Assembly (NCBI GenBank): GCA_045110315.1
Contig: JBGCFY010000046.1
Span: 49,016-113,015 of the forward strand
Direction of reading: 5' to 3'
Length of the DNA: 64,000 nucleotides
Source of the DNA: Saprospiraceae bacterium
GTDB lineage: Bacteria > Bacteroidota > Bacteroidia > Chitinophagales > Saprospiraceae
The notes below the pieces were generated by a model. The model was not told the DNA's origin, did not search any database, and worked only from the letters and a program-made list of their open reading frames with translations. The position numbers and the translations under genes were made by a program. Of this stretch, positions 1-64,000 are shown piece after piece; within the stretch, counting starts at the first letter, position 1, and each line of letters opens with the position of its first letter.

Positions 1-653
1 AGTAAAGAGAAATTGCCTTCCTCATCGTGACTTTCAAGAACGCCAGGTTTACGAATGTCACGTTCACAAAAAGGAGCGTGTTCCATCAACTGACCAAATT
101 TATTCCGATAACGATTAGGCGTAATAATCGGGCTACTCGATTCCACAATGAACAACCGATTACTTTCTGTCTCAAAAGTCATTTGGTAAATCGTTCCGCG
201 TGGTACAACCAAATAATCTCCGTAACCAAAATCTAAATTCCCATACATCGTTTTCAAAACTCCTTTCCCCTGGTGTACAAAAATAACTTCGTCCGCATCA
301 GCATTTTTAAAAAAGTAATCGGTCATACTTTTGCGCGGTGCCGCCAAAATAATTTTACAATCATTATTCACTAAAACCGGTTGCCGGCTTTTCAAATAAT
401 CATCCTCGGGCTTTACTTTAAAACCTAGTAAATTTCGATGCTTCAATTGTTTATCATGAATCGTTTCCGGCGCGATGGAATAAGGTTCTCCTACTTGTGT
501 AATTTGCGTCGGAGGATGAGCGTGATAAAGCAAAGAGTACAAGTCACTAAACCCTTCCGTTGAGAACAACTGCTCATGGTACAAACTACCATCCTCCTTT
601 CGGAATTGCGTATGGCGTTTTGGTGGAATTTTCCCCAAAGAATAATAATGCAT
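1..653 (-). CDS. hmgA: homogentisate 1,2-dioxygenase, N-terminal ~217 codons (gene continues past the left window edge)
   Basis: Absent from the ORF track because the window edge truncates it. My minus-strand translation from the ATG (complement of 651-653) stays open to position 1: MHYYSLGKIPPKRHTQFRKEDGSLYHEQLFSTEGFSDLYSLLYHAHPPTQITQVGEPYSIAPETIHDKQLKHRNLLGFKVKPEDDYLKSRQPVLVNNDCKIILAAPRKSMTDYFFKNADADEVIFVHQGKGVLKTMYGNLDFGYGDYLVVPRGTIYQM... The blocks KRHTQF, STEGF, LYH..PPT and GDY.V.PRG match my recollection of HGD enzymes. The + ORF 27..236 is its antisense shadow. Confidence 0.8.
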   Translation of the reverse strand, partial: MHYYSLGKIPPKRHTQFRKEDGSLYHEQLFSTEGFSDLYSLLYHAHPPTQITQVGEPYSIAPETIHDKQLKHRNLLGFKVKPEDDYLKSRQPVLVNNDCKIILAAPRKSMTDYFFKNADADEVIFVHQGKGVLKTMYGNLDFGYGDYLVVPRGTIYQMTFETESNRLFIVESSSPIITPNRYRNKFGQLMEHAPFCERDIRKPGVLESHDEEGNFSL

Positions 654-721
654 AAGTCAATTTTTTATCTTGAAATACAACAAGCCATTGTAAGGCAAGC
701 TTAGCTCAGGCTGTACTAAAT

Positions 722-1180
722 TTAGTCCGTCTTAATATTATTAAAAATAGTATTCATAATCTCCGTCAAACGTTTCAAATCTTCTTCGGCTAAGCCTTTC
801 CAACACTGTGCTCTAAATTTTCTTAACACCGGAAGCACCGCTTTAATTTTAGCTTTCCCCTCAGCCGACAAACAAATTTTAAATTTCCGGCGATCTATCG
901 GATCCTTCTCTCGTCTAAGTAATTTTTTATGGCAAAGTAAATCTATAATTCGTGTCAACGTCGGCGCATCTTTGTAGCAACGTTGCCCTAGCTCAAACTG
1001 ACTTAGACCATCCTCTTTATCCAATGCTTGCAAAATCACCCATTGATCAACCGTAATGCCCAAATCGTGCTGCTTTAGCATTTGCTGATAAAACTGTTTC
1101 ATGCGCTTAGCCGTCCGGTCTACAATAAACCCCGAAGTCGCTAAACTCAAATCCTTTGCTTTTTTTGTTTTAACACCCAT
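722..1180 (-). CDS. MarR-family transcriptional regulator
   Basis: 152 aa. Shows the winged-helix pattern typical of MarR (DQWVILQAL...LSQFELGQRCYKDAPTLTRIIDLLCHKKLLRREKDPIDRRKFKICLSAEG). Sits next to hmgA on the same strand. Confidence 0.8.
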   Translation of the reverse strand: MGVKTKKAKDLSLATSGFIVDRTAKRMKQFYQQMLKQHDLGITVDQWVILQALDKEDGLSQFELGQRCYKDAPTLTRIIDLLCHKKLLRREKDPIDRRKFKICLSAEGKAKIKAVLPVLRKFRAQCWKGLAEEDLKRLTEIMNTIFNNIKTD

Positions 1181-1280
1181 TAATAGTTGTTATACTAATT
1201 ATTCGTAAGATAAGGATTTATTTAAAAAATAACAAGTTCATTTAAAAGCTAGTATGCTAGAAAGTTGATTTGAACAATTA

Positions 1281-2732
1281 CTATTCTAAAAGTCGCTTAA
1301 CCTTATCTGCTTGCAAGGCTACCACTTTTTGTCCGGTAAGTACAAGGAGTTCTTGCTCTCTTTTAGTAATCGTATATTTGGTACCAACATTCATTACGAG
1401 AGCATAGAGAATTTGTAAATCTAGTGGCGTCAAACTTTCCATGTCTTTTTTCATCAGATCAATTAGTCGCTGACTTTCTTCTTTGATCAAAATTACCTTA
1501 GGAGCTTGCGCTTCGTTGTTCTCCAATAATACATTGAAAGCAAATACAACAGCCTCAAAGCCAAATAAATTCTTCAAATTCCGAATTTCTGATAGCGCAG
1601 TCATTCTGCGAGCATCAAGACCGGAAGAGGCCAAACGACGATATACTTTAATAGAAGAAATTGATTTATTCTTTTTAGAAAAAGTAGGAAGCATTCCGCC
1701 ATTATCGGCATCAATAACGAAGAGGACTTTTCGTTTTGCACGATTATCCTTTTTCAACACATCCAATGCTGTATAGTAACCGAAATTATCGGTCATCGCC
1801 CCATCAATCACGTGCAAATGCCCTCGTTTCTCATTAAAATTACTAGAAAGGGTCGTATTAGAAATTAACACGGGAAAACTTCCACTCGCCTTGATACCTA
1901 CGGATAAAGGTACTTGGTAAGGATTGTAATCTTCTCCTTTAATTCTCTTCATTCGATGCTTATAACCCGTTATTTTATAACTTTTTAAAATATCGGGTGA
2001 AAATGGAAAAATGACCATTTTATCAAAAACGGAACCATTTGCAAACATCATTGGGTACTTGACCTTTTGCTTTGTACTGTCCTTATGTACAAATAGATCT
2101 CCGAGGACGATACTCTTCAACGCAGTTACGTGGTGTTTTCCTTCTTTGCTATGTTTTTTCTCTTCTTTTAAGCGCTTAGCCCGTAAGCGATATCCCAGAA
2201 CGTGATCGTCCACCGCTCGCTCCAACGCATCACCATCATCCGCATGAGAAAACCAGAGTTTGGGATTAAAGTTTGCACGCAGCAATCGTTTAGTATACGA
2301 ATGACTCAAACAATCTTCAATACATTCCTCAAAATAAGATTGTAATGCAAAACGCTTACTTTCTCCCCTAAGGTCGTGTTCATAAAGTGCTCCAATGTAA
2401 GCGCCCCCCGCAAAACCACCTCCCGAAACGGTGGAAATATAATCGACTTCCCGCAAGGCGTTTGTCGACGCCAATTGCAGTTTTTCTAGACCCAACATTA
2501 CCCCCATCGCAAAGTTAGCCGACCGAGAGCCACCTCCAGAGATAGACATCGCAACGCCAAGTTCTGGGTCTTGCCCCGCACGCAATTGCACCGATTTATA
2601 TTCTTCCAATTGAACCGTCGGCACCGCAACGCCATCGTATAAAAACTGAGAGCGATCGACAACTAACTTATTACTCGAACAAGCGGTCAGTAAAAAAGAT
2701 AGGATAATAAAAAAACTAGCGGTCTGTTTCAT
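1281..2732 (-). CDS. patatin-like phospholipase, probable lipoprotein
   Basis: Lipoprotein-type signal MKQTASFFIILSFLLTACSS. Oxyanion-hole block SISGGGSRSANFAMGV. Nucleophile-elbow-like STVSGGGFAGG (Thr replaces the first Gly of GxSxG). Catalytic Asp block VIDGAMTDNFG. Confidence 0.75.
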   Translation of the reverse strand: MKQTASFFIILSFLLTACSSNKLVVDRSQFLYDGVAVPTVQLEEYKSVQLRAGQDPELGVAMSISGGGSRSANFAMGVMLGLEKLQLASTNALREVDYISTVSGGGFAGGAYIGALYEHDLRGESKRFALQSYFEECIEDCLSHSYTKRLLRANFNPKLWFSHADDGDALERAVDDHVLGYRLRAKRLKEEKKHSKEGKHHVTALKSIVLGDLFVHKDSTKQKVKYPMMFANGSVFDKMVIFPFSPDILKSYKITGYKHRMKRIKGEDYNPYQVPLSVGIKASGSFPVLISNTTLSSNFNEKRGHLHVIDGAMTDNFGYYTALDVLKKDNRAKRKVLFVIDADNGGMLPTFSKKNKSISSIKVYRRLASSGLDARRMTALSEIRNLKNLFGFEAVVFAFNVLLENNEAQAPKVILIKEESQRLIDLMKKDMESLTPLDLQILYALVMNVGTKYTITKREQELLVLTGQKVVALQADKVKRLLE

Positions 2733-3177
2733 CTTTACTTTTAAATTTCAATTGAGGTTAAGCCACGGTAACATAAGTTAGCGCTTGAGTATAAAACTAA
2801 ACTAGTAATTTTTCTTCTAGCATAGAATATTTTATGGATAAAAATAACGAAAAACAGCGATTCCAGAAAATTCTTAGCACATGATGACCTAGGTTCATTG
2901 AAATTTTGAATCCTGACTTTGTAGCAATCAAGAAACACCCGCCTGATTAACCATAACGATCAAGATGAGGGCGTGATGCGAAAAAGAATAGTTGAAAAGT
3001 AAATAAGTTTAGCTTACAATATACGAAGTTCAGCGTATTGAATGAAGTTATTTTAGTACTTCATAAATGCTACGACTAATGAATTAACGGAAGGGAATAA
3101 AGAAATGAATTACAGTTTTTTTTAGCAAAATGCCTTCCGCAAAAGCTAGCGTGAAGATGACTACCACTTTTTTAAAA

Positions 3178-3222
3178 CTGCCGTTTGTTAGCTTGAGAAC
3201 AAAACAAACGGCAGCTTTTTTT
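3178..3222. terminator. 12-bp hairpin with flanking T-runs on both strands, likely bidirectional intrinsic terminator
   Basis: CTGCCGTTTGTT (3178-3189) pairs perfectly with AACAAACGGCAG (3203-3214). It is followed by c+TTTTTTT on the + strand and by TTTT on the - strand. It lies 12 nt downstream of the stop of the minus-strand gene ending at 3227. Confidence 0.6.
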
Positions 3223-3226
3223 AATT

Positions 3227-4240
3227 TCAGGAAGACGACTGCTCAGATCGGTGTGCCATCCGTTGAATGGCATCAATGATATTGTCTAACGCCCGAGGAT
3301 AATCTACGTACTTAATATTATGTTGATCTCTTCCCCAGATGCTAATGGTCACCACTTTTTTCTTATTGCCATACGCTACGGCCAAGCGTAGGGGAATTGG
3401 TGTCGGTTTATTATGTTTTCGCTTTTGGCAAACGCTGTTCGAACAATCGTATAACCGCTCAAACTCAAAAAACTTTTGGGTAATGATAAATTCCGCAAAT
3501 TGCTCCAGCTCTTCTCTTGGAATATCTTTCCTGGTTACTTGTAAACCACTATTTACACTTTTGAATTCTTTGATCAGCCGACCGTCACTCTTAATGTGAA
3601 TATAGTCTCGCAAGACCGGATCTACGCCACCATAATAACCACCACCAATAAGTTCAATGCTGATATAAACAAGTTTTGACTTTTTCTTTTTCTTCTTCTT
3701 TTTACGCTTTTTCTTACGTTTTTTACCAAATGCCCACCAACGTTTTTTATTGGGATTTACAGCCTCTACGTTGATATCTGGTAATTCATTTGCCGGCTTA
3801 ACGAAAGGAGCATCTTTTGATTCTACTCTTACAAAATGGTACTGATAAGTTCCTTTGCTATTCCGTTGCGTAAACTCTAAGACCAGCGTTTTTTTATTCG
3901 TTACCGCAATTTCAAATTTCTTGATGTGCTTAAAACTGTAGAAAAGTTCACTGCCGTTCAGACTCCAAGTCCCTTTACTGAGCTTGCCATTTAAGTATTG
4001 CTGATAAGTATAATCGTAACGAAAATGCAAAAAGTATTCGTAAAAGTCCTCTGCTTGGTGAATAATCGTATTCGATTCTACGTGAATAGCATAGGTATAT
4101 CGCCACTTAGTTTCAATAATTTTGCGTTCATCCACTACGGGATAATTAGTCCCCCAACCCAAAGAGTCTTGCTGCGCCAATAATTGACCGCCAGCAATGA
4201 CCAGTAGCACCAAACTTAAAATTAAATGATATTTTTTCAT
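3227..4240 (-). CDS. secreted hypothetical protein with two domains joined by a poly-lysine linker
   Basis: The ORF track gives 3227..4285 from a TTG. ATG at 4238-4240 yields a clean signal peptide, MKKYHLILSLVLLVIAGGQLLAQ. The internal run is KKRWWAFGKKRKKKRKKKKKKKKSK. I recognise no family. Confidence 0.6.
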   Translation of the reverse strand: MKKYHLILSLVLLVIAGGQLLAQQDSLGWGTNYPVVDERKIIETKWRYTYAIHVESNTIIHQAEDFYEYFLHFRYDYTYQQYLNGKLSKGTWSLNGSELFYSFKHIKKFEIAVTNKKTLVLEFTQRNSKGTYQYHFVRVESKDAPFVKPANELPDINVEAVNPNKKRWWAFGKKRKKKRKKKKKKKKSKLVYISIELIGGGYYGGVDPVLRDYIHIKSDGRLIKEFKSVNSGLQVTRKDIPREELEQFAEFIITQKFFEFERLYDCSNSVCQKRKHNKPTPIPLRLAVAYGNKKKVVTISIWGRDQHNIKYVDYPRALDNIIDAIQRMAHRSEQSSS

Positions 4241-4551
4241 TCTAATGCATTGAAATCTACGTACATCGTAAAAAGAAGTCCTCAAAATAAAGGATTGCTT
4301 ATACTACAGTGTACTAAGTGGGGTTCGAAGTTTTTTCGTTTTCCCTGGATAAGCCCACTACTGCCCATGAATTCGTAAAACTTCGAACCACTGCTAACTT
4401 ACCAAAGAAGAATAATTTCCTAAACATCCCAAAAAATTGTTTGGGTAGTTTAACGTAAGTTTTACCGCTCATCTTATGTAAAAAGAAATAATTTATGCCA
4501 TCGTCTACTGCTTGGTCATTAAGCATTTACAGTTGATTGACCTATAGTTGC

Positions 4552-6006
4552 TTAGAAACGGTAGCCAAAAGTTAGCATAAACCGACCGTTACTTAAGTCA
4601 TTACTTACTCGTTGTTCCGCAGCTGTATCTGCTAAGCGGTAAGGAATATAAGCTTCTTCGGATTGTGTCCCTCGATAAGCAAAATCAATGTAATACTGTC
4701 TTTCTCTCAAACCTAAGCCTAAACTATAACTAGTATTTATAATATCATCATCTGCATAAGGTGTGCCATTTATCCCAAATCCAGCTCGAAATCTAAAAAT
4801 TTCGTACGCATACTCTCCTCCTAGGCGAATATTTAAAGTAGATTTAAAATCATCTTCAATCTCTCCATTCACTTCTCGCTCATATTCTCGGTCATTATCG
4901 AAGTTAATACTCGCAGAGCGATAGTCTACCCATTCTACCTCAGCCGTCAAAAATCCGTATTTTTTGATGATTACACCGAGGCTACCAATCGCTCTCCAAG
5001 GTGTCCGAATGCTATATTCAGAGATACCTTCAATAGAACGTGCCGTACGTGGACCGTCGTTAGCCCCAAAAGTATAATCGTACGTTAGTGTATTATTGTA
5101 CTTATCCGTTAAACTCACTGCCGTTGGAGTGTGAATGGCAGCTCCTAGCCGAAACATTTGGTTAATTCGATAAATCAATCCTAGTTTTAAATTCACACCG
5201 ACGCCGTTTGTTCTAATTGACTCCGTAAATCGTAAACTATTGAAAATAGCATTTCCATTTTCGACATCTTCTTCCGTGTATTCTTTTTCTACCGAATAAG
5301 AGAAGAAAGGAACCCCAATAGTGGCACCAATCATAATTTTATTATCATAGTTTCCCGCTAAGGAAAAAACCAATTCGTTAATTGATCCTTTTGCGATGAC
5401 ATTCTGAGTTCTTTTTAAAGGTAAATCTGGTGTTTCTGCAATATCATCAATATACTCTCCTGAAACATTAGGAATGAAGATCGCCTCAATCGAATCTGCT
5501 AAACCAGCCTCAAATTCATCTAATCCAAAAGTATTGGCAAGTTCCACAAATCGAGTTGTGATTGATCCTTTAGATTTGCCTTCGAAATAAAAATTATTAT
5601 TGAAATTAGCCCGACGATTCAAACCAATCCCGATATTAGACGTTTGCCACTTAAGATTTTTGGGCTTTGCGGTCAGGATGATTCCAATATTATTAAGGTT
5701 GAAATTAGTTTTATTTTCTTCGATTGCCTCATTTCCTGCACCTTCTAAAGTAGAAACCGTGGTCGCGTTAAATAATGTAGGCGTCAATACAAACTCTGAT
5801 CTACGATAAACCGCTAGTCCCGCAGGATTCGTGCTAAGCGTAGCAAAGTCTCCTCCTAAAGCACCAATTGCACCACCTACACCTACGGTACGAGCAGTAC
5901 CACCAACATCAAGGTAAGAAAAACGTAAAACGTCCGCCGCCGTTTGTGCCTGCAAAATGTTTAGGCAAAAAAAGGCGAATAATAATCCATATATACTTTT
6001 CATCAT
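4552..6006 (-). CDS. outer-membrane beta-barrel protein (FadL/OmpP1/PorV-like)
   Basis: Signal peptide MMKSIYGLLFAFFCLNILQAQ. Gly/Ala-rich N-terminal segment GVGGAIGALGGDFATLSTNPAGLA as in FadL/PorV-type barrels. Alternating beta-strand pattern throughout. Terminal aromatic ...TFGYRF. Confidence 0.6.
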   Translation of the reverse strand: MMKSIYGLLFAFFCLNILQAQTAADVLRFSYLDVGGTARTVGVGGAIGALGGDFATLSTNPAGLAVYRRSEFVLTPTLFNATTVSTLEGAGNEAIEENKTNFNLNNIGIILTAKPKNLKWQTSNIGIGLNRRANFNNNFYFEGKSKGSITTRFVELANTFGLDEFEAGLADSIEAIFIPNVSGEYIDDIAETPDLPLKRTQNVIAKGSINELVFSLAGNYDNKIMIGATIGVPFFSYSVEKEYTEEDVENGNAIFNSLRFTESIRTNGVGVNLKLGLIYRINQMFRLGAAIHTPTAVSLTDKYNNTLTYDYTFGANDGPRTARSIEGISEYSIRTPWRAIGSLGVIIKKYGFLTAEVEWVDYRSASINFDNDREYEREVNGEIEDDFKSTLNIRLGGEYAYEIFRFRAGFGINGTPYADDDIINTSYSLGLGLRERQYYIDFAYRGTQSEEAYIPYRLADTAAEQRVSNDLSNGRFMLTFGYRF

Positions 6007-6292
6007 TTTATTTTTGTGTTAGGAAGAAGTCCTGAAAATAATATTTTCATTCAACCTCAGTTATATTTTATCATTGAGCACAGCACAGCGTGCTATCCCT
6101 CAATTTTGCATTGCTATAAGTTGATTTTACTGAGCAAAGCTTGCCCTTACGAGTAAGGTGCGAAATTAAGGCACAAAGCTCGAGTTATAAAATATTCCTA
6201 ATAAATTTAGTGAAATGTTTGATTTGTAGTAATACACACGAAGCAATAATTTGTTGAGTCAACTTCGGTACTTTACTTTAGTAGGTATAAAA

Positions 6293-6324
6293 AAGTGGCT
6301 GGACTTTCTACAATCCACCCACTT
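6293..6324 (-). terminator. possible intrinsic terminator of the 6389..7648 gene
   Basis: AAGTGGCTGGA (6293-6303) pairs with TCCACCCACTT (6314-6324), 11 bp with one mismatch. On the minus strand a TTTT run follows. It lies 65 nt downstream of the stop. Confidence 0.4.
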
Positions 6325-6388
6325 CTTTACCGCTATTTTATATACTTTAAGCTCAGGCATTCGTTGAGCTCAAAAAATAATTAGTCGA

Positions 6389-7648
6389 TTAGTTCCCTCT
6401 TCTACCACCTCTTCCGCCAGATGATCTTGACGACTTAGTCTTCGTAGAAGAACGACGGCTACTACTTCTGGTAGAACTTCCTGAAGAACGGTTATTACTG
6501 CGGCTACTTCTCGTAGAGCTTCCTGAAGAACGATTACTACCGCCACCACTTCTCGTTGAACTTCCTGAAGAACGACTATTACTACGGTTACTTCTTGTAG
6601 AGCTTCCTGAAGAACGACTGTTTCCGCTACCACTTCTCGTTGAAGAGCGATTCGTATTTTTTCTTGGATTACTGTAATCTCTTGATCCTCGAGTAGAAGA
6701 ACGATCTCTTTTCGTTTTGGTTCTTGTTTTGCTACGATCTACGTCAGACCGTGTACTTCCAGTGCTGCTGCCTCTCGTTCTCGAAGATTTGTCCTTATCG
6801 TGAGCAACATTTCCTCTACGAGTACCTTTACCAGGATCAACTTGGTTTGTAGTAGCGTTTCTTCCCGTACGGGTTACACCATTCGATTGTACATTACCAC
6901 CACGTGTTACATTTTTAGCACCGTTATTCGCAGCTTTATTTTGATTTCGAATCGTGCCCGCAGGAGCTTTTCCCGCTCCACCTCTTCGCGGCCCAAAGTA
7001 GGTTGGTGTTCCATTTCCATTAGCAGCAGTATAGAAGACAGGACTGTTATAATTTGGAGGACAAGCATTGTTCCATCCATTGTTCCATCCGTTATTCCAG
7101 CCATTATTATTCCAACCGTTGTTCCAGCCATTATTCCAGCCGTTGTTCCAACCATTATTCCAAGAGTTAGCATAAACAGGTACATACGCTATAGGCTGAC
7201 CAAAACCAAAGCCGAAACCACCTCCGCCTCCGAATCGGTTAAAGCGGTTAAAACGATTGAAGCGGTTCCATCTGCGAAATCTTCGCGCATTACCGAAATT
7301 ATTTCCAACGTTGATGTAGATATTGGTTCCTCCTGAAAAGAAAGGATTTGGATTGTAAAAATAAGAATCTACGTAGCAAGGATCGTAGAAGCCGAAACCT
7401 TGATAAGGTCGATGAAAACGTCGAATTCTAGAACTGTAGAAGTAATCATAGTCCTCGTCTTCGTATTCATCAGCATCGTCAACGTAAGATTCTTCGTAAT
7501 CCTCCTCATCGTAAGAAGTTGAAGTTGTCGTATAGTTATCGTCCGTGTCTGGGTTATAGTACAAATCATCGTACTGTGCTTGTGCACTGATCGTGAAACC
7601 AAGCAGACAAATTAGCGCCAGAAAACTCGAAATTTTAATATTTTTCAT
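6389..7648 (-). CDS. secreted, modular low-complexity protein (acidic Tyr-rich, RFN, Gly/Phe, WNNG and basic Arg/Ser-rich modules)
   Basis: Signal peptide MKNIKISSFLALICLLGFTISAQAQ. The single long frame is maintained through four different repeat modules, while ORFs in other frames and on the other strand are short shadows. I recognise no family. Confidence 0.65.
   Translation of the reverse strand: MKNIKISSFLALICLLGFTISAQAQYDDLYYNPDTDDNYTTTSTSYDEEDYEESYVDDADEYEDEDYDYFYSSRIRRFHRPYQGFGFYDPCYVDSYFYNPNPFFSGGTNIYINVGNNFGNARRFRRWNRFNRFNRFNRFGGGGGFGFGFGQPIAYVPVYANSWNNGWNNGWNNGWNNGWNNNGWNNGWNNGWNNACPPNYNSPVFYTAANGNGTPTYFGPRRGGAGKAPAGTIRNQNKAANNGAKNVTRGGNVQSNGVTRTGRNATTNQVDPGKGTRRGNVAHDKDKSSRTRGSSTGSTRSDVDRSKTRTKTKRDRSSTRGSRDYSNPRKNTNRSSTRSGSGNSRSSGSSTRSNRSNSRSSGSSTRSGGGSNRSSGSSTRSSRSNNRSSGSSTRSSSRRSSTKTKSSRSSGGRGGRRGN
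6446..6613 (-). repeat. coding tandem repeat, 42 nt x 4 (SSGSSTRS-x6)
   Basis: Protein units are SSGSSTRSNRSNSR / SSGSSTRSGGGSNR / SSGSSTRSSRSNNR / SSGSSTRSSSRRSS. The DNA motif cttcctgaagaacg recurs every 42 nt. Confidence 0.85.
7067..7162 (-). repeat. coding tandem repeat, 12 nt x ~8 (WNNG)
   Basis: Protein reads SWNNGWNNGWNNGWNNGWNNNGWNNGWNNGWNN. DNA units are ccattgttccat/ccgttattccag-type 12-mers. A 9-nt repeat (RFN x4) follows at 7232-7285. Confidence 0.85.
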
Positions 7649-7986
7649 AAAGTTGAAATTTTAAATGTAATTATGTGACTCTCTTACAAGTTACAAGTGT
7701 AATTTATTACTTTTATGGCTCACTTTCTGTTAATAATGTATTAAAGTTGAATCATTCACCTCAAAAAAGTGTTAAAACTTTGCATTGTGTACAACTTTAA
7801 GACGCTAAAGGAGACACTGCGTCACCAATATTTTATCCTAGTAATAGTTTTTTATAAACTATCTAATATGTATTTACAACAATTAATCACCCATCGTGGT
7901 TCAATTACATTTAATTCAGTATTGAAGTTTATAGACAAAAATTCTATTAAGTCTTAAATACTTCCCTTAAAATTATTTTACAATCC

Positions 7987-9456
7987 ATGTCAAAAGAGAT
8001 TACAAACAGAGCTGACGATTACTCTCAATGGTATACCGACATTGTCAAAAAAGCGGGATTAGCAGATCATTCTGCGGTCAGAGGTTGTATGGTGATCAAG
8101 CCCAATGGTTATGCAGTTTGGGAGAATATCCAGCGACAACTCGACCAAATGTTTAAAGATACTGGGCACGTCAACGCCTATTTTCCTTTATTTGTTCCAA
8201 AAAGTTTATTTGAAGCAGAGGAGAAAAATGCAGAAGGTTTTGCCAAAGAATGCGCCGTCGTAACTCATTATCGACTTAAAACAGATCCTGAGGATAAGTC
8301 TAAACTTGTTGTCGATCCAAAAGCTAAACTGGAAGAAGAATTAATCGTTCGTCCTACCTCGGAGGCTATTATTTGGAATACTTATCGAGACTGGATTAAC
8401 TCTTACCGAGATCTGCCTTTATTGATCAATCAATGGGCAAACGTTGTGCGTTGGGAAATGCGAACTCGACTGTTTTTACGGACGGCAGAATTTCTGTGGC
8501 AAGAAGGTCATACGGCACACGCAACGAAGCAAGAAGCTATTGAAGAAGCGAAGCGGATGCAAGACGTTTATGCAAGTTTTGCGGAAGAATATATGGCGAT
8601 GCCAGTTATTCGTGGGTACAAGTCGGAAAGTGAGCGTTTTGCGGGAGCAGAAGATACCTATACCATCGAGGCGTTAATGCAAGATGGCAAGGCTTTGCAA
8701 GCAGGTACCTCGCATTTTTTGGGTCAAAACTTTGCAAAAGCATTCAATGTTAAGTTTTCGAACCAAAACAATAAAGAAGAATATGTATGGGCAACTTCTT
8801 GGGGCGTTTCTACTCGCTTAATTGGTGGGTTAATTATGACTCATTCCGATGACCAAGGCTTAGTATTACCTCCAAAATTAGCTCCTTTACAAGTGGTAAT
8901 CGTACCGATTCCAAAGCCTAATGAAGAAATTGATGCGGTTGCAGAGAAAATCATGGCAACGCTCAAGGCAAAGGGAATTTCGGTAAAATATGATCAGGAT
9001 AGTAAAAAGCGACCAGGTTTTAAGTTTGCAGAATACGAAATGCGGGGCATTCCAGTAAGAATTGGGATTGGAAAACGAGACTTAGAAAAAGGTGTCGTCG
9101 AAGTAGCGAGAAGAGATACGCAAGAGAAAACGAGTCAACCGCTAGAAGGAGTCGAAGATTACGTCGCACAGCTTTTAGAGGATATTCAGACGAACCTTTT
9201 CGAACGAGCGTTGAAGTTTAGAGCAGATCATACCAGCGAAGTTGATACTTTTGAGGAGTTCAAAGAAGTTTTGGAAAGTAAAGGAGGGTTCATTTTGGCG
9301 CACTGGGATGAAACCGCAGAGACGGAGAACAAAATCAAAGAATTGACGAAAGCAACGATCCGTTGTATTCCATTGGATGCAAAAGAAGAAGTTGGAAAAT
9401 GCATTTTAACGGGTAATCCTTCTCCGCGTAGGGTACTTTTTGCGAAAGCTTACTAA
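7987..9456 (+). CDS. proS: proline--tRNA ligase (short, archaeal/eukaryote-like class IIa form)
   Basis: 489 aa. N-terminus is ...[38 protein letters not shown]. Class II motifs [21 protein letters not shown] and [14 protein letters not shown] are present. The C-terminal ...RRVLFAKAY is typical of this ProRS type. Confidence 0.95.
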
Positions 9457-9654
9457 GTACACTATAAATTAAGTACAGTCCTAAGAAGTTGTTTAAAAAC
9501 TTCAAGGATTTTTGCAGGTTTATTCGTATTTTTGTGCGCTAAATGCGTTTAAGAATTCAATCATTGGTAACAAGCTAAATTTTCTAAGCCTTGCCATTAT
9601 GTAAATTGAAACCCGCGCTATTTTTATTCAACATACTTTCTAAAAAATAAAATT

Positions 9655-10041
9655 ATGGCTTACGAAGCAGAAGGTCGTTTATACAAAAAATTTGATACGG
9701 CACAAGTAACAGATTCTTTTAAGAAAAGAGAATTTGTTTTAGAAATAGAAGACGGCGCTTATACACAATTGATCAAATTTCAATTGACGCAAAACAATTG
9801 TGATAAGTTGGAGCCTTTCAACGAAGGCGATACAGTAAAAATTAATTTTTCCTTGCGAGGAAGAGAATATACGAAAGAAGGTCGTACGAGTTATTTCACC
9901 AATTTAGATGCGTGGAGAGTAGAAGGTGTCAGCAATAATGCTAGTGCGCCAGCTCAACCGGCAGCGGGGGCGGGATTAAACGATTTCCCTAAAGCAGATG
10001 ATGCACCGGCTATTGATGCAAATGACGATTTACCCTTCTAA
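9655..10041 (+). CDS. DUF3127-like small protein
   Basis: 128 aa. FKKREFVLEIEDGAYTQLIKFQLTQNNCDKLEPFNEGDTVKINFSLRGREY matches my recollection of the OB-like DUF3127 family common in Bacteroidota. The C-terminal tail is Ala/Pro/Asp-rich. Confidence 0.65.
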   Translation: MAYEAEGRLYKKFDTAQVTDSFKKREFVLEIEDGAYTQLIKFQLTQNNCDKLEPFNEGDTVKINFSLRGREYTKEGRTSYFTNLDAWRVEGVSNNASAPAQPAAGAGLNDFPKADDAPAIDANDDLPF

Positions 10042-10223
10042 GTTTATAGTACCATGGAATTGATTATTCGACAGGATTCAAGAGATTCATTTCTTTTGAA
10101 TCCTGTTTGATTTTATGTATCTTATCTATTAGAAAGTCTTTTACATCACTCCCCCGATTCCCTCCCTTGGATTTGTAATTGATACGCTTGGACAATATTT
10201 CAGACCGCTTAGTCTTTATATCT

Positions 10224-10766
10224 ATGATGAAATTAATAGCTACTACTTTATTTTTGGGTCTTTTCCCTTTTTTATTAATTGGACAAACACTTACGGCCAT
10301 CGCCGCACGCTGGGATGACAATTTGACCGAATGGAATATCTTCACGGACGATGACGACGAAGCACAAGGACAATTAGAAGTGCGCTGGGGAAGAGAAGGC
10401 AGGGAATGGGATTATCGAATTGATGAATATATCGGAAGCATAGAACAACGCTGGCGAGAAGATCCAACGCAATGGGAAATGAGAGGCGACAATGAGATTA
10501 TTACAGCACGCACCATCTGGTTTGATAATCTTACCGAGTGGCGACTGACGGATAACGACATTACCTTAACCCTGAAACCGCGCTGGGGGACTTTTGCCAA
10601 CGAATGGGTCATTGAGGAAGAGAAGTATGGTAAATTCGAAATGTACACCGAATATGAATTTGATCCACGAGATTGGGTCATCATCGACGAATTAGATGAA
10701 GACATTAGTCTAAATATGAAAATGGCGATTGTATTCTTGGTAGTTTACCATAGCATCAGAGAATAA
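10224..10766 (+). CDS. hypothetical protein with signal/anchor sequence and Trp-rich repeats
   Basis: The ORF track starts at 10179. ATG at 10224 gives MMKLIATTLFLGLFPFLLIGQ. Five to six RW-x6-W units are present (RWDDNLTEW, RWGREGREW, RWREDPTQW, IWFDNLTEW, RWGTFANEW). The C-terminus is hydrophobic (MAIVFLVVYHSI). Confidence 0.55.
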   Translation: MMKLIATTLFLGLFPFLLIGQTLTAIAARWDDNLTEWNIFTDDDDEAQGQLEVRWGREGREWDYRIDEYIGSIEQRWREDPTQWEMRGDNEIITARTIWFDNLTEWRLTDNDITLTLKPRWGTFANEWVIEEEKYGKFEMYTEYEFDPRDWVIIDELDEDISLNMKMAIVFLVVYHSIRE

Positions 10767-10812
10767 AAAACGTCATTCCTGAGAAATCCTCAACAATGAC
10801 GTTTTAAGTTTT
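10765..10812. terminator. bidirectional intrinsic terminator between convergent genes
   Basis: AAAACGTCATT (10767-10777) pairs with AATGACGTTTT (10795-10805) across a 17-nt loop. An A-run lies upstream and a T-rich tail downstream. It sits between the stops at 10766 (+) and 10830 (-). Confidence 0.6.
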
Positions 10813-10829
10813 GCTAGTAGCAAAAATTT

Positions 10830-11291
10830 TTAGCCAACTTTTTCTAAAATCTGTGCTGCGTGATCTTTTGCTTTCACTTTTGTATATAGCCCTCCGATCT
10901 TTCCTTTCTCGTCAATTACGAAAGTAGTACGAAATACCCCATCATATTTTTTTCCAAACATTTGTTTCTGTCCCCAGACTTTGTAGGCTTGTAAAACGGT
11001 TTGATCCGTATCCGCAAGTAATGGGAAAGGCAGTTCATGCTTTTTAATGAAATTCTGATGCTTCTTAGCACTATCAGGACTGACGCCCAATAATTCAAAT
11101 CCTGCCGCTTTTAATTCTGCGTAGTTATCTCTCAAGTTACAAACTTCTACGGTACAAGTTGGCGTATTATCTTTAGGATAAAAAAACAAAATTAATTTTT
11201 TGCCTTTGTAATCCTTTAAGCTGATACTTTCACCATTCTCATCAAGCGCTGTAAAATCGGGTGCTTTATCTCCTATCTTTAAAGTTGTCAT
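10830..11291 (-). CDS. bcp: thioredoxin-dependent thiol peroxidase (peroxiredoxin Bcp)
   Basis: 153 aa with the block KKLILFFYPKDNTPTCTVEVCNLRD and overall Bcp/PrxQ layout. Confidence 0.9.
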   Translation of the reverse strand: MTTLKIGDKAPDFTALDENGESISLKDYKGKKLILFFYPKDNTPTCTVEVCNLRDNYAELKAAGFELLGVSPDSAKKHQNFIKKHELPFPLLADTDQTVLQAYKVWGQKQMFGKKYDGVFRTTFVIDEKGKIGGLYTKVKAKDHAAQILEKVG

Positions 11292-11379
11292 TAGTAGTGT
11301 TTTAAATTTTAAAATACGTTGTATGAATCTAACAGTTTAAAACTAAAGTTGTTGAGTTAAAACTGCAACTTTGGCATAG

Positions 11380-13104
11380 TTAGCGTGTAAAAGGGCGTTC
11401 AAAGACAGAGCGATTCCCTTGATGATCTTGAACTTCCAAGCGCAGTACATGCTTCCCTTTCCCGATTCGTCCGTCGAAGCGATGCGTTAGTAAATCCTTT
11501 TTGGCGTCGTAGGAAAAAAGTATCCATTGTCCATCTACTGTGGCAGTGTAACTAAACTCATCTAAGTTGCGCGCTACGGAATAGTTTTCTTTGATGGCAA
11601 AGCTCATTTTAGAAAAGCCACGCATATCTTTTTTAAATCTTTTAGGAATAATTCGAGGTGCTTTTTTATCAACCATAATGGAGTAATCTCCAAAGTCTCT
11701 CACCTTCGCCATTAGCCGGCCATCTTTCCAAGTACCACCACAGTTTTTTACTTTGTTATTTTTACCACAATACGCAATGAACGCCTTCCCACGTAGAGAA
11801 TCTGGCAAACCTACTGGTTGAATTCCTATATCGAAATAACGGTGAACGGGCATTTTGTAATCATGGATATGATGGACGGAGGAATAGACATCATTAGATT
11901 TTTCGGCACTGGCTTGGTATTGTAAATATAGTGGTTCGTAAAGGCTATTTTTGGGAAAGAATAAATATAGCGAAGAGGTTTCAATCATATTTTCCTCTTG
12001 GTAAGGTAGAATATAGTTGTACGTTTTTGATTTTGGTGTGGAAATTTCTTTGCGCTTGACCCAGAACTCTAAGCTTGCCGTATTTCCGTCATAATCTTTA
12101 GCTTTGAGGGTAATTTTGCTCGTCTGATGTTGGTGCAAATCAATTACACCATTCCCTAATTGATTTGGGTAAATCGATAATTTATTTCCCGGAAGGGCAT
12201 AACAACGATTAAAATAACTCTTCTTCGTTACTTGCTCTTCGTAATCTAAATGTGCATTGATATAGCGCGTTTCATCGAAGGCAAAAGTTTCCATTTCAAA
12301 ATCATAGATCAACTGATCATCTTGATACATAGCCACCGAATAAACCCCATTCCAATTCGCAACCCCAGCAAAATGATCGTAAGTTTTCAACCCGAATCCT
12401 GCGCGCCATGCGCCAATGCTCATTGTGTCTCCCTTGATCTTATAACGATTATTTTTTAGTTTAATCAATTTAAGCGTTTTGGTCGCTTGGGTAACTCTTT
12501 TATCGTTGAGGGAATAGATTTTAAGCTCGTGGAGCTTTGGAGGGCGATTATCTGTTACTTGAATGCCGAAGAGTAAAGGATTGATAGGCTTTTCCGTTTT
12601 GGTATCTCGAATTTCGAAGTGTAAATGTGGTCCATAGGATCGACCAGAAAGCCCTAATTTCCCGAGTTCTTCACCTTTGTCTAAGGAGAATTCTCCTGGT
12701 TTGGGGAAAAGTTCTAGCTCATAAGTTTGTGCTTTGTACTGTGCCGTTTTAACATAATTTTCCAAAGCTTTGCTAAAGCGATCAAGGTGCGCATAGACAC
12801 TCGTATACCCGTTGGGATGATCTACGTAAATCACTTTGCCATAGCCTCCCGCAGCTACTTTTACACGCGAGACGTAACCTTCTGCAATTGCCAAAATGGG
12901 TTCTCCGGTTTTACCATTCCGCGATTTAATGTCGATGCCTGCGTGGAAATGATTAGGTCTTAATTCTCCGAATGTACCAGACAGTTTGATACTATGCGTA
13001 ACGGGAGAACGGAAATAATCTTGTGGATAGTTTTTACGCAAAGGCAAAGAACTAAAGCTCAATGCACTAATAAAAATAACGAAAAGGAAAAGTACTATTC
13101 GCAT
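11380..13104 (-). CDS. M23-family metallopeptidase
   Basis: Signal peptide is present. Zinc ligand blocks are HFHAGIDI and GPHLHFEIRD. A large C-terminal extension follows. Confidence 0.85.
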   Translation of the reverse strand: MRIVLFLFVIFISALSFSSLPLRKNYPQDYFRSPVTHSIKLSGTFGELRPNHFHAGIDIKSRNGKTGEPILAIAEGYVSRVKVAAGGYGKVIYVDHPNGYTSVYAHLDRFSKALENYVKTAQYKAQTYELELFPKPGEFSLDKGEELGKLGLSGRSYGPHLHFEIRDTKTEKPINPLLFGIQVTDNRPPKLHELKIYSLNDKRVTQATKTLKLIKLKNNRYKIKGDTMSIGAWRAGFGLKTYDHFAGVANWNGVYSVAMYQDDQLIYDFEMETFAFDETRYINAHLDYEEQVTKKSYFNRCYALPGNKLSIYPNQLGNGVIDLHQHQTSKITLKAKDYDGNTASLEFWVKRKEISTPKSKTYNYILPYQEENMIETSSLYLFFPKNSLYEPLYLQYQASAEKSNDVYSSVHHIHDYKMPVHRYFDIGIQPVGLPDSLRGKAFIAYCGKNNKVKNCGGTWKDGRLMAKVRDFGDYSIMVDKKAPRIIPKRFKKDMRGFSKMSFAIKENYSVARNLDEFSYTATVDGQWILFSYDAKKDLLTHRFDGRIGKGKHVLRLEVQDHQGNRSVFERPFTR

Positions 13105-13165
13105 GAAAATTTGTTTTGATGATTTTCTAGCAATGAAGTTATTTAATAATTCGATGACAAGTAAA

Positions 13166-13209
13166 TACTAAGACAAATTTTTTTTACCATTAAATTGTGT
13201 TAGTACTTA
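13166..13209. repeat. palindromic intergenic repeat, copy A (GTACTAAG family)
   Basis: tactaagacaaattttttttaccattaaAttgtgttagtactta is identical to 39823-39866 except at one base. The arms AATACTAAGACAA and TTGTGTTAGTACT form an imperfect 13-bp stem. It lies between the aat stop and the M23 peptidase start. Confidence 0.8.
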
Positions 13210-13331
13210 ACTACAGAACGTTTAAAGTAACGGCGCTATTTCTCTATTGTTTAAGAATCTATTGTTTAAGAAAAGAATTGAAATATTCCTAACTGAAAGT
13301 TTATTATATTGAAATTTGAGTACCAATACAA

Positions 13332-14051
13332 CTAAGCATTTTTCCAGATGAGCTTAGGATCGAAACGAGGTCCCCAACTTTCTTGGACGGTTTCTACTAT
13401 CGCATTATTAGCCATTATTTTCAGAAAGTCTTTTCTAGGAATACCGCGTCCACCCAAAGTTTCTAGGTGTTGCGTTTCTTGTTGGCAATCTACGAGTTCG
13501 TAGCCCCAAGCATCTAGGTGTTTCACCAAGCTAATAAAACCAAATTTAGAAGCATTGCTAACTTTTGCGAACATCGATTCCCCGTAGAAACATTTCCCTA
13601 GTGCTACGCCATAAAGCCCTCCGACTAATGCTCCATCTTGCCAAACTTCAACGGAATGTGCAAAGCCTAAATCAAATAGACGCGTATAGGCATCAATCAT
13701 ATCCGTTGAGATCCAAGTGCTACCATTTTGTCCTTTCCGCGGCTGTTGTTGACAGGAACGAATGACACCATCAAAATCTTGATCAAAACTTAATTCCAGC
13801 TTTTTTTGATTGAAATAAGGACGCATACTCTTCGAAATTTTGAGCTCGTCGGGAAAGACTACAAAACGGGGATCAGGACTCCACCAGAGAATTGGATCTT
13901 CGGGATTGAACCAAGGGAAAAGACCAATTCTGTACGCTAGTAATAAGCGATCGACAGATAAATCACCTCCTACAGCAAGAATACCATCCTCGTTGGCTAG
14001 TTCAGGATGTGGAAAGGTAAGTTCATTTTCTGTTAACCAAAATACAGGCAC
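13332..14051 (-). CDS. aat: leucyl/phenylalanyl-tRNA--protein transferase
   Basis: 239 aa. Shows GILAVGGDLSVDRLLLAYRIGLFPWFNPEDPILWWSPDPR ... GGLYGVALGKCFYGESMF, typical of L/F-transferase. Confidence 0.9.
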   Translation of the reverse strand: MPVFWLTENELTFPHPELANEDGILAVGGDLSVDRLLLAYRIGLFPWFNPEDPILWWSPDPRFVVFPDELKISKSMRPYFNQKKLELSFDQDFDGVIRSCQQQPRKGQNGSTWISTDMIDAYTRLFDLGFAHSVEVWQDGALVGGLYGVALGKCFYGESMFAKVSNASKFGFISLVKHLDAWGYELVDCQQETQHLETLGGRGIPRKDFLKIMANNAIVETVQESWGPRFDPKLIWKNA

Positions 14052-14238
14052 TTCGGGTATTTATTTTAGGTGTTAAACTAGCACATGTTACAAGCTCTCG
14101 GTATCAAGTTGTACGAATTGCGCTTGATGTGAAGTAGTGCAGTAACACAACTATTATTTTTTTTAGACGTATCGTAGAATTGTGACCAGAATTTCTTTGG
14201 TAAAGAAAAGTCTCTTTGAACAACTTCATTCATAAAAA

Positions 14239-14268
14239 TACAGCAATGACCTTTTGACCATTGCTGTA
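14239..14268 (-). terminator. intrinsic terminator downstream of clpS
   Basis: TACAGCAATG (14239-14248) pairs perfectly (10 bp) with CATTGCTGTA (14259-14268). On the minus strand it is followed by TTTTTAT. It lies 31 nt after the clpS stop. Confidence 0.65.
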
Positions 14269-14298
14269 TTGAGCGTAATTCTCTAGAAAAAGTTAAGT

Positions 14299-14598
14299 TT
14301 ACTTAGTCGTTTCAATCACTGCGGATAGACCTCTATCCACTAAAGCATCCTTAAAAGGTTTCAGAACTAATTTTGGAGCGGTCTTCACTGTTGCTTTGCC
14401 TTTAAAATGAATGAGTAAAGAAAGCTGTTCTGCTTGTTCAGAACTATAGTTTAGGATTTCAACGAAAGATTGGATAACCCAATCAAAAGTATTAACCTCA
14501 TCATTATAAACAATTAGCTGCGACTGTATTCCAACATCCGTTGATGCTTCCATCAGGAGCACTTCTTCTATATCTTCTGTAGTTTGGTTATAGCCCAT
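14299..14598 (-). CDS. clpS: ATP-dependent Clp protease adaptor ClpS
   Basis: 99 aa. LIVYNDEVNTFDWVIQSFVEILNYSSEQAEQLSLLIHFKGKATV matches the ClpS core. Confidence 0.9.
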   Translation of the reverse strand: MGYNQTTEDIEEVLLMEASTDVGIQSQLIVYNDEVNTFDWVIQSFVEILNYSSEQAEQLSLLIHFKGKATVKTAPKLVLKPFKDALVDRGLSAVIETTK

Positions 14599-14810
14599 TA
14601 TAAAATATTTTTATTATAAATACATTAAATACATTGTAACATAAATTTATTTGCTTTTTGAATATGTCTTTTCGCCTCACTCTTTGTCACGTCCTCACCT
14701 TGATCGCTATGGCTATCAGATTCCGGGCATTTCTCGATTGACACTAAAACTCATTATCCAAAATTTTAACTAACTTATGTTGCAGCATATTAAACTTAGT
14801 AATATATAAA

Positions 14811-15281
14811 CTAGTTTAGGCGCGATAAAGTTTCCTTTACTTTAGAAAAATCTGGTAAATCGCCCGCAGATTCTAATACTTCTGCATACTGTACCATTCC
14901 TTCTTTGTCGATCACAAAAGCTGCTCGTTTTGAGACCCCTTTCATATCCAAAACAAAATCTTCGTATAAAGCGCCGTAAGCACGAGATACATTTTTGTTA
15001 AAATCGGATAAAAGTGGAAAATTATATTTTTCTGTTTCTTTAAATTTCTCTAGTGTAAATAAGGAATCTACAGATACGGCTAGAATTTGAGCATCCAATT
15101 CTTCATAAGTTCCAATATCGTCTCTCATCGTACAGAGCTCCGTGGTACATACTCCCGTAAATGCTAGAGGAAAAAATAACAATACGACATTTTTACCTTT
15201 ATAATTTTCTAAAGAAACTTCAGAAGTATCCGAAGCTCGAAGGGTGAAATTAGGGGCTTTATCTCCAATCTTAATAATCAT
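14811..15281 (-). CDS. peroxiredoxin (AhpC/TSA family)
   Basis: 156 aa with the block KNVVLLFFPLAFTGVCTTELCTMRD. Confidence 0.85.
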   Translation of the reverse strand: MIIKIGDKAPNFTLRASDTSEVSLENYKGKNVVLLFFPLAFTGVCTTELCTMRDDIGTYEELDAQILAVSVDSLFTLEKFKETEKYNFPLLSDFNKNVSRAYGALYEDFVLDMKGVSKRAAFVIDKEGMVQYAEVLESAGDLPDFSKVKETLSRLN

Positions 15282-15584
15282 TTTATTGCTAGTGTTTATA
15301 GGGTGAAAAGTTCATTTTGACCGGCAGCACCGTGGCAAAATGAAGTAAAATCTTGTTGCTAAGAAATTTTCGCTTAAGCTAGGAGTTATTTTAAACTCGT
15401 CTCCATTCTGTAAAATTCTAGAAATTCGAAAAAGCCTAAGTTTTCAAAGATATGGAATTGCGTTGAATTTTTAATTGATGTACGCTCAAAATTGATCGCA
15501 AAAATGTAAATTTTAGCTATATTCGGCGAATATGACGAAAATCATACTTTTTTTAAACTCATTTTCTACTCTTTTCCTACTCGA

Positions 15585-16499
15585 ATGAAGGCAAAACAGC
15601 GTGCTTACCTAGAACTACATTTCGCCGTACTTTTGTTTGGTTTGACCGCTATTCTGGGAGACCTTATTCATCTATCTGCTTTATTGATCGTATGGTGGCG
15701 CGTTTTGATTACCTGTATCAGTCTCTTTTTTTTGATTCGCTTTGGCAAATTCTTAAGAGAAATTCCCCGTAAGATTGTGCTCCAATTTATGGGAATTGGC
15801 GTTTTAGTAGCGCTCCATTGGCTTTGTTTTTTTGGTGCTGTTAAGTATTCTAATGCCTCGATCTGTTTGGTTTGTATGGCAACAACTTCTTTTTTCACTT
15901 CCTTTTTAGAGCCCTTATTACTACAACAACGCATCAAATGGTACGAAATCCTTTTGGGTTTATTGATTATTCCTGGGATGGTTTTGGTGGTAAACAATAC
16001 AGAACTTTCGATGATGGCGGGCATTGCCGTTGGGCTACTTTCCGCTTTTCTCGCGGCAGTTTTTTCTATTCTCAATAAAAAAATGGTTGATCAAGCGGAC
16101 CCGATGAGTATTACTTTTTTAGAATTAGGTAGTGCTTGGTTGTTTCTTAGCTTGCTCTTACCTTTTTACTTCTATTATAATCCCGAAGCAAGCTTTCTAC
16201 CTAATCAAACTGACCTCGGCTACTTAGCGATCTTAGCTCTGTTGTGTACGACGCTTGCTTACGTACTTTCTCTCCGAGCGCTAAAACATATTTCTGCTTT
16301 CGCTTCTAACTTGACCATTAATCTAGAACCCGTTTACGGAATTTTACTCGCTTACTTTATCCTACAAGAAAACGAAGAATTAAGTAATGGTTTTTACTAC
16401 GGTGTCTGCATCATTTTGATCGCCGTTTTTTCCTATCCCTTTTTGACAAGACTATTTGAAAATAAAGATATGGTAGGAAGCAACGAAGAAATTTCTTAA
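15585..16499 (+). CDS. EamA/DMT-family transporter
   Basis: 304 aa with about 10 predicted TM helices in two similar halves, typical of the drug/metabolite transporter superfamily. Confidence 0.75.
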   Translation: MKAKQRAYLELHFAVLLFGLTAILGDLIHLSALLIVWWRVLITCISLFFLIRFGKFLREIPRKIVLQFMGIGVLVALHWLCFFGAVKYSNASICLVCMATTSFFTSFLEPLLLQQRIKWYEILLGLLIIPGMVLVVNNTELSMMAGIAVGLLSAFLAAVFSILNKKMVDQADPMSITFLELGSAWLFLSLLLPFYFYYNPEASFLPNQTDLGYLAILALLCTTLAYVLSLRALKHISAFASNLTINLEPVYGILLAYFILQENEELSNGFYYGVCIILIAVFSYPFLTRLFENKDMVGSNEEIS

Positions 16500-16536
16500 G
16501 TGCTTTCTCTCCGAGCAATTCTTTTATACTAGGAAG

Positions 16537-16567
16537 TTGTTTAACGTAGGCTTTTCTCCTATTTTTG
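16537..16567 (+). promoter_or_regulatory. candidate Bacteroidota sigma-A promoter
   Basis: TTG at 16537-16539, then a 20-nt spacer, then TATTTTTG (16560-16567; TAnnTTTG -7 consensus). It lies 16 nt upstream of ATG 16584. Confidence 0.4.
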
Positions 16568-16583
16568 CAAAAAGAAATCATTT

Positions 16584-17219
16584 ATGAATTTTGCCTTAAA
16601 AAAGATTAATGCTTATTGCGAAGCTCACACTACCAAACAATCCGAGGTATTGTACGAGCTAGAACGAGAAACCTATCTCAAAACGCTCGCGCCACAAATG
16701 TTATCAGGACATTTGCAAGGACAGTTTTTGAGCTTTATCAGTCAAATGATTCAACCGAAGTGTATTCTTGAAATTGGTACTTTTACCGGTTACTCCGCAA
16801 TTGCTTTAGCCAAAGGACTTGCCCCGGATGGTATGTTGCATACGATTGAAGCCAACGAAGAGCTTGCACATATTAGCAATAAATACATCAAAAAAGCAGG
16901 GCTGAGCGATCGCATTACAACTTACTGTACAGATGCTAAAGTACTCATCAAAACATTAGACTTGACTTTTGATTTGGTCTTTATTGATGCAGGTAAAAAT
17001 GACTATGAACTTTACTACGACTTGGTTTTTGATAAAGTAAAATCGGGCGGCTATCTCTTAGCAGACAACGTACTTTGGAGTGGAAAGGTGGTACAAGCTA
17101 CGCACGATAAAGACACACAAACGATCGATCGATTCAACAAAAAGATACAGCAAGATCCGCGAGTAGAAAATGTTTTATTACCGATTAGAGATGGATTAAT
17201 TTTAGTGCGTAAGCGATAA
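16584..17219 (+). CDS. class I SAM-dependent O-methyltransferase (family 3, caffeoyl-CoA OMT-like)
   Basis: 211 aa. SAM motif ILEIGTFTGYSAIALAKGL, plus FIDAGKNDY and LLADNVLWSGKV. Confidence 0.85.
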   Translation: MNFALKKINAYCEAHTTKQSEVLYELERETYLKTLAPQMLSGHLQGQFLSFISQMIQPKCILEIGTFTGYSAIALAKGLAPDGMLHTIEANEELAHISNKYIKKAGLSDRITTYCTDAKVLIKTLDLTFDLVFIDAGKNDYELYYDLVFDKVKSGGYLLADNVLWSGKVVQATHDKDTQTIDRFNKKIQQDPRVENVLLPIRDGLILVRKR

Positions 17220-17240
17220 GCAAGCACTTTTTTATTTGTT

Positions 17241-18287
17241 TTGCCCCTGAATTATTTGCTTATGAAAAATGTGCAACAATGGCTCCTTCCCCTGGCCAAA
17301 CCTTTCTCGTTGAATCATTTCATTCACTTGAGTGGTCAACGTTTATTGTTGCCTTTTTACCACAGTATTAAAGCTAAAAGTAAACTACCGCATCTCGAAA
17401 ACCTGTATCCGCTCCGCACCAAAGAACAGTTTGAAGCAGATTTAGATTATCTTTTGGAACATTACGAGGCGATCAGTCTTTCAGAGTTAGTTGCTTGCAT
17501 CGAAGAGGATAAGGAAGTTCGAAAAAATAGTTTTTTCCTTTCTTTTGACGATGGCTTACGAGCTTGCTACGATCTCATTGCTCCTATTTTAAAACGCAAA
17601 GGTGTTCCTGCTTGCTTTTTTTTAAACTCGGCTTTTGTAGATAATCAAAAATTATTTTATCGCTATAAAGTGAGTCTACTCCTTGATCAAATCAATCACA
17701 AACCACCGAGTAAAAGCTTGACCAAAAAGTTAGAAACAATCTTGCAAAAAAGTGAGTTAGAAGGCTGGACGATGCGCGAACAAATCCTTTCCATCAACTA
17801 TCAGCAAAAAGAGCTTATCGAAGAATTAGCACAATTGCTAAAAGTAGACTTTAAAAAATTTTTAGTACAAGAACAACCATACCTAACCACTACTCAAATT
17901 CAAGCAATGGAAAAAGATGGTTTTCAGTTTGGTGCGCACAGCATTGATCATCCCTTATACGAAGATCTCAGTCCATTGGATCAAATTGTACAGACGAAGG
18001 AAAGCCTACATTTTATTGAAACGCATTGCCGACAAGCGATTCGTAGTTTTGCATTTCCTTTTACCGACGATGGTGTTTCTGCTTCTTTTTTTGATAAAAT
18101 GCACCAAGAACAGATTCTTGATATTTCTTTTGGAACCGCAGGTTTGAAAAAAGATAGTTGCCCATTTCATTTTCAACGACTACCGATGGAAGTTGGAGCT
18201 TACAGCGCAGCAGAAATTATAAAGAGCACCTATGCTTACTATTTAGCGAAAGCGCCACTAGGAAAAAACTTAGTACTCCGGTCGTAA
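17241..18287 (+). CDS. polysaccharide deacetylase (NodB homology domain)
   Basis: Shows LSFDDGLRACYD (the DD motif) and GAHSIDHP (the His motif). The ORF-track start is TTG 17241; an alternative ATG is at 17262. Confidence 0.8.
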   Translation: MPLNYLLMKNVQQWLLPLAKPFSLNHFIHLSGQRLLLPFYHSIKAKSKLPHLENLYPLRTKEQFEADLDYLLEHYEAISLSELVACIEEDKEVRKNSFFLSFDDGLRACYDLIAPILKRKGVPACFFLNSAFVDNQKLFYRYKVSLLLDQINHKPPSKSLTKKLETILQKSELEGWTMREQILSINYQQKELIEELAQLLKVDFKKFLVQEQPYLTTTQIQAMEKDGFQFGAHSIDHPLYEDLSPLDQIVQTKESLHFIETHCRQAIRSFAFPFTDDGVSASFFDKMHQEQILDISFGTAGLKKDSCPFHFQRLPMEVGAYSAAEIIKSTYAYYLAKAPLGKNLVLRS

Positions 18288-18291
18288 AGGT

Positions 18292-19389
18292 TTAAGTAAA
18301 AACCCAGTCGCCATCGCCATCTTGTATTACGGGAGTCTCTACCAAATACTTTTCTAGGCTTTCCGCAATACCGAAGGTTTTTTCTATTTCTTTTTGGTAA
18401 TAAAAAAGCGTTTTCATCTTAGTCATGCATTCACAAATTTCTTTTTGAAAACAAACAAAACTTTCTGCTTGCTGTTCAATCAAGATTTCAAGAATACTAT
18501 CAACGACTAGAGGCAACACTTCCTTTTCAAAGTAAACGTAAGGTAACTTCAACTGATGATCCCGATTCGTAAAGAATAATACGGCAACCAATTTTTCTCC
18601 TTTCCAAAGCTTGTAGACTAAATTTTTAAAAACAGTAGCCACACTAGAAAAGTAATAGCGAGCGGCTATCTCTTTGTCCTTGGGCTGCGTGGACAACCAC
18701 GGATATGCTAAAATCCAATTGAGTGTTGCGCGATTACGACCGATTAATTCCTGAGTAGCGTGCGCAGTAATCCAGCTGCCCGTTGGTTCGTCAATTTTAG
18801 TGACGCTTTCTATACGAAGAGACTCTTGCTTGCGAGAGCGACGCCACCAAGTTTTTTTTGCGCGGTACCAACTCGCATTGAGGAGAAAATCTACCCCGCG
18901 CAAAAGTCCCGTAAAGGGTACAAGGCTCGCTTTTTTCTGAGGTAATATTTTGTGGAATTTGAAAGCTAGGAAACAACGTAAACCTACTATTTTGCGAAAG
19001 CTAAAACCACCCATTTTTTCAAGGATCGTTGTGGAATGCGCTGGTAAATCATCAAATAGCATTCGGCCTTCCCACAGTTGTATCGCTCGTAGCAAAAGCG
19101 GTAATGCGATTCGTTTACCTTTTTCAGGATGTCGCCACCAACAACTATTCCAAGCAACGGGTATTGATTGATCTTGTGCTAAGTGATCTGGCAAACAGCC
19201 AACGTAGCTGATCACGTCCCCCGTTTTATCCGTCGCTACTAGTAAAACGATAGCTTCCGGTTTTGCCCGGGGATTGTGGTACTGAGATAAGGCACGCAAT
19301 GGCGTAATGGGAAACGAATGGGTTTGCTGGAAAGCAGCGCTGGTCAACAGCCCTTTCAACTCCTTAAGCTTAAATTCGTGGATTTGCAT
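18292..19389 (-). CDS. hypothetical protein, possibly GNAT-fold; last gene of the carrier-protein operon
   Basis: 365 aa with an ATG start, 36 nt downstream of the carrier-protein gene. The N-terminal third resembles a GNAT core (VLLVATDKTGDVISYVGCLPD...GKRIALPLLLRAIQLWEGRMLFDDL...ILEKMGGFSF). I recognise no confident family. Confidence 0.5.
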   Translation of the reverse strand: MQIHEFKLKELKGLLTSAAFQQTHSFPITPLRALSQYHNPRAKPEAIVLLVATDKTGDVISYVGCLPDHLAQDQSIPVAWNSCWWRHPEKGKRIALPLLLRAIQLWEGRMLFDDLPAHSTTILEKMGGFSFRKIVGLRCFLAFKFHKILPQKKASLVPFTGLLRGVDFLLNASWYRAKKTWWRRSRKQESLRIESVTKIDEPTGSWITAHATQELIGRNRATLNWILAYPWLSTQPKDKEIAARYYFSSVATVFKNLVYKLWKGEKLVAVLFFTNRDHQLKLPYVYFEKEVLPLVVDSILEILIEQQAESFVCFQKEICECMTKMKTLFYYQKEIEKTFGIAESLEKYLVETPVIQDGDGDWVFT

Positions 19390-19425
19390 GAATTGAGGTA
19401 TTCCTGAAAGGTAGACTTACAACGT

Positions 19426-19665
19426 TTAGGACAATTGACTTTGGATCCCTTTACAAATATCGCCTACCGTTTCAAAACCAATCATTTCCATTAAATTGAA
19501 TTTGATTTCAAAATGACTTTCGATAGCATTAATAAGTATTGCGTGCCGCAACGAATCCCATGCTTCAATATCATCTGGGCGAGTCGTTTCTTCGATCGTC
19601 ATTTTCTCGTTCGCAAAGACTTGTCGAAAGATGGTTTGTACGCTTACAAATATTTCTGTTGCCAT
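19426..19665 (-). CDS. acyl/peptidyl carrier protein
   Basis: 79 aa. Phosphopantetheine-attachment context is DIEAWDSLRHAILINAIESHF (the DSL Ser). The size and four-helix pattern fit a carrier protein. Confidence 0.8.
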   Translation of the reverse strand: MATEIFVSVQTIFRQVFANEKMTIEETTRPDDIEAWDSLRHAILINAIESHFEIKFNLMEMIGFETVGDICKGIQSQLS

Positions 19666-19671
19666 AAGTTT

Positions 19672-20424
19672 TTATTGATATCCGAGTAGCCAATATACAT
19701 CAAAGTTTCCGTATATTTTGAATCCGAGTTTTCGGTAAACACCTTCTCCCATTTTCGTAGCCTGTAAAGTTGCCAAATCGCAATCTTCATTTTTGGCGGC
19801 CGTTAAGGCGTAATGTGTCAAGGCAGAAGAAATACCCCGATTGCGAAAAGTTTCTAACGTAGAAACGGCATAAATTCCTACTGTATTATCTTTCACGAAG
19901 CTCAATAAGATAGACGCCGCTTGGTCAGCAACTTTAGCTAAGTAAAAACGCGTGGCTTTTGAATGCTGATAAACAGTCTGAAACATATTTTCTTCGATGG
20001 GTCTACTTTTGAAGAGCGTTTCATTGGCGAGCGCCACCCAACGCTTTAAATCATCGCGTGTAGTTACTTCTTCGAGTGTCGCCGTACTCTTTGGTGCAGT
20101 AGATGCTAAATCTGCTAAGCGCAAACACATACCTCGCCATTCCGCCAATTGCCTAAATCCATAATTCCCGAAGTGTTGATTAACCGCTAACAAATCGTTT
20201 TGTCGCAAACGAATCCAAAATGCGGGAATGATGCTTTGTCTAATCCCTTCGACGATGGTTGGGAAGTCCGCGCTGAGCACATCCGAAGCAAAGATCATCG
20301 TTGGCCAAGAGGAAGGTCGGCAATCCACCCAATTGAAGTTTGGGCTCATTTGTAAAGTACAATTTCCGACGGTAGCAAGTTCTTGGTAGAGCTGTGTCAG
20401 ATTTTTTTCATTTCTATCAATCAA
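19672..20424 (-). CDS. GNAT-family acyltransferase
   Basis: C-terminal GNAT core IYAVSTLETFRNRGISSALTHYALTAAK...LQATKMGEGVYRKLGF. The TTG start at 20424 overlaps the upstream stop by 8 nt; the alternative ATG is at 20349. Confidence 0.7.
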   Translation of the reverse strand: MIDRNEKNLTQLYQELATVGNCTLQMSPNFNWVDCRPSSWPTMIFASDVLSADFPTIVEGIRQSIIPAFWIRLRQNDLLAVNQHFGNYGFRQLAEWRGMCLRLADLASTAPKSTATLEEVTTRDDLKRWVALANETLFKSRPIEENMFQTVYQHSKATRFYLAKVADQAASILLSFVKDNTVGIYAVSTLETFRNRGISSALTHYALTAAKNEDCDLATLQATKMGEGVYRKLGFKIYGNFDVYWLLGYQ

Positions 20425-21931
20425 TTCCTTTTTTACGTGTAGTTTCTCTGAGAACGATTTTTCTCAAGGCTTGTCGATCAACTTTCCCGCTGATATTTTG
20501 GGGCAACGTCGCTAACTTTGTAATACTTGTAGGTAATAAATACGGTGGTAGCTTTTCTTTCAGATATGCTAAGATCACCTCACTCGTATAACTTGTTTGT
20601 GCGCTGACCAAATGAATTTCAAAAATATCATTTTCGTTTTTTAGAACGATGGCAACAACTTGATCTGTGTTTGTAAATTTTCTAGTTAGTGTTTCAAGTT
20701 CTCCTAATTCTACTTTATATCCTTGTATTTTATATTGATAATCTTTACGACCACAACTATAATAAATTCCATGTTCATCTTGAAAAGCTAAATCGCCACT
20801 GCGATAAAACCTTTTTATAGTACCTTGTATTTCTCTTTCAAAAAATACACTTGCGTTCTTCTCTGGCAATTTCCAATATCCATTCATCACATGATCTCCC
20901 GAAAAACACAATTCTCCAATTCCCCCTTGTTCCACTACCTGACGATTTTCATCAACCAAAATTGTTTGTGTATTTTTCCACGGGCGACCAAAAGCTAAGA
21001 TTCCTTGATAAGATTTATATTGCCCCGCATTTTTTTCCAATTCATAAGATACACAAGCCATCGTAGTTTCGCAAGGTCCTGATATATTAACAATTCGTGC
21101 GTTAGGAATACAAGCGGCCCACGCCGTAGCCAAAGTTACATAAAAAGCTTCTCCACCCAAAATGGAATACCTCAATTTTGGAAGATTTATTTGACTAAAA
21201 TAGGGTTTTAAGAGATTTAAGGTGGAAGGTACCATCGCTGCGAAACTAACCTTATGCTCTTGCATCACCTTGACCGCCGAAAGGTATTTAATTTTTGTTT
21301 CCGGAACCGTACAAACCGCTGCGCCAATACACCAAGCAGGCAAATAAGAAAGCAAAGACATATCAAAAGTCAAATCAAACATTTGCAAAAAGCGATCTTC
21401 TTCGGTGATTTCGTAACCCAAAGCAAAAAAAGCATCTAAACTACAATTGAGATTGCGCAATGTATAAGGAACGCCCTTAGGCGTTCCAGTACTTCCCGAA
21501 GTGAAGAGCATACAGATAATTTGTTCGGGAGTCGGTGATTCAAAATCTAAGGACAATGCTGTTGCTGGCAAGTTTGAGCTATCCAAAATCTTCCAAGCGG
21601 CAGCACATTCCCTTGGTTTTATCTCACTTGCCAAAACAAAAACACTATCTACCTGCTGCATTACCGTAATGTTTCGATCCAAAGGACTTTTAGTGCTCAA
21701 GGGCACAAACGCATAGCCTTCCATCCAAACGGCGATAATACTTGCGTAAGTTTGTAGATCATCTTGGGCTAAAATGCCAATAAATTGAGTGTCGGGGCGT
21801 TCCTTTTGGAGCAAGACGCGTACTTTGGAGACTTCTTCTCCTAACGAAGCGTAAGTATAAGCTTCATTTTTAAGATAGAATGCTATTTTTGTAGCACGTT
21901 GAAGAATGGACGTTTTTATTTTAGCGAGCAT
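20417..21931 (-). CDS. stand-alone adenylation enzyme (NRPS A-domain / DltA-like, AMP-dependent ligase superfamily)
   Basis: Core motifs are YTYASLGEEV (A1), GYAFVPLSTKSP (A2), LFTSGSTGTPKGV (A3), FDMS (A4), YRSGDLA (A7), GRKDYQYKIQGYKVELGELE (A8) and PQNISGKVDR (A10). The ORF track extends to 22054 from a TTG. ATG 21929-21931 (MLAKIK...) removes an implausible hydrophobic leader and the overlap with the divergent gene. Confidence 0.85.
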   Translation of the reverse strand: MLAKIKTSILQRATKIAFYLKNEAYTYASLGEEVSKVRVLLQKERPDTQFIGILAQDDLQTYASIIAVWMEGYAFVPLSTKSPLDRNITVMQQVDSVFVLASEIKPRECAAAWKILDSSNLPATALSLDFESPTPEQIICMLFTSGSTGTPKGVPYTLRNLNCSLDAFFALGYEITEEDRFLQMFDLTFDMSLLSYLPAWCIGAAVCTVPETKIKYLSAVKVMQEHKVSFAAMVPSTLNLLKPYFSQINLPKLRYSILGGEAFYVTLATAWAACIPNARIVNISGPCETTMACVSYELEKNAGQYKSYQGILAFGRPWKNTQTILVDENRQVVEQGGIGELCFSGDHVMNGYWKLPEKNASVFFEREIQGTIKRFYRSGDLAFQDEHGIYYSCGRKDYQYKIQGYKVELGELETLTRKFTNTDQVVAIVLKNENDIFEIHLVSAQTSYTSEVILAYLKEKLPPYLLPTSITKLATLPQNISGKVDRQALRKIVLRETTRKKGID

Positions 21932-22018
21932 GAAATTGCCAGTTGAAAAAATTATAATACTCAAAAGCACAATCGCTTCAAGACAAAGATACGATAAGCA
22001 AAACAAAGGAACTATATT

Positions 22019-22978
22019 TTGACCCATAAGGAAGCCTATATTACATTTTGTCAATCACAGCCCGAGTTGCCTATTTTTTCGCAACCCTGGTATTTGGACG
22101 CCGTTTGCGGAGCAGATAACTGGGAGGTCATTTTAGTCCGACGCGGAAGTCAAATTATAGCGAGTTGGCCTTATTATGTCAAACAAAAAGCTATTTTCAC
22201 CTATATTACGTTGCCTTATCTGACAAAAACGATGGGCCCTTACCTGATTCCCGCTTTCCGACACCTCAAACAGGAACATAAAGTCTTCGCAGAATTAATC
22301 ACACAGTTACCGAAAGTTGATTTTTTTAATCAAGACTTCCATGCAAGCATTACCAATTGGTTGCCTTTCAAATGGGCTGGCTTTCAGCAAACGACCAACT
22401 ACAGTTACGTCATTGATCAACTCCAAGACTTAGATCAAGTTTTTGCGGGATTTTCTACCGACTACCGAAATAATAAAATTAAGAAAGCACAGCAGCAAGT
22501 TAAAATAGTAACGGATAGAAGTTTACAAGAACTGTACGACGTCAGCAAGATGAGCTTTGATCGACAGGATTTGACCTATTTGCTTTCTTTTGATTTTTTA
22601 CAACAATTAGACGAGGCACTAGTAAAGCACCAAGCAAGAAAAATGTTTTTTGCGGTAGACGCAGCCGGTCGCATTCACGCAGTTTTGTACTTGATTTGGG
22701 ATCAACATACAAGTTACTATTTGATTGCGGGAGATGATCCTGCTCTCCGACATAGTGGCGCCAGCATCTTATTGGTTTGGGAGGCGATTCAATTTAGCAG
22801 TCGTACCTTAGGCTTAGCGAATTTTGATTTTGTGGGAAGTATGATTCCTGCGATTGAGCGAGTGCGGCGACAATTTGGTGCGCAGCAAAAAGCATTTTTT
22901 AATTTGCAAAAATACTACTCGCCTAGCTTCAAATTCTTAGAAAGTCTAAAAGCTTTTTTTAGCAAAAGTTATTATTGA
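22019..22978 (+). CDS. FemAB-related / BioF2-like GNAT-fold acyltransferase
   Basis: 319 aa with a TTG start. FSQPWYLDAV... and MFFAVDAAGRIHAVLYLIWDQHTSYYLIAGDDPALRHSGASILLVWEAIQFSSRTLGLANFDFVGS resemble the C-terminal lobe of FemAB-family / PEP-CTERM-associated FemAB-related proteins. Confidence 0.65.
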   Translation: MTHKEAYITFCQSQPELPIFSQPWYLDAVCGADNWEVILVRRGSQIIASWPYYVKQKAIFTYITLPYLTKTMGPYLIPAFRHLKQEHKVFAELITQLPKVDFFNQDFHASITNWLPFKWAGFQQTTNYSYVIDQLQDLDQVFAGFSTDYRNNKIKKAQQQVKIVTDRSLQELYDVSKMSFDRQDLTYLLSFDFLQQLDEALVKHQARKMFFAVDAAGRIHAVLYLIWDQHTSYYLIAGDDPALRHSGASILLVWEAIQFSSRTLGLANFDFVGSMIPAIERVRRQFGAQQKAFFNLQKYYSPSFKFLESLKAFFSKSYY

Positions 22979-22985
22979 AGTTGTT

Positions 22986-24821
22986 TTAAAAAAGACTGAC
23001 GTAACCAAAGTGAATCTTTGCCGCTCGAAAATCAAAAGGATTGCCTTGCTGCTTGCCAAGCGCATAACTCAGTCCAAAAACACCAACTTTTGTTTCGAAA
23101 GTAATACCGACTCCGAGTCCTAAAGGTTGATCGAAATTGCGCCGATCCGGTGTGATATTTTCTAAATAAGCATAATCACCAAAAAGATAAAAGTAAGAAT
23201 TTTGACCAATGATAAAGCGGTACTCCAGGGTACTCACGACATAATTGGTACTAAAAATAGATTCTTCGTCAAAACCGCGCAACAAGCGATTCCCACCCAA
23301 CCGAAATTGTTCGTTTTGATAAATAGGATTTTCTGAAATAATAAAACCTGCCCGCAACGATGTCTTCACGACGCCACGCCGTCCTACCGGAAAATAATGT
23401 GCAACTTCTCCCATTAGTTTATACTGAAAGGTACGCAATTCGAGGCTATCGTAGAGACTTTCGTTGATTTCAACGATGGTCGCATTCTTCTTAATATTTT
23501 TAATACCTGCTGCACCGCGGAGAAAAAGATGCCAACCTTTTCTTGGATTAAACCGATAATCTAATTTCTGTAAATTATATTCCAAGCCAAAAGAAGAATT
23601 CCGCACATCTAAGGTTCTTGGTAAAAATCCTGCTCGAATCCGCGTCTCCTCTATTTGTAAAAGCGAAGAGGAAGTATTATTCCAAAATGCTTTAACGTAA
23701 TTTCCCCCTTCAAAAATGTATTGAAAACCCAAATCCGTTTCAACATCCAAAAAAGTAGAATCTCTTTTGTACAAACTAAATTTTAAATCTAGTCCGAAAG
23801 GAAGATCCAAGACGTAAGGATACAATACTTGCAAATCCAATTCCTGCGTCCCCGGACTAAGCTGTTGAAACTCCGCAAACAACCGTTCGCCCAAGCCAAA
23901 TTGATTATACAAATCCGCGTTAAACGTTCCCGTAATCAGCAACCGACGTTGTAAAGCAGGATTCGTCGGATCACTATTTGTATTCGGCAGCACGCCCAAT
24001 AGAAAGTCAAATCGACTGGATTTTTTTCTTGTCAGGAATAAGTTGATGGTTGCTTTATCTCCTTTAAATGTAACCGTAGCATCTTTCTTTTCCTGTAAAA
24101 AAGCCAGCTCGCGAATCCGCGTCCGAATCTTCTTGATTTTGGCTTTGCTGTAAAGTGTACCTTGCTTTAAGCCCAAGTAATTTTCCAAGTATTGATCTGA
24201 GATTTTCACATCTCCAATTAAGTTAATTCCATCGATGACAATCAGGCGATTTTTCTCCATCTTGAGCGATGCCTTAATTTCGTCTTCTCCAATCTCGATA
24301 TCTTCCAAATACACAGAAGCAAAAGGATAGCCATTATTCTCTGCGTAAACCAACAAAGCTTCTTGGATTTTCCGCAATTCTAGATAATGAAAAGGCTTTT
24401 GTTCAAACAAACGTTCTTTGAAACCAACCCGATCCAGAAAAGCTTCTTCCACCGCAGTACTTTTTAGCTTTGCCCATTTATAAGCTGCGCCAACGTGTAA
24501 GCGTGCCTCAAATAACTTTCCATTACGCGTCAAGCGATCAACGGATGCTGCCAAATATGATTGCGCTTGAAGTTGTTGTAAAAGTTCATTTAAGTTTTTT
24601 TTCAAACTTAAACTATCCGTGAAAGTAGTTTTGAATTCGAACTCATTATCTTGAAGAAAAGTAGCTGCTTGGTCGAGGACTTCGATTTTCAATTCAAAAT
24701 CCGTTGGTGCGGTCTGCGCGTTAGTTTTTACGCAAAGCACAAACAAGAGGAAAAATAATTTCCAAATGGAAAGCTTCCAAAAAGCCGCAACCCTCACCTG
24801 TTTTTGGCAATTCAAAGCCAT
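22986..24821 (-). CDS. Omp85-family outer-membrane protein (BamA/TamA-like, surface antigen D15)
   Basis: 611 aa. Has a signal sequence, a POTRA-like N-terminal third, and a beta-barrel ending ...KIHFGYVSLF. Confidence 0.7.
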   Translation of the reverse strand: MALNCQKQVRVAAFWKLSIWKLFFLLFVLCVKTNAQTAPTDFELKIEVLDQAATFLQDNEFEFKTTFTDSLSLKKNLNELLQQLQAQSYLAASVDRLTRNGKLFEARLHVGAAYKWAKLKSTAVEEAFLDRVGFKERLFEQKPFHYLELRKIQEALLVYAENNGYPFASVYLEDIEIGEDEIKASLKMEKNRLIVIDGINLIGDVKISDQYLENYLGLKQGTLYSKAKIKKIRTRIRELAFLQEKKDATVTFKGDKATINLFLTRKKSSRFDFLLGVLPNTNSDPTNPALQRRLLITGTFNADLYNQFGLGERLFAEFQQLSPGTQELDLQVLYPYVLDLPFGLDLKFSLYKRDSTFLDVETDLGFQYIFEGGNYVKAFWNNTSSSLLQIEETRIRAGFLPRTLDVRNSSFGLEYNLQKLDYRFNPRKGWHLFLRGAAGIKNIKKNATIVEINESLYDSLELRTFQYKLMGEVAHYFPVGRRGVVKTSLRAGFIISENPIYQNEQFRLGGNRLLRGFDEESIFSTNYVVSTLEYRFIIGQNSYFYLFGDYAYLENITPDRRNFDQPLGLGVGITFETKVGVFGLSYALGKQQGNPFDFRAAKIHFGYVSLF

Positions 24822-24918
24822 ATTATTTATTTATCTTTGACCGCTGTATGGGTAAAAAACGTAAAGATCAAAAAAATATTTAATTTCAAGAAAAATAATT
24901 CTCTTAAGCAATCGTAAC

Positions 24919-26055
24919 ATGTCAGGCATTTATATTCACATTCCATTCTGTAAACAAGCTTGCCACTATTGCAATTTCCACTTTTCTACTTCCTTAAAAT
25001 ATCGTGCGGACGTCGTTACGGCGATTGTGCAAGAAATAGCCCAGCGACACGATTACCTCGAAGATAAACAGATCAGTTCGGTTTATTTTGGTGGTGGCAC
25101 GCCGTCTTTACTAACGACCGATGAGCTACAAAGTATTTTCACGCAACTCCATCATTATTTTCAAATTGCGCCCAACGCAGAAATTACACTCGAAGCAAAT
25201 CCTGATGACTTAAATCTTGCCAGTTTAACCGCCTTAAAGGCAACGCCCATCAATCGGTTGAGTATCGGTATTCAATCCTTTACGGAAGAAGATTTGCAGT
25301 TTATGAATCGGGCACATTCGGCACAGGAAGCAGAAGTTTGCATTGAATTAGCACGACAAGCAGGATTTGATAAGCTGAGCATTGACCTAATTTATGGTAC
25401 CCCAACGTTGACCGATGCACAGTGGGAAAGCAATTTAGCTCGGGTCTTTGCACAGCGAGTCCCACACATTTCCTGTTATTGCTTGACGGTAGAACCCAAT
25501 ACTGCCTTGGATCATTTTGTAAAAACAGGGAAAGCAGCCCCCGTGGACGAAGAGAAATCAACTCGTCATTTTGAAATACTGCTACGAGCTATGGAAGCAC
25601 ATGGATACGTGCAGTACGAAATTTCCAATTTTGCCTTGCCCGATCATTATGCCCAGCACAATTCTAATTATTGGCTAAATGTACCTTATTTAGGCTTAGG
25701 ACCTTCCGCACATTCATTTGATGGCAATAGCCGACAATGGAACATTGCTAATAATGCAAAGTACCGGAAAGCTATCCAACATCCCGGAAAAAATCAACTC
25801 TTTGAACGAGAAGTTTTACAGGCTGCTGATCGCTATAATGAATATATTTTGACAAGCCTACGAACCATTTGGGGCTGTCGATTGGTGACGATCCAAAACA
25901 TTGATTTTAAGTTTGCGACTTATTTCCTTGAGAAAATAAAAAGCTATTTGGACCAAGCTCTCATTCTCGAAGAAGATGACACTTATCGCTTGAGTACATC
26001 TGGAAAATTACTAGCCGATCGAATTGCTATGGAATTATTCTGGGAAGAAGCCTAA
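24919..26055 (+). CDS. hemW: radical SAM heme chaperone HemW (HemN-like)
   Basis: GIYIHIPFCKQACHYCNF (CxxxCxxC), GGGTPS, and the HemN C-terminal domain pattern. 378 aa. Confidence 0.9.
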   Translation: MSGIYIHIPFCKQACHYCNFHFSTSLKYRADVVTAIVQEIAQRHDYLEDKQISSVYFGGGTPSLLTTDELQSIFTQLHHYFQIAPNAEITLEANPDDLNLASLTALKATPINRLSIGIQSFTEEDLQFMNRAHSAQEAEVCIELARQAGFDKLSIDLIYGTPTLTDAQWESNLARVFAQRVPHISCYCLTVEPNTALDHFVKTGKAAPVDEEKSTRHFEILLRAMEAHGYVQYEISNFALPDHYAQHNSNYWLNVPYLGLGPSAHSFDGNSRQWNIANNAKYRKAIQHPGKNQLFEREVLQAADRYNEYILTSLRTIWGCRLVTIQNIDFKFATYFLEKIKSYLDQALILEEDDTYRLSTSGKLLADRIAMELFWEEA

Positions 26056-26353
26056 GTTAATTTAAGGTCTTTTTGTAAATATTACTTATAGAAACTGTTC
26101 AAAAAGTCTTCTTCCGCACTCCTTACCTTGTTACTAGTGCTTTCTTATATGTGTGTCGACTACAATAAATGTAATCAAAATAATTACATTTTATAAATTA
26201 TTCCGTCTCCCTTCCTTTGATAGAAGTCAATAAACACGTGACTAAAATTTCAATCATTCGGGCCTAAATCATTTTCGCAGCTCAAAATAAAACAATTTTT
26301 AAGCCTATAAATCAATTAATTACGCTTAAAACAAACAATTTGTTGATCAAAAC

Positions 26354-26384
26354 TTGACACGTAAACACTTTTTGTTTATATTTG
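26354..26384 (+). promoter_or_regulatory. candidate Bacteroidota sigma-A promoter
   Basis: TTG at 26354-26356, then a 20-nt spacer, then TATATTTG (26377-26384). It lies 10 nt upstream of ATG 26395, which implies a very short leader. Confidence 0.4.
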
Positions 26385-26394
26385 TATCAAATAA

Positions 26395-27207
26395 ATGACA
26401 CTTATCATGGATCTTCAAATTTTAACAAGCGCAAAAGGAACAAAAGTAGTTACTGCTTCTAACCTTTATTTGGTTTTACAATTACCTCATGCTCAATATT
26501 TGAAAACTACCAAAAAATGGTTAAATGATGTTTATGAGTTTAAAGATGGTATTCGCAAGCCAGAGAAGCTAAAAGATTATGCTTTACGCAAACAAGATGT
26601 AAGTATTTTGCAAGACTTCTACTTATCTATTGAGTTGGCAAAAATGATTACACTTACTTCTCAGAGTAAACAAAAGCAGAAATACGCAAAATGGCTTTTG
26701 TCACTAGAAGACAAAGTCGAACACGCCGAGTTATTGACTAAGGATCAAATTCTAACTGTATTGGAATTGGCAAAAGTAATGGGTTCCATGTCTTGCCAAA
26801 ATACCGTTGAGCAACAGCATTATCAGAAGTATGAAACCACTAAAGGTAAAGTTTACGATTGGTGGAAATACCGTTCTACGCTAATCGGTTATACGACAGA
26901 AAAGTTGCGGAGCAAAATGGCACAACTAGGCAAGCATCATAAAGGAAAAAGCACCGATCAAATGTTGATGGTCTTGGACAAATATGAAATGATTAGAACG
27001 GCGGTGATTGATTTATTTATGTCAAGAGGCAAAAGTGAACGTTTTGCTAAAAATCTAGGAGATTTAGCCAAGGAATTTGCAAAAGAGTTGAAGGTGGAGG
27101 TTTGGGATGATCGAAAAGCGCAAAATGCTTTTACGGATACGCTCAATGGTGAGTTGGTAAATGAAATTAAATCCTTTAAAAAAGGCGCTTATCTCAGTCT
27201 GTGGTAA
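26395..27207 (+). CDS. hypothetical protein with phage antirepressor-like (AntA/Rha-like) N-terminal region
   Basis: GTKVVTASNLYLVLQLPHAQYLKTTKKWLNDVYEFKDG ... DFYLSIELAKMITLTSQSKQKQKYAKWLLSLE follows the pattern I associate with AntA-type antirepressor N-domains. The C-terminal half is unassigned. Confidence 0.45.
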   Translation: MTLIMDLQILTSAKGTKVVTASNLYLVLQLPHAQYLKTTKKWLNDVYEFKDGIRKPEKLKDYALRKQDVSILQDFYLSIELAKMITLTSQSKQKQKYAKWLLSLEDKVEHAELLTKDQILTVLELAKVMGSMSCQNTVEQQHYQKYETTKGKVYDWWKYRSTLIGYTTEKLRSKMAQLGKHHKGKSTDQMLMVLDKYEMIRTAVIDLFMSRGKSERFAKNLGDLAKEFAKELKVEVWDDRKAQNAFTDTLNGELVNEIKSFKKGAYLSLW

Positions 27208-27458
27208 GGTAGTTTTTCTTTGAGCAGTTTTCTAAAAATGAATCCGATTTGAGTGGAGTGTTTTAACTCTTAGTCACTAATCTATAAGACAATGGAATGC
27301 GTTAAATTAATATAATTATTCCGATGAGGCTTTCATCGCGTCATCGTACTACTTGCTATTATCAGTTGAAGTAGTTTCATTTCGTTTAAAACAGTTCGAC
27401 AAGTTGAGTATAAAAAATATTATAGTGTAGTTTTATATTTCCTCATAGTGTTAATGAT

Positions 27459-27492
27459 GCCAGTTCCCCGCAAGAACTGGCACTTTTTTTTT
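27459..27492 (+). terminator. intrinsic terminator
   Basis: GCCAGTTC (27459-27466) pairs with GAACTGGC (27474-27481) across a 7-nt loop. It is followed by ac+TTTTTTTTT. It lies 250 nt downstream of the nearest + strand stop (27207). Confidence 0.7.
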
Positions 27493-27554
27493 ACTAAGTT
27501 CATAAATCTTCTTATTATTAAGGCTGAAAGTATTATTGATCCGAAAAAAGACCA

Positions 27555-28049
27555 ATGAAAGAAAGTAACCCTAGTACGCTAAATGAGTGGTATCAAATGA
27601 TTTTGAGTGAACCTAGTTATCTGATGGCGATTGCCATTGGTGGAGCAATTTTGATACTTTTGATTGCTCTAAATGTGAAAGGGAATAATAAAAAAGCAAT
27701 TTTAAAGAAGCACGCACCTAATTTTGTATTTGAAGCCTTTCAGTTGGCACCTTTAGGAAGAGATGCTTATTTTAAAATTAAAAACATCGGAGAACCTGCT
27801 TTTGTCAATTTCGTTGGCATTAAACAACGGGACGACATCAAAATAACCAATGCCAATACAACCAATTTTGAAGTTACTACCGATAAAATTTATGGCATTT
27901 TTTGTGAAATACAAGGCAACCAAAAAATCAAAGCTGATTTTGAAGTGGAAATAGATTTTAAAGATCGTTTAGGCAATCAGTATCGACAAGTCTTTGCAGT
28001 AGACGAAGCCTTGAACAAAGGAAAAGTTAAGCTCATCAACTACGCATAA
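27555..28049 (+). CDS. hypothetical single-pass membrane protein
   Basis: 164 aa. One TM helix (YLMAIAIGGAILILLIALNV) followed by a beta-rich ~110-aa domain. I recognise no family. Confidence 0.5.
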   Translation: MKESNPSTLNEWYQMILSEPSYLMAIAIGGAILILLIALNVKGNNKKAILKKHAPNFVFEAFQLAPLGRDAYFKIKNIGEPAFVNFVGIKQRDDIKITNANTTNFEVTTDKIYGIFCEIQGNQKIKADFEVEIDFKDRLGNQYRQVFAVDEALNKGKVKLINYA

Positions 28050-28057
28050 AGCGAATT

Positions 28058-30199
28058 TTACGCAACAATGTTTTCGATCATCAGGTCCAATATTTCTTTT
28101 GCAGCTTTTGCAATTACAGTCCCAGGACCGAACACACCAACAACTCCACTATTGTACAAAAAGTCATAATCTTGCGCAGGAATAACGCCACCGACGACGA
28201 CTAAAATATCTTCTCTTCCTAGTTTGGCAAGGGCTTCAATCGTTTCTGGAACTAAAGTTTTATGTCCAGCAGCCAAAGAAGAAATCCCTAGAATATGTAC
28301 ATCATTTTCTGCTGCTTGTTGCGCAGCTTCTTCTGGTGTTTGAAAAAGAGGTCCAATATCGACATCAAAACCTAAATCGGCAAAACTACTTGCAATCACC
28401 TTCGCCCCTCGATCATGTCCATCTTGTCCTAATTTTGCGACCATAATTCTCGGTCGTCGGCCTTCCAAATTTGCGAATTTATCCGCTAGTGCTTGTGTTG
28501 CTTTGAATGTTCCATCCATACTAATTTCGTTAGAATATACGCCAGATACTGCGCGGGTTGTTGCGACAAATCGCCCGAAAGCATTCTCCATCGCTAGAGA
28601 TATTTCTCCTAACGTAGCACGAGCACGAGCTGCAACAATGGCGAGTGCCAATAAATTACCTTCTCCCGTTTCGGCGCAATTTTGCAATGCTTTTAAAGCA
28701 GTCTGAACGGTACTCTCCGTACGTGTAGATTTAATTTCTGCGAGTCGCTTGAGCTGTGACTCTCGGACCGCTGTATTATCTACCTCTAAAATTTCTAAGT
28801 CCTGTTCTTCTTCTGTTTGAAATATATTTACCCCTACAATTTTATCCTTGCCACTATCAATTCTCGCCTGCTTTCTCGCCGCCGCTTCTTCAATTCTCAT
28901 TTTGGGCAAGCCTTTTTCAATCGCTTTAGTCATGCCTCCCAAAGCTTCAACTTCCTGAATCAATTCCCAACTTCGCTTCGCGATCTGATCCGTCAAATAT
29001 TCAACGTAATAAGAACCACCCCAAGGATCAACCGCCTTAGTGATTCCAGTTTCTTCTTGTATATACTTTTGGGTATCTCTTGCAATTTTTGCAGAAAAAT
29101 CAGTCGGCAGCGCAATCGCTTCGTCCAAAGCATTCGTATGTAACGATTGTGTACCACCAAGTACAGCAGCCATTGCTTCAATACAAGTGCGCGCTACATT
29201 ATTATAAGGATCTTGCTCCGTTAAACTCCACCCTGAAGTCTGGCAATGCGTCCGCAAAGCCATTGATTTAGGATTTTTAGGATTAAATTGTTTTACGATT
29301 TTTGCCCAAAGCATTCTCGCTGCACGCATCTTTGCGATTTCCATAAAATGATTCATTCCGATTCCCCAGAAAAAAGAAAGGCGAGGAGCAAAATCATCAA
29401 TAGTCAAACCAACCGCAAGACCTGCCCGAATATATTCTAAGCCATCCGCTAGCGTATAAGCCAATTCCAAATCAGCAGTCGCACCAGCTTCTTGCATATG
29501 GTAACCACTAATACTAATGGAATTAAAACTCGGCATATTAGCCGCCGTATACTCAAAAATATCTGCGATAATGCGCATCGAAGGAGTTGGTGGATAGATA
29601 TAAGTATTCCGCACCATGAATTCCTTCAAAATGTCATTTTGGATAGTACCTTTTAATAACTTAGGCTCTACTCCTTGTTCCTCTGCGGCTACAATATAAA
29701 AAGCCATGACGGGAATAACCGCACCGTTCATCGTCATTGATACCGACATCTTGTCGAGCGGAATTTGATCGAAAAGGATTTTCATGTCTTCTACGCTATC
29801 AATCGCTACTCCAGCTTTTCCAACGTCTCCTTTCACCCGAGGATGATCAGAATCATAGCCTCGATGTGTCGCTAGGTCAAAAGCAACCGACAATCCCTTT
29901 TGCCCCGCAGCAAGGTTACGCCGATAAAACGCATTACTATCTTCTGCCGTAGAAAATCCCGCATATTGACGAATTGTCCACGGTCGAATCGCATACATAG
30001 AACCATACGGTCCTCGCAAATAGGGAGGCAAACCTGCCACAAAATCTAGGTGTTGCAAAGCAGAAATATCTGCTCGATCATAGCTTGTCTGTAAGGGAAT
30101 CTTCTCTGGGCTCTCCCAAGTCTCTCCTTCCGTCGGACGGACTTGCGTTCTAAAAATAGTGGAATCAGGTGTAATCTTTGAAAAGTCGGGTTGCTTCAT
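28058..30199 (-). CDS. scpA: methylmalonyl-CoA mutase, single-chain form with fused B12-binding domain
   Basis: ~713 aa from ATG 30197-30199 (the track starts at TTG 30208). Shows the [44 protein letters not shown] block and the C-terminal DxHxxG cobalamin motif ([11 protein letters not shown]). Confidence 0.95.
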
Positions 30200-30290
30200 G
30201 ATACACAATTTATGGAAGTTGTGTTAAAACTCCAAATGTACGAGAAGGAGTAAGTAGGTCTAGTAAATTTATTTTTGGTGGAAACCAAGT

Positions 30291-30330
30291 CTTAAGTAGC
30301 AAGGTAAAATTAAATTGCCTTGCTACCTAT
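30291..30330. repeat. palindromic intergenic repeat, copy F (TAAGTAGCAAGG subtype)
   Basis: GTAGCAAGG (30296-30304) pairs with CCTTGCTAC (30318-30326). It shares the 12-mer TAAGTAGCAAGG with 31232-31243. It lies downstream of the tonB stop. Confidence 0.6.
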
Positions 30331-30433
30331 AGTCACTTTCAAAATGAAAAGGACGACTTCGTGTGAAGCGCGTCCCTTTCCTGTCGTCGAAAAACTACCG
30401 AGTTTAATATTTTATCAAGTGTGATTAATGAGC

Positions 30434-31201
30434 TTACTCTAATTTGAATTTAACGGGAAGATTGAAATGTACTTTCACTGGTCGCCCAATTTGTTTGCCG
30501 GGAATCCATTTCGGCATTTTTTTTATGACGCGTGTTGTTTCTCGACCGCATCCAGCACCAATATCTCGGGCGATTTTAATGTCAGAGATACTTCCATCTT
30601 CATTGACTACAAAGCTCATCACCACTGTTCCTTCTACTTGATTATCTCTAGCCATCTCTGGATAGCGAACATTTTTACCAATAAATTGCAGTAATGCTTT
30701 TTCCGCACACTTCCTTTTCTCTTGCTTCGTCATATCCTCAGATTCACAGCCAGGAAAGCGAGGCATTTCTTCCACGACGGAAAAAATTTCTGGAATATCT
30801 AGTTCTGGCTCTACAATTACTGGAGGGGCAGGTTTTTCCTTGGGCCTAGGTTTCGCTACTGGAGGGGCAGGTTTGGTTACTTTTGTGAAGACATCTTCGA
30901 GCGGCTTCGTTTCTAATTGCTCTACAATCGGCTCAGGATCAAATTCAGGTTCTTCTATTGGTTCGATTTCGCTGCTTGGCTCAACCATGACCGGAGGCGG
31001 TTCTGGAGGATTTTCTCTAGGAGTACGAATGACTTCTACCGCTTCGGTTGTGACGGGTAGGAATTCATTATCAAGTAAAGAATCATTACTATAAGTTGTC
31101 CAATTAAAAGCTAACACCATGAAGCTAAGGGATAAAAGCATCCCAATCTTCATGTGGATGGATCTATTTTTTCTTAATTTTGAAATATCTGGTCTATTCA
31201 T
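30434..31201 (-). CDS. tonB: energy transducer TonB
   Basis: N-terminal anchor, a Pro/Glu-rich spacer (PPEPPPVMVEP...KPAPPVAKPRPKEKPAPPV), and a C-terminal TonB domain (YPEMARDNQVEGTVVMSFVVNEDGSISDIKI...). Confidence 0.8.
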   Translation of the reverse strand: MNRPDISKLRKNRSIHMKIGMLLSLSFMVLAFNWTTYSNDSLLDNEFLPVTTEAVEVIRTPRENPPEPPPVMVEPSSEIEPIEEPEFDPEPIVEQLETKPLEDVFTKVTKPAPPVAKPRPKEKPAPPVIVEPELDIPEIFSVVEEMPRFPGCESEDMTKQEKRKCAEKALLQFIGKNVRYPEMARDNQVEGTVVMSFVVNEDGSISDIKIARDIGAGCGRETTRVIKKMPKWIPGKQIGRPVKVHFNLPVKFKLE

Positions 31202-31230
31202 TTTGATTCAATTTAAAAGGATGAATATAT

Positions 31231-31283
31231 CTAAGTAGCAAGGCAAATTAATGGCAATTTAATTTTGTCTTGGTACTTACTTA
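31231..31283. repeat. palindromic intergenic repeat, copy E (diverged GTACTAAG family member)
   Basis: ctaagtagcaaggcaaattaatggcaatttaattttgtcttggtacttacttaag aligns along its length with the reverse complement of copy B. The arms AAGTAGCAAGGCAAA and TTTGTCTTGGTACTT pair over 15 bp with 2 mismatches. It starts 30 nt upstream of the tonB start codon. Confidence 0.6.
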
Positions 31284-31592
31284 AGCACACAAAAGGAGTA
31301 CGCTGCTGAATACACACTACTATAATTAATACTTCACTTTGAAAACTTCTTTTCAGTGATTAGGTACTAATTTTATACTAGTGTAATTGTTTAAATTGGT
31401 CGACCAAACTATTTTTCGAAGCGCTTGTTTTAAACTTAGGATTAAAATCTATTCTCAAGCAACTTCAATTATAAAGATGTACCCTAGTTTATTTTTGGTG
31501 GGTGCATGCGCATATTTTTTTTTAAAAGCGTATTTTTGTAACATGAGTAGTGATTTGAGCGTTTTGCATACAACTAGTAAAAACAAAAGGAC

Positions 31593-32840
31593 TTGATAGA
31601 ATTTTCGAGATTTGAATTAGCCAATGGATTAAAGGTTTTAGTGCACGAAGATCGTAGTACGCCGATGGTTGCGATGGATGTTTTATATAATGTAGGCTCT
31701 AGAGACGAACTACCTTCCAAGACGGGATTTGCCCATTTGTTTGAGCACTTGATGTTCAGTGGTTCCACCAACATTGATGACTTTGACGATATCATTCAAA
31801 ATGCCGGAGGAGAGAGTAACGCTTTTACCAATAGTGATATTACCAACTTCTACGATATTGTTCCAGCCGAGAATATGGAAACGGTATTTTGGTTAGAATC
31901 TGACCGAATGCTTAGTCTCAATTTTGATGAAAAAGCTTTGGCGGTGCAACGTAAAGTCGTCGTAGAAGAATTTAAAGAGACTTGCCTCAACCAACCTTAC
32001 GGCGACGTTTGGCACCATTTAGCAGAATTAGCTTACACCGTTCATCCTTACCGTTGGCCAACGATAGGGAAAGTTCCTAGGCACGTGGAAGAAGCTACCT
32101 TAGAGGATGTTAAAGATTTTTTCTATAAATACTATCGCCCAAACAATGCCATTCTCGTAGTTGCGGGGAATACAACGCTTGCGGAAGTAGAAGCCCTTAG
32201 TCAAAAATGGTTTGGAGATATTCCCGCAGGAAAAGTTCCAAAGAGACAAATTCCCATTGAGCCCAAACAGCTAAATTTCAATCAAAGAATTAATGAGGCT
32301 CAAGTACCTGTCGATGCACTTTTTTTAGCTTTCCACGCACCAGGTAGAGCCGACGAGGATTACTACGCCGCAGATATTTTATCGGATATTCTTTGTAATG
32401 GTCCTTCTTCTCGCTTGTATCGAAAACTCTATAAGGAGCAAAAATTGTTTACTAGTATTGATGCCTACGTAACGGGAAATATTGATCCCGGACTGTTGAT
32501 CATCGAAGGAAAGCCAGCGACGGGTATTACCATTGAAACGGCAGAAGCCGCTATTTGGCAAGAACTAGAAGCCATTAAAGAGGAAGGCATCAGTGAAGCA
32601 GAATTACAAAAGCACAAAAACAAAATTGAAAGCACGCTTTGCTTTTCGGAAGCTAATGTTTTGAATAAAGCCATTAACCTTGCCTTTTTTGAATTACTAG
32701 GAGACGCAGGACTTATCAACGAAGAAGTCAATTTCTATCAACGCCTCCGAACTAGCGACGTAGAAGAAATGGCGCATAAAATACTAACAAAAAATAATTG
32801 TTCCGAATTGCGTTATCAAGCCGCCATGATGACGCGCTAG
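31593..32840 (+). CDS. M16-family (pitrilysin-like) zinc peptidase
   Basis: Inverted zinc motif GFAHLFEHLMFSGS (HxxEH). 415 aa. TTG start giving MIEFSRFELANGLKVLVHED. Confidence 0.85.
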   Translation: MIEFSRFELANGLKVLVHEDRSTPMVAMDVLYNVGSRDELPSKTGFAHLFEHLMFSGSTNIDDFDDIIQNAGGESNAFTNSDITNFYDIVPAENMETVFWLESDRMLSLNFDEKALAVQRKVVVEEFKETCLNQPYGDVWHHLAELAYTVHPYRWPTIGKVPRHVEEATLEDVKDFFYKYYRPNNAILVVAGNTTLAEVEALSQKWFGDIPAGKVPKRQIPIEPKQLNFNQRINEAQVPVDALFLAFHAPGRADEDYYAADILSDILCNGPSSRLYRKLYKEQKLFTSIDAYVTGNIDPGLLIIEGKPATGITIETAEAAIWQELEAIKEEGISEAELQKHKNKIESTLCFSEANVLNKAINLAFFELLGDAGLINEEVNFYQRLRTSDVEEMAHKILTKNNCSELRYQAAMMTR

Positions 32841-32854
32841 TTAATAAAGTTGTT

Positions 32855-35800
32855 TTAAAAGCTGCAGCACTTAATGTTTAACAGGCGATCGTCTCTATCA
32901 AAAGGACTTAGTTTGAGCAAGTCTACACTAAAGCTAATCCTTGCCAAAAAGTTTCCGTTCGCACGAGTATCATATAAGTCTCGAAGATTTTTAGAATTAA
33001 AAATTGGAATATAAACACCGACTGATTCTTTCCAAAACTCCAACATTACTCCACCACTATAAACGAGTTGGTTCGTCAATTCTACTTCTTTAAATTTCTT
33101 AAAATACGCAAGATCAAAATAAGGCTTTAATGGCAAACCAAAAGGTAAGTTAACGGGCAAGTCGGCTTTCATATTGAGGGATAATACCAGTTGGTTAGAT
33201 AAGCCAATATTAAAAGCACCGCCAAAGGCATTTTTCAAGCCGCCATCCCGAATACTTACCTGTTGTGACCAAATATCTTCTTGCTCTGAGCGACCAAAAT
33301 AAAAATCATCATAGCCATAATCTGTAAAACCTTGCGCCGTGGTACTGTAAGAACCTCTTGTCAATTCATTAAAATAAGTATTCGTCGTATCGCGCGTATT
33401 ACTAAGGTAGCCACCAGCAAAAATTCTAATATCAATGTATTTGTCCGCTTGGTAAAGGTAACTCGTTTTTAATTCTAGGCTCGCTTTCAAGTAGCTTTCT
33501 GAACTGATCTCTAAGCGTTCGTAAGCTTGGTGCTCTAAAGTCAACAGTACCCCATAAGGATTGATTAAACGATAGTTTTCTAACTTATAGGTCAACCGAT
33601 TAATCATTGTCTGCTCTAATTCATTACCATCATAGACGACTTCTCCATCAACAAAAGAAAGCTCAGGACTTTCGGTAGCGAGCAAGATACTTTTGGCTTG
33701 TATCGTATGTACCGTATTGCTATTTGCTCCCGTGCCTAAAACTACGGTTACACTCGGTGCAAGTCGATAATATTTAAGGTCGTAGTCAAATCTTGGATTA
33801 TAATTTTCATGAAAACTTTTCCCATTCAAGGCGAGACTGATACGATCAATGCTATTACTTTCAGGAAAAAAATTATACTTTAAATGAGCAGTACCTAGTA
33901 CATCTTTCGTCACAAAAGAGTACAATGGAGCGATGCCATATTCAAACCGTTTTTCAACGTCTCCTTTATTATGAAACAAAGCGCCCAGCATAAATTTATC
34001 GTAATTATTCCAAGCGAAAAGCGGCATAATATTAAACTCAGACTTGAGTGGATTATCTCTTCCGTAAATAAATTTAGGTGCAATGGGAGCGACAGATTTA
34101 AGTAAGCCGGAGGTCTTTTTAATATTATCCGCTTGATTCACTTCAGGCATTTCTTGATCGATGTTCACGCCAATCAAATCGTAATCTCCCGCACCAAAGT
34201 TAATATCTTGCACTCCCGAAAATCCTTTATACCATTTCGTTTGAATGAGCTTTCCCTCTTTCATCCCTGAAACAGAAAAAGGGGCATTAATTTCTGCTTT
34301 GTTCTCTACCGTTAATTGCCAACCTTCGTTTGCTTTGACCGTTTTGAGTTTATAATCTATTTCTTTATTCGTTTGAATTAAATCTTCAAAAAACCAAGTT
34401 AAGTCTTCCCCCGTTTCTGCTTCTAAAACTTGGCGCAAATCTTTTGGCTGAGGATGTTTGAATTGCCAAGTTTCATAATAGCGACGTATCGCTTGATCAA
34501 ATTTTGCTCGACCTAAATAAGCCTCCAGTATTTTTAAAATCATAATAGGTTTATCATAACTCGCCACAAAATAATTGGCACGACTCATTTCCTCAACGGG
34601 TGCGTCTGGAGCAACATCAAAATTCAGTCTAGCCAAACTGCGATACTGATTAGTTGTGCTCAACAAATCAAGCACCTCACTACTTCCTACTTGGTTTCCC
34701 GAATTTTCTTCTTCAGATAGATAATACTGTCTCAGATAAGCTTCCTCATAATAAGAGTTTAATCCTTCGTCCATCCACGCATGATCCCGCTCGTTGGAAG
34801 CTAAAACTCCATAAAACCAATTGTGCCCTACTTCATGGGTAATCACCGCATCTAAAGACGCTGCATTTCCTTCTTCTCCAATCAAAGTAATCATTGGATA
34901 TTCCATACCGCCACCTTTACTTAACTGACTATATACCGCAGTCGCCTGAGGATAAGGATATTCGCCGACCCGTTCACTATAATATTTTAAAGATCGATCG
35001 AGGTAAGTCAATGCTTCTGCCCAAAGATTTTTCTCCGCATGGGTAAACATTGCCCAAATGTCAATTTTCTTACCCGAAGGTAATGCTGTCTGTCCTCGCT
35101 GAACCAAAAACCTTTTGTCGGCAAACCACGCAAAATCATGTACTTGAGATGCTGTAAAACGAATCGTTTTGAGTTTTGCACTGGATGGTGGAAAGGTATC
35201 TAGCAACATCAAATTTTGAGTAATCTGTTTATCCGTTTTTTCCATTCCAGTAGACAATTGCCCCGCGCTAGTTTTTATTTTTTCTTCCAAAAAGGCTTGT
35301 TCCGAAGGTGTTTGCAACATTCCTGTAGCACCAACTACATAATTTTCGGGAAGCGTAATTTTTACATCAAAATTACCAAATTCACTATAAAACTCTCCTA
35401 GGTTTAAATAAGGCATCGGATGCCAACCTTCTTGATCATAGACCGCAGGTTTAGGATACCACTGTGTAATTTGGTAAGATTGATTAACGTGACCTAAACG
35501 AGAAAAAGAAGCGGGTAATTTTAAAGTAAAGGGAGTACTAATTTGAATTTTTTCGCCGGGTTGTAATGGTTTCTCTAACGTCAGTATAGCAATATCAATA
35601 TGCTTTTTATCTAAACTCCAACTAACTTGTTGACCATCGACTGAAAAATCTAATGCTTTGTAATAACCAAGTTGCTGATCCTCCGCAAAATAGAAAGAAG
35701 GGTCATGATGCTGTATTTGTTGCTTTGCGAAAGCAGTTTGCTGATTTTTGTAAGCATTACCCCAAAGGTGCATATAAATCTCAGCAAGTTCATCTGGCGA

Positions 35801-36055
35801 ATTATTCGTATAATCAATATCGACAATTCCTTTCAGTTCGTGGGTTTTATCGTCTAAACTCACTTCAATATCGTACGCAACGGCTTGCTGAAAATAAGCT
35901 TCTTGCGCCCAACTCATCGTCGTGAAAAGCAAGGTAAAAATCAAAGCACTTGCACCCTTAATTTGTCCTACGTATCTTTGGTAAACCGAAGAAGATATTT
36001 TTTCTTTTTGTAAAAATAATAGCGCGATAAAATATTTTTCAATTAATGTTTTCAT
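32855..36055 (-). CDS. M1-family metallopeptidase with large beta-rich C-terminal extension
   Basis: VITHEVGHNWFYGVLASNERDHAWMDEGLNSY (HExxH-x18-E gluzincin signature). The N-terminus is signal-like. The C-terminal ~450 aa has an alternating beta-strand pattern and ends ...NIKCCSF. Confidence 0.8.
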   Translation of the reverse strand: MKTLIEKYFIALLFLQKEKISSSVYQRYVGQIKGASALIFTLLFTTMSWAQEAYFQQAVAYDIEVSLDDKTHELKGIVDIDYTNNSPDELAEIYMHLWGNAYKNQQTAFAKQQIQHHDPSFYFAEDQQLGYYKALDFSVDGQQVSWSLDKKHIDIAILTLEKPLQPGEKIQISTPFTLKLPASFSRLGHVNQSYQITQWYPKPAVYDQEGWHPMPYLNLGEFYSEFGNFDVKITLPENYVVGATGMLQTPSEQAFLEEKIKTSAGQLSTGMEKTDKQITQNLMLLDTFPPSSAKLKTIRFTASQVHDFAWFADKRFLVQRGQTALPSGKKIDIWAMFTHAEKNLWAEALTYLDRSLKYYSERVGEYPYPQATAVYSQLSKGGGMEYPMITLIGEEGNAASLDAVITHEVGHNWFYGVLASNERDHAWMDEGLNSYYEEAYLRQYYLSEEENSGNQVGSSEVLDLLSTTNQYRSLARLNFDVAPDAPVEEMSRANYFVASYDKPIMILKILEAYLGRAKFDQAIRRYYETWQFKHPQPKDLRQVLEAETGEDLTWFFEDLIQTNKEIDYKLKTVKANEGWQLTVENKAEINAPFSVSGMKEGKLIQTKWYKGFSGVQDINFGAGDYDLIGVNIDQEMPEVNQADNIKKTSGLLKSVAPIAPKFIYGRDNPLKSEFNIMPLFAWNNYDKFMLGALFHNKGDVEKRFEYGIAPLYSFVTKDVLGTAHLKYNFFPESNSIDRISLALNGKSFHENYNPRFDYDLKYYRLAPSVTVVLGTGANSNTVHTIQAKSILLATESPELSFVDGEVVYDGNELEQTMINRLTYKLENYRLINPYGVLLTLEHQAYERLEISSESYLKASLELKTSYLYQADKYIDIRIFAGGYLSNTRDTTNTYFNELTRGSYSTTAQGFTDYGYDDFYFGRSEQEDIWSQQVSIRDGGLKNAFGGAFNIGLSNQLVLSLNMKADLPVNLPFGLPLKPYFDLAYFKKFKEVELTNQLVYSGGVMLEFWKESVGVYIPIFNSKNLRDLYDTRANGNFLARISFSVDLLKLSPFDRDDRLLNIKCCSF

Positions 36056-36171
36056 AAGACGATTAACATTTTTAGCAGTAGTTTCTGTATACTGACTTGA
36101 GTTTAGAAGAAGCTTCGTTATTAAACGTTATGATTAGAAACTTTCCTTAATACATATCAAATCTAGTTCCA

Positions 36172-36759
36172 ATGCGACACATATTACTATTTTTTTTCAT
36201 TCTTTTTCAGTTCCAAGCTTCCGCTGAGCAGAATTTGAATCATTTTCATAGCAAACAAAGGCTTTCTTTACTGCAAGAAGATAGTTTAAGCTTTCCCCAA
36301 ACTTGGGAAGGAATTTGGGTCGGAGAATTGAAAATTCATAATGCAACAGGACTTGTACAAACCTTACCGATGGAGTTACACATTTTGCCATTAGATAGTG
36401 CCGATTTGTACAGTTGGACCATTATTTACGGTGAGGATAAAATAAAAGGTAAGCGAGATTATTTGCTCGTCCCCGTAGACCCAACTCAGGGACACTATCT
36501 GATTGACGAACAAAATTCGATTGGCTTAGATGCTTTTTTATTAGGCGAACAATTTTACCAACGCTTTTCTGTTGCCGGTAATATGTTGCTAACGAGTACT
36601 GCACTCCGAGAAGGTCAATTGGTATGGGAAATTATTTCTGGTAGCCTCACGCCCGTGCAAGTCACTGGCAATACGCAACGAGGAGACGAAGAAATTCCTG
36701 AAGTGTCCGCTTTTCCAATTAAAGTTTTACAACGAGCCATACTCCTAAGAAAAAAATAA
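36172..36759 (+). CDS. secreted hypothetical protein
   Basis: 195 aa with signal peptide MRHILLFFFILFQFQASAEQ. I recognise no family. Confidence 0.5.
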   Translation: MRHILLFFFILFQFQASAEQNLNHFHSKQRLSLLQEDSLSFPQTWEGIWVGELKIHNATGLVQTLPMELHILPLDSADLYSWTIIYGEDKIKGKRDYLLVPVDPTQGHYLIDEQNSIGLDAFLLGEQFYQRFSVAGNMLLTSTALREGQLVWEIISGSLTPVQVTGNTQRGDEEIPEVSAFPIKVLQRAILLRKK

Positions 36760-36787
36760 CCTTACCGAACCATAAGATTCGGTAAGG
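36751..36787 (-). terminator. hairpin with T-run on the minus strand, overlapping the + gene stop codon
   Basis: CCTTACCGAA (36760-36769) pairs perfectly (10 bp) with TTCGGTAAGG (36778-36787). The minus-strand tail is TTATTTTTTT. It could end galE transcripts, although it is 250 nt from the galE stop. Confidence 0.5.
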
Positions 36788-37040
36788 CAATATACTATGG
36801 ATACCCTATGACTGTTCTCTTAAATTTAACCCATAGACATATTTTTATACAAGCCAAATCATCAATATGGCTTGTACAAATATCGGAATATAAATTGAAT
36901 TAAACAAAAATCAGAAAATGAATACCGATGAACAATATGGTGAAATTTCGCTACAGCAAATATCCAAAAACACCAATTTCACGGTATCAACAGTAATGCT
37001 CAATCGAGACTACGCTAAAGTTTTGCGGGTACAACTGAGT

Positions 37041-38087
37041 CTATTCTTCTCCTGCCGTTTCCATTTTGGCACTAGTTCGTCGTTGCTCCCAAGCCCAAGC
37101 TGTACGCATAATATCTTCAATGTTTCGTTTTGGCTCCCAAGCCAGTTTTTCTGCGGCTTTAGCATAATTGGCGTAGATTGAAACTACGTCTCCTGCTCTT
37201 TTGGGACCGATACGATAATTTAACTTTTGTCCGGTAACTTTTTCAAATGCATGAACTGCTTCTAGCACCGTTACCCCTTCTCCGATAGCAAGGTTATACA
37301 CTTCACCGTTCGCTTCGTTATCTCCACGGAGTAAATACTCCAAAGATTTCGTATGCGCATTTGCCAAGTCCATGATGTGAATATAATCTCTTACACAACT
37401 TCCATCCCGTGTATCATAATCATCTCCAAAGACAACCAATTCCTTTCTTCTTCCCGCGGCAACTTCCGTAATGACGGGCACCAAATTACTGGCAGCATTA
37501 ATCGGAGATTCACCAAGTAAAGCACTTTCATGTGCACCCGCAGGATTAAAGTAGCGCAACAAGATTGCATTACTATGCTGATGCTTCGTCAAAAAATCAC
37601 TAATAATATGTTCTCCCATCTGCTTGGTTCGAGCGTAAGGGCTTTCCGCCACTTCCATCGGACTTTCTTCGGTCACGGGCAATGTTTTTGCATTTCCATA
37701 AACAGAACAAGAAGAAGAAAAAATCAAATGCTCCACTGCAAATTCTTCCATGCAGTGCAAAATATTGAGTAAACTATTCAAATTATTGTTAAAATAAAGC
37801 AATGGTTGATCGACGGATTCGCCAACACTTTTCAAGGCGGCAAAGTGAATAATTCCAACAATTCCTTCATTTTCTTGAAAAAGTAGACGTGTTTTTTCTA
37901 AATCACAAAGATCAAAAGTATAATTTTTAACTTTCGTGCCCGTAATTTCTTCAATGCCTTGCAAGGCAGATTGATCGGAATTGATGTTACTATCTACCGA
38001 GATCACTTCAAAACCATGATTCAATAAATCAATTATGGTATGACTTCCAATGTAGCCACAGCCACCCGTTACTAAGACTTTCTTCAT
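37041..38087 (-). CDS. galE: UDP-glucose 4-epimerase
   Basis: MKKVLVTGGCGYIGSH (Rossmann), YARTKQMGE (YxxxK), and the overall GalE layout. 348 aa. Confidence 0.9.
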   Translation of the reverse strand: MKKVLVTGGCGYIGSHTIIDLLNHGFEVISVDSNINSDQSALQGIEEITGTKVKNYTFDLCDLEKTRLLFQENEGIVGIIHFAALKSVGESVDQPLLYFNNNLNSLLNILHCMEEFAVEHLIFSSSCSVYGNAKTLPVTEESPMEVAESPYARTKQMGEHIISDFLTKHQHSNAILLRYFNPAGAHESALLGESPINAASNLVPVITEVAAGRRKELVVFGDDYDTRDGSCVRDYIHIMDLANAHTKSLEYLLRGDNEANGEVYNLAIGEGVTVLEAVHAFEKVTGQKLNYRIGPKRAGDVVSIYANYAKAAEKLAWEPKRNIEDIMRTAWAWEQRRTSAKMETAGEE

Positions 38088-38269
38088 TTTTATAAATTTA
38101 AATCAGATCTCTCCATATCTAGACAAAAAGTTTATTCTACAAGAACTTCCAAGGCTAAAACTTATTGCTTGCTATAATTTTAATACCTTTGCAAAAATAA
38201 ACAAATAAGTAATTCACAAAATTAATTGAACGGCTTATATTGAAGTTGCTTTACCCTTAAACGCTAGTT

Positions 38270-39055
38270 ATGGAGCTTTTAAAACTCGTCCGTAAGATTA
38301 TTCCAATTGCTAAAGATGCTGGCGCAGCAATTTTAGCAATTTATCACGCGGATCAAATTATAATAAAACAAAAAGCTGACCAATCTCCTTTGACACTTGC
38401 CGATCAAAGAGCAAATGAAATTATTTGTCGAGCGCTCACTGCACTTCCCGAGCAATTTCCGATTATTTCAGAAGAAAATAAAAGTATTCCTTATGAAACG
38501 CGGAAAGATTTTGAATACCACTGGCTCGTTGATCCACTTGATGGTACCAAAGAGTTTATCAAAAAGAATGGAGAATTTACGGTAAATATTGCTTTGATTC
38601 ATCAGCAACAGGTCATTTTAGGTGTGGTGTATACGCCTTGTAGCGATGAATTGTATTGGGCCGTAAAAGGAGAAGGTGCTTTTTTACTTAAAGATGGACA
38701 AGAAAAACAGCTTGCTGCGAGTAATTTCAAGATGAAGGACGCCGCCCTCAACATTGTTTGTTCTCGGTCCCACTTAAATGAAAGCACTTCGAATTTCATT
38801 GCTCAATTCACCAGTCCAAATTTAGTGGCAACCGGAAGTTCCCTTAAATTTTTAATTATTGCTGACGGAAAGGCTCATATTTATCCTCGCTTAGCGCCAA
38901 CGATGGAATGGGACACGGGTGCTGCTCAGATCATTTTGGAAGAAGCGGGCGGTTCAGTCATTGATCAAGTTACCCAACAGCCCTTACGTTACAATAAGGA
39001 GAATTTGCTCAATCCTCATTTTATTGCATTCGCAAAATATTCTCCCCAAAATTAG
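38270..39055 (+). CDS. cysQ: 3'(2'),5'-bisphosphate nucleotidase
   Basis: SEE..., WLVDPLDGTKEFI and WDTGAAQIILEEAGG, which are inositol monophosphatase/CysQ family motifs. Confidence 0.85.
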   Translation: MELLKLVRKIIPIAKDAGAAILAIYHADQIIIKQKADQSPLTLADQRANEIICRALTALPEQFPIISEENKSIPYETRKDFEYHWLVDPLDGTKEFIKKNGEFTVNIALIHQQQVILGVVYTPCSDELYWAVKGEGAFLLKDGQEKQLAASNFKMKDAALNIVCSRSHLNESTSNFIAQFTSPNLVATGSSLKFLIIADGKAHIYPRLAPTMEWDTGAAQIILEEAGGSVIDQVTQQPLRYNKENLLNPHFIAFAKYSPQN

Positions 39056-39060
39056 TCGGC

Positions 39061-39810
39061 ATGAAAGCTTTATCCGTAGTTATTATTGCCAATAACGAGC
39101 GAGAAAATATTCCTAAATGTATTCGTGCCGCGCAGCAATTAACCGAAGACATCGTCGTGGTAGATTCTTTTAGTACGGATGATACGGTTGACGTTGCTCG
39201 AGCCCTAGGTGCTCGGGTTTTTCAAAAGGAATGGGCGGGTTATGCACAAAATAAAAATTACGGTAACCAGCAAGCCAAATATGATTGGATTTTATCTATT
39301 GACGCTGACGAGATTTTATCCAAAGAATTAGTCCAATCCATTGAAACGCTAGATTTGCAAAAGGAAACCGTTTATTCCCTTGATCGACTCAATAATTTTT
39401 GTGGGCAATGGATTAAACATTGCGGTTGGTATCCAGATTGGAAGAAACGAATTTTTAATCGAAACGAAGTTCAATGGGAAGGAGATTATGTCCACGAAAT
39501 ATTAGCCGTTCCTGCTCAATTTAAAGTTAAAAAACTTCGAGGTATTCTCTATCATTATTCTTATGATAGCTTAGAAGATCACGCGTCGAGATTGCAAATT
39601 TATGCTAAGTTAGCAGCCGAGGATTTGCACGCACAAGGCAAAAGCGTTGGCCCCTTAAAACTTTGGTTTTCGCCCATTATCCGTTTTATCAAGACCTACT
39701 TTTTAAAATTGGGTATTTTAGATGGAAGAAATGGTTTGATTATTAGTCGGAGTGATGCTTATCAAACCTATCGCAAGTATGAGCTTTTGCGAGAGCTTAA
39801 TCGTAAATAA
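39061..39810 (+). CDS. family 2 glycosyltransferase (LPS-core type)
   Basis: LSVVIIANNERENIPKCI..IVVVDSFSTDDT and SIDADE (DxD). 249 aa. Confidence 0.85.
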   Translation: MKALSVVIIANNERENIPKCIRAAQQLTEDIVVVDSFSTDDTVDVARALGARVFQKEWAGYAQNKNYGNQQAKYDWILSIDADEILSKELVQSIETLDLQKETVYSLDRLNNFCGQWIKHCGWYPDWKKRIFNRNEVQWEGDYVHEILAVPAQFKVKKLRGILYHYSYDSLEDHASRLQIYAKLAAEDLHAQGKSVGPLKLWFSPIIRFIKTYFLKLGILDGRNGLIISRSDAYQTYRKYELLRELNRK

Positions 39811-39822
39811 TAAATAGTTAAG

Positions 39823-39866
39823 TACTAAGACAAATTTTTTTTACCATTAAGTTGTGTTAGTACTTA
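39823..39866. repeat. palindromic intergenic repeat, copy B (GTACTAAG family)
   Basis: tactaagacaaattttttttaccattaaGttgtgttagtactta matches copy A at 43/44 positions. With its flanks, the arms AAGTACTAAGACAA and TTGTGTTAGTACTT pair over 14 bp with 1 mismatch. It sits between convergent stops at 39810 (+) and 39896 (-). Confidence 0.8.
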
Positions 39867-39895
39867 GTAAATCGAATAGCACTTTGATTGAGCAC

Positions 39896-40927
39896 CTACC
39901 ACTTTTCAGTTAAAAAATTCAAAAATTGCTGTTGTTGTACTTCACCGTAACTTTCAAAAAAGGGATTGCGATAATTTTCTTGCGGATTATCTTGATCGGG
40001 AATAACGTAGTCGACGTCTGCTTGATCTCCAAAAACGCCCCATCGAGTAGGCGATTGTGAGGCTTTAGCGGGATAGAGGGCGATGATTTTCTTACCCAAA
40101 CTACCTGCGATATGTGTCGGTCCAGTAGAAGAGCCGATGTATACATTTCCTTGATCGATTAGCGCTGCTAAATTCAGTAAACTTCCTTCATTTGCAAAGA
40201 CAAAAACTTTTAGATAGTTCAGTTTTTTTTGCATCGCTAGCGCACGCACTTCATCAGGTTTAGCGCAGGTAATGATAATTGTAATACCGGGAAATTTTTC
40301 TACGATTTTTTGTTGCAAGGCGACGTACTGATCATCCGTTATATTTTTGGCAGAACCGCCCATGAAAGGATGAACGATTAGTATTTTACCTGAAATATCG
40401 TTTTCCTTTAAAAATTGCTGCGCTACGGCAGCGTGGCTTTTTTCGTAGAAAATATTCGTATTGACTTCGTAGCAATTATCGAAACGTGATGGATCTAGGC
40501 TTCGAACTAAATCGAGGTTATAAGCCGCTTCGTTTTTGACGGACACAGAACGCTTTTGTCGTAACCCGCGATTATAAGCAAAAAAAGAACTTATTTTAGA
40601 GTATGGTCCTACCCGAATTGATGCGCCAGATTTGCGGGCAAGTTTTGCGACAAAGCTATTCGAAAAGAGCGCGACAAAAGCATCTGCTTGAAAAGCTTTG
40701 ATTTTTTTAACTAAAGCTTTTTCCTCATAATCATCAATTTTAATCACTTCGTCGATATATGGCAAGTTTTTAACAATCCCGTAGTTGTAATTTCTTACCA
40801 AAACACCTAGCTTCACAGAAGGATACATTTTGCGAATCATGTAAAAACTAGGCACCGACAATACGAGGTCACCAATCTTATCGGTACGGGCAATTAAAAT
40901 ACTTTTGATAGCCATTGATTTTGACAT
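39896..40927 (-). CDS. family 9 glycosyltransferase (heptosyltransferase-like)
   Basis: ILIARTDKIGDLVLSVPSF near the N-terminus and GSSTGPTHIAGSLGKKIIALY near the C-terminus, typical of GT9 LPS core enzymes. Confidence 0.8.
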   Translation of the reverse strand: MSKSMAIKSILIARTDKIGDLVLSVPSFYMIRKMYPSVKLGVLVRNYNYGIVKNLPYIDEVIKIDDYEEKALVKKIKAFQADAFVALFSNSFVAKLARKSGASIRVGPYSKISSFFAYNRGLRQKRSVSVKNEAAYNLDLVRSLDPSRFDNCYEVNTNIFYEKSHAAVAQQFLKENDISGKILIVHPFMGGSAKNITDDQYVALQQKIVEKFPGITIIITCAKPDEVRALAMQKKLNYLKVFVFANEGSLLNLAALIDQGNVYIGSSTGPTHIAGSLGKKIIALYPAKASQSPTRWGVFGDQADVDYVIPDQDNPQENYRNPFFESYGEVQQQQFLNFLTEKW

Positions 40928-41198
40928 TATTTTAGTACTCAGGTAAGTGGTAATTATTGACTTTAAACCACGTTTTTTAGCTTGAAAAACTACAATATTA
41001 CTTAAGCTTCATTGGTTTGAGAAAAACTACGTATTAATACTAGTCGGCATATACTTAATACTATCCAAAAAGCGTTTATCTTGGAATTATTATTACATCC
41101 GATAACTAACACTTTTGCTGATCTTTTTCCACGTAAGTGAATCCCTTGCATCAAACACAACTTAACTTTAGCAAAAGTAAATATAAAATCTACTAAAT

Positions 41199-41675
41199 TT
41201 GAAAAAGTTCTTATTCTTATCTTTCCTAATTTTGCCCTTGTTTATTTCAAGTTGTAAAAGTTCGAAGAAATCGACGGCAAGTTCCCCAAAATCAACTAAG
41301 ACAAAATACGGTGTTCAGTTTACGAAATCGCCGACGTTAACTAAAATATTATCTAAAGCAGAAGCAGAAAATAAGTTAGTGTTTGTGGATTTTTATACCA
41401 GTTGGTGTTTGCCTTGCAAAATGATGGACGAAGATGTTTTTCCTGATCGGGAAATTGGAAAATTTATGAATAAAAACTTTATCAGCTATAAAGTAAATGG
41501 AGAAAAGGATAATGGTATCAATTTAGCTTTTCTATTCCAAGTCAATACTTATCCAACACTTTTATTTATCGATCAAAAAGGAAATGTCCTCGAGAAAAAA
41601 ATTGGAGCGGCGTACCATACTGAATTAAGAAGTATGGGGGAACGTGCTATGGCAAAACACAACCAACAATTATAA
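41199..41675 (+). CDS. thioredoxin-fold lipoprotein
   Basis: TTG start. Lipobox LFISSCKS. CxxC in VDFYTSWCLPCKMM. Confidence 0.75.
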   Translation: MKKFLFLSFLILPLFISSCKSSKKSTASSPKSTKTKYGVQFTKSPTLTKILSKAEAENKLVFVDFYTSWCLPCKMMDEDVFPDREIGKFMNKNFISYKVNGEKDNGINLAFLFQVNTYPTLLFIDQKGNVLEKKIGAAYHTELRSMGERAMAKHNQQL

Positions 41676-41689
41676 ATAAATAAATAAAT

Positions 41690-42112
41690 ATGAAAACGCT
41701 TCGTCCTTTTCACTTAGCAGTCCCCGTCCATGATCTTGATGCCGCGAGAAAATTTTACGGCGAAACCTTAGCTTGTCCAGAAGGGCGAAGTAGCGATCAT
41801 TGGATAGATTTCAACTTATTTGGGCATCAGTTTGTCGCACATTTACAAGCTGACATGGAAGTAAAATTAACTCACAATTCCGTAGATGGAAAAGCGGTTC
41901 CGGTGCCGCATTTTGGAGTGGTACTCGATTGGGCAGATTGGGAGACGTTGGCAAAACGTTTACAAGTACAGCAGATAGAATTTGTGATTGAGCCTTGCAT
42001 TCGGTTTGCGGGGCAGGTGGGCGAGCAAGCAACGATGTTTTTTCTTGACCCTTCAGGCAATGCGCTAGAGTTTAAAGCTTTTAAAGATATTGATCAATTG
42101 TTTGCAACGTAA
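41690..42112 (+). CDS. VOC-family (glyoxalase/bleomycin-resistance/dioxygenase fold) protein
   Basis: 140 aa. Shows [21 protein letters not shown] ... HFGVVL ... [15 protein letters not shown]. Confidence 0.75.
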
Positions 42113-42178
42113 GGAAGTAAACTAGGCATTAAAACGGTCCCAGAGTTACTTCGTTTCAGTTGAGGGCTTTCCGCCCGA

Positions 42179-43987
42179 TTACGTTTTTTGCTGGTCGAAA
42201 TGTTTACGTATTTTTTGAGCGGCAGCTTTGCCGATTAGCGTCGTCAATTCTGCCTCCGGAACTTCCTTGATTTTTTTGACCGATTTGAAATGAGTCAGGA
42301 GTTTTTCTGAAGTCTTTTCTCCAATACCTGCAATCTCCGTCAATTCCGTTTTCGTAAAATCTTTAGATCGTTTATTCCGGTGAAAAGTAATCGCAAAACG
42401 GTGAGCTTCGTTTCTAGCCTGCTGAATAAGTTTAAGCGATTCTGATTTTTTATTGATGTACAAGGGCACGGGATCATTAGCAAAAAATATTTCCTCCAAT
42501 CTTTTTGCAATTCCGATCACCGTCAATTGATCTAGAATCCCTAGCTTCTTCAAACTCTTCACTGACGAACTCAACTGCCCCTTACCACCATCAATAATTA
42601 CCAATTGAGGCAAGTCTTTCCCTTCGTCTAACATTCTTTTGTACCGTCGGAAAACAACCTCTTCCATCGACGCAAAATCGTCAGGTCCTTCGACCGTTTT
42701 GATATTAAAATGGCGATAATCTTTTTTGGCGGGTTTTGCATTTCGAAAAACGACACAAGACGCAACGGGATAAGCACCCTGAATATTAGAATTATCAAAA
42801 CACTCTATGTGGAAGGGCACTTCTTCCATTTGTAAATCATTTTTTAACGTCTGTAAGATACGCTCTGCGGAACCTTGCTTATTCAATTTACTAAGTTGCT
42901 GCTTTTGTTTTTGCAACAAGAAGTATTTAACATTTTTTTCCGAAAGTTCTAGCAATTTTTTCTTGTCGCCAATTTTAGGAACGATGACCTTCAAACCTTC
43001 TTCCGTCAAATTCACCCGAAAGGGTAAAATTAATTCTTCGGCAGTACTAGAAAATTTTTCACGCAAGTCTGTAATCGCATAACTCAACAAATCTTTTTCT
43101 ACGTCATTTAGATTTTTCGTCATTTCCAGAATATAGGTATGAATAATGGAGCCATTCACAATTTTGAGGTAACTCACATACGCTTGTTTTTCGTCCGAAG
43201 CGATGGAAAAAACATCTACATTGCGAATTGTAGTACTGACGACCGTAGACTTTCCTTGGTAATCTTCAAAAGCACTAAGTTTGTCTTTCGCCATTTGGGC
43301 TTTTTCAAATTCCATCAACTTCGCATAATGATCCATTTCTGCGTAGAGGTAGTCCTTTACACTCTTAAAATTTCCTTTTAGAATATTTTTTATTTGCTCA
43401 ATTTTATCATGATATTCTTTTTCTTCTTCGAAACCGACGCAAGGTCCTTTACAATTTTTAATGTGGTATTCTAAACAAACCTTAAACTTTTCTTTTTCGA
43501 TGTTTTCTTGACTAAGATTAAAGTTGCACGTCCGTAATGGGAAAAGACTTTTGATTAATTCTAAAATGATTCCTACTCGATATTTTGAAGGATAAGGACC
43601 AAAGTATGACGAGCCGTCTTTGATAACTCGCCGAGTGAGAAAGACACGTGGGAAGCGTTCTTTTTTGATACAGATATAGGAATAAGTTCGACCATCTTTC
43701 AACATCACATTATAACGAGGTTGATATTTTTTGATCAATGTACATTCTAGCAATAAGGCATCCTGTTCTGTTTCGACGATTGTATATTCGAAATGAGCAG
43801 CTTTTTTAACCAGCGTTTTTGTCTTCTGGCTATGGTGTTTTTTACTTCCAAAGTAAGACGCTAAACGGTTCTTTAAGTTTTTAGCTTTACCCACGTAAAG
43901 GATAATTCCTTCCGGTCCAATAAACTTATAAACCCCCGGATCTTTCGGTAAGGTTGGTAATAATTTTTTATAATCTTCCGTTGTCAT
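42179..43987 (-). CDS. uvrC: excinuclease ABC subunit C
   Basis: GIY-YIG block GVYKFIGPEGIILYVGKAKNLKNRLASYF, a UVR domain, an Endo V-like domain and C-terminal HhH. 602 aa. Confidence 0.95.
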   Translation of the reverse strand: MTTEDYKKLLPTLPKDPGVYKFIGPEGIILYVGKAKNLKNRLASYFGSKKHHSQKTKTLVKKAAHFEYTIVETEQDALLLECTLIKKYQPRYNVMLKDGRTYSYICIKKERFPRVFLTRRVIKDGSSYFGPYPSKYRVGIILELIKSLFPLRTCNFNLSQENIEKEKFKVCLEYHIKNCKGPCVGFEEEKEYHDKIEQIKNILKGNFKSVKDYLYAEMDHYAKLMEFEKAQMAKDKLSAFEDYQGKSTVVSTTIRNVDVFSIASDEKQAYVSYLKIVNGSIIHTYILEMTKNLNDVEKDLLSYAITDLREKFSSTAEELILPFRVNLTEEGLKVIVPKIGDKKKLLELSEKNVKYFLLQKQKQQLSKLNKQGSAERILQTLKNDLQMEEVPFHIECFDNSNIQGAYPVASCVVFRNAKPAKKDYRHFNIKTVEGPDDFASMEEVVFRRYKRMLDEGKDLPQLVIIDGGKGQLSSSVKSLKKLGILDQLTVIGIAKRLEEIFFANDPVPLYINKKSESLKLIQQARNEAHRFAITFHRNKRSKDFTKTELTEIAGIGEKTSEKLLTHFKSVKKIKEVPEAELTTLIGKAAAQKIRKHFDQQKT

Positions 43988-44055
43988 AATCGCGTATCAT
44001 CTAAAGGCATCATTCTTTACCGTACAGCTAACGTTAACTTTACGAATGAACGACC

Positions 44056-45507
44056 TTACGATTTAGAGTTTTCTAATTTTTCCATGAGCCATTCCTTTTC
44101 GGCAATGACTTTAAGTTCGTTAATCTTTAAAGCAATTTTTCCTATTCTTTGTTCATTGCCTTTGGTTTTAGGATTTCTAATTTGTCGCAAGACGTCAATA
44201 AAATTATTATTTCCTTGTCGTTGAATATCAGAAATCATTTTTTTGGAAAGTCGATAAATAAAAATTTTGAAGGCATCCATTTTAGCATCAAGGATCGTGG
44301 AATTAGTTTCAAAAAAGATCTTTATTTCAAGTCGTTTTGCAATAATTTTATAATAAAAATCTTCGTAATGATCTACTAAACAAGTCAAAGCTTGGTCGTA
44401 ATCCTGAATGGCAAAATAGTAACTAGCTAGGTTAAATTCGTAGCTATCCTGCGGATGATTCGTCCCTACAATTCGATTTTTATACGCGGCTAAGAAATTA
44501 TATACCCAATCGAATTCTCCTAACTTCAAGCCAAAAGCAACAATATTTCTAAAGGTACTTTGCAGCAACCCTCCGTGGTAGGAAAGGTAATCTTTTTTTA
44601 GATGAAGTTTATACAAATCAAATGCTTCCTTCAAAAATCCTTTTTGTCCTTTGTTGTATTGTCGCACACAAAAATTTCGACATAACGCTTGTAGCGGTTT
44701 GAGTTGATCAATCGGCAATAAATCTTCGTGCTGAATGAGCAAGGCTTTCAATTTGTAAAAAGCATTATCATTTTCTGCTTCTTGCAAGAGCATAAATGCC
44801 TGGTAGTAAATAGCTACAATCGGAAGGTCTAAATAACTTTCGAGATAGCCTAAGGTAGGAATCGTTTTAAAGGGCGCCAAACTATTTTTCACTTCTAAAG
44901 GAATCTGGAATTTATTTTGTGCGAGTAACCAACAAGCATATTCTAGTTTGGTAATTAAGTAATATACATCTAAACTTTTGAGGGTACTTGGCAGGTTGAG
45001 ATCTTCTTTTCTTTTATTGTAAAAACTTTGATATTCTGAAAGCTCTCGTTCTGTCTGAAAGCGATAATAATAATATTTTTTGTCTTTCGTTTCTTGTTGA
45101 TCTAACGCTTTACGCAATTGCTTAATCGTTTGATGAAAACTATCTCCTAATTCTCGCTGTCGATAAAACCTAGCTTGGATCAACATTTCTTCCACTTCTT
45201 GTTCTTTCAACGTAGCGTAATGGACACTAATAAAACGCTTAAGGAGTTTCAGAAGGCTCGTCATGACCTTATCTAATTTGGCCGTTTTGAAAGTTTGATC
45301 GGGGAATAGTGCTTGGTGAATATTTTCTTTACTCAGGAGTTCTTGATCAAAAGAAGGAAAGCAGGCGCTAATAATCTTAAAAAGCAAGATTGCATCTCGA
45401 CGACGTTCTCCATTAACAAAATAAGGAGAAGCCAAGAAAAGATCAAATTTTGCCAATTCGTCTTTCTTGAGCACTTTAATAATACTCAATAATTTACTTT
45501 TGTGCAT
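44056..45507 (-). CDS. large all-helical hypothetical protein (TPR-like)
   Basis: The track starts at GTG 45600. ATG 45505-45507 (MHKSKLLSIIKVLKKDELAKFDLFLASPYF...) is more likely, because 45540-45582 forms a 10-bp palindromic element. I recognise no family. Confidence 0.55.
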   Translation of the reverse strand: MHKSKLLSIIKVLKKDELAKFDLFLASPYFVNGERRRDAILLFKIISACFPSFDQELLSKENIHQALFPDQTFKTAKLDKVMTSLLKLLKRFISVHYATLKEQEVEEMLIQARFYRQRELGDSFHQTIKQLRKALDQQETKDKKYYYYRFQTERELSEYQSFYNKRKEDLNLPSTLKSLDVYYLITKLEYACWLLAQNKFQIPLEVKNSLAPFKTIPTLGYLESYLDLPIVAIYYQAFMLLQEAENDNAFYKLKALLIQHEDLLPIDQLKPLQALCRNFCVRQYNKGQKGFLKEAFDLYKLHLKKDYLSYHGGLLQSTFRNIVAFGLKLGEFDWVYNFLAAYKNRIVGTNHPQDSYEFNLASYYFAIQDYDQALTCLVDHYEDFYYKIIAKRLEIKIFFETNSTILDAKMDAFKIFIYRLSKKMISDIQRQGNNNFIDVLRQIRNPKTKGNEQRIGKIALKINELKVIAEKEWLMEKLENSKS

Positions 45508-46128
45508 AGTTAAGGTCGTAATTAATAGACTGGCTTTACGACTTAGTACATTGAAGTTCTTTTCAAAAATGGGTACTAAGTCTTTCCTTAAGTCATTCAC
45601 AAAGTTAAATTAATGCTCATTTTTCGTGAACGACTTAGATCATTTCTAATCAAAAGTCTAAAATAAAAATGCCATGCTTTATATTATTTGGGAGAGAATT
45701 AAGAAAAAATGTAATAGAATTTAGCCCTTATTCAGCGTATCTTTAACTCATCTTTAAAATTACCCCTTAATACATCGTAGCGTAATTAACCCTTCATTTT
45801 GAAGTTTACTTAATCTATGATGTAGATACTTATCCCTTTTACCACTAACAATTACACTAACTTATTGCAAATTCAGTAGAATTTATTTGAATTAGATCTA
45901 CCGCGTACTTCCTAACGGTATTACGGTAAAGGCAGTTCATTCAATGCTAACTAAATACATTGGTATGTTAAGATTATTTGCGTTTTACCTGCTTTTGCTT
46001 CCATCATTGCCAAGTCTTCCATTTACTGATTTACAAATTGGCCGTGTTTACTCAAGCTTGATACAAAAGTAGCGTTTAAAACGCTCAAATAACTTATCTT
46101 ACAAGGTACTAAAAAACTAAACTAACTT

Positions 46129-47355
46129 ATGAAGAATTTAACTAACCGACTTATTCTATTTGTCTTTTTCTTTGCGGGTGTAGGATATTCCACCCTCTGG
46201 GCACAAGCCAAAATCCCTTTCAAGCCCAGTTCTGCTAACGAAGTTATGCAACACCTTGATTACCGCTATGGCAATATTATTCAAGCAGATCTTTTTGACG
46301 TTTATGCCATGCTTTCCAATGAGTTATCAAGTAATTACAATAGTGAGCTTGAACTGCCCCAACCGAATATTCGATACATGACGCCTACTAGTGTTAGCTT
46401 CCACTGGGAACATATGCCTTCTGTAAAACACGTCAATGTCCAATATTTCAATTTAAGAACCGGCGTAGCCGAGCGTATTGATAACATCCAAGTAGATTCT
46501 GTGATACTCAATTTTCTACCCGCAGACCCTTTTCTATTTGCATTTCAGGGGATTGGTTTAGAAGATTCTAAAGGTGGTTTCAATCTGATGTTAGCAGACC
46601 GTTCCTTTAATTTTATCATCGTCGACAAAGATGTTTTGCGCTCCGATATTCCACCTCCTTATATGTTATGCACTTGCAATGCAGGAGGAGTTGTTAGTCA
46701 ACACAACACGCACCGCGACCTTTTCAATACCATTTTTGTTCCTTTTACTAGACCTTGCGTCAGTACGAAGTATAACCTGAACATCACAGCCATGACCGCT
46801 ACGAACGAAATTCGTTACCTGTCTTTAGATTTTGTACATGATCAAAATAGCTATACGGCTCCTCGCGTTCACGGCTTGAATTATTGCACCAGTCCTACTG
46901 ATCCAGACCAACCATATAATCTCGGTATTCAGGGGGTTTGTGAAACAATTGTCACCAATAAAGGTGTGATGGTATATTTTAACAAAACAACTGTTGTCGA
47001 AGTAGATTTCACCCCTTCTACCTGTAATTGCGAAGGTTTCACCAAAGAAACGGAAAAAGACAAACGTTCAAATAGCAATACACTAATGGGAGCCCTAAAA
47101 ATAAAGAGTTTCCCAAATCCTGCAGATCAATATACAAACTTAAGCTATACACTACCGCAAGATGGACCCGTCAATATTACACTTTATAATCCCCTTACAC
47201 AAGAAGCACAATATTTAAAACGAGCAGCATTCCATACTGCTGGGGCATACAACTTTTCCTTCCCTACGGATCAACTTACCGCAGGCATATATGACTGCGT
47301 GATAGAAGTCAACGGAAAAGTCAAAACGACTCGCATTGTAAAAATCAAAGACTAA
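46129..47355 (+). CDS. secreted Cys-rich protein with T9SS C-terminal sorting domain
   Basis: Has a signal peptide. The C-terminal ~80 aa are FPNPADQYTNLSYTLPQDGPVNITLYNPLTQE...AGIYDCVIEVNGKVKTTRIVKIKD, the Por/T9SS CTD pattern. Ten Cys residues lie in the passenger region. Confidence 0.7.
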   Translation: MKNLTNRLILFVFFFAGVGYSTLWAQAKIPFKPSSANEVMQHLDYRYGNIIQADLFDVYAMLSNELSSNYNSELELPQPNIRYMTPTSVSFHWEHMPSVKHVNVQYFNLRTGVAERIDNIQVDSVILNFLPADPFLFAFQGIGLEDSKGGFNLMLADRSFNFIIVDKDVLRSDIPPPYMLCTCNAGGVVSQHNTHRDLFNTIFVPFTRPCVSTKYNLNITAMTATNEIRYLSLDFVHDQNSYTAPRVHGLNYCTSPTDPDQPYNLGIQGVCETIVTNKGVMVYFNKTTVVEVDFTPSTCNCEGFTKETEKDKRSNSNTLMGALKIKSFPNPADQYTNLSYTLPQDGPVNITLYNPLTQEAQYLKRAAFHTAGAYNFSFPTDQLTAGIYDCVIEVNGKVKTTRIVKIKD

Positions 47356-47444
47356 GATAAATCCTTTTGAAATAGAAAGATTAGCATTGACAACAACGCT
47401 ACCTTTGTTGTCAAGTCCATAAGCTTTGTATCACCTCTCAATAC

Positions 47445-47479
47445 AGTCCTATTCTACTCGTGTAGATGGGACTTTTTTT
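47445..47479 (+). terminator. intrinsic terminator of the 46129..47355 gene
   Basis: AGTCCTATTCTAC pairs with GTAGATGGGACT (one bulge, GU pairs) around the loop tcgt. It is followed by TTTTTTT (47473-47479). Confidence 0.7.
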
Positions 47480-47607
47480 ATGGAAGTTTACATCATAAAC
47501 GTAATTGACCACTAGTGCGAAATTCCTCAACTTAGCATCAGCAATTATTTAGAAAATGAAAGAACAATAGATAGGTAAAGCGATTGAAACCCAATTGCCA
47601 ATACTTC

Positions 47608-47639
47608 AAAAAAATAAAGCCCTTGGCAAAAGCAAGGGC
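47608..47639 (-). terminator. probable parC terminator
   Basis: GCCCTTG (47619-47625) pairs with CAAGGGC (47633-47639). On the minus strand it is followed by TTTATTTTTTT. Confidence 0.55.
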
Positions 47640-47668
47640 ATTAAGAATGTTTAGTTTTTTAGACCTTC

Positions 47669-47707
47669 GCCTCTCACTTACACTATTGTAAGTAAGGGGC
47701 TTTTTTT
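47669..47707 (+). terminator. hairpin plus T7 on the + strand, abutting the parC stop
   Basis: GCCTCTCACTTAC pairs with GTAAGTAAGGGGC (13 positions: 11 Watson-Crick pairs, 1 GU pair, 1 mismatch). It is followed by TTTTTTT (47701-47707). Confidence 0.5.
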
Positions 47708-47729
47708 AAAGTTCTTTTATCAAAAAGGA

Positions 47730-50348
47730 TTAGAAAATTTTTGTTTGTCCACCCGGCTTCACATCAAGATCGATACTATCTCCTGCTTTCAACTTCGCCT
47801 TCGTCCCCTCAGCTTCAATTTCTTTGATGCCCGTCAGCCGTTGATCGCTCAATTTATTTCCCAGTGCTTTCCACCCTTTTACATCAATAAATTCTGACAG
47901 GTTAATTTCTCCGTCCATTTTTTGAGACTTCACTTTCATCGTATAAGCAATTTTCGCCTCATCTTGGATTGTAGCAAACATTAACTTAGAGCTTCTATGG
48001 TCTGTGATATAACTATAGCGTTGATTATTTTTTTGCGTTTCGATATGAAAGCGTTTCACCATCGTCCAACCTTTATTACCATCGTAGTACATCGCGCTTA
48101 CCACAAGTTTCTCCTCAAACTTACCGAGATAAAGTAATTCTTTTGGATCGAATTTTTTCATCAAGTCGTAATCGAGCACTTCGTAGCTTCCATCCTTATA
48201 CAAAGCAAAAAGATCATCTCCCGTATCAAATTCCCCTAAGTAGCGTCCTCGCTCCGAAGTATTTAACCGGCAACTTACTTCGTCTAACCACACTTTTTGT
48301 GCCCCTAAAGTCGATTTACCGGCTTCTTTCTGTGTAATTTTCCGAACTGGATATTTCGTTAAAACGTTCCCTTGTGTACCTCGCCCCTTAATCGCAATAT
48401 CATCAAAGTTAAAATCAAAAACCTTTTTCTTTGCGGTGCATCCTTGAGAAAGTTGTACCGTTACAATTTCAGATTCTCCATTAGGATTAGCTGTCAGGTA
48501 ATGAACTTTAGACTTTGGATTTCCTTTGGTCAAATGGTACGCTTTGTCTCTCGTGACCGCTGTAACGTTAAATCGTTTTGCGAACGAACGCCCTGTTTTA
48601 CTATCAACGTAGACGAGGTTGTAAGTTGTCCGTTCATCTCCTTTTTTCCAAACAGCTACGTGCAGAATATTCTTCCCCATGAAAACCTTATCAGAAATTC
48701 TAGAGACCTGAAAAACACCATCGGCGCGAATCACAATAATATCATCAATATCAGAACACTCACAAATGTACTCGTCTTTTTTCATGCCGTAACCAATAAA
48801 ACCATCTTTACGATTTACGTAAAGCTTCGAATTATTAGCGACCACCTCTGTCGCTTTGATAGTATCAAAAGTGGTAATTTTCGTTTTGCGTTCTCTTCCT
48901 TTTCCATACTTAACTAACAAACGTTCGAAGTAAGCAACAGAAAACTCCGTCAAATGCACCAAATCGTGTTTAACTTGCTTCAGTTCTGCTTCAATCTTTT
49001 CGATTAATTCGTCTGCTTTGAAAGAATTATATTTTGAAATTCGCTTAATCCGAATTTCCGTCAATCTAGTAATGTCATCTTGCGTAATAGCTCGAAGTAA
49101 TTTAATCCGTTTATCGCCCCGTTTAGCTTTCTCTCCGGGCGCAATAACATATTTTTTCAGTGCTTCGTCGATGGTAGAAATTACTGCTTCCCAAGTTTCA
49201 CACTCTTCAATCTCTCGGTATATTCTATTTTGAATGAAGATTTTTTCTAAACTTGAAAAGTGCCATTTTTCCTCTAGTTCGCTTTTTTTAATTTCTAGCT
49301 CTTGTCTCAACAGATCTTTGGTACTCTCCGTACTCAAGCGCAAGATTTCGTTGACGTCCATAAAGCAAGGCTTATCATCAATAATGACACAAGCATTAGG
49401 AGAAATAGAAACTTCACAATTCGTAAAAGCCATCAGTGCATCGATCGTTACGTCTGGCGACACCCCTGGTGCTAAATCAACCAAAATTTCTACGTCTTTA
49501 GCTGTATTATCTACAACCTTTTTGATTTTGATTTTCCCCTTATCATTGGCTTTAACAATACTCTCGATCAGGTTATTCGTCGTAACCCCGTAAGGCAACT
49601 CTCTGATCACGAGGGTACTTTTGTTTAACTGTTCCACTTTGGCTCGCACCTTTACCCGACCGCCACGTTTTCCACCGTTGTATTCACTGACATCAATAAA
49701 GCCCGCCGTCAAGAAATCAGGATAAATCTTTACTTTTTTTCCTTGCAAGATTTTAATAGAAGCTTTAATTAACTCTACGAAGTTGTGTGGTAAAATTTTG
49801 GTGGAAAGTCCTACGGCAATTCCTTCTACGCCTTGCGAAAGCAACAATGGAAATTTCATTGGAAGATTAACCGGTTCATTTTTCCGACCATCATAAGAAA
49901 TTTGCCATTCGGTGGTTTGACCATTAAAAGCGACATCCAAGGCAAACTTAGTCAATCGTGCTTCAATATATCTAGCCGCTGCCGCTCGATCTCCCGTACG
50001 GTAATCTCCCCAGTTTCCTTGACAATCAATCAGCAAATCTTTTTGCCCTAGGTTGACAAGTGCATCACCGATAGCAGCATCTCCGTGAGGGTGAAACTGC
50101 ATAGTTTGTCCGATAACGTTGGCTACCTTATGAAATCGACCGTCATCCATCTCTTTTAGTGCGTGCAAAATTCGGCGTTGCACGGGCTTCAAACCGTCAC
50201 CAATATAAGGAACCGCACGTTCAAGAATAACGTAAGAAGCATAATCTAAAAAATAATCCTTATACATCCCCGATAAGGTAATCATACCTTCTTCTGTGTG
50301 GGTGGAAGAGATAGGCGGCTCCTTTTGTTCTATTTTTTTATTTGCCAT
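47730..50348 (-). CDS. parC: DNA topoisomerase IV subunit A (GyrA/ParC family)
   Basis: 872 aa. YASYVILERAVPYIGDGLKPVQRRILHAL, active-site context AAARYIEARL, and a C-terminal beta-pinwheel region. The length and N-terminus fit the Bacteroidota ParC type rather than GyrA. Confidence 0.85.
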   Translation of the reverse strand: MANKKIEQKEPPISSTHTEEGMITLSGMYKDYFLDYASYVILERAVPYIGDGLKPVQRRILHALKEMDDGRFHKVANVIGQTMQFHPHGDAAIGDALVNLGQKDLLIDCQGNWGDYRTGDRAAAARYIEARLTKFALDVAFNGQTTEWQISYDGRKNEPVNLPMKFPLLLSQGVEGIAVGLSTKILPHNFVELIKASIKILQGKKVKIYPDFLTAGFIDVSEYNGGKRGGRVKVRAKVEQLNKSTLVIRELPYGVTTNNLIESIVKANDKGKIKIKKVVDNTAKDVEILVDLAPGVSPDVTIDALMAFTNCEVSISPNACVIIDDKPCFMDVNEILRLSTESTKDLLRQELEIKKSELEEKWHFSSLEKIFIQNRIYREIEECETWEAVISTIDEALKKYVIAPGEKAKRGDKRIKLLRAITQDDITRLTEIRIKRISKYNSFKADELIEKIEAELKQVKHDLVHLTEFSVAYFERLLVKYGKGRERKTKITTFDTIKATEVVANNSKLYVNRKDGFIGYGMKKDEYICECSDIDDIIVIRADGVFQVSRISDKVFMGKNILHVAVWKKGDERTTYNLVYVDSKTGRSFAKRFNVTAVTRDKAYHLTKGNPKSKVHYLTANPNGESEIVTVQLSQGCTAKKKVFDFNFDDIAIKGRGTQGNVLTKYPVRKITQKEAGKSTLGAQKVWLDEVSCRLNTSERGRYLGEFDTGDDLFALYKDGSYEVLDYDLMKKFDPKELLYLGKFEEKLVVSAMYYDGNKGWTMVKRFHIETQKNNQRYSYITDHRSSKLMFATIQDEAKIAYTMKVKSQKMDGEINLSEFIDVKGWKALGNKLSDQRLTGIKEIEAEGTKAKLKAGDSIDLDVKPGGQTKIF

Positions 50349-51181
50349 ATTTTGAAATTCTATCGTAAGGATCGAAAGCAGATTTAGATAAAACAGAATA
50401 AACTCAGCTCTACGATCGTTAGCCTGCTAAATAGTTTAAAAAACAATTTTTCTTGAGTTGACCCCACAAAAAAACGAAACTTAAATTTCGTGTTCAAGTC
50501 TTAGGTAATCAAATTATCAAAATCGTTCATAATAATCACAAATATAATTTTTTTCATTCAAAATGTAAGCTATTTGCGTATTAAATGTCATTAATTTAAG
50601 ACCATTTTGGTTTTTTCTTCCCGATAGCAAAATGCTACTTTAAGGGAAATTACGTCAACTAGTTGCTTTTTCTGTGTTAAAATTCGGTTAAGCGATAAAA
50701 CTATCACCCAAAAATCTATTTTTATGCTTACATTTAAGAAACCAGACGGCTTTATCGTTTACTAAAATAAATAGTCTGGATAATCAATATTAAGTGAGTC
50801 GGAAGTCAACCCGATATATCTCCTCATAGAAAATGCCAATTTAAATATACTTGCTAACATAGGCTTCTATTTGCATAGAATAGTCTATCGTCAGCATTCC
50901 ATCCAATTTGGATGATCCTTAAAAACTAAAGCAAAGATGAATGCCCAAGATTAAATTGGGATAATAGCAAATTCAAGGATGCTTTAAACGAAAATTAGTA
51001 ATCAAACTAGGAAGTTATCTTACCATACATTAAACACTACTTCCGAGCGAAGCAGCAATTCTTACTCGCAGCGCGTTTTACCTTTGATTATTTGTTATAG
51101 AGACGAAAACGAAAGAGAATTCCCCTTTTGTTAAGTTGTAATTTCCGGTTTTTAGGGCTAACTTTATTAAATTGTTCACCG

Positions 51182-51745
51182 ATGGAAATTGCTTTGCAAT
51201 TGCAACACGAAGAAAAAGATTTTATCTCCGCCTGCATCAATAAAGAACGCTGGGCACAAAAAAAGCTATATGAAGATCACTATAGCAAGATGATGGGGGT
51301 ATGTCTTCGCTATTCTAACAATCGGGAAGACGCACTAGATATTCTTCATGAAAGCTTTATCAAAGTCTTTAGAAATTTGGAGAAATATCAAACAGGAACT
51401 TCTCTTTCTGCTTGGATTCGGCGGATCATGGTGAACACTTCCATTGATTTTTATCGCAAGAGTATTCGTAAACGTACAGAGGATTTAGATACTGCGTATC
51501 ATCTTAGTACTAATGATGCCGATGCGGTTAGTCAATGTACCGAAAAAGAAATTCTAAGTGCGGTACAAACGCTTTCACCAGCTTACCGTGCCGTTTTCAA
51601 CCTATACATAATTGAAGGATATTCACACAGAGAGATCGCGGGACAACTCGGTATTACCGAAAGTACTTCTCGATCTAATTTAGTTAAAGCAAGATTAAAA
51701 TTAAAGGCAATACTTTCGAGTAAGTTTATTGGGTATGGAAAATAA
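51182..51745 (+). CDS. ECF-type RNA polymerase sigma-70 factor
   Basis: The track starts at TTG 51128; ATG 51182 gives MEIALQLQHEEKDFISACINKERWAQKKLYEDHYSKMMGVCLRY. Region 2 is DILHESFIKVF...AWIRRIMVNTSIDFYR. Region 4 is YRAVFNLYIIEGYSHREIAGQLGITESTSRSNLVKARLKL. Confidence 0.85.
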   Translation: MEIALQLQHEEKDFISACINKERWAQKKLYEDHYSKMMGVCLRYSNNREDALDILHESFIKVFRNLEKYQTGTSLSAWIRRIMVNTSIDFYRKSIRKRTEDLDTAYHLSTNDADAVSQCTEKEILSAVQTLSPAYRAVFNLYIIEGYSHREIAGQLGITESTSRSNLVKARLKLKAILSSKFIGYGK

Positions 51746-53345
51746 GCATTTTGATAAAAAGATAAGAGAAAAGTTGCAAGACTTGGAGGGGGATTTTTTC
51801 CCTAGTGATTGGAGTGCCTTCGAGCAGCGCCTCGACCTAGATAGTAATCCCGCTACCGAACCAGAACTGGAAGATCTCTATTTTGATGGTGTTGTCCACG
51901 ACAAGCTCAATGAAATGGAGGTTCCTTACCAAGAATCTCACTGGCAGTTGATGAGTCAAAAGCTGGACGATGCTTTCTCTTGGCGTAGAAAGATTTACAA
52001 GTATAAAGTAATAGAGTTAGCTTTGATGAGCTTAGCCATCTTTACTTTCGTACAATTCATGACTAATCATGAGCAGCAAGCTCGTCCTATTGAAAATCAA
52101 ACTAATAAGGCTAGCGTTGAAATGCCAAAGGCTCAACTTGTGCCTACGACAACCGAAGACGTAGAAACAATCGCATTAACCAATGCTGATGCTGCATCGA
52201 CAAAGGAAAGTCAACAATTAGTAAAACAAGGAAAAGCTAACGCTTCAAAAGCAGAAAACCTTAGTATTGTATCTAAAGCTTCTACTAGTTCTTCTACCCC
52301 AAGTATAATAGGAACCAATCCGAGCCCTACAACCACGGCTCCACTCGCAAGCTTTAAGCAATTTGCAGAATTACCTAAAGTATCGACCAAGTTGTTGACG
52401 CCCGTAACTGTTGTACCTCAAGATAAAAAGACTAATTCTTCTCAACAACAATATCTTTCTCAAAGTAATACTCAATCAGAAACGCTTTTTCCAGCACTGG
52501 AAAAAAATGCGGCTAATTTATCAAATGCTCCGGAAAGATTTTCGCAAGATATTCTTCCTATTGGTAAGCAAGCCTTACTACCACTCGTTGCTAATGAAAA
52601 ACAAATGCAAGAAAAAAACTTAGCGTATACTTTACCTAAGTTGAAACAAACGGGTTTACGTTTTGGGATGTTCAGTACCATGGATTATAATTACGTACTA
52701 ACTCCTTACGATGTTCTATTTGAAAATGAAGCAGGTATTCGCACCGCAATTGGCTATAGTGCTGGCTTTAGTTTGGGCTTTCGCTTTACGAGATTTGAGT
52801 TAGAAACAGGCGCTTCTTTTGCGGTTAATAAGTATACCCAAAATCTTAGTGAGATTGTGGGACTTGGCAATGGGTTGGAATATTTACTCATTGATGAATT
52901 GAAAGATATAGAACTCAACGTACTTAAAGTTCCTTTGAACTTACGTTATACTTTTGCGAAATTTGGCAAATGGCATACTTATGTTCTTTCTGGTTTTTTT
53001 TTATATATGGCGATTCAAGCCAACTACGATCGTCAGCAGACTTTCTTAACAAATGCTTCTGCGCGAGGCTTCAATAACTTCAAAGCGAATTTAGATGAAC
53101 CTTTGGCCTTAGACAATAAAAAATATCCTGACGGCTTATTGGAAGGTGGTAACTTTATGGAAAATAGCTACTTTACCACTAATCTTGGTTTAGGCATTGA
53201 ACATATACTTTCTCCCCGCTGGAGTTTATTTTTCCAGCCTTCTTATCATCATTTTATTCAGATTTCAGAAGAACGATTAGGACCGAATAAAGATCGTATC
53301 AATACTTTTTCCATTTCTGCTGGTGCAAAGGTAAATTTGAAGTAA
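51735..53345 (+). CDS. sigma-factor-coupled membrane protein with anti-sigma-like N-terminus, TM helix, low-complexity linker and C-terminal beta-barrel-like domain
   Basis: The ATG overlaps the sigma gene 3' end by 11 nt. The TM helix is VIELALMSLAIFTFVQFM. A Ser/Thr/Pro/Gln-rich ~200-aa linker follows. The C-terminal ~230 aa has an alternating beta pattern. Confidence 0.6.
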   Translation: MENKHFDKKIREKLQDLEGDFFPSDWSAFEQRLDLDSNPATEPELEDLYFDGVVHDKLNEMEVPYQESHWQLMSQKLDDAFSWRRKIYKYKVIELALMSLAIFTFVQFMTNHEQQARPIENQTNKASVEMPKAQLVPTTTEDVETIALTNADAASTKESQQLVKQGKANASKAENLSIVSKASTSSSTPSIIGTNPSPTTTAPLASFKQFAELPKVSTKLLTPVTVVPQDKKTNSSQQQYLSQSNTQSETLFPALEKNAANLSNAPERFSQDILPIGKQALLPLVANEKQMQEKNLAYTLPKLKQTGLRFGMFSTMDYNYVLTPYDVLFENEAGIRTAIGYSAGFSLGFRFTRFELETGASFAVNKYTQNLSEIVGLGNGLEYLLIDELKDIELNVLKVPLNLRYTFAKFGKWHTYVLSGFFLYMAIQANYDRQQTFLTNASARGFNNFKANLDEPLALDNKKYPDGLLEGGNFMENSYFTTNLGLGIEHILSPRWSLFFQPSYHHFIQISEERLGPNKDRINTFSISAGAKVNLK

Positions 53346-53358
53346 GTACTAAGACAAA
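53346..53358 (+). repeat. GTACTAAGACAAA half-element (copy C)
   Basis: The same exact 13-mer occurs at 39822-39834 and 54339-54351. It starts 1 nt after the TAA stop at 53343-53345. I found no convincing partner arm. Confidence 0.6.
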
Positions 53359-53379
53359 ATTGTTTTAAAATATTCTTAC

Positions 53380-53415
53380 AAAAAGCCTTGAACGTTGATT
53401 CGTTCAAGGCTTTTT
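53380..53415. terminator. bidirectional intrinsic terminator between convergent genes
   Basis: AAAAA + GCCTTGAACG (53385-53394), loop ttgatt, CGTTCAAGGC (53401-53410) + TTTTT. The stem is a perfect 10 bp. Confidence 0.8.
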
Positions 53416-54233
53416 CATGTTTGCTGTGAAAGCAAATATTTATTCAAACTCGCGTAAAGAAAATGATGTCCGCCTTCTAGCAGTTGAAATTCAATATGTT
53501 TAGCACCTTTAGACAAGCTCGTTCCTAAATGAGCGGGGATAATTTTATCTTTCTTGCCGAAAAACAGTTTTACGGGGAGTTTTCGCTCGATCAATTTACT
53601 TTTTAATTTTGACAATGGCATTAAGTGAAAATGGTCAAGTGAAGCCCAAATTCCAAAAGCACGATCTCGGCGAGCGGGTGTAGATAGTTCCGATTGTAGA
53701 AACTTAGGCACAAATCCTGTAACGAGTTTCCAGCGATAGAGTAGCTTCGAAAAGTTGATGAGCCAATCGGGTTGTTCTACCCAATGATATAACTTATTCC
53801 GCAAAAAAGAAGGTACTTTCATCATTCGATCAACCCAACGATTTTCCAAACCATCCGGTGCAATTAACCATAGTTCCTGAAGATTACTATCAAAATGATC
53901 AACCATCATTAAGGCTAATCTTCCCCCTAAGCTATAGCCCATCAACGAAAAAGAACCTTGCTTTTCCTTTACTAAGATTAACTCAATAATTGCTTGGATA
54001 TCTTCCGGCCTAAAGCTTTTTGATCGCCAGGTAGTCTCTCCGTGAAAAGGTAAGTCTAAAGCAATAATCGTGTAGCTTTCGGATAATGATTCTGATAGAG
54101 TCAAAAAAGCAATCGCATTTTCGGCGTATCCGTGCAAGGCAAAAAGGAGTTTTTCTCCTTTACCAAATTTAAGAAAATGTAAAGTTGATCCTTGATAATC
54201 TAAATTATCCTTAATATATCCGCGCTGAGACAA
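53415..54233 (-). CDS. alpha/beta-fold hydrolase
   Basis: TTG start. HG oxyanion block LLFALHGYAENA. Nucleophile elbow LMGYSLGGRLAL. C-terminal His region. Confidence 0.8.
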   Translation of the reverse strand: MSQRGYIKDNLDYQGSTLHFLKFGKGEKLLFALHGYAENAIAFLTLSESLSESYTIIALDLPFHGETTWRSKSFRPEDIQAIIELILVKEKQGSFSLMGYSLGGRLALMMVDHFDSNLQELWLIAPDGLENRWVDRMMKVPSFLRNKLYHWVEQPDWLINFSKLLYRWKLVTGFVPKFLQSELSTPARRDRAFGIWASLDHFHLMPLSKLKSKLIERKLPVKLFFGKKDKIIPAHLGTSLSKGAKHIEFQLLEGGHHFLYASLNKYLLSQQT

Positions 54234-54338
54234 ATTTCATTTTTTTTCCGAACAAACAATAAATGCTTACGTTTTGCTAGAGAACTTATGGTAATTACTA
54301 CTTTTATAAAAGTAAAGTCAAAATCCTTCGTAACGTAG

Positions 54339-54351
54339 GTACTAAGACAAA
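54339..54351 (+). repeat. GTACTAAGACAAA half-element (copy D)
   Basis: Exact 13-mer in the divergent intergenic region between 54233 (-) and 54448 (+). Confidence 0.6.
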
Positions 54352-54447
54352 GTTAAGTAATAGTTTACGGATCAGGTCTTTTGATCATTAAGAGATACAC
54401 AATTTTAGCGAAATCTCGACTCAAATTAATCAACAAAATAAAACCTT

Positions 54448-55206
54448 ATGACTAAGTTTCCTCAATTTTCTATCCTTATTTTCACAATTTTCTTAATCAC
54501 TAGTTGTGGTGGCGTTAAGGATTATCAGTCTTCAGCCAAACCCATTACCCACGAATTATGGGATAGCTTGGTGCAAGCGCACGTGAGTGAAACGGGTAAA
54601 GTCAATTATAAAGGTTTCATCAAAGATAGCGTACAGCTAAATAAATATTTAAACTTGATTGGTAAAAATCACGCTAACGATAGTTGGACAAAGGAACAAC
54701 GCTTAGCCTACTGGATCAATGCTTACAATGCATTTACCGTCAAGTTAATTATTGATAATTACCCGGTGAAAAGTATCAAAGATATCAAAAAAGGACTTTC
54801 GTTGATCAGTACCGTCTGGGATATTGAGTTTATCAACATTGAAGCGGCGAAATATAGCTTAGGGAATATAGAGCACGACATTTTGCGAAAGCGCTTCGAA
54901 GAACCACGCATTCATTTTGCCATTAATTGTGCCTCTGTTTCTTGCCCAATTTTACTCAACGAGGCTTATACTCCCAAGAAGCTAGAAGAACAACTTACCA
55001 AGCAAAGTAAAGCTTTTATTAATAATCCAGAAAAAAATAAAATCACCGCTAACCAACTAGAGCTTTCTAAAATATTCAAATGGTTCAAAGGAGATTTTGA
55101 AAAGAATGGCAACCGCATTGATTTTCTAAACAAGTATGCGAAAGTAAAAATTAATGCTGATGCTAATTATGATTACATGGATTATGATTGGAATTTGAAT
55201 GAGTAG
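54448..55206 (+). CDS. DUF547-domain lipoprotein
   Basis: Lipobox LITSCGG. RLAYWINAYNAFTVKLIIDNYP and IHFAINCASVSCPIL match the DUF547 pattern. Confidence 0.8.
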   Translation: MTKFPQFSILIFTIFLITSCGGVKDYQSSAKPITHELWDSLVQAHVSETGKVNYKGFIKDSVQLNKYLNLIGKNHANDSWTKEQRLAYWINAYNAFTVKLIIDNYPVKSIKDIKKGLSLISTVWDIEFINIEAAKYSLGNIEHDILRKRFEEPRIHFAINCASVSCPILLNEAYTPKKLEEQLTKQSKAFINNPEKNKITANQLELSKIFKWFKGDFEKNGNRIDFLNKYAKVKINADANYDYMDYDWNLNE

Positions 55207-55249
55207 TAAACAAGCAATCAATTACCGGATCGCATCAAATGACCCTAAG

Positions 55250-55720
55250 CTAAAACCTACCTCGTTTGATGCGATCCATTTCTCTCTTATTGTCTTTAGC
55301 TTTAATGGACTCTCGCTTGTCGTAAGATTTCTTTCCTTGAGATAATTGTAAGGTTAGTTTGGCAAAGCCTCTTTCTGAGATAAATAAACGATACGGCACA
55401 ATCGTATTTCCTTTTTCTTTTACGCGCCGCTCCAATTTTTTAAGTTCTCCTTTCTTTAATAATAATTTGCGAAGTCTACGAGTTTCATGATTATAATGCG
55501 TACCAAATCGATACTCACCGATAAACATATTTTTAATGAAAAGTTCCCCTTTACGAATATAACAAAAAGCATCTTTCAGGTTGGCATTACCGGCTCTAAT
55601 GGATTTAATTTCCGTTCCGAATAATACAATCCCCGCCTCGTATTCTTGTAAAAATTGAAATTCAAACTTTGCTTTACGATTGACAATCTCAACTTTCTTT
55701 ATTTTTTTTTCTTTTGCCAT
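55250..55720 (-). CDS. smpB: SsrA-binding protein
   Basis: 156 aa. NRKAKFEFQFLQEYEAGIVLFGTEIKSIRAGNANLKDAFCYIRKGELFIKNMFIGEY... plus the basic C-terminal tail. Confidence 0.95.
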   Translation of the reverse strand: MAKEKKIKKVEIVNRKAKFEFQFLQEYEAGIVLFGTEIKSIRAGNANLKDAFCYIRKGELFIKNMFIGEYRFGTHYNHETRRLRKLLLKKGELKKLERRVKEKGNTIVPYRLFISERGFAKLTLQLSQGKKSYDKRESIKAKDNKREMDRIKRGRF

Positions 55721-55786
55721 TAGCTATCTTTACAACACTTATTTAGTGGTCAATTATTCTACTCACCTATTTAAACCAAAAAAAGA

Positions 55787-56101
55787 CTACTTTAGTTTCA
55801 CCGCAGTGCCATAGGCTAAAATTTCGGAACAGCCAGCCATTACTGCCGAGGTCGTAAATCGAACATTAATAATAGCATCTGCTCCCAACGAATGGCCATC
55901 ATTAATCATGCGTTCTAACGCATCTTCTCGCGCTTCTGCTAACAGACGAGTGTACTCCGTAATTTCACCACCAATAATGTTTTTTAGACCTGCAAAAATA
56001 TCACGACCGATATTTCTAGCCCGTACCGTACTTCCTCTCGCAATATCTAGCACCTCAATAATTTCATAACCAGAAACAAAGTTTGTCGTTGAAATAATCA
56101 T
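55787..56101 (-). CDS. ybjQ: YbjQ/UPF0145-family protein
   Basis: 104 aa. GYEIIEVLDIARGSTVRARNIGRDIFAGLKNIIGGEI.EYT.LLAEAREDALERMI..A..LGADAIINVRF. Confidence 0.85.
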   Translation of the reverse strand: MIISTTNFVSGYEIIEVLDIARGSTVRARNIGRDIFAGLKNIIGGEITEYTRLLAEAREDALERMINDGHSLGADAIINVRFTTSAVMAGCSEILAYGTAVKLK

Positions 56102-56177
56102 ATTTGGATAGATTTAAAATAGAAGGTATTGATCTCTTTTTCGATTGAGGTCAATACCTTCTCGGGATGGATAAATA

Positions 56178-58349
56178 TTATAAATTTGCTTTAATAAAGT
56201 TTGTCATTTTCGTATACAAATGTAATCTAGTATTTCCACCATAAATCCCGTGATTCCGATTGGGATAAAAATAAGAATCAAACTGCACATTTGCTTTGAC
56301 CAAGGCATTAAACATCTCCGCAGCGTTTTGAAAGTGTACATTATCATCGCCAATACCATGTACTAACAAATAACTTCCTTTAATTTTATCCGCAAAATAA
56401 ACGGGGGAATTAGATTCATACCCTTGCTTATTTTCTTTGTACGTACGCATATACCGTTCTGTATAAATAGAATCGTACCATTTCCAGTTTGTCACGGGAG
56501 CTACGGCGATAGCCGCTTTGAAAACATCTGCTCCTTTTGACAAACACAAGGAAGACATATAACCACCGTAACTCCAGCCAAAAATTCCAATTCGGCTTCC
56601 TTCTACGTAGGGCAAGCTAGCCAAATATTTAGCCGCTTCAATTTGATCCATCGTTTCGTATTTTCCTAGTTCGAGGTAGGTCATTTTTTTAAACTCTTCC
56701 CCTCTAGCGCCGGTTCCTCGATTGTCAACACTAACTACAATGTAACCTTGCTGTGCTAACATTTGGAACCACCAGTAGTTAGCTCCAATAAAACGATCAT
56801 TAACAGTTTGGCTTCCTGGACCGCCGTACACATACATAAAGACTGGATACTTTTTAGTTGCATCAAAATCAACGGGCTTAATCATGTAACCATTTAGAGC
56901 AACCGCTTCACTGGTTTTGAAATTAAAAAATTCAACGGGTGCTACACCATATTCTGTTTGCATCGCTTTGACCGCAGCGTTGTCCTCTATCACTCGAATT
57001 TCTTTGCCTTTTAAATTATAAACGGTGTAACTATTTGGTGTATTAACGTCAGAGTGCGTAGTCACGTAGTAATCGTACGTACTGCTAAACTGAACATTGT
57101 TTGTCCCTTTTCGCGGGGTCAACTTTTTCTTCTTTTTACCTTTCAGGTTAATACTATAGATTGCTCTTTCTAACGGCGAATCTTCTGCCGCTTGGTAGAA
57201 AATAATTTTTCGATCTGCGTCGTAACCGTAGAAATTGGTAACGTCAAACTTTCCAGAAGTAATTTGTTTTTTCATTTCCCCTTTCATATCGTAGAGATAG
57301 ATATGATTATAACCATCTTGTTCGCTCGTCCAGATAAAATGTTTACCATCTTTTAGGAAAGTTAAGTTATCGTGGATGTCGATGTAGTATTTATTTTTTT
57401 CTTGGAGTAATAAACTCGTCTTTCCATTATTTGCATCAACGCGTAATAATTCTAAATCATTCTGGTGGCGATTCATGCGAAATGCACAAAGCGTTTTAGC
57501 ATCTATCCATTTAATCCGAGGAAAGTATTTATCCTTTTCTGCGCCGGTTTCTACCTTAGTAATTTTGGCAGTATTGAGATCGTAAATATGTACAGTAACA
57601 ACTGCATTATCTTCTCCCACTTTAGGATATTTAAATTTACTGTAAGCCGGATAGGCTTCGTCGTAATACATTGTCATTGAAAACTCTTTTACCTTTGATT
57701 CGTCAAAACGCATAAAAGCAATTTTGTTGCCATCTGGCGACCATTCAAATGCTTTAGACATTGCAAATTCTTCTTCGTAAACCCAATCGGTAGCACCATT
57801 AATAATCGCGTTACTTTTTCCGTCTTTGGTGATTTGTTTGATTTTTCCCGTTCCTAAATCTTTGTAATAAAGATTATTAGCTTTTACAAAAGCAACTTTG
57901 TCTGCCTGATCAGAAAAACTTGCGTAGCGCACTTTATTTTCGCCATCTACGTCGGTTAAGGTTTCTGAAGCACGATCCCAAACGAAGAACTTAGCACGGG
58001 TAGAACGCCGATAGATCGCTTCCGTTTCACTTTTAATCAACATCCTTTTTTCGTCGCTACTAAATTGATAACCATCAAATTTACCTTTGAATAAATCTTG
58101 GTTGGTAATCGCGCTGGCGTCAAAGATTACTTCAGTCTCAGCCCCTGTCAACAAATCATATTGCTTGACTTCGGTTTCGACTTGGCGAGTGTAGTGTTTT
58201 CCATCATTTTGGAAATTAAACCCAGGAACGGATTGTCCGAAAAAGCTATAATCTCGCCAGATGTTCTCTACCGTAATGGCTTTTTGAGCCGTTAAGTTCG
58301 CGATACTAAATAAGAAAAGTAGGAGAAAAGTAAATCGTTTACGCATCAT
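56178..58349 (-). CDS. S9-family dipeptidyl peptidase IV
   Basis: ATG 58347-58349 gives the signal peptide MMRKRFTFLLLFLFSIANLTAQ (the track starts at 58463). A beta-propeller region precedes the catalytic domain, which has GIFGWSYGGYM (Ser), GIGDDNVHF (Asp) and NRNHGI (His). Confidence 0.9.
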   Translation of the reverse strand: MMRKRFTFLLLFLFSIANLTAQKAITVENIWRDYSFFGQSVPGFNFQNDGKHYTRQVETEVKQYDLLTGAETEVIFDASAITNQDLFKGKFDGYQFSSDEKRMLIKSETEAIYRRSTRAKFFVWDRASETLTDVDGENKVRYASFSDQADKVAFVKANNLYYKDLGTGKIKQITKDGKSNAIINGATDWVYEEEFAMSKAFEWSPDGNKIAFMRFDESKVKEFSMTMYYDEAYPAYSKFKYPKVGEDNAVVTVHIYDLNTAKITKVETGAEKDKYFPRIKWIDAKTLCAFRMNRHQNDLELLRVDANNGKTSLLLQEKNKYYIDIHDNLTFLKDGKHFIWTSEQDGYNHIYLYDMKGEMKKQITSGKFDVTNFYGYDADRKIIFYQAAEDSPLERAIYSINLKGKKKKKLTPRKGTNNVQFSSTYDYYVTTHSDVNTPNSYTVYNLKGKEIRVIEDNAAVKAMQTEYGVAPVEFFNFKTSEAVALNGYMIKPVDFDATKKYPVFMYVYGGPGSQTVNDRFIGANYWWFQMLAQQGYIVVSVDNRGTGARGEEFKKMTYLELGKYETMDQIEAAKYLASLPYVEGSRIGIFGWSYGGYMSSLCLSKGADVFKAAIAVAPVTNWKWYDSIYTERYMRTYKENKQGYESNSPVYFADKIKGSYLLVHGIGDDNVHFQNAAEMFNALVKANVQFDSYFYPNRNHGIYGGNTRLHLYTKMTNFIKANL

Positions 58350-58492
58350 AATTCTGTTTTTCTTTACTAACGAAAAAATCATTTCCAATAGTCCCGATTT
58401 TTCGTTAAATTTTTGGAGGTATTTAATATTATTTGATTTTTTGGTTAAGGGATTACTCCACAATTTTTGGGAGGACAGTTCACAAAGGAAAG

Positions 58493-59986
58493 TTAGTGAT
58501 TTTTAACCAATTCTTTTAAAGCTTCTTGTACCTGTTTTCGTGCCTTCCGTTTTTCGATAACGACTGCTGGTACGGCACGTTCGCTGCAATTCTCAATGGC
58601 ACATCGTTCGCAGGTATTATTAACTTCCGTTTTACTAATGGCTGGATCATTTAGAAATTGAATACGACTACTAGATTCTTGATTGATTAACAAACCAATG
58701 GTTACACTGATGTTTCGTCCCGCCGCTGGTGCGTCTGGACGAGCTAAGGTAATGCAGAGGTATTCGTCATCACTACCAAAATAACGGGAGCGCTGAGCAC
58801 CAACGATCGTACCCACGTATTTTCCTGACCGTTGGATATGAAATAAATCCTTGAGTAAAGAAACTGACAACCAACGTCGACAGTAGTGCTCATGTAGACC
58901 ATTGCCGTGTGGCTGATGTTGTCGATTCAAATGCATTTCTTTCTGAATCTCAAATTTATCTTGCTGTGTTAGATGTACAATTCGAAAGAAGAATATTTTT
59001 TCTAACCCAAAAAACTGAGGAATGACATTGGTTAGTCGCTGATACAACATTTCAGGAGACGACTGGTATTTGTGCAATAAAGAGACAAAAGCTTCTCCGT
59101 CCCATTTCTTTTTTTGAAAAAATACTTGCAAATCTTTGACGAAGGAAGTTCTATTGATCAACAAGGCGGAAGAAAAATAAGAAGCTTTGTAATGACTCAG
59201 CACTTGCTCGAAAGATTCTAGCCGCAACAAGGAGGAAGTATGTACGCGATCTTTCAGTTTTAATACTTTAAAGCCAATTTCTTTACCGTACTGAAAAGCC
59301 ATTTGAACATCCGATAAGCCATCATTTAGTAGTAACTTCTTTTTTTGTGGTAAAAATAAAGTTCGTAAATCCGCCAACTCAGGATGAGCACTAAGACCGT
59401 CTTTAACAATCCGGTAACCATATTCTTGTTTGAGTACATTTTCTAAGGACTCAATGGGAACGAGAGATTGCTTAGAAAGCTCATGATCGAGTGCAAATTC
59501 CGCAGCGGCAGTTTCAATATCTTCAAAATAATTGTTATGCAATTCAATATAGGACCGTAGGGCACCAAAGTAAAAATTTTCTTCGCGTAAAGCATAATTC
59601 CGAGCCAACTCTACCAAGGTAGAAATAAAGGCTCCAACGCGCAAGGGAGAATTTGCAATAATTTCAACAACTTTACTCAGTTCGATTCCAAATAAATCTA
59701 AGGGGAGCTCGTTTAAAAAGTTAGAATGCAGTAAATCACCAACGGGTGCCAAGCTACGTTTTAGTTCCAGAGAGCTCAACTCTTCAAAACTAACGTTGAA
59801 AGTATCTGCCAGCGCTTGAATTTTATCCGGTTTGGGATATTTTTTACCCTTTTCGATTTCGTTAAGGTAAGAAACCGACATACCGGTTTGTTCTGCTAGT
59901 TCTTTGGAGAGTAAATTATGCTCCACTCGAAGCTGTTTCACCTTCAATCCAAAAATAATCCTGCTATTTTGCGTTTTTACACTCAT
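58493..59986 (-). CDS. XRE-family regulator with degenerate ImmA/IrrE-like middle domain and Cys-rich C-terminal domain (COG3800 / PrpR-ScfR-like architecture)
   Basis: The N-terminal HTH is FGLKVKQLRVEHNLLSKELAEQTGMSVSYLNEIEKGKKYP. The middle region AFQYGKEIGF sits where HExxH lies in ImmA peptidases. C-terminal cysteines are HEHYCRRW ... NNTCERCAIENCSERA. Confidence 0.65.
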   Translation of the reverse strand: MSVKTQNSRIIFGLKVKQLRVEHNLLSKELAEQTGMSVSYLNEIEKGKKYPKPDKIQALADTFNVSFEELSSLELKRSLAPVGDLLHSNFLNELPLDLFGIELSKVVEIIANSPLRVGAFISTLVELARNYALREENFYFGALRSYIELHNNYFEDIETAAAEFALDHELSKQSLVPIESLENVLKQEYGYRIVKDGLSAHPELADLRTLFLPQKKKLLLNDGLSDVQMAFQYGKEIGFKVLKLKDRVHTSSLLRLESFEQVLSHYKASYFSSALLINRTSFVKDLQVFFQKKKWDGEAFVSLLHKYQSSPEMLYQRLTNVIPQFFGLEKIFFFRIVHLTQQDKFEIQKEMHLNRQHQPHGNGLHEHYCRRWLSVSLLKDLFHIQRSGKYVGTIVGAQRSRYFGSDDEYLCITLARPDAPAAGRNISVTIGLLINQESSSRIQFLNDPAISKTEVNNTCERCAIENCSERAVPAVVIEKRKARKQVQEALKELVKNH

Positions 59987-60045
59987 AAGAAGCGCTAAAA
60001 ATACTAATTTTATCGCTTCAACCGTAAGAAGCGGTTTAAAACTAT

Positions 60046-61854
60046 ATGAATTTAACTGAAATATACCAAGAAAGAGCCAAGCGATTTGAGCAATTGGCAG
60101 CGAGCCTCCAAGACAAGTACAATAAATTTGCTTTAATTCGACTACTTTCCTTTGTCCTTGGGCTGGGCATTTTAATCTACTTATGGGCTGCCCAGATATG
60201 GTTAGGTGCCGTGGGTACTTTTATTTTTTTATTGGCTTTTGGCAAATTTATGCATTGGCATTTAGCCTTACAAAAGACTCAAATTCACTCCGAGCAGTTA
60301 CATCAAATTAACTTGCAGGAACTGGCTGTCTTAAATAATGACTTATCCGCTTTCGAAGATGGTGAAGAATTTATGGATCCCGCACATCCTTACGCAATTG
60401 ATTTGGATATTTTTGGTCCTTATTCTTTTTTCCATTATGCCAATCGAACTTCAAGTGCGATTGGCAAACATATGCTCGCGGAATACCTGACACAACCGCC
60501 AACACTCGAAGAAGTTAAGCGCAGACAAGCCTCCATTGCTGAGTTGAAAGAAGACTTGGATTGGCGACAAAATTTCCAAGCACATGGAAGAACGACTGCG
60601 GACAAAATTCAGCACGTAGATGCACTCAAAGAATGGTTAACAAAACCCAATTTTATTGTACACCAAACTTGGTTGCAATGGGCGATGTACATTGTCCCCA
60701 TCATTGTAACGGTAGGCTCCATTTATATTTTCCTTAATCTCTCTTGGGCTTTTTTCCTCTTGCTCTTCGCCTTGCCTTTTGCAATTTTAAAATATACCCT
60801 AGATCACATCAACACCATCCATCACCAAACGAATCAAGCGGGGGAAATCCTAATTTTCTATGCTAAGTTGATCGAACACATTGAACAAAAGGACTTTAGC
60901 TCAGAAAAACTCCAACAGTTAAAAACAGGCCTCCACACCGAAGGCGCACTGGCATCGAAACAAATTGATCGACTCGCTTATATCATTACCCAATTAAATA
61001 AAAGAAATAATTTCTTCGCCATCTTTTTAAATCTTTTTGGACTTTGGGATTTACATTGGACGGTAAAGTTAGAAAAGTGGAAAATTCAACAAAAAAACTA
61101 TCTTCCTCGGTGGTTTGATGCGCTGAAAGAATTCGAAGCACTATCAAGTTTAGGAACAATGTTTTTCAATAATGATGACTGGATTTTTCCTATCCTTCAC
61201 CAAAAAGATATTGTAGAAGCGGTAGCCTTAGGGCATCCTTTACTCTCGCGCACCAAGCGGATTTGCAACGACGTGAGCATTCCTACAGAAGCCCATATTA
61301 AATTAATTACCGGTTCTAATATGGCCGGTAAAAGTACTTTTCTACGTACGGTGGGACTCAATATTGTGTTGGCAATGATTGGTTCTCCCGTTTGTGCCAA
61401 GCGCTTTGAATTGCCTTTGTTAAGTGTATATTCAAGTATGCGGACCCAAGATGCACTGCATGAAAGCACTTCTTCTTTTTACGCAGAACTCAAACGGCTT
61501 AAGATTATCATTGATGCTATTGAAGAACGGGCGCAACACAAAGATACGCAGCGCCAAGTATTTTTCCTGATGGATGAAATTTTGAAAGGAACCAACTCGC
61601 GAGATCGACACACTGGCTCAAAAGCGTTGATCAAACAATTGATTGAGAGCAAAGGATCTGGAATTATCGCTACACACGACTTAGAGTTGGGAGTATTAGA
61701 AGCTTCCTACGGTGGTGCCATTGAAAACTTGTGCATTGAAGTCACCGTAGAAAATGCGAAGTTAGTTTTCGATTATAAAGTCAAAAAAGGTATTAGTCAG
61801 AGCTTCAACGCTACACATTTAATGCGAGAGATGGGAATTAAAATTCCTTCTTAA
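60046..61854 (+). CDS. membrane-anchored MutS-family ATPase paralog (domain V only)
   Basis: Predicted TM helices near residues 30-65 and 205-245. Walker A ITGSNMAGKSTFLR, Walker B FFLMDEILKGTNSRDR, and ATHDLEL. No mismatch-binding N-domain is recognisable. Confidence 0.8.
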   Translation: MNLTEIYQERAKRFEQLAASLQDKYNKFALIRLLSFVLGLGILIYLWAAQIWLGAVGTFIFLLAFGKFMHWHLALQKTQIHSEQLHQINLQELAVLNNDLSAFEDGEEFMDPAHPYAIDLDIFGPYSFFHYANRTSSAIGKHMLAEYLTQPPTLEEVKRRQASIAELKEDLDWRQNFQAHGRTTADKIQHVDALKEWLTKPNFIVHQTWLQWAMYIVPIIVTVGSIYIFLNLSWAFFLLLFALPFAILKYTLDHINTIHHQTNQAGEILIFYAKLIEHIEQKDFSSEKLQQLKTGLHTEGALASKQIDRLAYIITQLNKRNNFFAIFLNLFGLWDLHWTVKLEKWKIQQKNYLPRWFDALKEFEALSSLGTMFFNNDDWIFPILHQKDIVEAVALGHPLLSRTKRICNDVSIPTEAHIKLITGSNMAGKSTFLRTVGLNIVLAMIGSPVCAKRFELPLLSVYSSMRTQDALHESTSSFYAELKRLKIIIDAIEERAQHKDTQRQVFFLMDEILKGTNSRDRHTGSKALIKQLIESKGSGIIATHDLELGVLEASYGGAIENLCIEVTVENAKLVFDYKVKKGISQSFNATHLMREMGIKIPS

Positions 61855-61962
61855 GACTTTAACCGAAGCGAGTCAGACAATGAAGTTGTTTAATGTTTAG
61901 TGCCAACGATTGATGTTTTTTTTATTACCTTGTTTGCTTACTCAACTAAAAGCAAACCAATT

Positions 61963-62739
61963 ATGATTTTTCCAATCGGTGACGATCAAGTCCAAGGAGG
62001 TTACAAACCTATTTTTAGTTATGGCTTTATTGGTTTGAATATTCTAATTTTTTTATTTCAATACACGACCCCAAGTGCTTTTATTTGCGAATTTGGTTCA
62101 ATTCCAAATGATATCGTCCGAGGAGAAAATTACTATACTTTATTAACTAGCATGTTTATGCATGGTGGCGTGATGCACTTGGTGGGAAATATGCTATTCC
62201 TTTGGGTTTTCGCTGATAATATTGAAGCCTCCGTCGGTAATATCAATTTCCTTGTTTTTTATTTATTGGGTGGTTTGGCGGCATCGCTGGCGCACATTTA
62301 TTTTAGTACCACGATGGGGGCAGAGCTTACCAATGCTTGTTGTGAAGTTTGTAGTTCGAGCATTCCTTGTACCACGAGCAACCCAACGCCTTGCCCAGGG
62401 TCTATCCCGACCGTCGGTGCGAGTGGTGCAATCGCTGCTGTCATGGGCGCATACCTCGTCATGTTTCCCAAATCGCGCATCAAGGTGCTTGTTTTGATTT
62501 TATTTAGAACCTTCCGAATTCCAGCTATCTTCTTTTTAGGATTATGGATTGGTCAACAACTTTTGAGTGGTTTTGCCGCGATTGGTCCGCAAGCTGCTTC
62601 CTCTGGTGTAGCTTGGTGGGCACATATTGGTGGTTTTGCTTTTGGCGTATTTGCAGGTTTCTTTGCACGCCACGGTGGTGACCATCTCAATCCTCCTGAG
62701 TTGCCGACGAAACACTACGACGATGGCAACTTTGTGTAA
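61963..62739 (+). CDS. rhomboid-family intramembrane serine protease
   Basis: ATG 61963 (the track starts at 61900). Shows HGGVMHLVGNMLFLW, the catalytic GASGAIAAVMGAYL and HIGGFAFG. A Cys-rich insert precedes the Ser helix. Confidence 0.85.
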   Translation: MIFPIGDDQVQGGYKPIFSYGFIGLNILIFLFQYTTPSAFICEFGSIPNDIVRGENYYTLLTSMFMHGGVMHLVGNMLFLWVFADNIEASVGNINFLVFYLLGGLAASLAHIYFSTTMGAELTNACCEVCSSSIPCTTSNPTPCPGSIPTVGASGAIAAVMGAYLVMFPKSRIKVLVLILFRTFRIPAIFFLGLWIGQQLLSGFAAIGPQAASSGVAWWAHIGGFAFGVFAGFFARHGGDHLNPPELPTKHYDDGNFV

Positions 62740-63077
62740 AGTATTATACATTTCCTTGGTCTTTATGTCAAATTTTTAGCAAACCATTATTCTAAAGTTC
62801 ATTTTTTGTGAGAATCTTCTAGCTTTACAACTACATAGTGATATATGAACATTTTTTTGTTTATTTATCATAAAACATTGTAGCTACGCTGTAGAGATAT
62901 CACTCTATTTCCAAAAAATACCGCTCTGTTATTTTAATACTCTTGTGTATTGAATCCGCTTAAATTCACTTTCTTTGATTTAATCCTCAAGGAAAACATA
63001 ACATACGCTTACTATTTCAAATCACCCATTTACGCATAGAAGTCATTCGAAGGCTTCTTGCACTAAACTTGTTAAAG

Positions 63078-63875
63078 ATGAAAAAAAATTTACTCCTTGT
63101 ACTTGCACTATTTATTAGTAGCTTTTCTTTTGCCCAGTTAGGCACGGCAGAAGATTTTACCATTACAGATATTAATGGTAACGAACATAACCTTTATAGC
63201 ATTCTTGATCAAGGTAAAGTAGTTGTACTCGATGTTTCTGCTACGTGGTGTGGTCCCTGTTGGACCTTACATCAAAATCATTATTTAGAAGATTTGAACG
63301 AAACTTATGGCCCCAATGGTACCGACCAAATCCGTGTAATCTTTTATGAAGGAGACGCTGCTACAGATAATGACGCATTGAACGGAATTAGCGGTAATAC
63401 TTTGGGAGACTGGGTAACAGGAGTAACTTATCCGATCATCAATGAAAGCCCAATTACCTTGAGTCTTAGTCTTTATGCACCAGAAGGATTTCCTACGGTA
63501 AATATTATTCGCCCTACGGATAAGGAAATCATTGCGGATGCTTGGAATTACAATTTGCAACAAATGATTGATGCAATCACTCCTATTTTACAACCCGTTG
63601 TAACGGTTGGCGTGAATGATTTAGAAGAAAACGCTAACGTAGAAGTTTATCCTAATCCTGCGTCGGATTTTTTATGGGTAGATCTTGAGGAAGTAAATAC
63701 CGAAATCAATCAGATTGAAATTCATAATGCTTTGGGTCAACGGGTACATACGATTGCCATTACGACAGATACAAAGATCAGAATTGACCTCAATGACTAT
63801 GCAGCTGGTCTTTACTTTGTAAATCTTCAGAGTGAGAATCAAACGGTAGCAGTAAAGAAATTTGTTAAGGATTAA
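63078..63875 (+). CDS. secreted thioredoxin-fold protein with T9SS C-terminal sorting domain
   Basis: Signal peptide MKKNLLLVLALFISSFSFAQ. VLDVSATWCGPCW (CGPC). The C-terminal VYPNPASDFLWVDL...AGLYFVNLQSENQTVAVKKFVKD is the CTD pattern. The track starts at TTG 63069. Confidence 0.75.
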   Translation: MKKNLLLVLALFISSFSFAQLGTAEDFTITDINGNEHNLYSILDQGKVVVLDVSATWCGPCWTLHQNHYLEDLNETYGPNGTDQIRVIFYEGDAATDNDALNGISGNTLGDWVTGVTYPIINESPITLSLSLYAPEGFPTVNIIRPTDKEIIADAWNYNLQQMIDAITPILQPVVTVGVNDLEENANVEVYPNPASDFLWVDLEEVNTEINQIEIHNALGQRVHTIAITTDTKIRIDLNDYAAGLYFVNLQSENQTVAVKKFVKD

Positions 63876-63914
63876 TGAGCACTATTTGCGAATAGTCGCA
63901 CATTAAATTTAATT

Positions 63915-63947
63915 AGGCGCGGGTTATTTACTCGTGCCTATTTTTTT
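63915..63947 (+). terminator. intrinsic terminator
   Basis: AGGCGCGGG pairs with CTCGTGCCT (9 bp including 2 GU) around the loop ttattta. It is followed by a+TTTTTTT (63941-63947). Confidence 0.7.
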
Positions 63948-64000
63948 GTCTTCAACTTGTCCTTCTAAAAAATTGAGCCCTAGTAATAAAAAGAAGACAT

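Follow-up and report, generated by a model that had tools for sequence, protein, structure and literature searches.

A gene cassette conserved across Bacteroidota was characterised in a stretch of 64,000 nucleotides from a Saprospiraceae bacterium (the window), and there is about an even chance that it replaces the N-acetyl group of an amino sugar in the cytoplasm with an amino acid, as an elaborated relative of the Wbp/Vim pathway. The addition of a dedicated NRPS-style activating enzyme and carrier to Vim-like logic has not been described before.

The core of the cassette lies on the minus strand and starts with a stand-alone amino-acid adenylating enzyme (A enzyme, 20417-21931) of 504 aa from its ATG, with 180.6 bits to PF00501 and a reading frame open as far as a TTG at 22054. 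This gene overlaps by 8 nt that of a 250-aa GNAT protein read from a TTG start (GNAT, 19672-20424; GNAT Pfam models, 29-30 bits), followed after 6 nt by a 79-aa carrier protein (19426-19665; PF00550, PP-binding, 21.7 bits, cutoff 20.8) and after a further 36 nt by a 365-aa tandem-GNAT protein assigned from its predicted fold (U365, 18292-19389). On the plus strand, a CE4/NodB-type metal-dependent de-N-acetylase (NodB, 17241-18287; PF01522, Polysacc_deac_1, 59.4 bits) converges on U365 with stop codons 4 nt apart, and a FemX-fold, VimA-like transferase of the Acetyltransf_6 type (Fem, plus strand, 22019-22978; PF13480, 48.9 bits) is transcribed divergently from the A gene across 87 nt (21932-22018, assigned to neither strand), where the promoters are presumed to lie. 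NodB is preceded, also on the plus strand, by a Methyltransf_3 O-methyltransferase (OMT, 16584-17219; PF01596, 179 bits), a possible partner of Fem whose membership in the cassette is uncertain, and by an EamA/DMT membrane transporter (15585-16499; PF00892, 107 bits) whose membership is speculative. The genes, coordinates, spacings and motifs, including the carrier WDSL, given in an earlier note on this DNA were all correct when the sequence was read again. Its statement that MBOAT, LPLAT, condensation domain and exosortase are lacking was also borne out among those window ORFs of at least 180 aa that were scanned or read. An Rfam search of positions 15000-25000 returned no element.

The cassette is a real and widely conserved unit. 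The order A>GNAT>carrier>U365 was found with overlapping genes at more than 50 loci, and its recurrence in several Bacteroidota orders means that the arrangement is not due to chance. Median gaps along these four genes were -4, +1 and -1 nt (44-48 loci), with GNAT following A at 48 loci (median -4 nt) and U365 directly following the carrier gene at 48 loci (median -1 nt). The earlier note had pictured a conserved neighbourhood of six genes; co-conservation in related genomes was confirmed, but a fixed unit of six was not, as A-GNAT-carrier-U365 is the tightest unit and NodB and U365 also occur as a pair by themselves. Loci L006 and L009 contained the four genes without Fem or NodB nearby; at L009, A and GNAT are fused in a single 753-aa protein, of which L010 has a frameshifted equivalent. 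NodB was present in 35 of the 38 complete loci with an A gene and in all 13 loci without one (13/13). At least 13 complete loci carried NodB and U365 as a stand-alone pair, without A, GNAT or carrier, mostly amid housekeeping genes and without neighbouring glycan genes, a setting that tells against the amino-sugar pathway.

Sequence comparison places the A enzyme in the amino-acid (NRPS A-domain) type and not among the fatty-acyl ligases. It scored 275.6 bits with TIGR01733 (amino-acid adenylation domain; cutoff 317.4), above the DltA model (211.6 bits) and every fatty-acyl ligase model, and its top PDB sequence matches were NRPS A domains, AlmE and DltA, so the NRPS/DltA-type assignment of the earlier note stands. 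The motifs LFTSGSTGTPKGV, FDMS, YRSGDLA, GRKDYQYKIQGYKVELGE and GKVDR were read in the translation. The FDMS Asp, previously taken for the A4 Asp, aligned to GrsA Asp235 and was invariant in 50 of 50 relatives, while the A10 Lys motif was kept in 49 of 50. None of the computational outcomes named beforehand as fatal to the proposal (a fatty-acyl A enzyme, an FDMS Asp not equivalent to A4, genes not co-conserved) was observed. The specificity code of the window enzyme was D-M-L-A-I-G-I-M-A-K, a hydrophobic code (DMLAIGIMA). Codes varied by lineage, some being Ser-like (DVQKLSHID) and some Asp/Asn-like (DATKIGHVG), as would be expected of a variable amino-acid donor. In the carrier (pI 4.5; ACP subfamily models, E=5e-8), the candidate phosphopantetheine site is Ser38 of WDSL, the serine already pointed out; across 48 family members W36 and S38 were 100% conserved and D37 94%.

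The GNAT protein, whose translation the 8-nt overlap couples to that of the A gene, matched Acetyltransf_1/7/9/10 over residues 144-237 (29-30 bits) and has a predicted CoA/pantetheine-binding loop, RNRGIS. U365 had no match in Pfam, NCBIfam or PDB sequences, and its relatives, in 259 GTDB species and almost only in Bacteroidota, formed 66-172 clusters that were all annotated as hypothetical. The AlphaFold model (pLDDT 92.4) contained two GNAT lobes, by which U365 represents an unnamed tandem-GNAT family; Foldseek returned FemX, MprF, Eis and NMT at TM 0.4-0.5, a likeness at fold level only. Together with the FemX fold of Fem, this model bears out the earlier description of GNAT/FemAB-fold proteins. 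An invariant C-terminal QDGDGD..F and conserved Cys83 and Trp85 were present in the family. In a tree, the U365 proteins of A-containing loci stood apart from a clade whose members pair only with NodB. U365 is proposed to be an aminoacyl-S-carrier:amino-sugar N-aminoacyltransferase.

NodB keeps the CE4 catalytic motifs, which are those of a generic sugar de-N-acetylase: among 30 relatives D103-D104 and H233/H237 were invariant and S234 near-invariant, and an F270-x-F272-P273 stretch was present. It matched PgaB/IcaB/PdaA/PgdA/NodB models weakly and has neither a signal peptide nor a hydrophobic segment, so it is predicted to be cytoplasmic. The predicted fold of Fem was closest to Sbb17, a tRNA-dependent amino-sugar aminoacylase, and to FemX. 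TIGR03019 was matched by 12 of 38 Fem family members, the window Fem itself falling below the cutoff; its likeness to VimA is drawn from these relatives and the fold. At L085-L087 the OMT gene overlaps the start of Fem by 8 nt with nothing between them, and at L064 OMT>NodB>U365>Fem are contiguous; in the lineage of the window, Fem beside OMT is the older state, into which other genes were inserted. EamA upstream of OMT is conserved in Saprospiraceae, with synteny in L004, L005, L054, L064, L079 and L087.

The earlier note saw no known transferase type. Its comparisons were limited to Dlt, Alm and the PEP-CTERM quartet and left out the Wbp/Vim pathway of the same phylum, among whose genes relatives of the cassette are located. 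In Porphyromonas gingivalis and Tannerella forsythia, the deacetylase VimE and the FemAB-like VimA, a match to the TIGR03019 family, swap a sugar 2-N-acetyl for Ser or Gly to give the "linking sugar" of the T9SS, and VimF is a GT4 protein (PMC7468200). VimE-family genes were found in 23 of 38 complete related loci, and all 19 cassette DUF7033 proteins tested matched NCBIfam NF053580 (VimE family). With 150-177 bits, those of Prolixibacteraceae stayed under the equivalog cutoff (440), and they may have another sugar as substrate. The Bacteroidales locus L082 encodes a true VimE (598.8 bits) in the order Fem>U365>NodB<VimE>GT4>, with U365 and NodB between vimE and a VimA-like Fem that was 22% identical to the window Fem (E=9e-13). 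A Fem 45% identical to that of the window belongs to a Wzx/Wzy polysaccharide locus that also contains WbpA-like, WbpB-like and VimE-like genes. No VimE-family, Wbp or glycosyltransferase gene adjoins the cassette in the window, so the Vim link rests on relatives.

The two systems share removal of a sugar N-acetyl followed by cytoplasmic N-aminoacylation, and the window has the VimA-like Fem. Vim differs in having no adenylating enzyme, carrier, stand-alone GNAT, U365 or PF01522-type NodB, and the surroundings of the window cassette in lacking genes for VimE, VimF and Wbp proteins. The Vim literature names no amino-acid donor, whereas the cassette encodes a dedicated aminoacyl-S-carrier. The PEP-CTERM/exosortase quartet (TIGR03098 ligase, ACP, TIGR03019 FemAB and TIGR03006 deacetylase) comprises the same four protein classes, and its FemAB has been speculated to make a sugar that bears an amino acid and serves the attachment of proteins by a sortase-type reaction (PMC7468200). 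Membership in the quartet was rejected, since the A enzyme reached 149 of the required 592 bits and the window Fem and NodB fell below TIGR03019 and TIGR03006, which relatives reach weakly. The cassette moreover has no exosortase and an amino-acid type of ligase, and the quartet has no counterpart of U365 or the 250-aa GNAT. DltABCD, which D-alanylates teichoic acid, resembles the cassette in its stand-alone A enzyme, small dedicated carrier, amino acid and envelope modification, and DltA was among the best models and structures for the A enzyme. However, the window has no MBOAT (DltB) or DltD, the A enzyme was well under the DltA model cutoff of 476, and the cassette transferases are soluble and GNAT-fold, with a predicted cytoplasmic amide on a sugar amine in place of the ester that Dlt makes outside.

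In the proposed pathway, the CE4/NodB protein would first de-N-acetylate an N-acetylated amino sugar, probably nucleotide- or undecaprenyl-linked, e.g. a 2,3-diacetamido uronic acid or related HexNAc. The A enzyme would adenylate an alpha-amino acid and attach it to the carrier through a thioester at Ser38; from the carrier, U365 would pass it to the freed sugar amine as an amide. The 250-aa GNAT would process the same intermediate, most likely by N-acetylating the amino acid at its alpha-amine, either on the carrier or after transfer, and Fem would also aminoacylate a sugar amine, probably from aminoacyl-tRNA. Two pairs of deacetylase and transferase would result, a VimE-like protein acting with Fem and NodB acting with U365, and these could serve two N-acetyl positions or two sugars. 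A carrier-tethered aminoacyl group destined for the envelope had been foreseen in the earlier note; an A enzyme of the amino-acid type fits this. Transfer at the envelope surface is not borne out, because hydrophobic segments were predicted in none of the six cassette proteins, so that the reactions probably take place in the cytoplasm on a sugar precursor.

Use of both a tRNA and a carrier has a parallel in Streptomyces antibiotic pathways of the streptothricin family, where an amino-sugar amine is aminoacylated from aminoacyl-tRNA by a FemX fold or from a carrier thioester; the cassette appears to hold both. Maruyama and co-workers reportedly described in 2012 how a stand-alone NRPS A enzyme and a PCP serve to attach beta-lysine in streptothricin. 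Transfer from the PCP is there performed by a condensation or A domain and not by a tandem GNAT. The FemX-like Orf11/Sbb17 carry out Gly-tRNA-dependent aminoacylation of the amino sugar (PMC12945691). An unlikely alternative is that the VimA-like Fem, and not U365, is supplied by the A enzyme and carrier, and that U365 is an ordinary N-acyltransferase, dependent on acyl/acetyl-CoA (or aminoacyl-tRNA), which puts a new acyl group on the amine that NodB exposes. In its favour, no amino-acid donor of VimA is named in the Vim literature, and 32 of the 38 complete A-containing loci have Fem. The U365 clade found without A, GNAT or carrier has all the conserved residues of the other clade, which argues that U365 can do without a dedicated carrier. 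On the other hand, Fem occurs in the same synteny without an A or carrier gene (L085-L087), its fold is nearest to aminoacyl-tRNA-dependent enzymes, the carrier gene abuts U365, and L006 and L009 hold the four-gene unit with no Fem within 10 kb.

Quite unlikely is a protect-and-deprotect scheme in which the GNAT acetylates the carrier-bound amino acid, U365 transfers it and NodB then deacetylates the amino acid and not the sugar. Precedents are BtrH/BtrG with gamma-Glu protection in butirosin and ArnA/ArnD with formyl protection, ArnD being a NodB-family enzyme. The fusion of A and GNAT places acetylation at the loading step, and NodB stands directly before A at 37 loci. Against this, the stand-alone NodB+U365 loci point to a NodB role independent of GNAT acetylation, and the NodB motifs are the generic sugar type.

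A soluble small compound as product, either an aminoacyl-glucosamine conjugate resembling mycothiol or bacillithiol or a small natural product, is likewise quite improbable. In mycothiol synthesis the LmbE-type deacetylase MshB, MshC (a CysRS homologue), which ligates the amino acid, and the tandem-GNAT MshD act on a GlcNAc-derived unit, a composition that the cassette mirrors; in Nod factor synthesis NodB deacetylates a GlcNAc unit that NodA N-acylates from a dedicated carrier, NodF. NodA does not have a GNAT fold, and NodF is loaded with fatty acids that NodE makes; no sequence-level membership of the cassette in either system was found. All cassette proteins are predicted to be cytoplasmic, most loci have no glycosyltransferase, flippase or polymerase, and MshD was among the fold matches of Fem, all of which would suit a soluble product. 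The VimE-family linkage, the vimE-GT4 cluster of L082 and the Wzx/Wzy locus with Fem relatives argue for a glycan, and variable A codes are more in keeping with diverse surface structures than with a cofactor that is conserved.

A membrane lipid as acceptor, whether an ornithine-, lysine- or glycine-lipid head group or lipid A, as in AlmEFG or MprF, is very improbable. The Vibrio cholerae AlmEFG system, which adds glycine to lipid A, also combines A enzyme, carrier and dedicated transferase, and AlmE (4oxi) was a strong sequence match; AlmG, however, is an LPLAT-family membrane acyltransferase, of which the window has none, and its acceptor is an acyl-chain hydroxyl. At L003 and L052, NodB is missing; immediately upstream, in the same orientation, are genes for an LPLAT (PF19576, 213.6 bits) and for an N-acyltransferase of the Acetyltransf_5 type that resembles GlsA/GlsB or OlsA/OlsB, a setting that points to lipid and argues against the amino-sugar reading. 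U365 is also basic (pI about 9) with an interdomain helix rich in Trp/Arg/Lys, and MprF domains were among its fold matches. This arrangement belongs to one syntenic lineage, whereas sugar deacetylases and Vim-type genes are found elsewhere, and the Ser-Gly lipid makers Bacteroides, Porphyromonas and Flavobacterium were absent among named U365 relatives. Finally, Fem-type side-chain or cross-bridge addition to peptidoglycan precursors after GlcNAc/MurNAc deacetylation, suggested by the FemX-like folds of Fem and U365, the weak PgdA/PdaA matches of NodB relatives and the JGI label lipid II:glycine glycyltransferase on some Fem relatives, is also very improbable, as peptidoglycan deacetylases are extracytoplasmic and this NodB has no signal peptide, mur/fts genes are unlinked to the loci, and the VimE and GT4 linkage points to LPS-type glycans.

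For the amino-sugar pathway, the product would pass to LPS or a surface glycan. If the GNAT does cap the alpha-amine, the product could not be a sortase nucleophile, which argues against a role as the sortase sugar. T9SS cargo is present in the organism of the window, linking sugars vary among species and further pathways for them are expected, and the product would be a candidate for the sugar that receives T9SS sortase cargo, or for a decoration of it.

The cassette comprised six genes: NodB, a CE4 deacetylase (17241-18287, plus strand); U365, a 365-aa ORF (18292-19389, minus strand); a 79-aa carrier protein (19426-19665, minus strand); a 250-aa GNAT protein (19672-20424, minus strand); a stand-alone NRPS-type adenylating enzyme, here called the A enzyme (20417-21931, minus strand, with the ORF open to 22054); and the divergent FemAB-like gene Fem (22019-22978, plus strand). 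An ORF check of the window returned the same positions and spacings as the earlier note, and each motif cited there was found in the translations. Pfam and NCBIfam agreed with its family assignments for all genes but U365, which matched no model in either database and was identical to AB8G15_04790. Among the window ORFs of ≥180 aa scanned or read, neither an MBOAT nor an LPLAT was found, and neither a condensation domain nor an exosortase. No riboswitch or T-box naming the amino acid was found at the cassette.

Translation of the A enzyme showed the A3 (TSGSTGxPKG), A7 (Y[RK]TGD), A8 (GRxDxQxKIRGxRIELGEIE) and A10 (catalytic Lys) motifs, and the A10 GKxD motif was present in 49 of 50 relatives. 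PF00501 matched with 180.6 bits. TIGR01733 (AA-adenyl-dom) was the top of 101 matching NCBIfam models with 275.6 bits, below its cutoff of 317.4, followed by the DltA models NF003417 (211.6 bits, cutoff 476) and TIGR01734 (202 bits, cutoff 559.85), while all fatty-acyl ligase models scored ≤154.5 bits. The proposed NRPS/DltA-type rather than fatty-acyl-type character is supported by TIGR01733 ranking ahead of every fatty-acyl ligase model. PDB sequence matches were to NRPS A domains (8xjz, LgrA, GrsA), AlmE and DltA. Alignment of 50 cassette A enzymes to residues 234-452 of GrsA, verified against 1amu, placed the Asp of FDMS, previously read as the A4 Asp, at the position of GrsA Asp235, which binds the substrate alpha-amino group, in 50 of 50 family members. 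The specificity code extracted for the window was D-M-L-A-I-G-I-M-A-(K), and codes varied by lineage (e.g., DVQKLSHID, DATKIGHVG, DATQHGIIT, DAHKLGVIN and DMLAIGIMA). Amino-acid assignments, made only by comparison with Stachelhaus codes, are tentative: the code of the window indicates a small hydrophobic pocket, only weakly Gly-like, and some cassette codes are akin to the codes for Asn/Asp (DATKVGEVGK, DLTKVGHIGK) and Ser (DVWHLSLIDK). The carrier serine pointed out earlier (S38) was invariant in 48 homologues, as was W36. The carrier had a pI of 4.5 compared with a basic pI of about 9 for the U365 proteins. Alignment of the GNAT family showed no conserved stretch.

The window NodB matched PF01522 with 59.4 bits (cutoff 23.1), and D103, D104, H233 and H237, which form the catalytic Asp-Asp and the metal-binding His-x-x-x-His, were invariant in 30 relatives; TIGR03006 gave weak matches in 4 of these 30 and none to the window protein. 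The window Fem matched PF13480 with 48.9 bits and retrieved nothing from the PDB by sequence search. Its structural model (pLDDT 94.2) showed two GNAT lobes and came closest, at TM 0.67-0.76, to FemX and to Sbb17/Sba18, whose structures were determined with streptothrisamine. Sbb17 and Sba18 are aa-tRNA-dependent peptide synthases, and their relative Orf11 aminoacylates streptothrisamine from Gly-tRNA (PMC12945691). TIGR03019 matched 12 of the 38 Fem-family members weakly (best E = 5.4e-8), the window Fem not being among them.

Single-sequence search gave 66 clusters of the U365 family and profile search 172, and relatives were found in at least 259 GTDB species by genome scan. The clusters were annotated as "hypothetical" or, in a few cases, as GNAT; the named matches were Bacteroidota, and so were the best 80 loci except for two MAGs labelled Chlorobiota. 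No Pfam, NCBIfam or PDB sequence match assigned U365 to a named family such as FemAB, Acetyltransf_6 or DUF2156. The AlphaFold model (pLDDT 92.4, pTM 0.90) consisted of two GNAT lobes with a long helix between them, and Foldseek returned 197 PDB matches at E≤1e-3 with tandem GNATs on top at TM 0.4-0.53, including an uncharacterised Bacillus anthracis acetyltransferase, FemX, the MprF C-domain, Eis and NMT. Cys83 and Trp85 were conserved and the C-terminal QDGDGD..F was invariant. That U365 is a divergent Fem/VimA was rejected on hhalign of the U365 and Fem profiles (probability 1%); no relationship beyond the fold was detected between the two. U365 defines a new, so far unnamed family of predicted transferases.

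Clustering of the ORFs of 84 loci, with presence counted only in loci with complete flanks, showed that the cassette recurs in relatives, which bears out the expected co-conservation of its genes. In the 38 complete loci containing the A enzyme, GNAT was present in 33, the carrier in at least 29, NodB in 35, Fem in 32 and DUF7033, a VimE-family protein of related cassettes, in 23. The 13 loci lacking the A enzyme had neither GNAT nor carrier, all 13 had NodB, three had Fem and one had DUF7033. In these loci, NodB and U365 were a neighbouring pair (NodB>U365) amid unrelated housekeeping genes; the upstream genes were considered as a conserved partner of the pair and rejected, being ribD-, tyrS-, purD-, gltA- or dprA-like by inspection. 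The U365 proteins of NodB-only loci formed one clade in an NJ tree, and the conserved U365 residues were common to both clades. Median gaps were -4 nt for A>GNAT, +1 nt for GNAT>carrier, -1 nt each for carrier>U365, NodB>A and NodB>U365, and -8 nt for DUF7033>Fem, all of them approximate since gene starts were taken as the longest ORFs. The A enzyme and the 250-aa GNAT were naturally fused into one 753-aa protein in a Saprospiraceae MAG (L009, 7474-9735), and L010 (5755-8059) had an equivalent fusion whose A portion contained a frameshift. In L006 and L009, A-GNAT-carrier-U365 had neither NodB nor Fem within 10 kb. The full cassette with VimE-like, Fem, NodB, A, GNAT, carrier and U365 genes was also found in Mariniphaga anaerophila DSM 26910 (L066, 4298-11086), and since this type strain is in culture, biochemistry and genetics are feasible.

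Within the lineage of the window, three states of the same syntenic site were observed: EamA>OMT>Fem>Omp85< (L085-L087), EamA>OMT>NodB>U365>Fem> (L054, L064) and, in the window, NodB> followed by the inverted U365-carrier-GNAT-A block and then Fem. NodB, U365 and the donor module (A, GNAT and carrier) are hence insertions beside a pre-existing pair of O-methyltransferase (OMT) and Fem. EamA>OMT>Fem was a conserved Saprospiraceae block (window 15585-17219; L085-L087 7347-8951), and in L085-L087, where neither NodB nor U365 separates the two genes, the OMT stop overlapped the start of Fem. The products of these two genes may work as a functional pair; a flippase role of the EamA/DMT protein is speculative.

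Other features were also found in the window. At 10830-15281, an M23 peptidase, aat (Leu/Phe-tRNA protein transferase) and clpS were located between two Bcp/AhpC-type peroxiredoxins, a block that was syntenic in L064 and L087. The P. gingivalis operon bcp-recA-vimA-vimE-vimF is also headed by bcp, which may be a coincidence. A 419-aa protein at 6389-7648 (minus strand) was of extremely low complexity, with (WNNG)n repeats and then a long tail rich in Ser, Arg, Thr and Asn, and its start resembled a signal peptide; a 352-aa protein at 3227-4285 (minus strand) had an uninterrupted poly-Lys/Arg run, KKRKKKRKKKKKKKKSK. The stretch 26001-28000 had a low GC content (0.334 vs. about 0.39) with a 270-aa ORF (26395-27207) and a 164-aa ORF, neither with an assigned function, and may be foreign DNA.

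The earlier reading, in which a carrier-tethered group would be transferred to an envelope glycan or lipid, was partly supported: the assignment of the A enzyme to the amino-acid-activating class and the co-conservation of the genes stood, and the link to the Wbp/Vim pathway had been overlooked. In this Bacteroidota pathway, the C-termini of T9SS cargo are amide-linked to an amino-acid-bearing linking sugar, an N-aminoacyl amino sugar, as determined by MS of deglycosylated cargo; VimE (CE4) removes the 2-N-acetyl group and VimA, which is N-acetyltransferase-like and matches TIGR03019, adds the amino acid (PMC7468200). Swapping vimA alters the amino acid, with no donor named (PMC7468200), and no literature naming the amino-acid donor of the Vim pathway was found. 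P. intermedia has an N-alanyl-deoxyhexose whose pathway is not identified (PMC11969387), and linking-sugar pathways beyond Vim, the only known one, are expected (PMC7468200, PMC11969387). The organism studied here encodes a T9SS cargo gene. Although no VimE-type deacetylase (NCBIfam NF053580) was found in the 64-kb window, NF053580 matched 19 of 19 tested DUF7033 proteins of related cassettes, with 598.8 bits in L082, the only score above the cutoff of 440, and 150-177 bits for Prolixibacteraceae proteins. In L082 (rpsL-rpsG-fusA< then Fem> U365> NodB< VimE> GT4> GT2>), U365 and NodB are enclosed in a cluster of Fem (VimA-like), vimE and GT4, and the L082 Fem was homologous to the window Fem (22% identity, E=9e-13). 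WbpA/B/E/D genes and a glycosyltransferase of the VimF type were not adjacent to the cassette in the window and were seen only in relatives, as WbpA/B-like genes in L084 and as the GT4 after vimE in L082. The window Fem was 45% identical to the Fem of L084 (5767-16954), a Wzx/Wzy polysaccharide locus with sulfotransferase, WbpA-like, WbpB-like, VimE-like and GT4 genes in a Bacillota genome (labelled Mangrovibacillus sp. Mu-81), which suggests inter-phylum transfer of Vim-type genes.

None of the six cassette proteins had a 19-residue Kyte-Doolittle window >1.6 or a signal-peptide-like N-terminus, so the chemistry is predicted to be cytoplasmic, which is consistent with nucleotide- or lipid-linked sugar precursors as substrates. 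The proposed mechanism, for and against which we see the case as about evenly balanced, is that a deacetylated sugar amine is aminoacylated via the carrier. NodB would free a sugar amine, the A enzyme would put an amino acid onto the carrier and U365 would move the aminoacyl group from the carrier to the sugar amine, while the probable role of GNAT, which is coupled to A or fused with it, is N-acetylation of the alpha-amine of the aminoacyl group. Fem (VimA-like) would aminoacylate a sugar amine with aa-tRNA as donor, and cassettes with a VimE-like gene would have two deacetylase/transferase pairs, which could act on both N-acetyls of a 2,3-diacetamido sugar or on two different sugars. The data establish the families and folds, the amino-acid-activating nature of A, the coupling and fusion of genes and their linkage to vim genes; the acceptor, the partner of the carrier, the GNAT function and the fate of the product are inferred. 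The narrower proposal, in which U365, as a previously unrecognised tandem-GNAT family, draws on carrier loaded with an aminoacyl group by the A enzyme and N-aminoacylates an amino sugar, nucleotide- or lipid-linked, freshly deacetylated by cytoplasmic NodB, is put forward tentatively, as a somewhat doubtful candidate. Supply of Fem by the carrier instead of U365 fits the linkage pattern less well than this carrier-to-sugar transfer, as does a protect/deprotect scheme, with the amino acid acetylated by GNAT and deacetylated by NodB, and a soluble aminoacyl-amino-sugar metabolite as product is likewise less consistent with it.

An aminolipid or lipid A as acceptor is pointed to by L003 (5746-7489) and L052 of a Flavobacteriales/Vicingaceae-like lineage, in which NodB was missing from the cassette and the genes ahead of it coded for an LPLAT (PF19576) and an N-acyltransferase of the Acetyltransf_5 type (GlsA/GlsB- or OlsA/OlsB-like); across the loci, the linkage pattern is less consistent with a lipid than with a sugar acceptor. 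An MBOAT gene was also located about 10 kb downstream of the cassette in L003 (20826-21077). The genes upstream in L003 raised the idea that the cassette provides the missing serine-adding step of Ser-Gly lipid (flavolipin) synthesis, which was rejected as the main reading because the LPLAT/Acetyltransf_5 adjacency was confined to one lineage, known flavolipin producers were missing from the named U365 relatives, and what is activated by an A domain bearing this alpha-amine Asp is the amino acid being added and not the lipid carboxylate. A peptidoglycan precursor as acceptor also fits the linkage pattern less well than a sugar amine.

The cassette fails the membership tests for the Dlt, Alm and PEP-CTERM systems with which it had been compared. 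DltABCD requires the MBOAT DltB and DltD, neither of which was found among the window ORFs ≥180 aa scanned or read, the A enzyme was under the DltA equivalog cutoffs, and the predicted cytoplasmic chemistry differs from that of DltABCD and secreted CE4 enzymes. AlmEFG has the AlmG-type LPLAT, whereas no PF01553-type protein was found in the window and an LPLAT only in L003 and L052. For the PEP-CTERM/exosortase quartet, TIGR03098 scored 149.1 bits on the A enzyme against a cutoff of 592.35, the window Fem and NodB gave no TIGR03019 or TIGR03006 match, and no exosortase was found in the window. Already known from Wbp/Vim are the VimE and Fem/VimA families and the principle of deacetylation followed by aminoacylation. 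As a system, the A-carrier-GNAT-U365-PF01522-type NodB module was not in Pfam or NCBIfam and was not found in the literature searched.

The cassette encodes NRPS-type and Fem-type aminoacylation side by side and offers a concrete donor candidate, consisting of the A enzyme, the carrier and a tandem-GNAT transferase, with physical linkage to vim genes. If the narrower proposal on U365 is true, no earlier route in Bacteroidota to LPS or surface sugars carrying an aminoacyl group would have depended on a carrier protein, and lineage-specific A codes would account for the amino-acid diversity on T9SS linking or neighbouring sugars. Even with a non-sugar acceptor, the cassette would be a conserved carrier-dependent aminoacylation system without a characterised counterpart.
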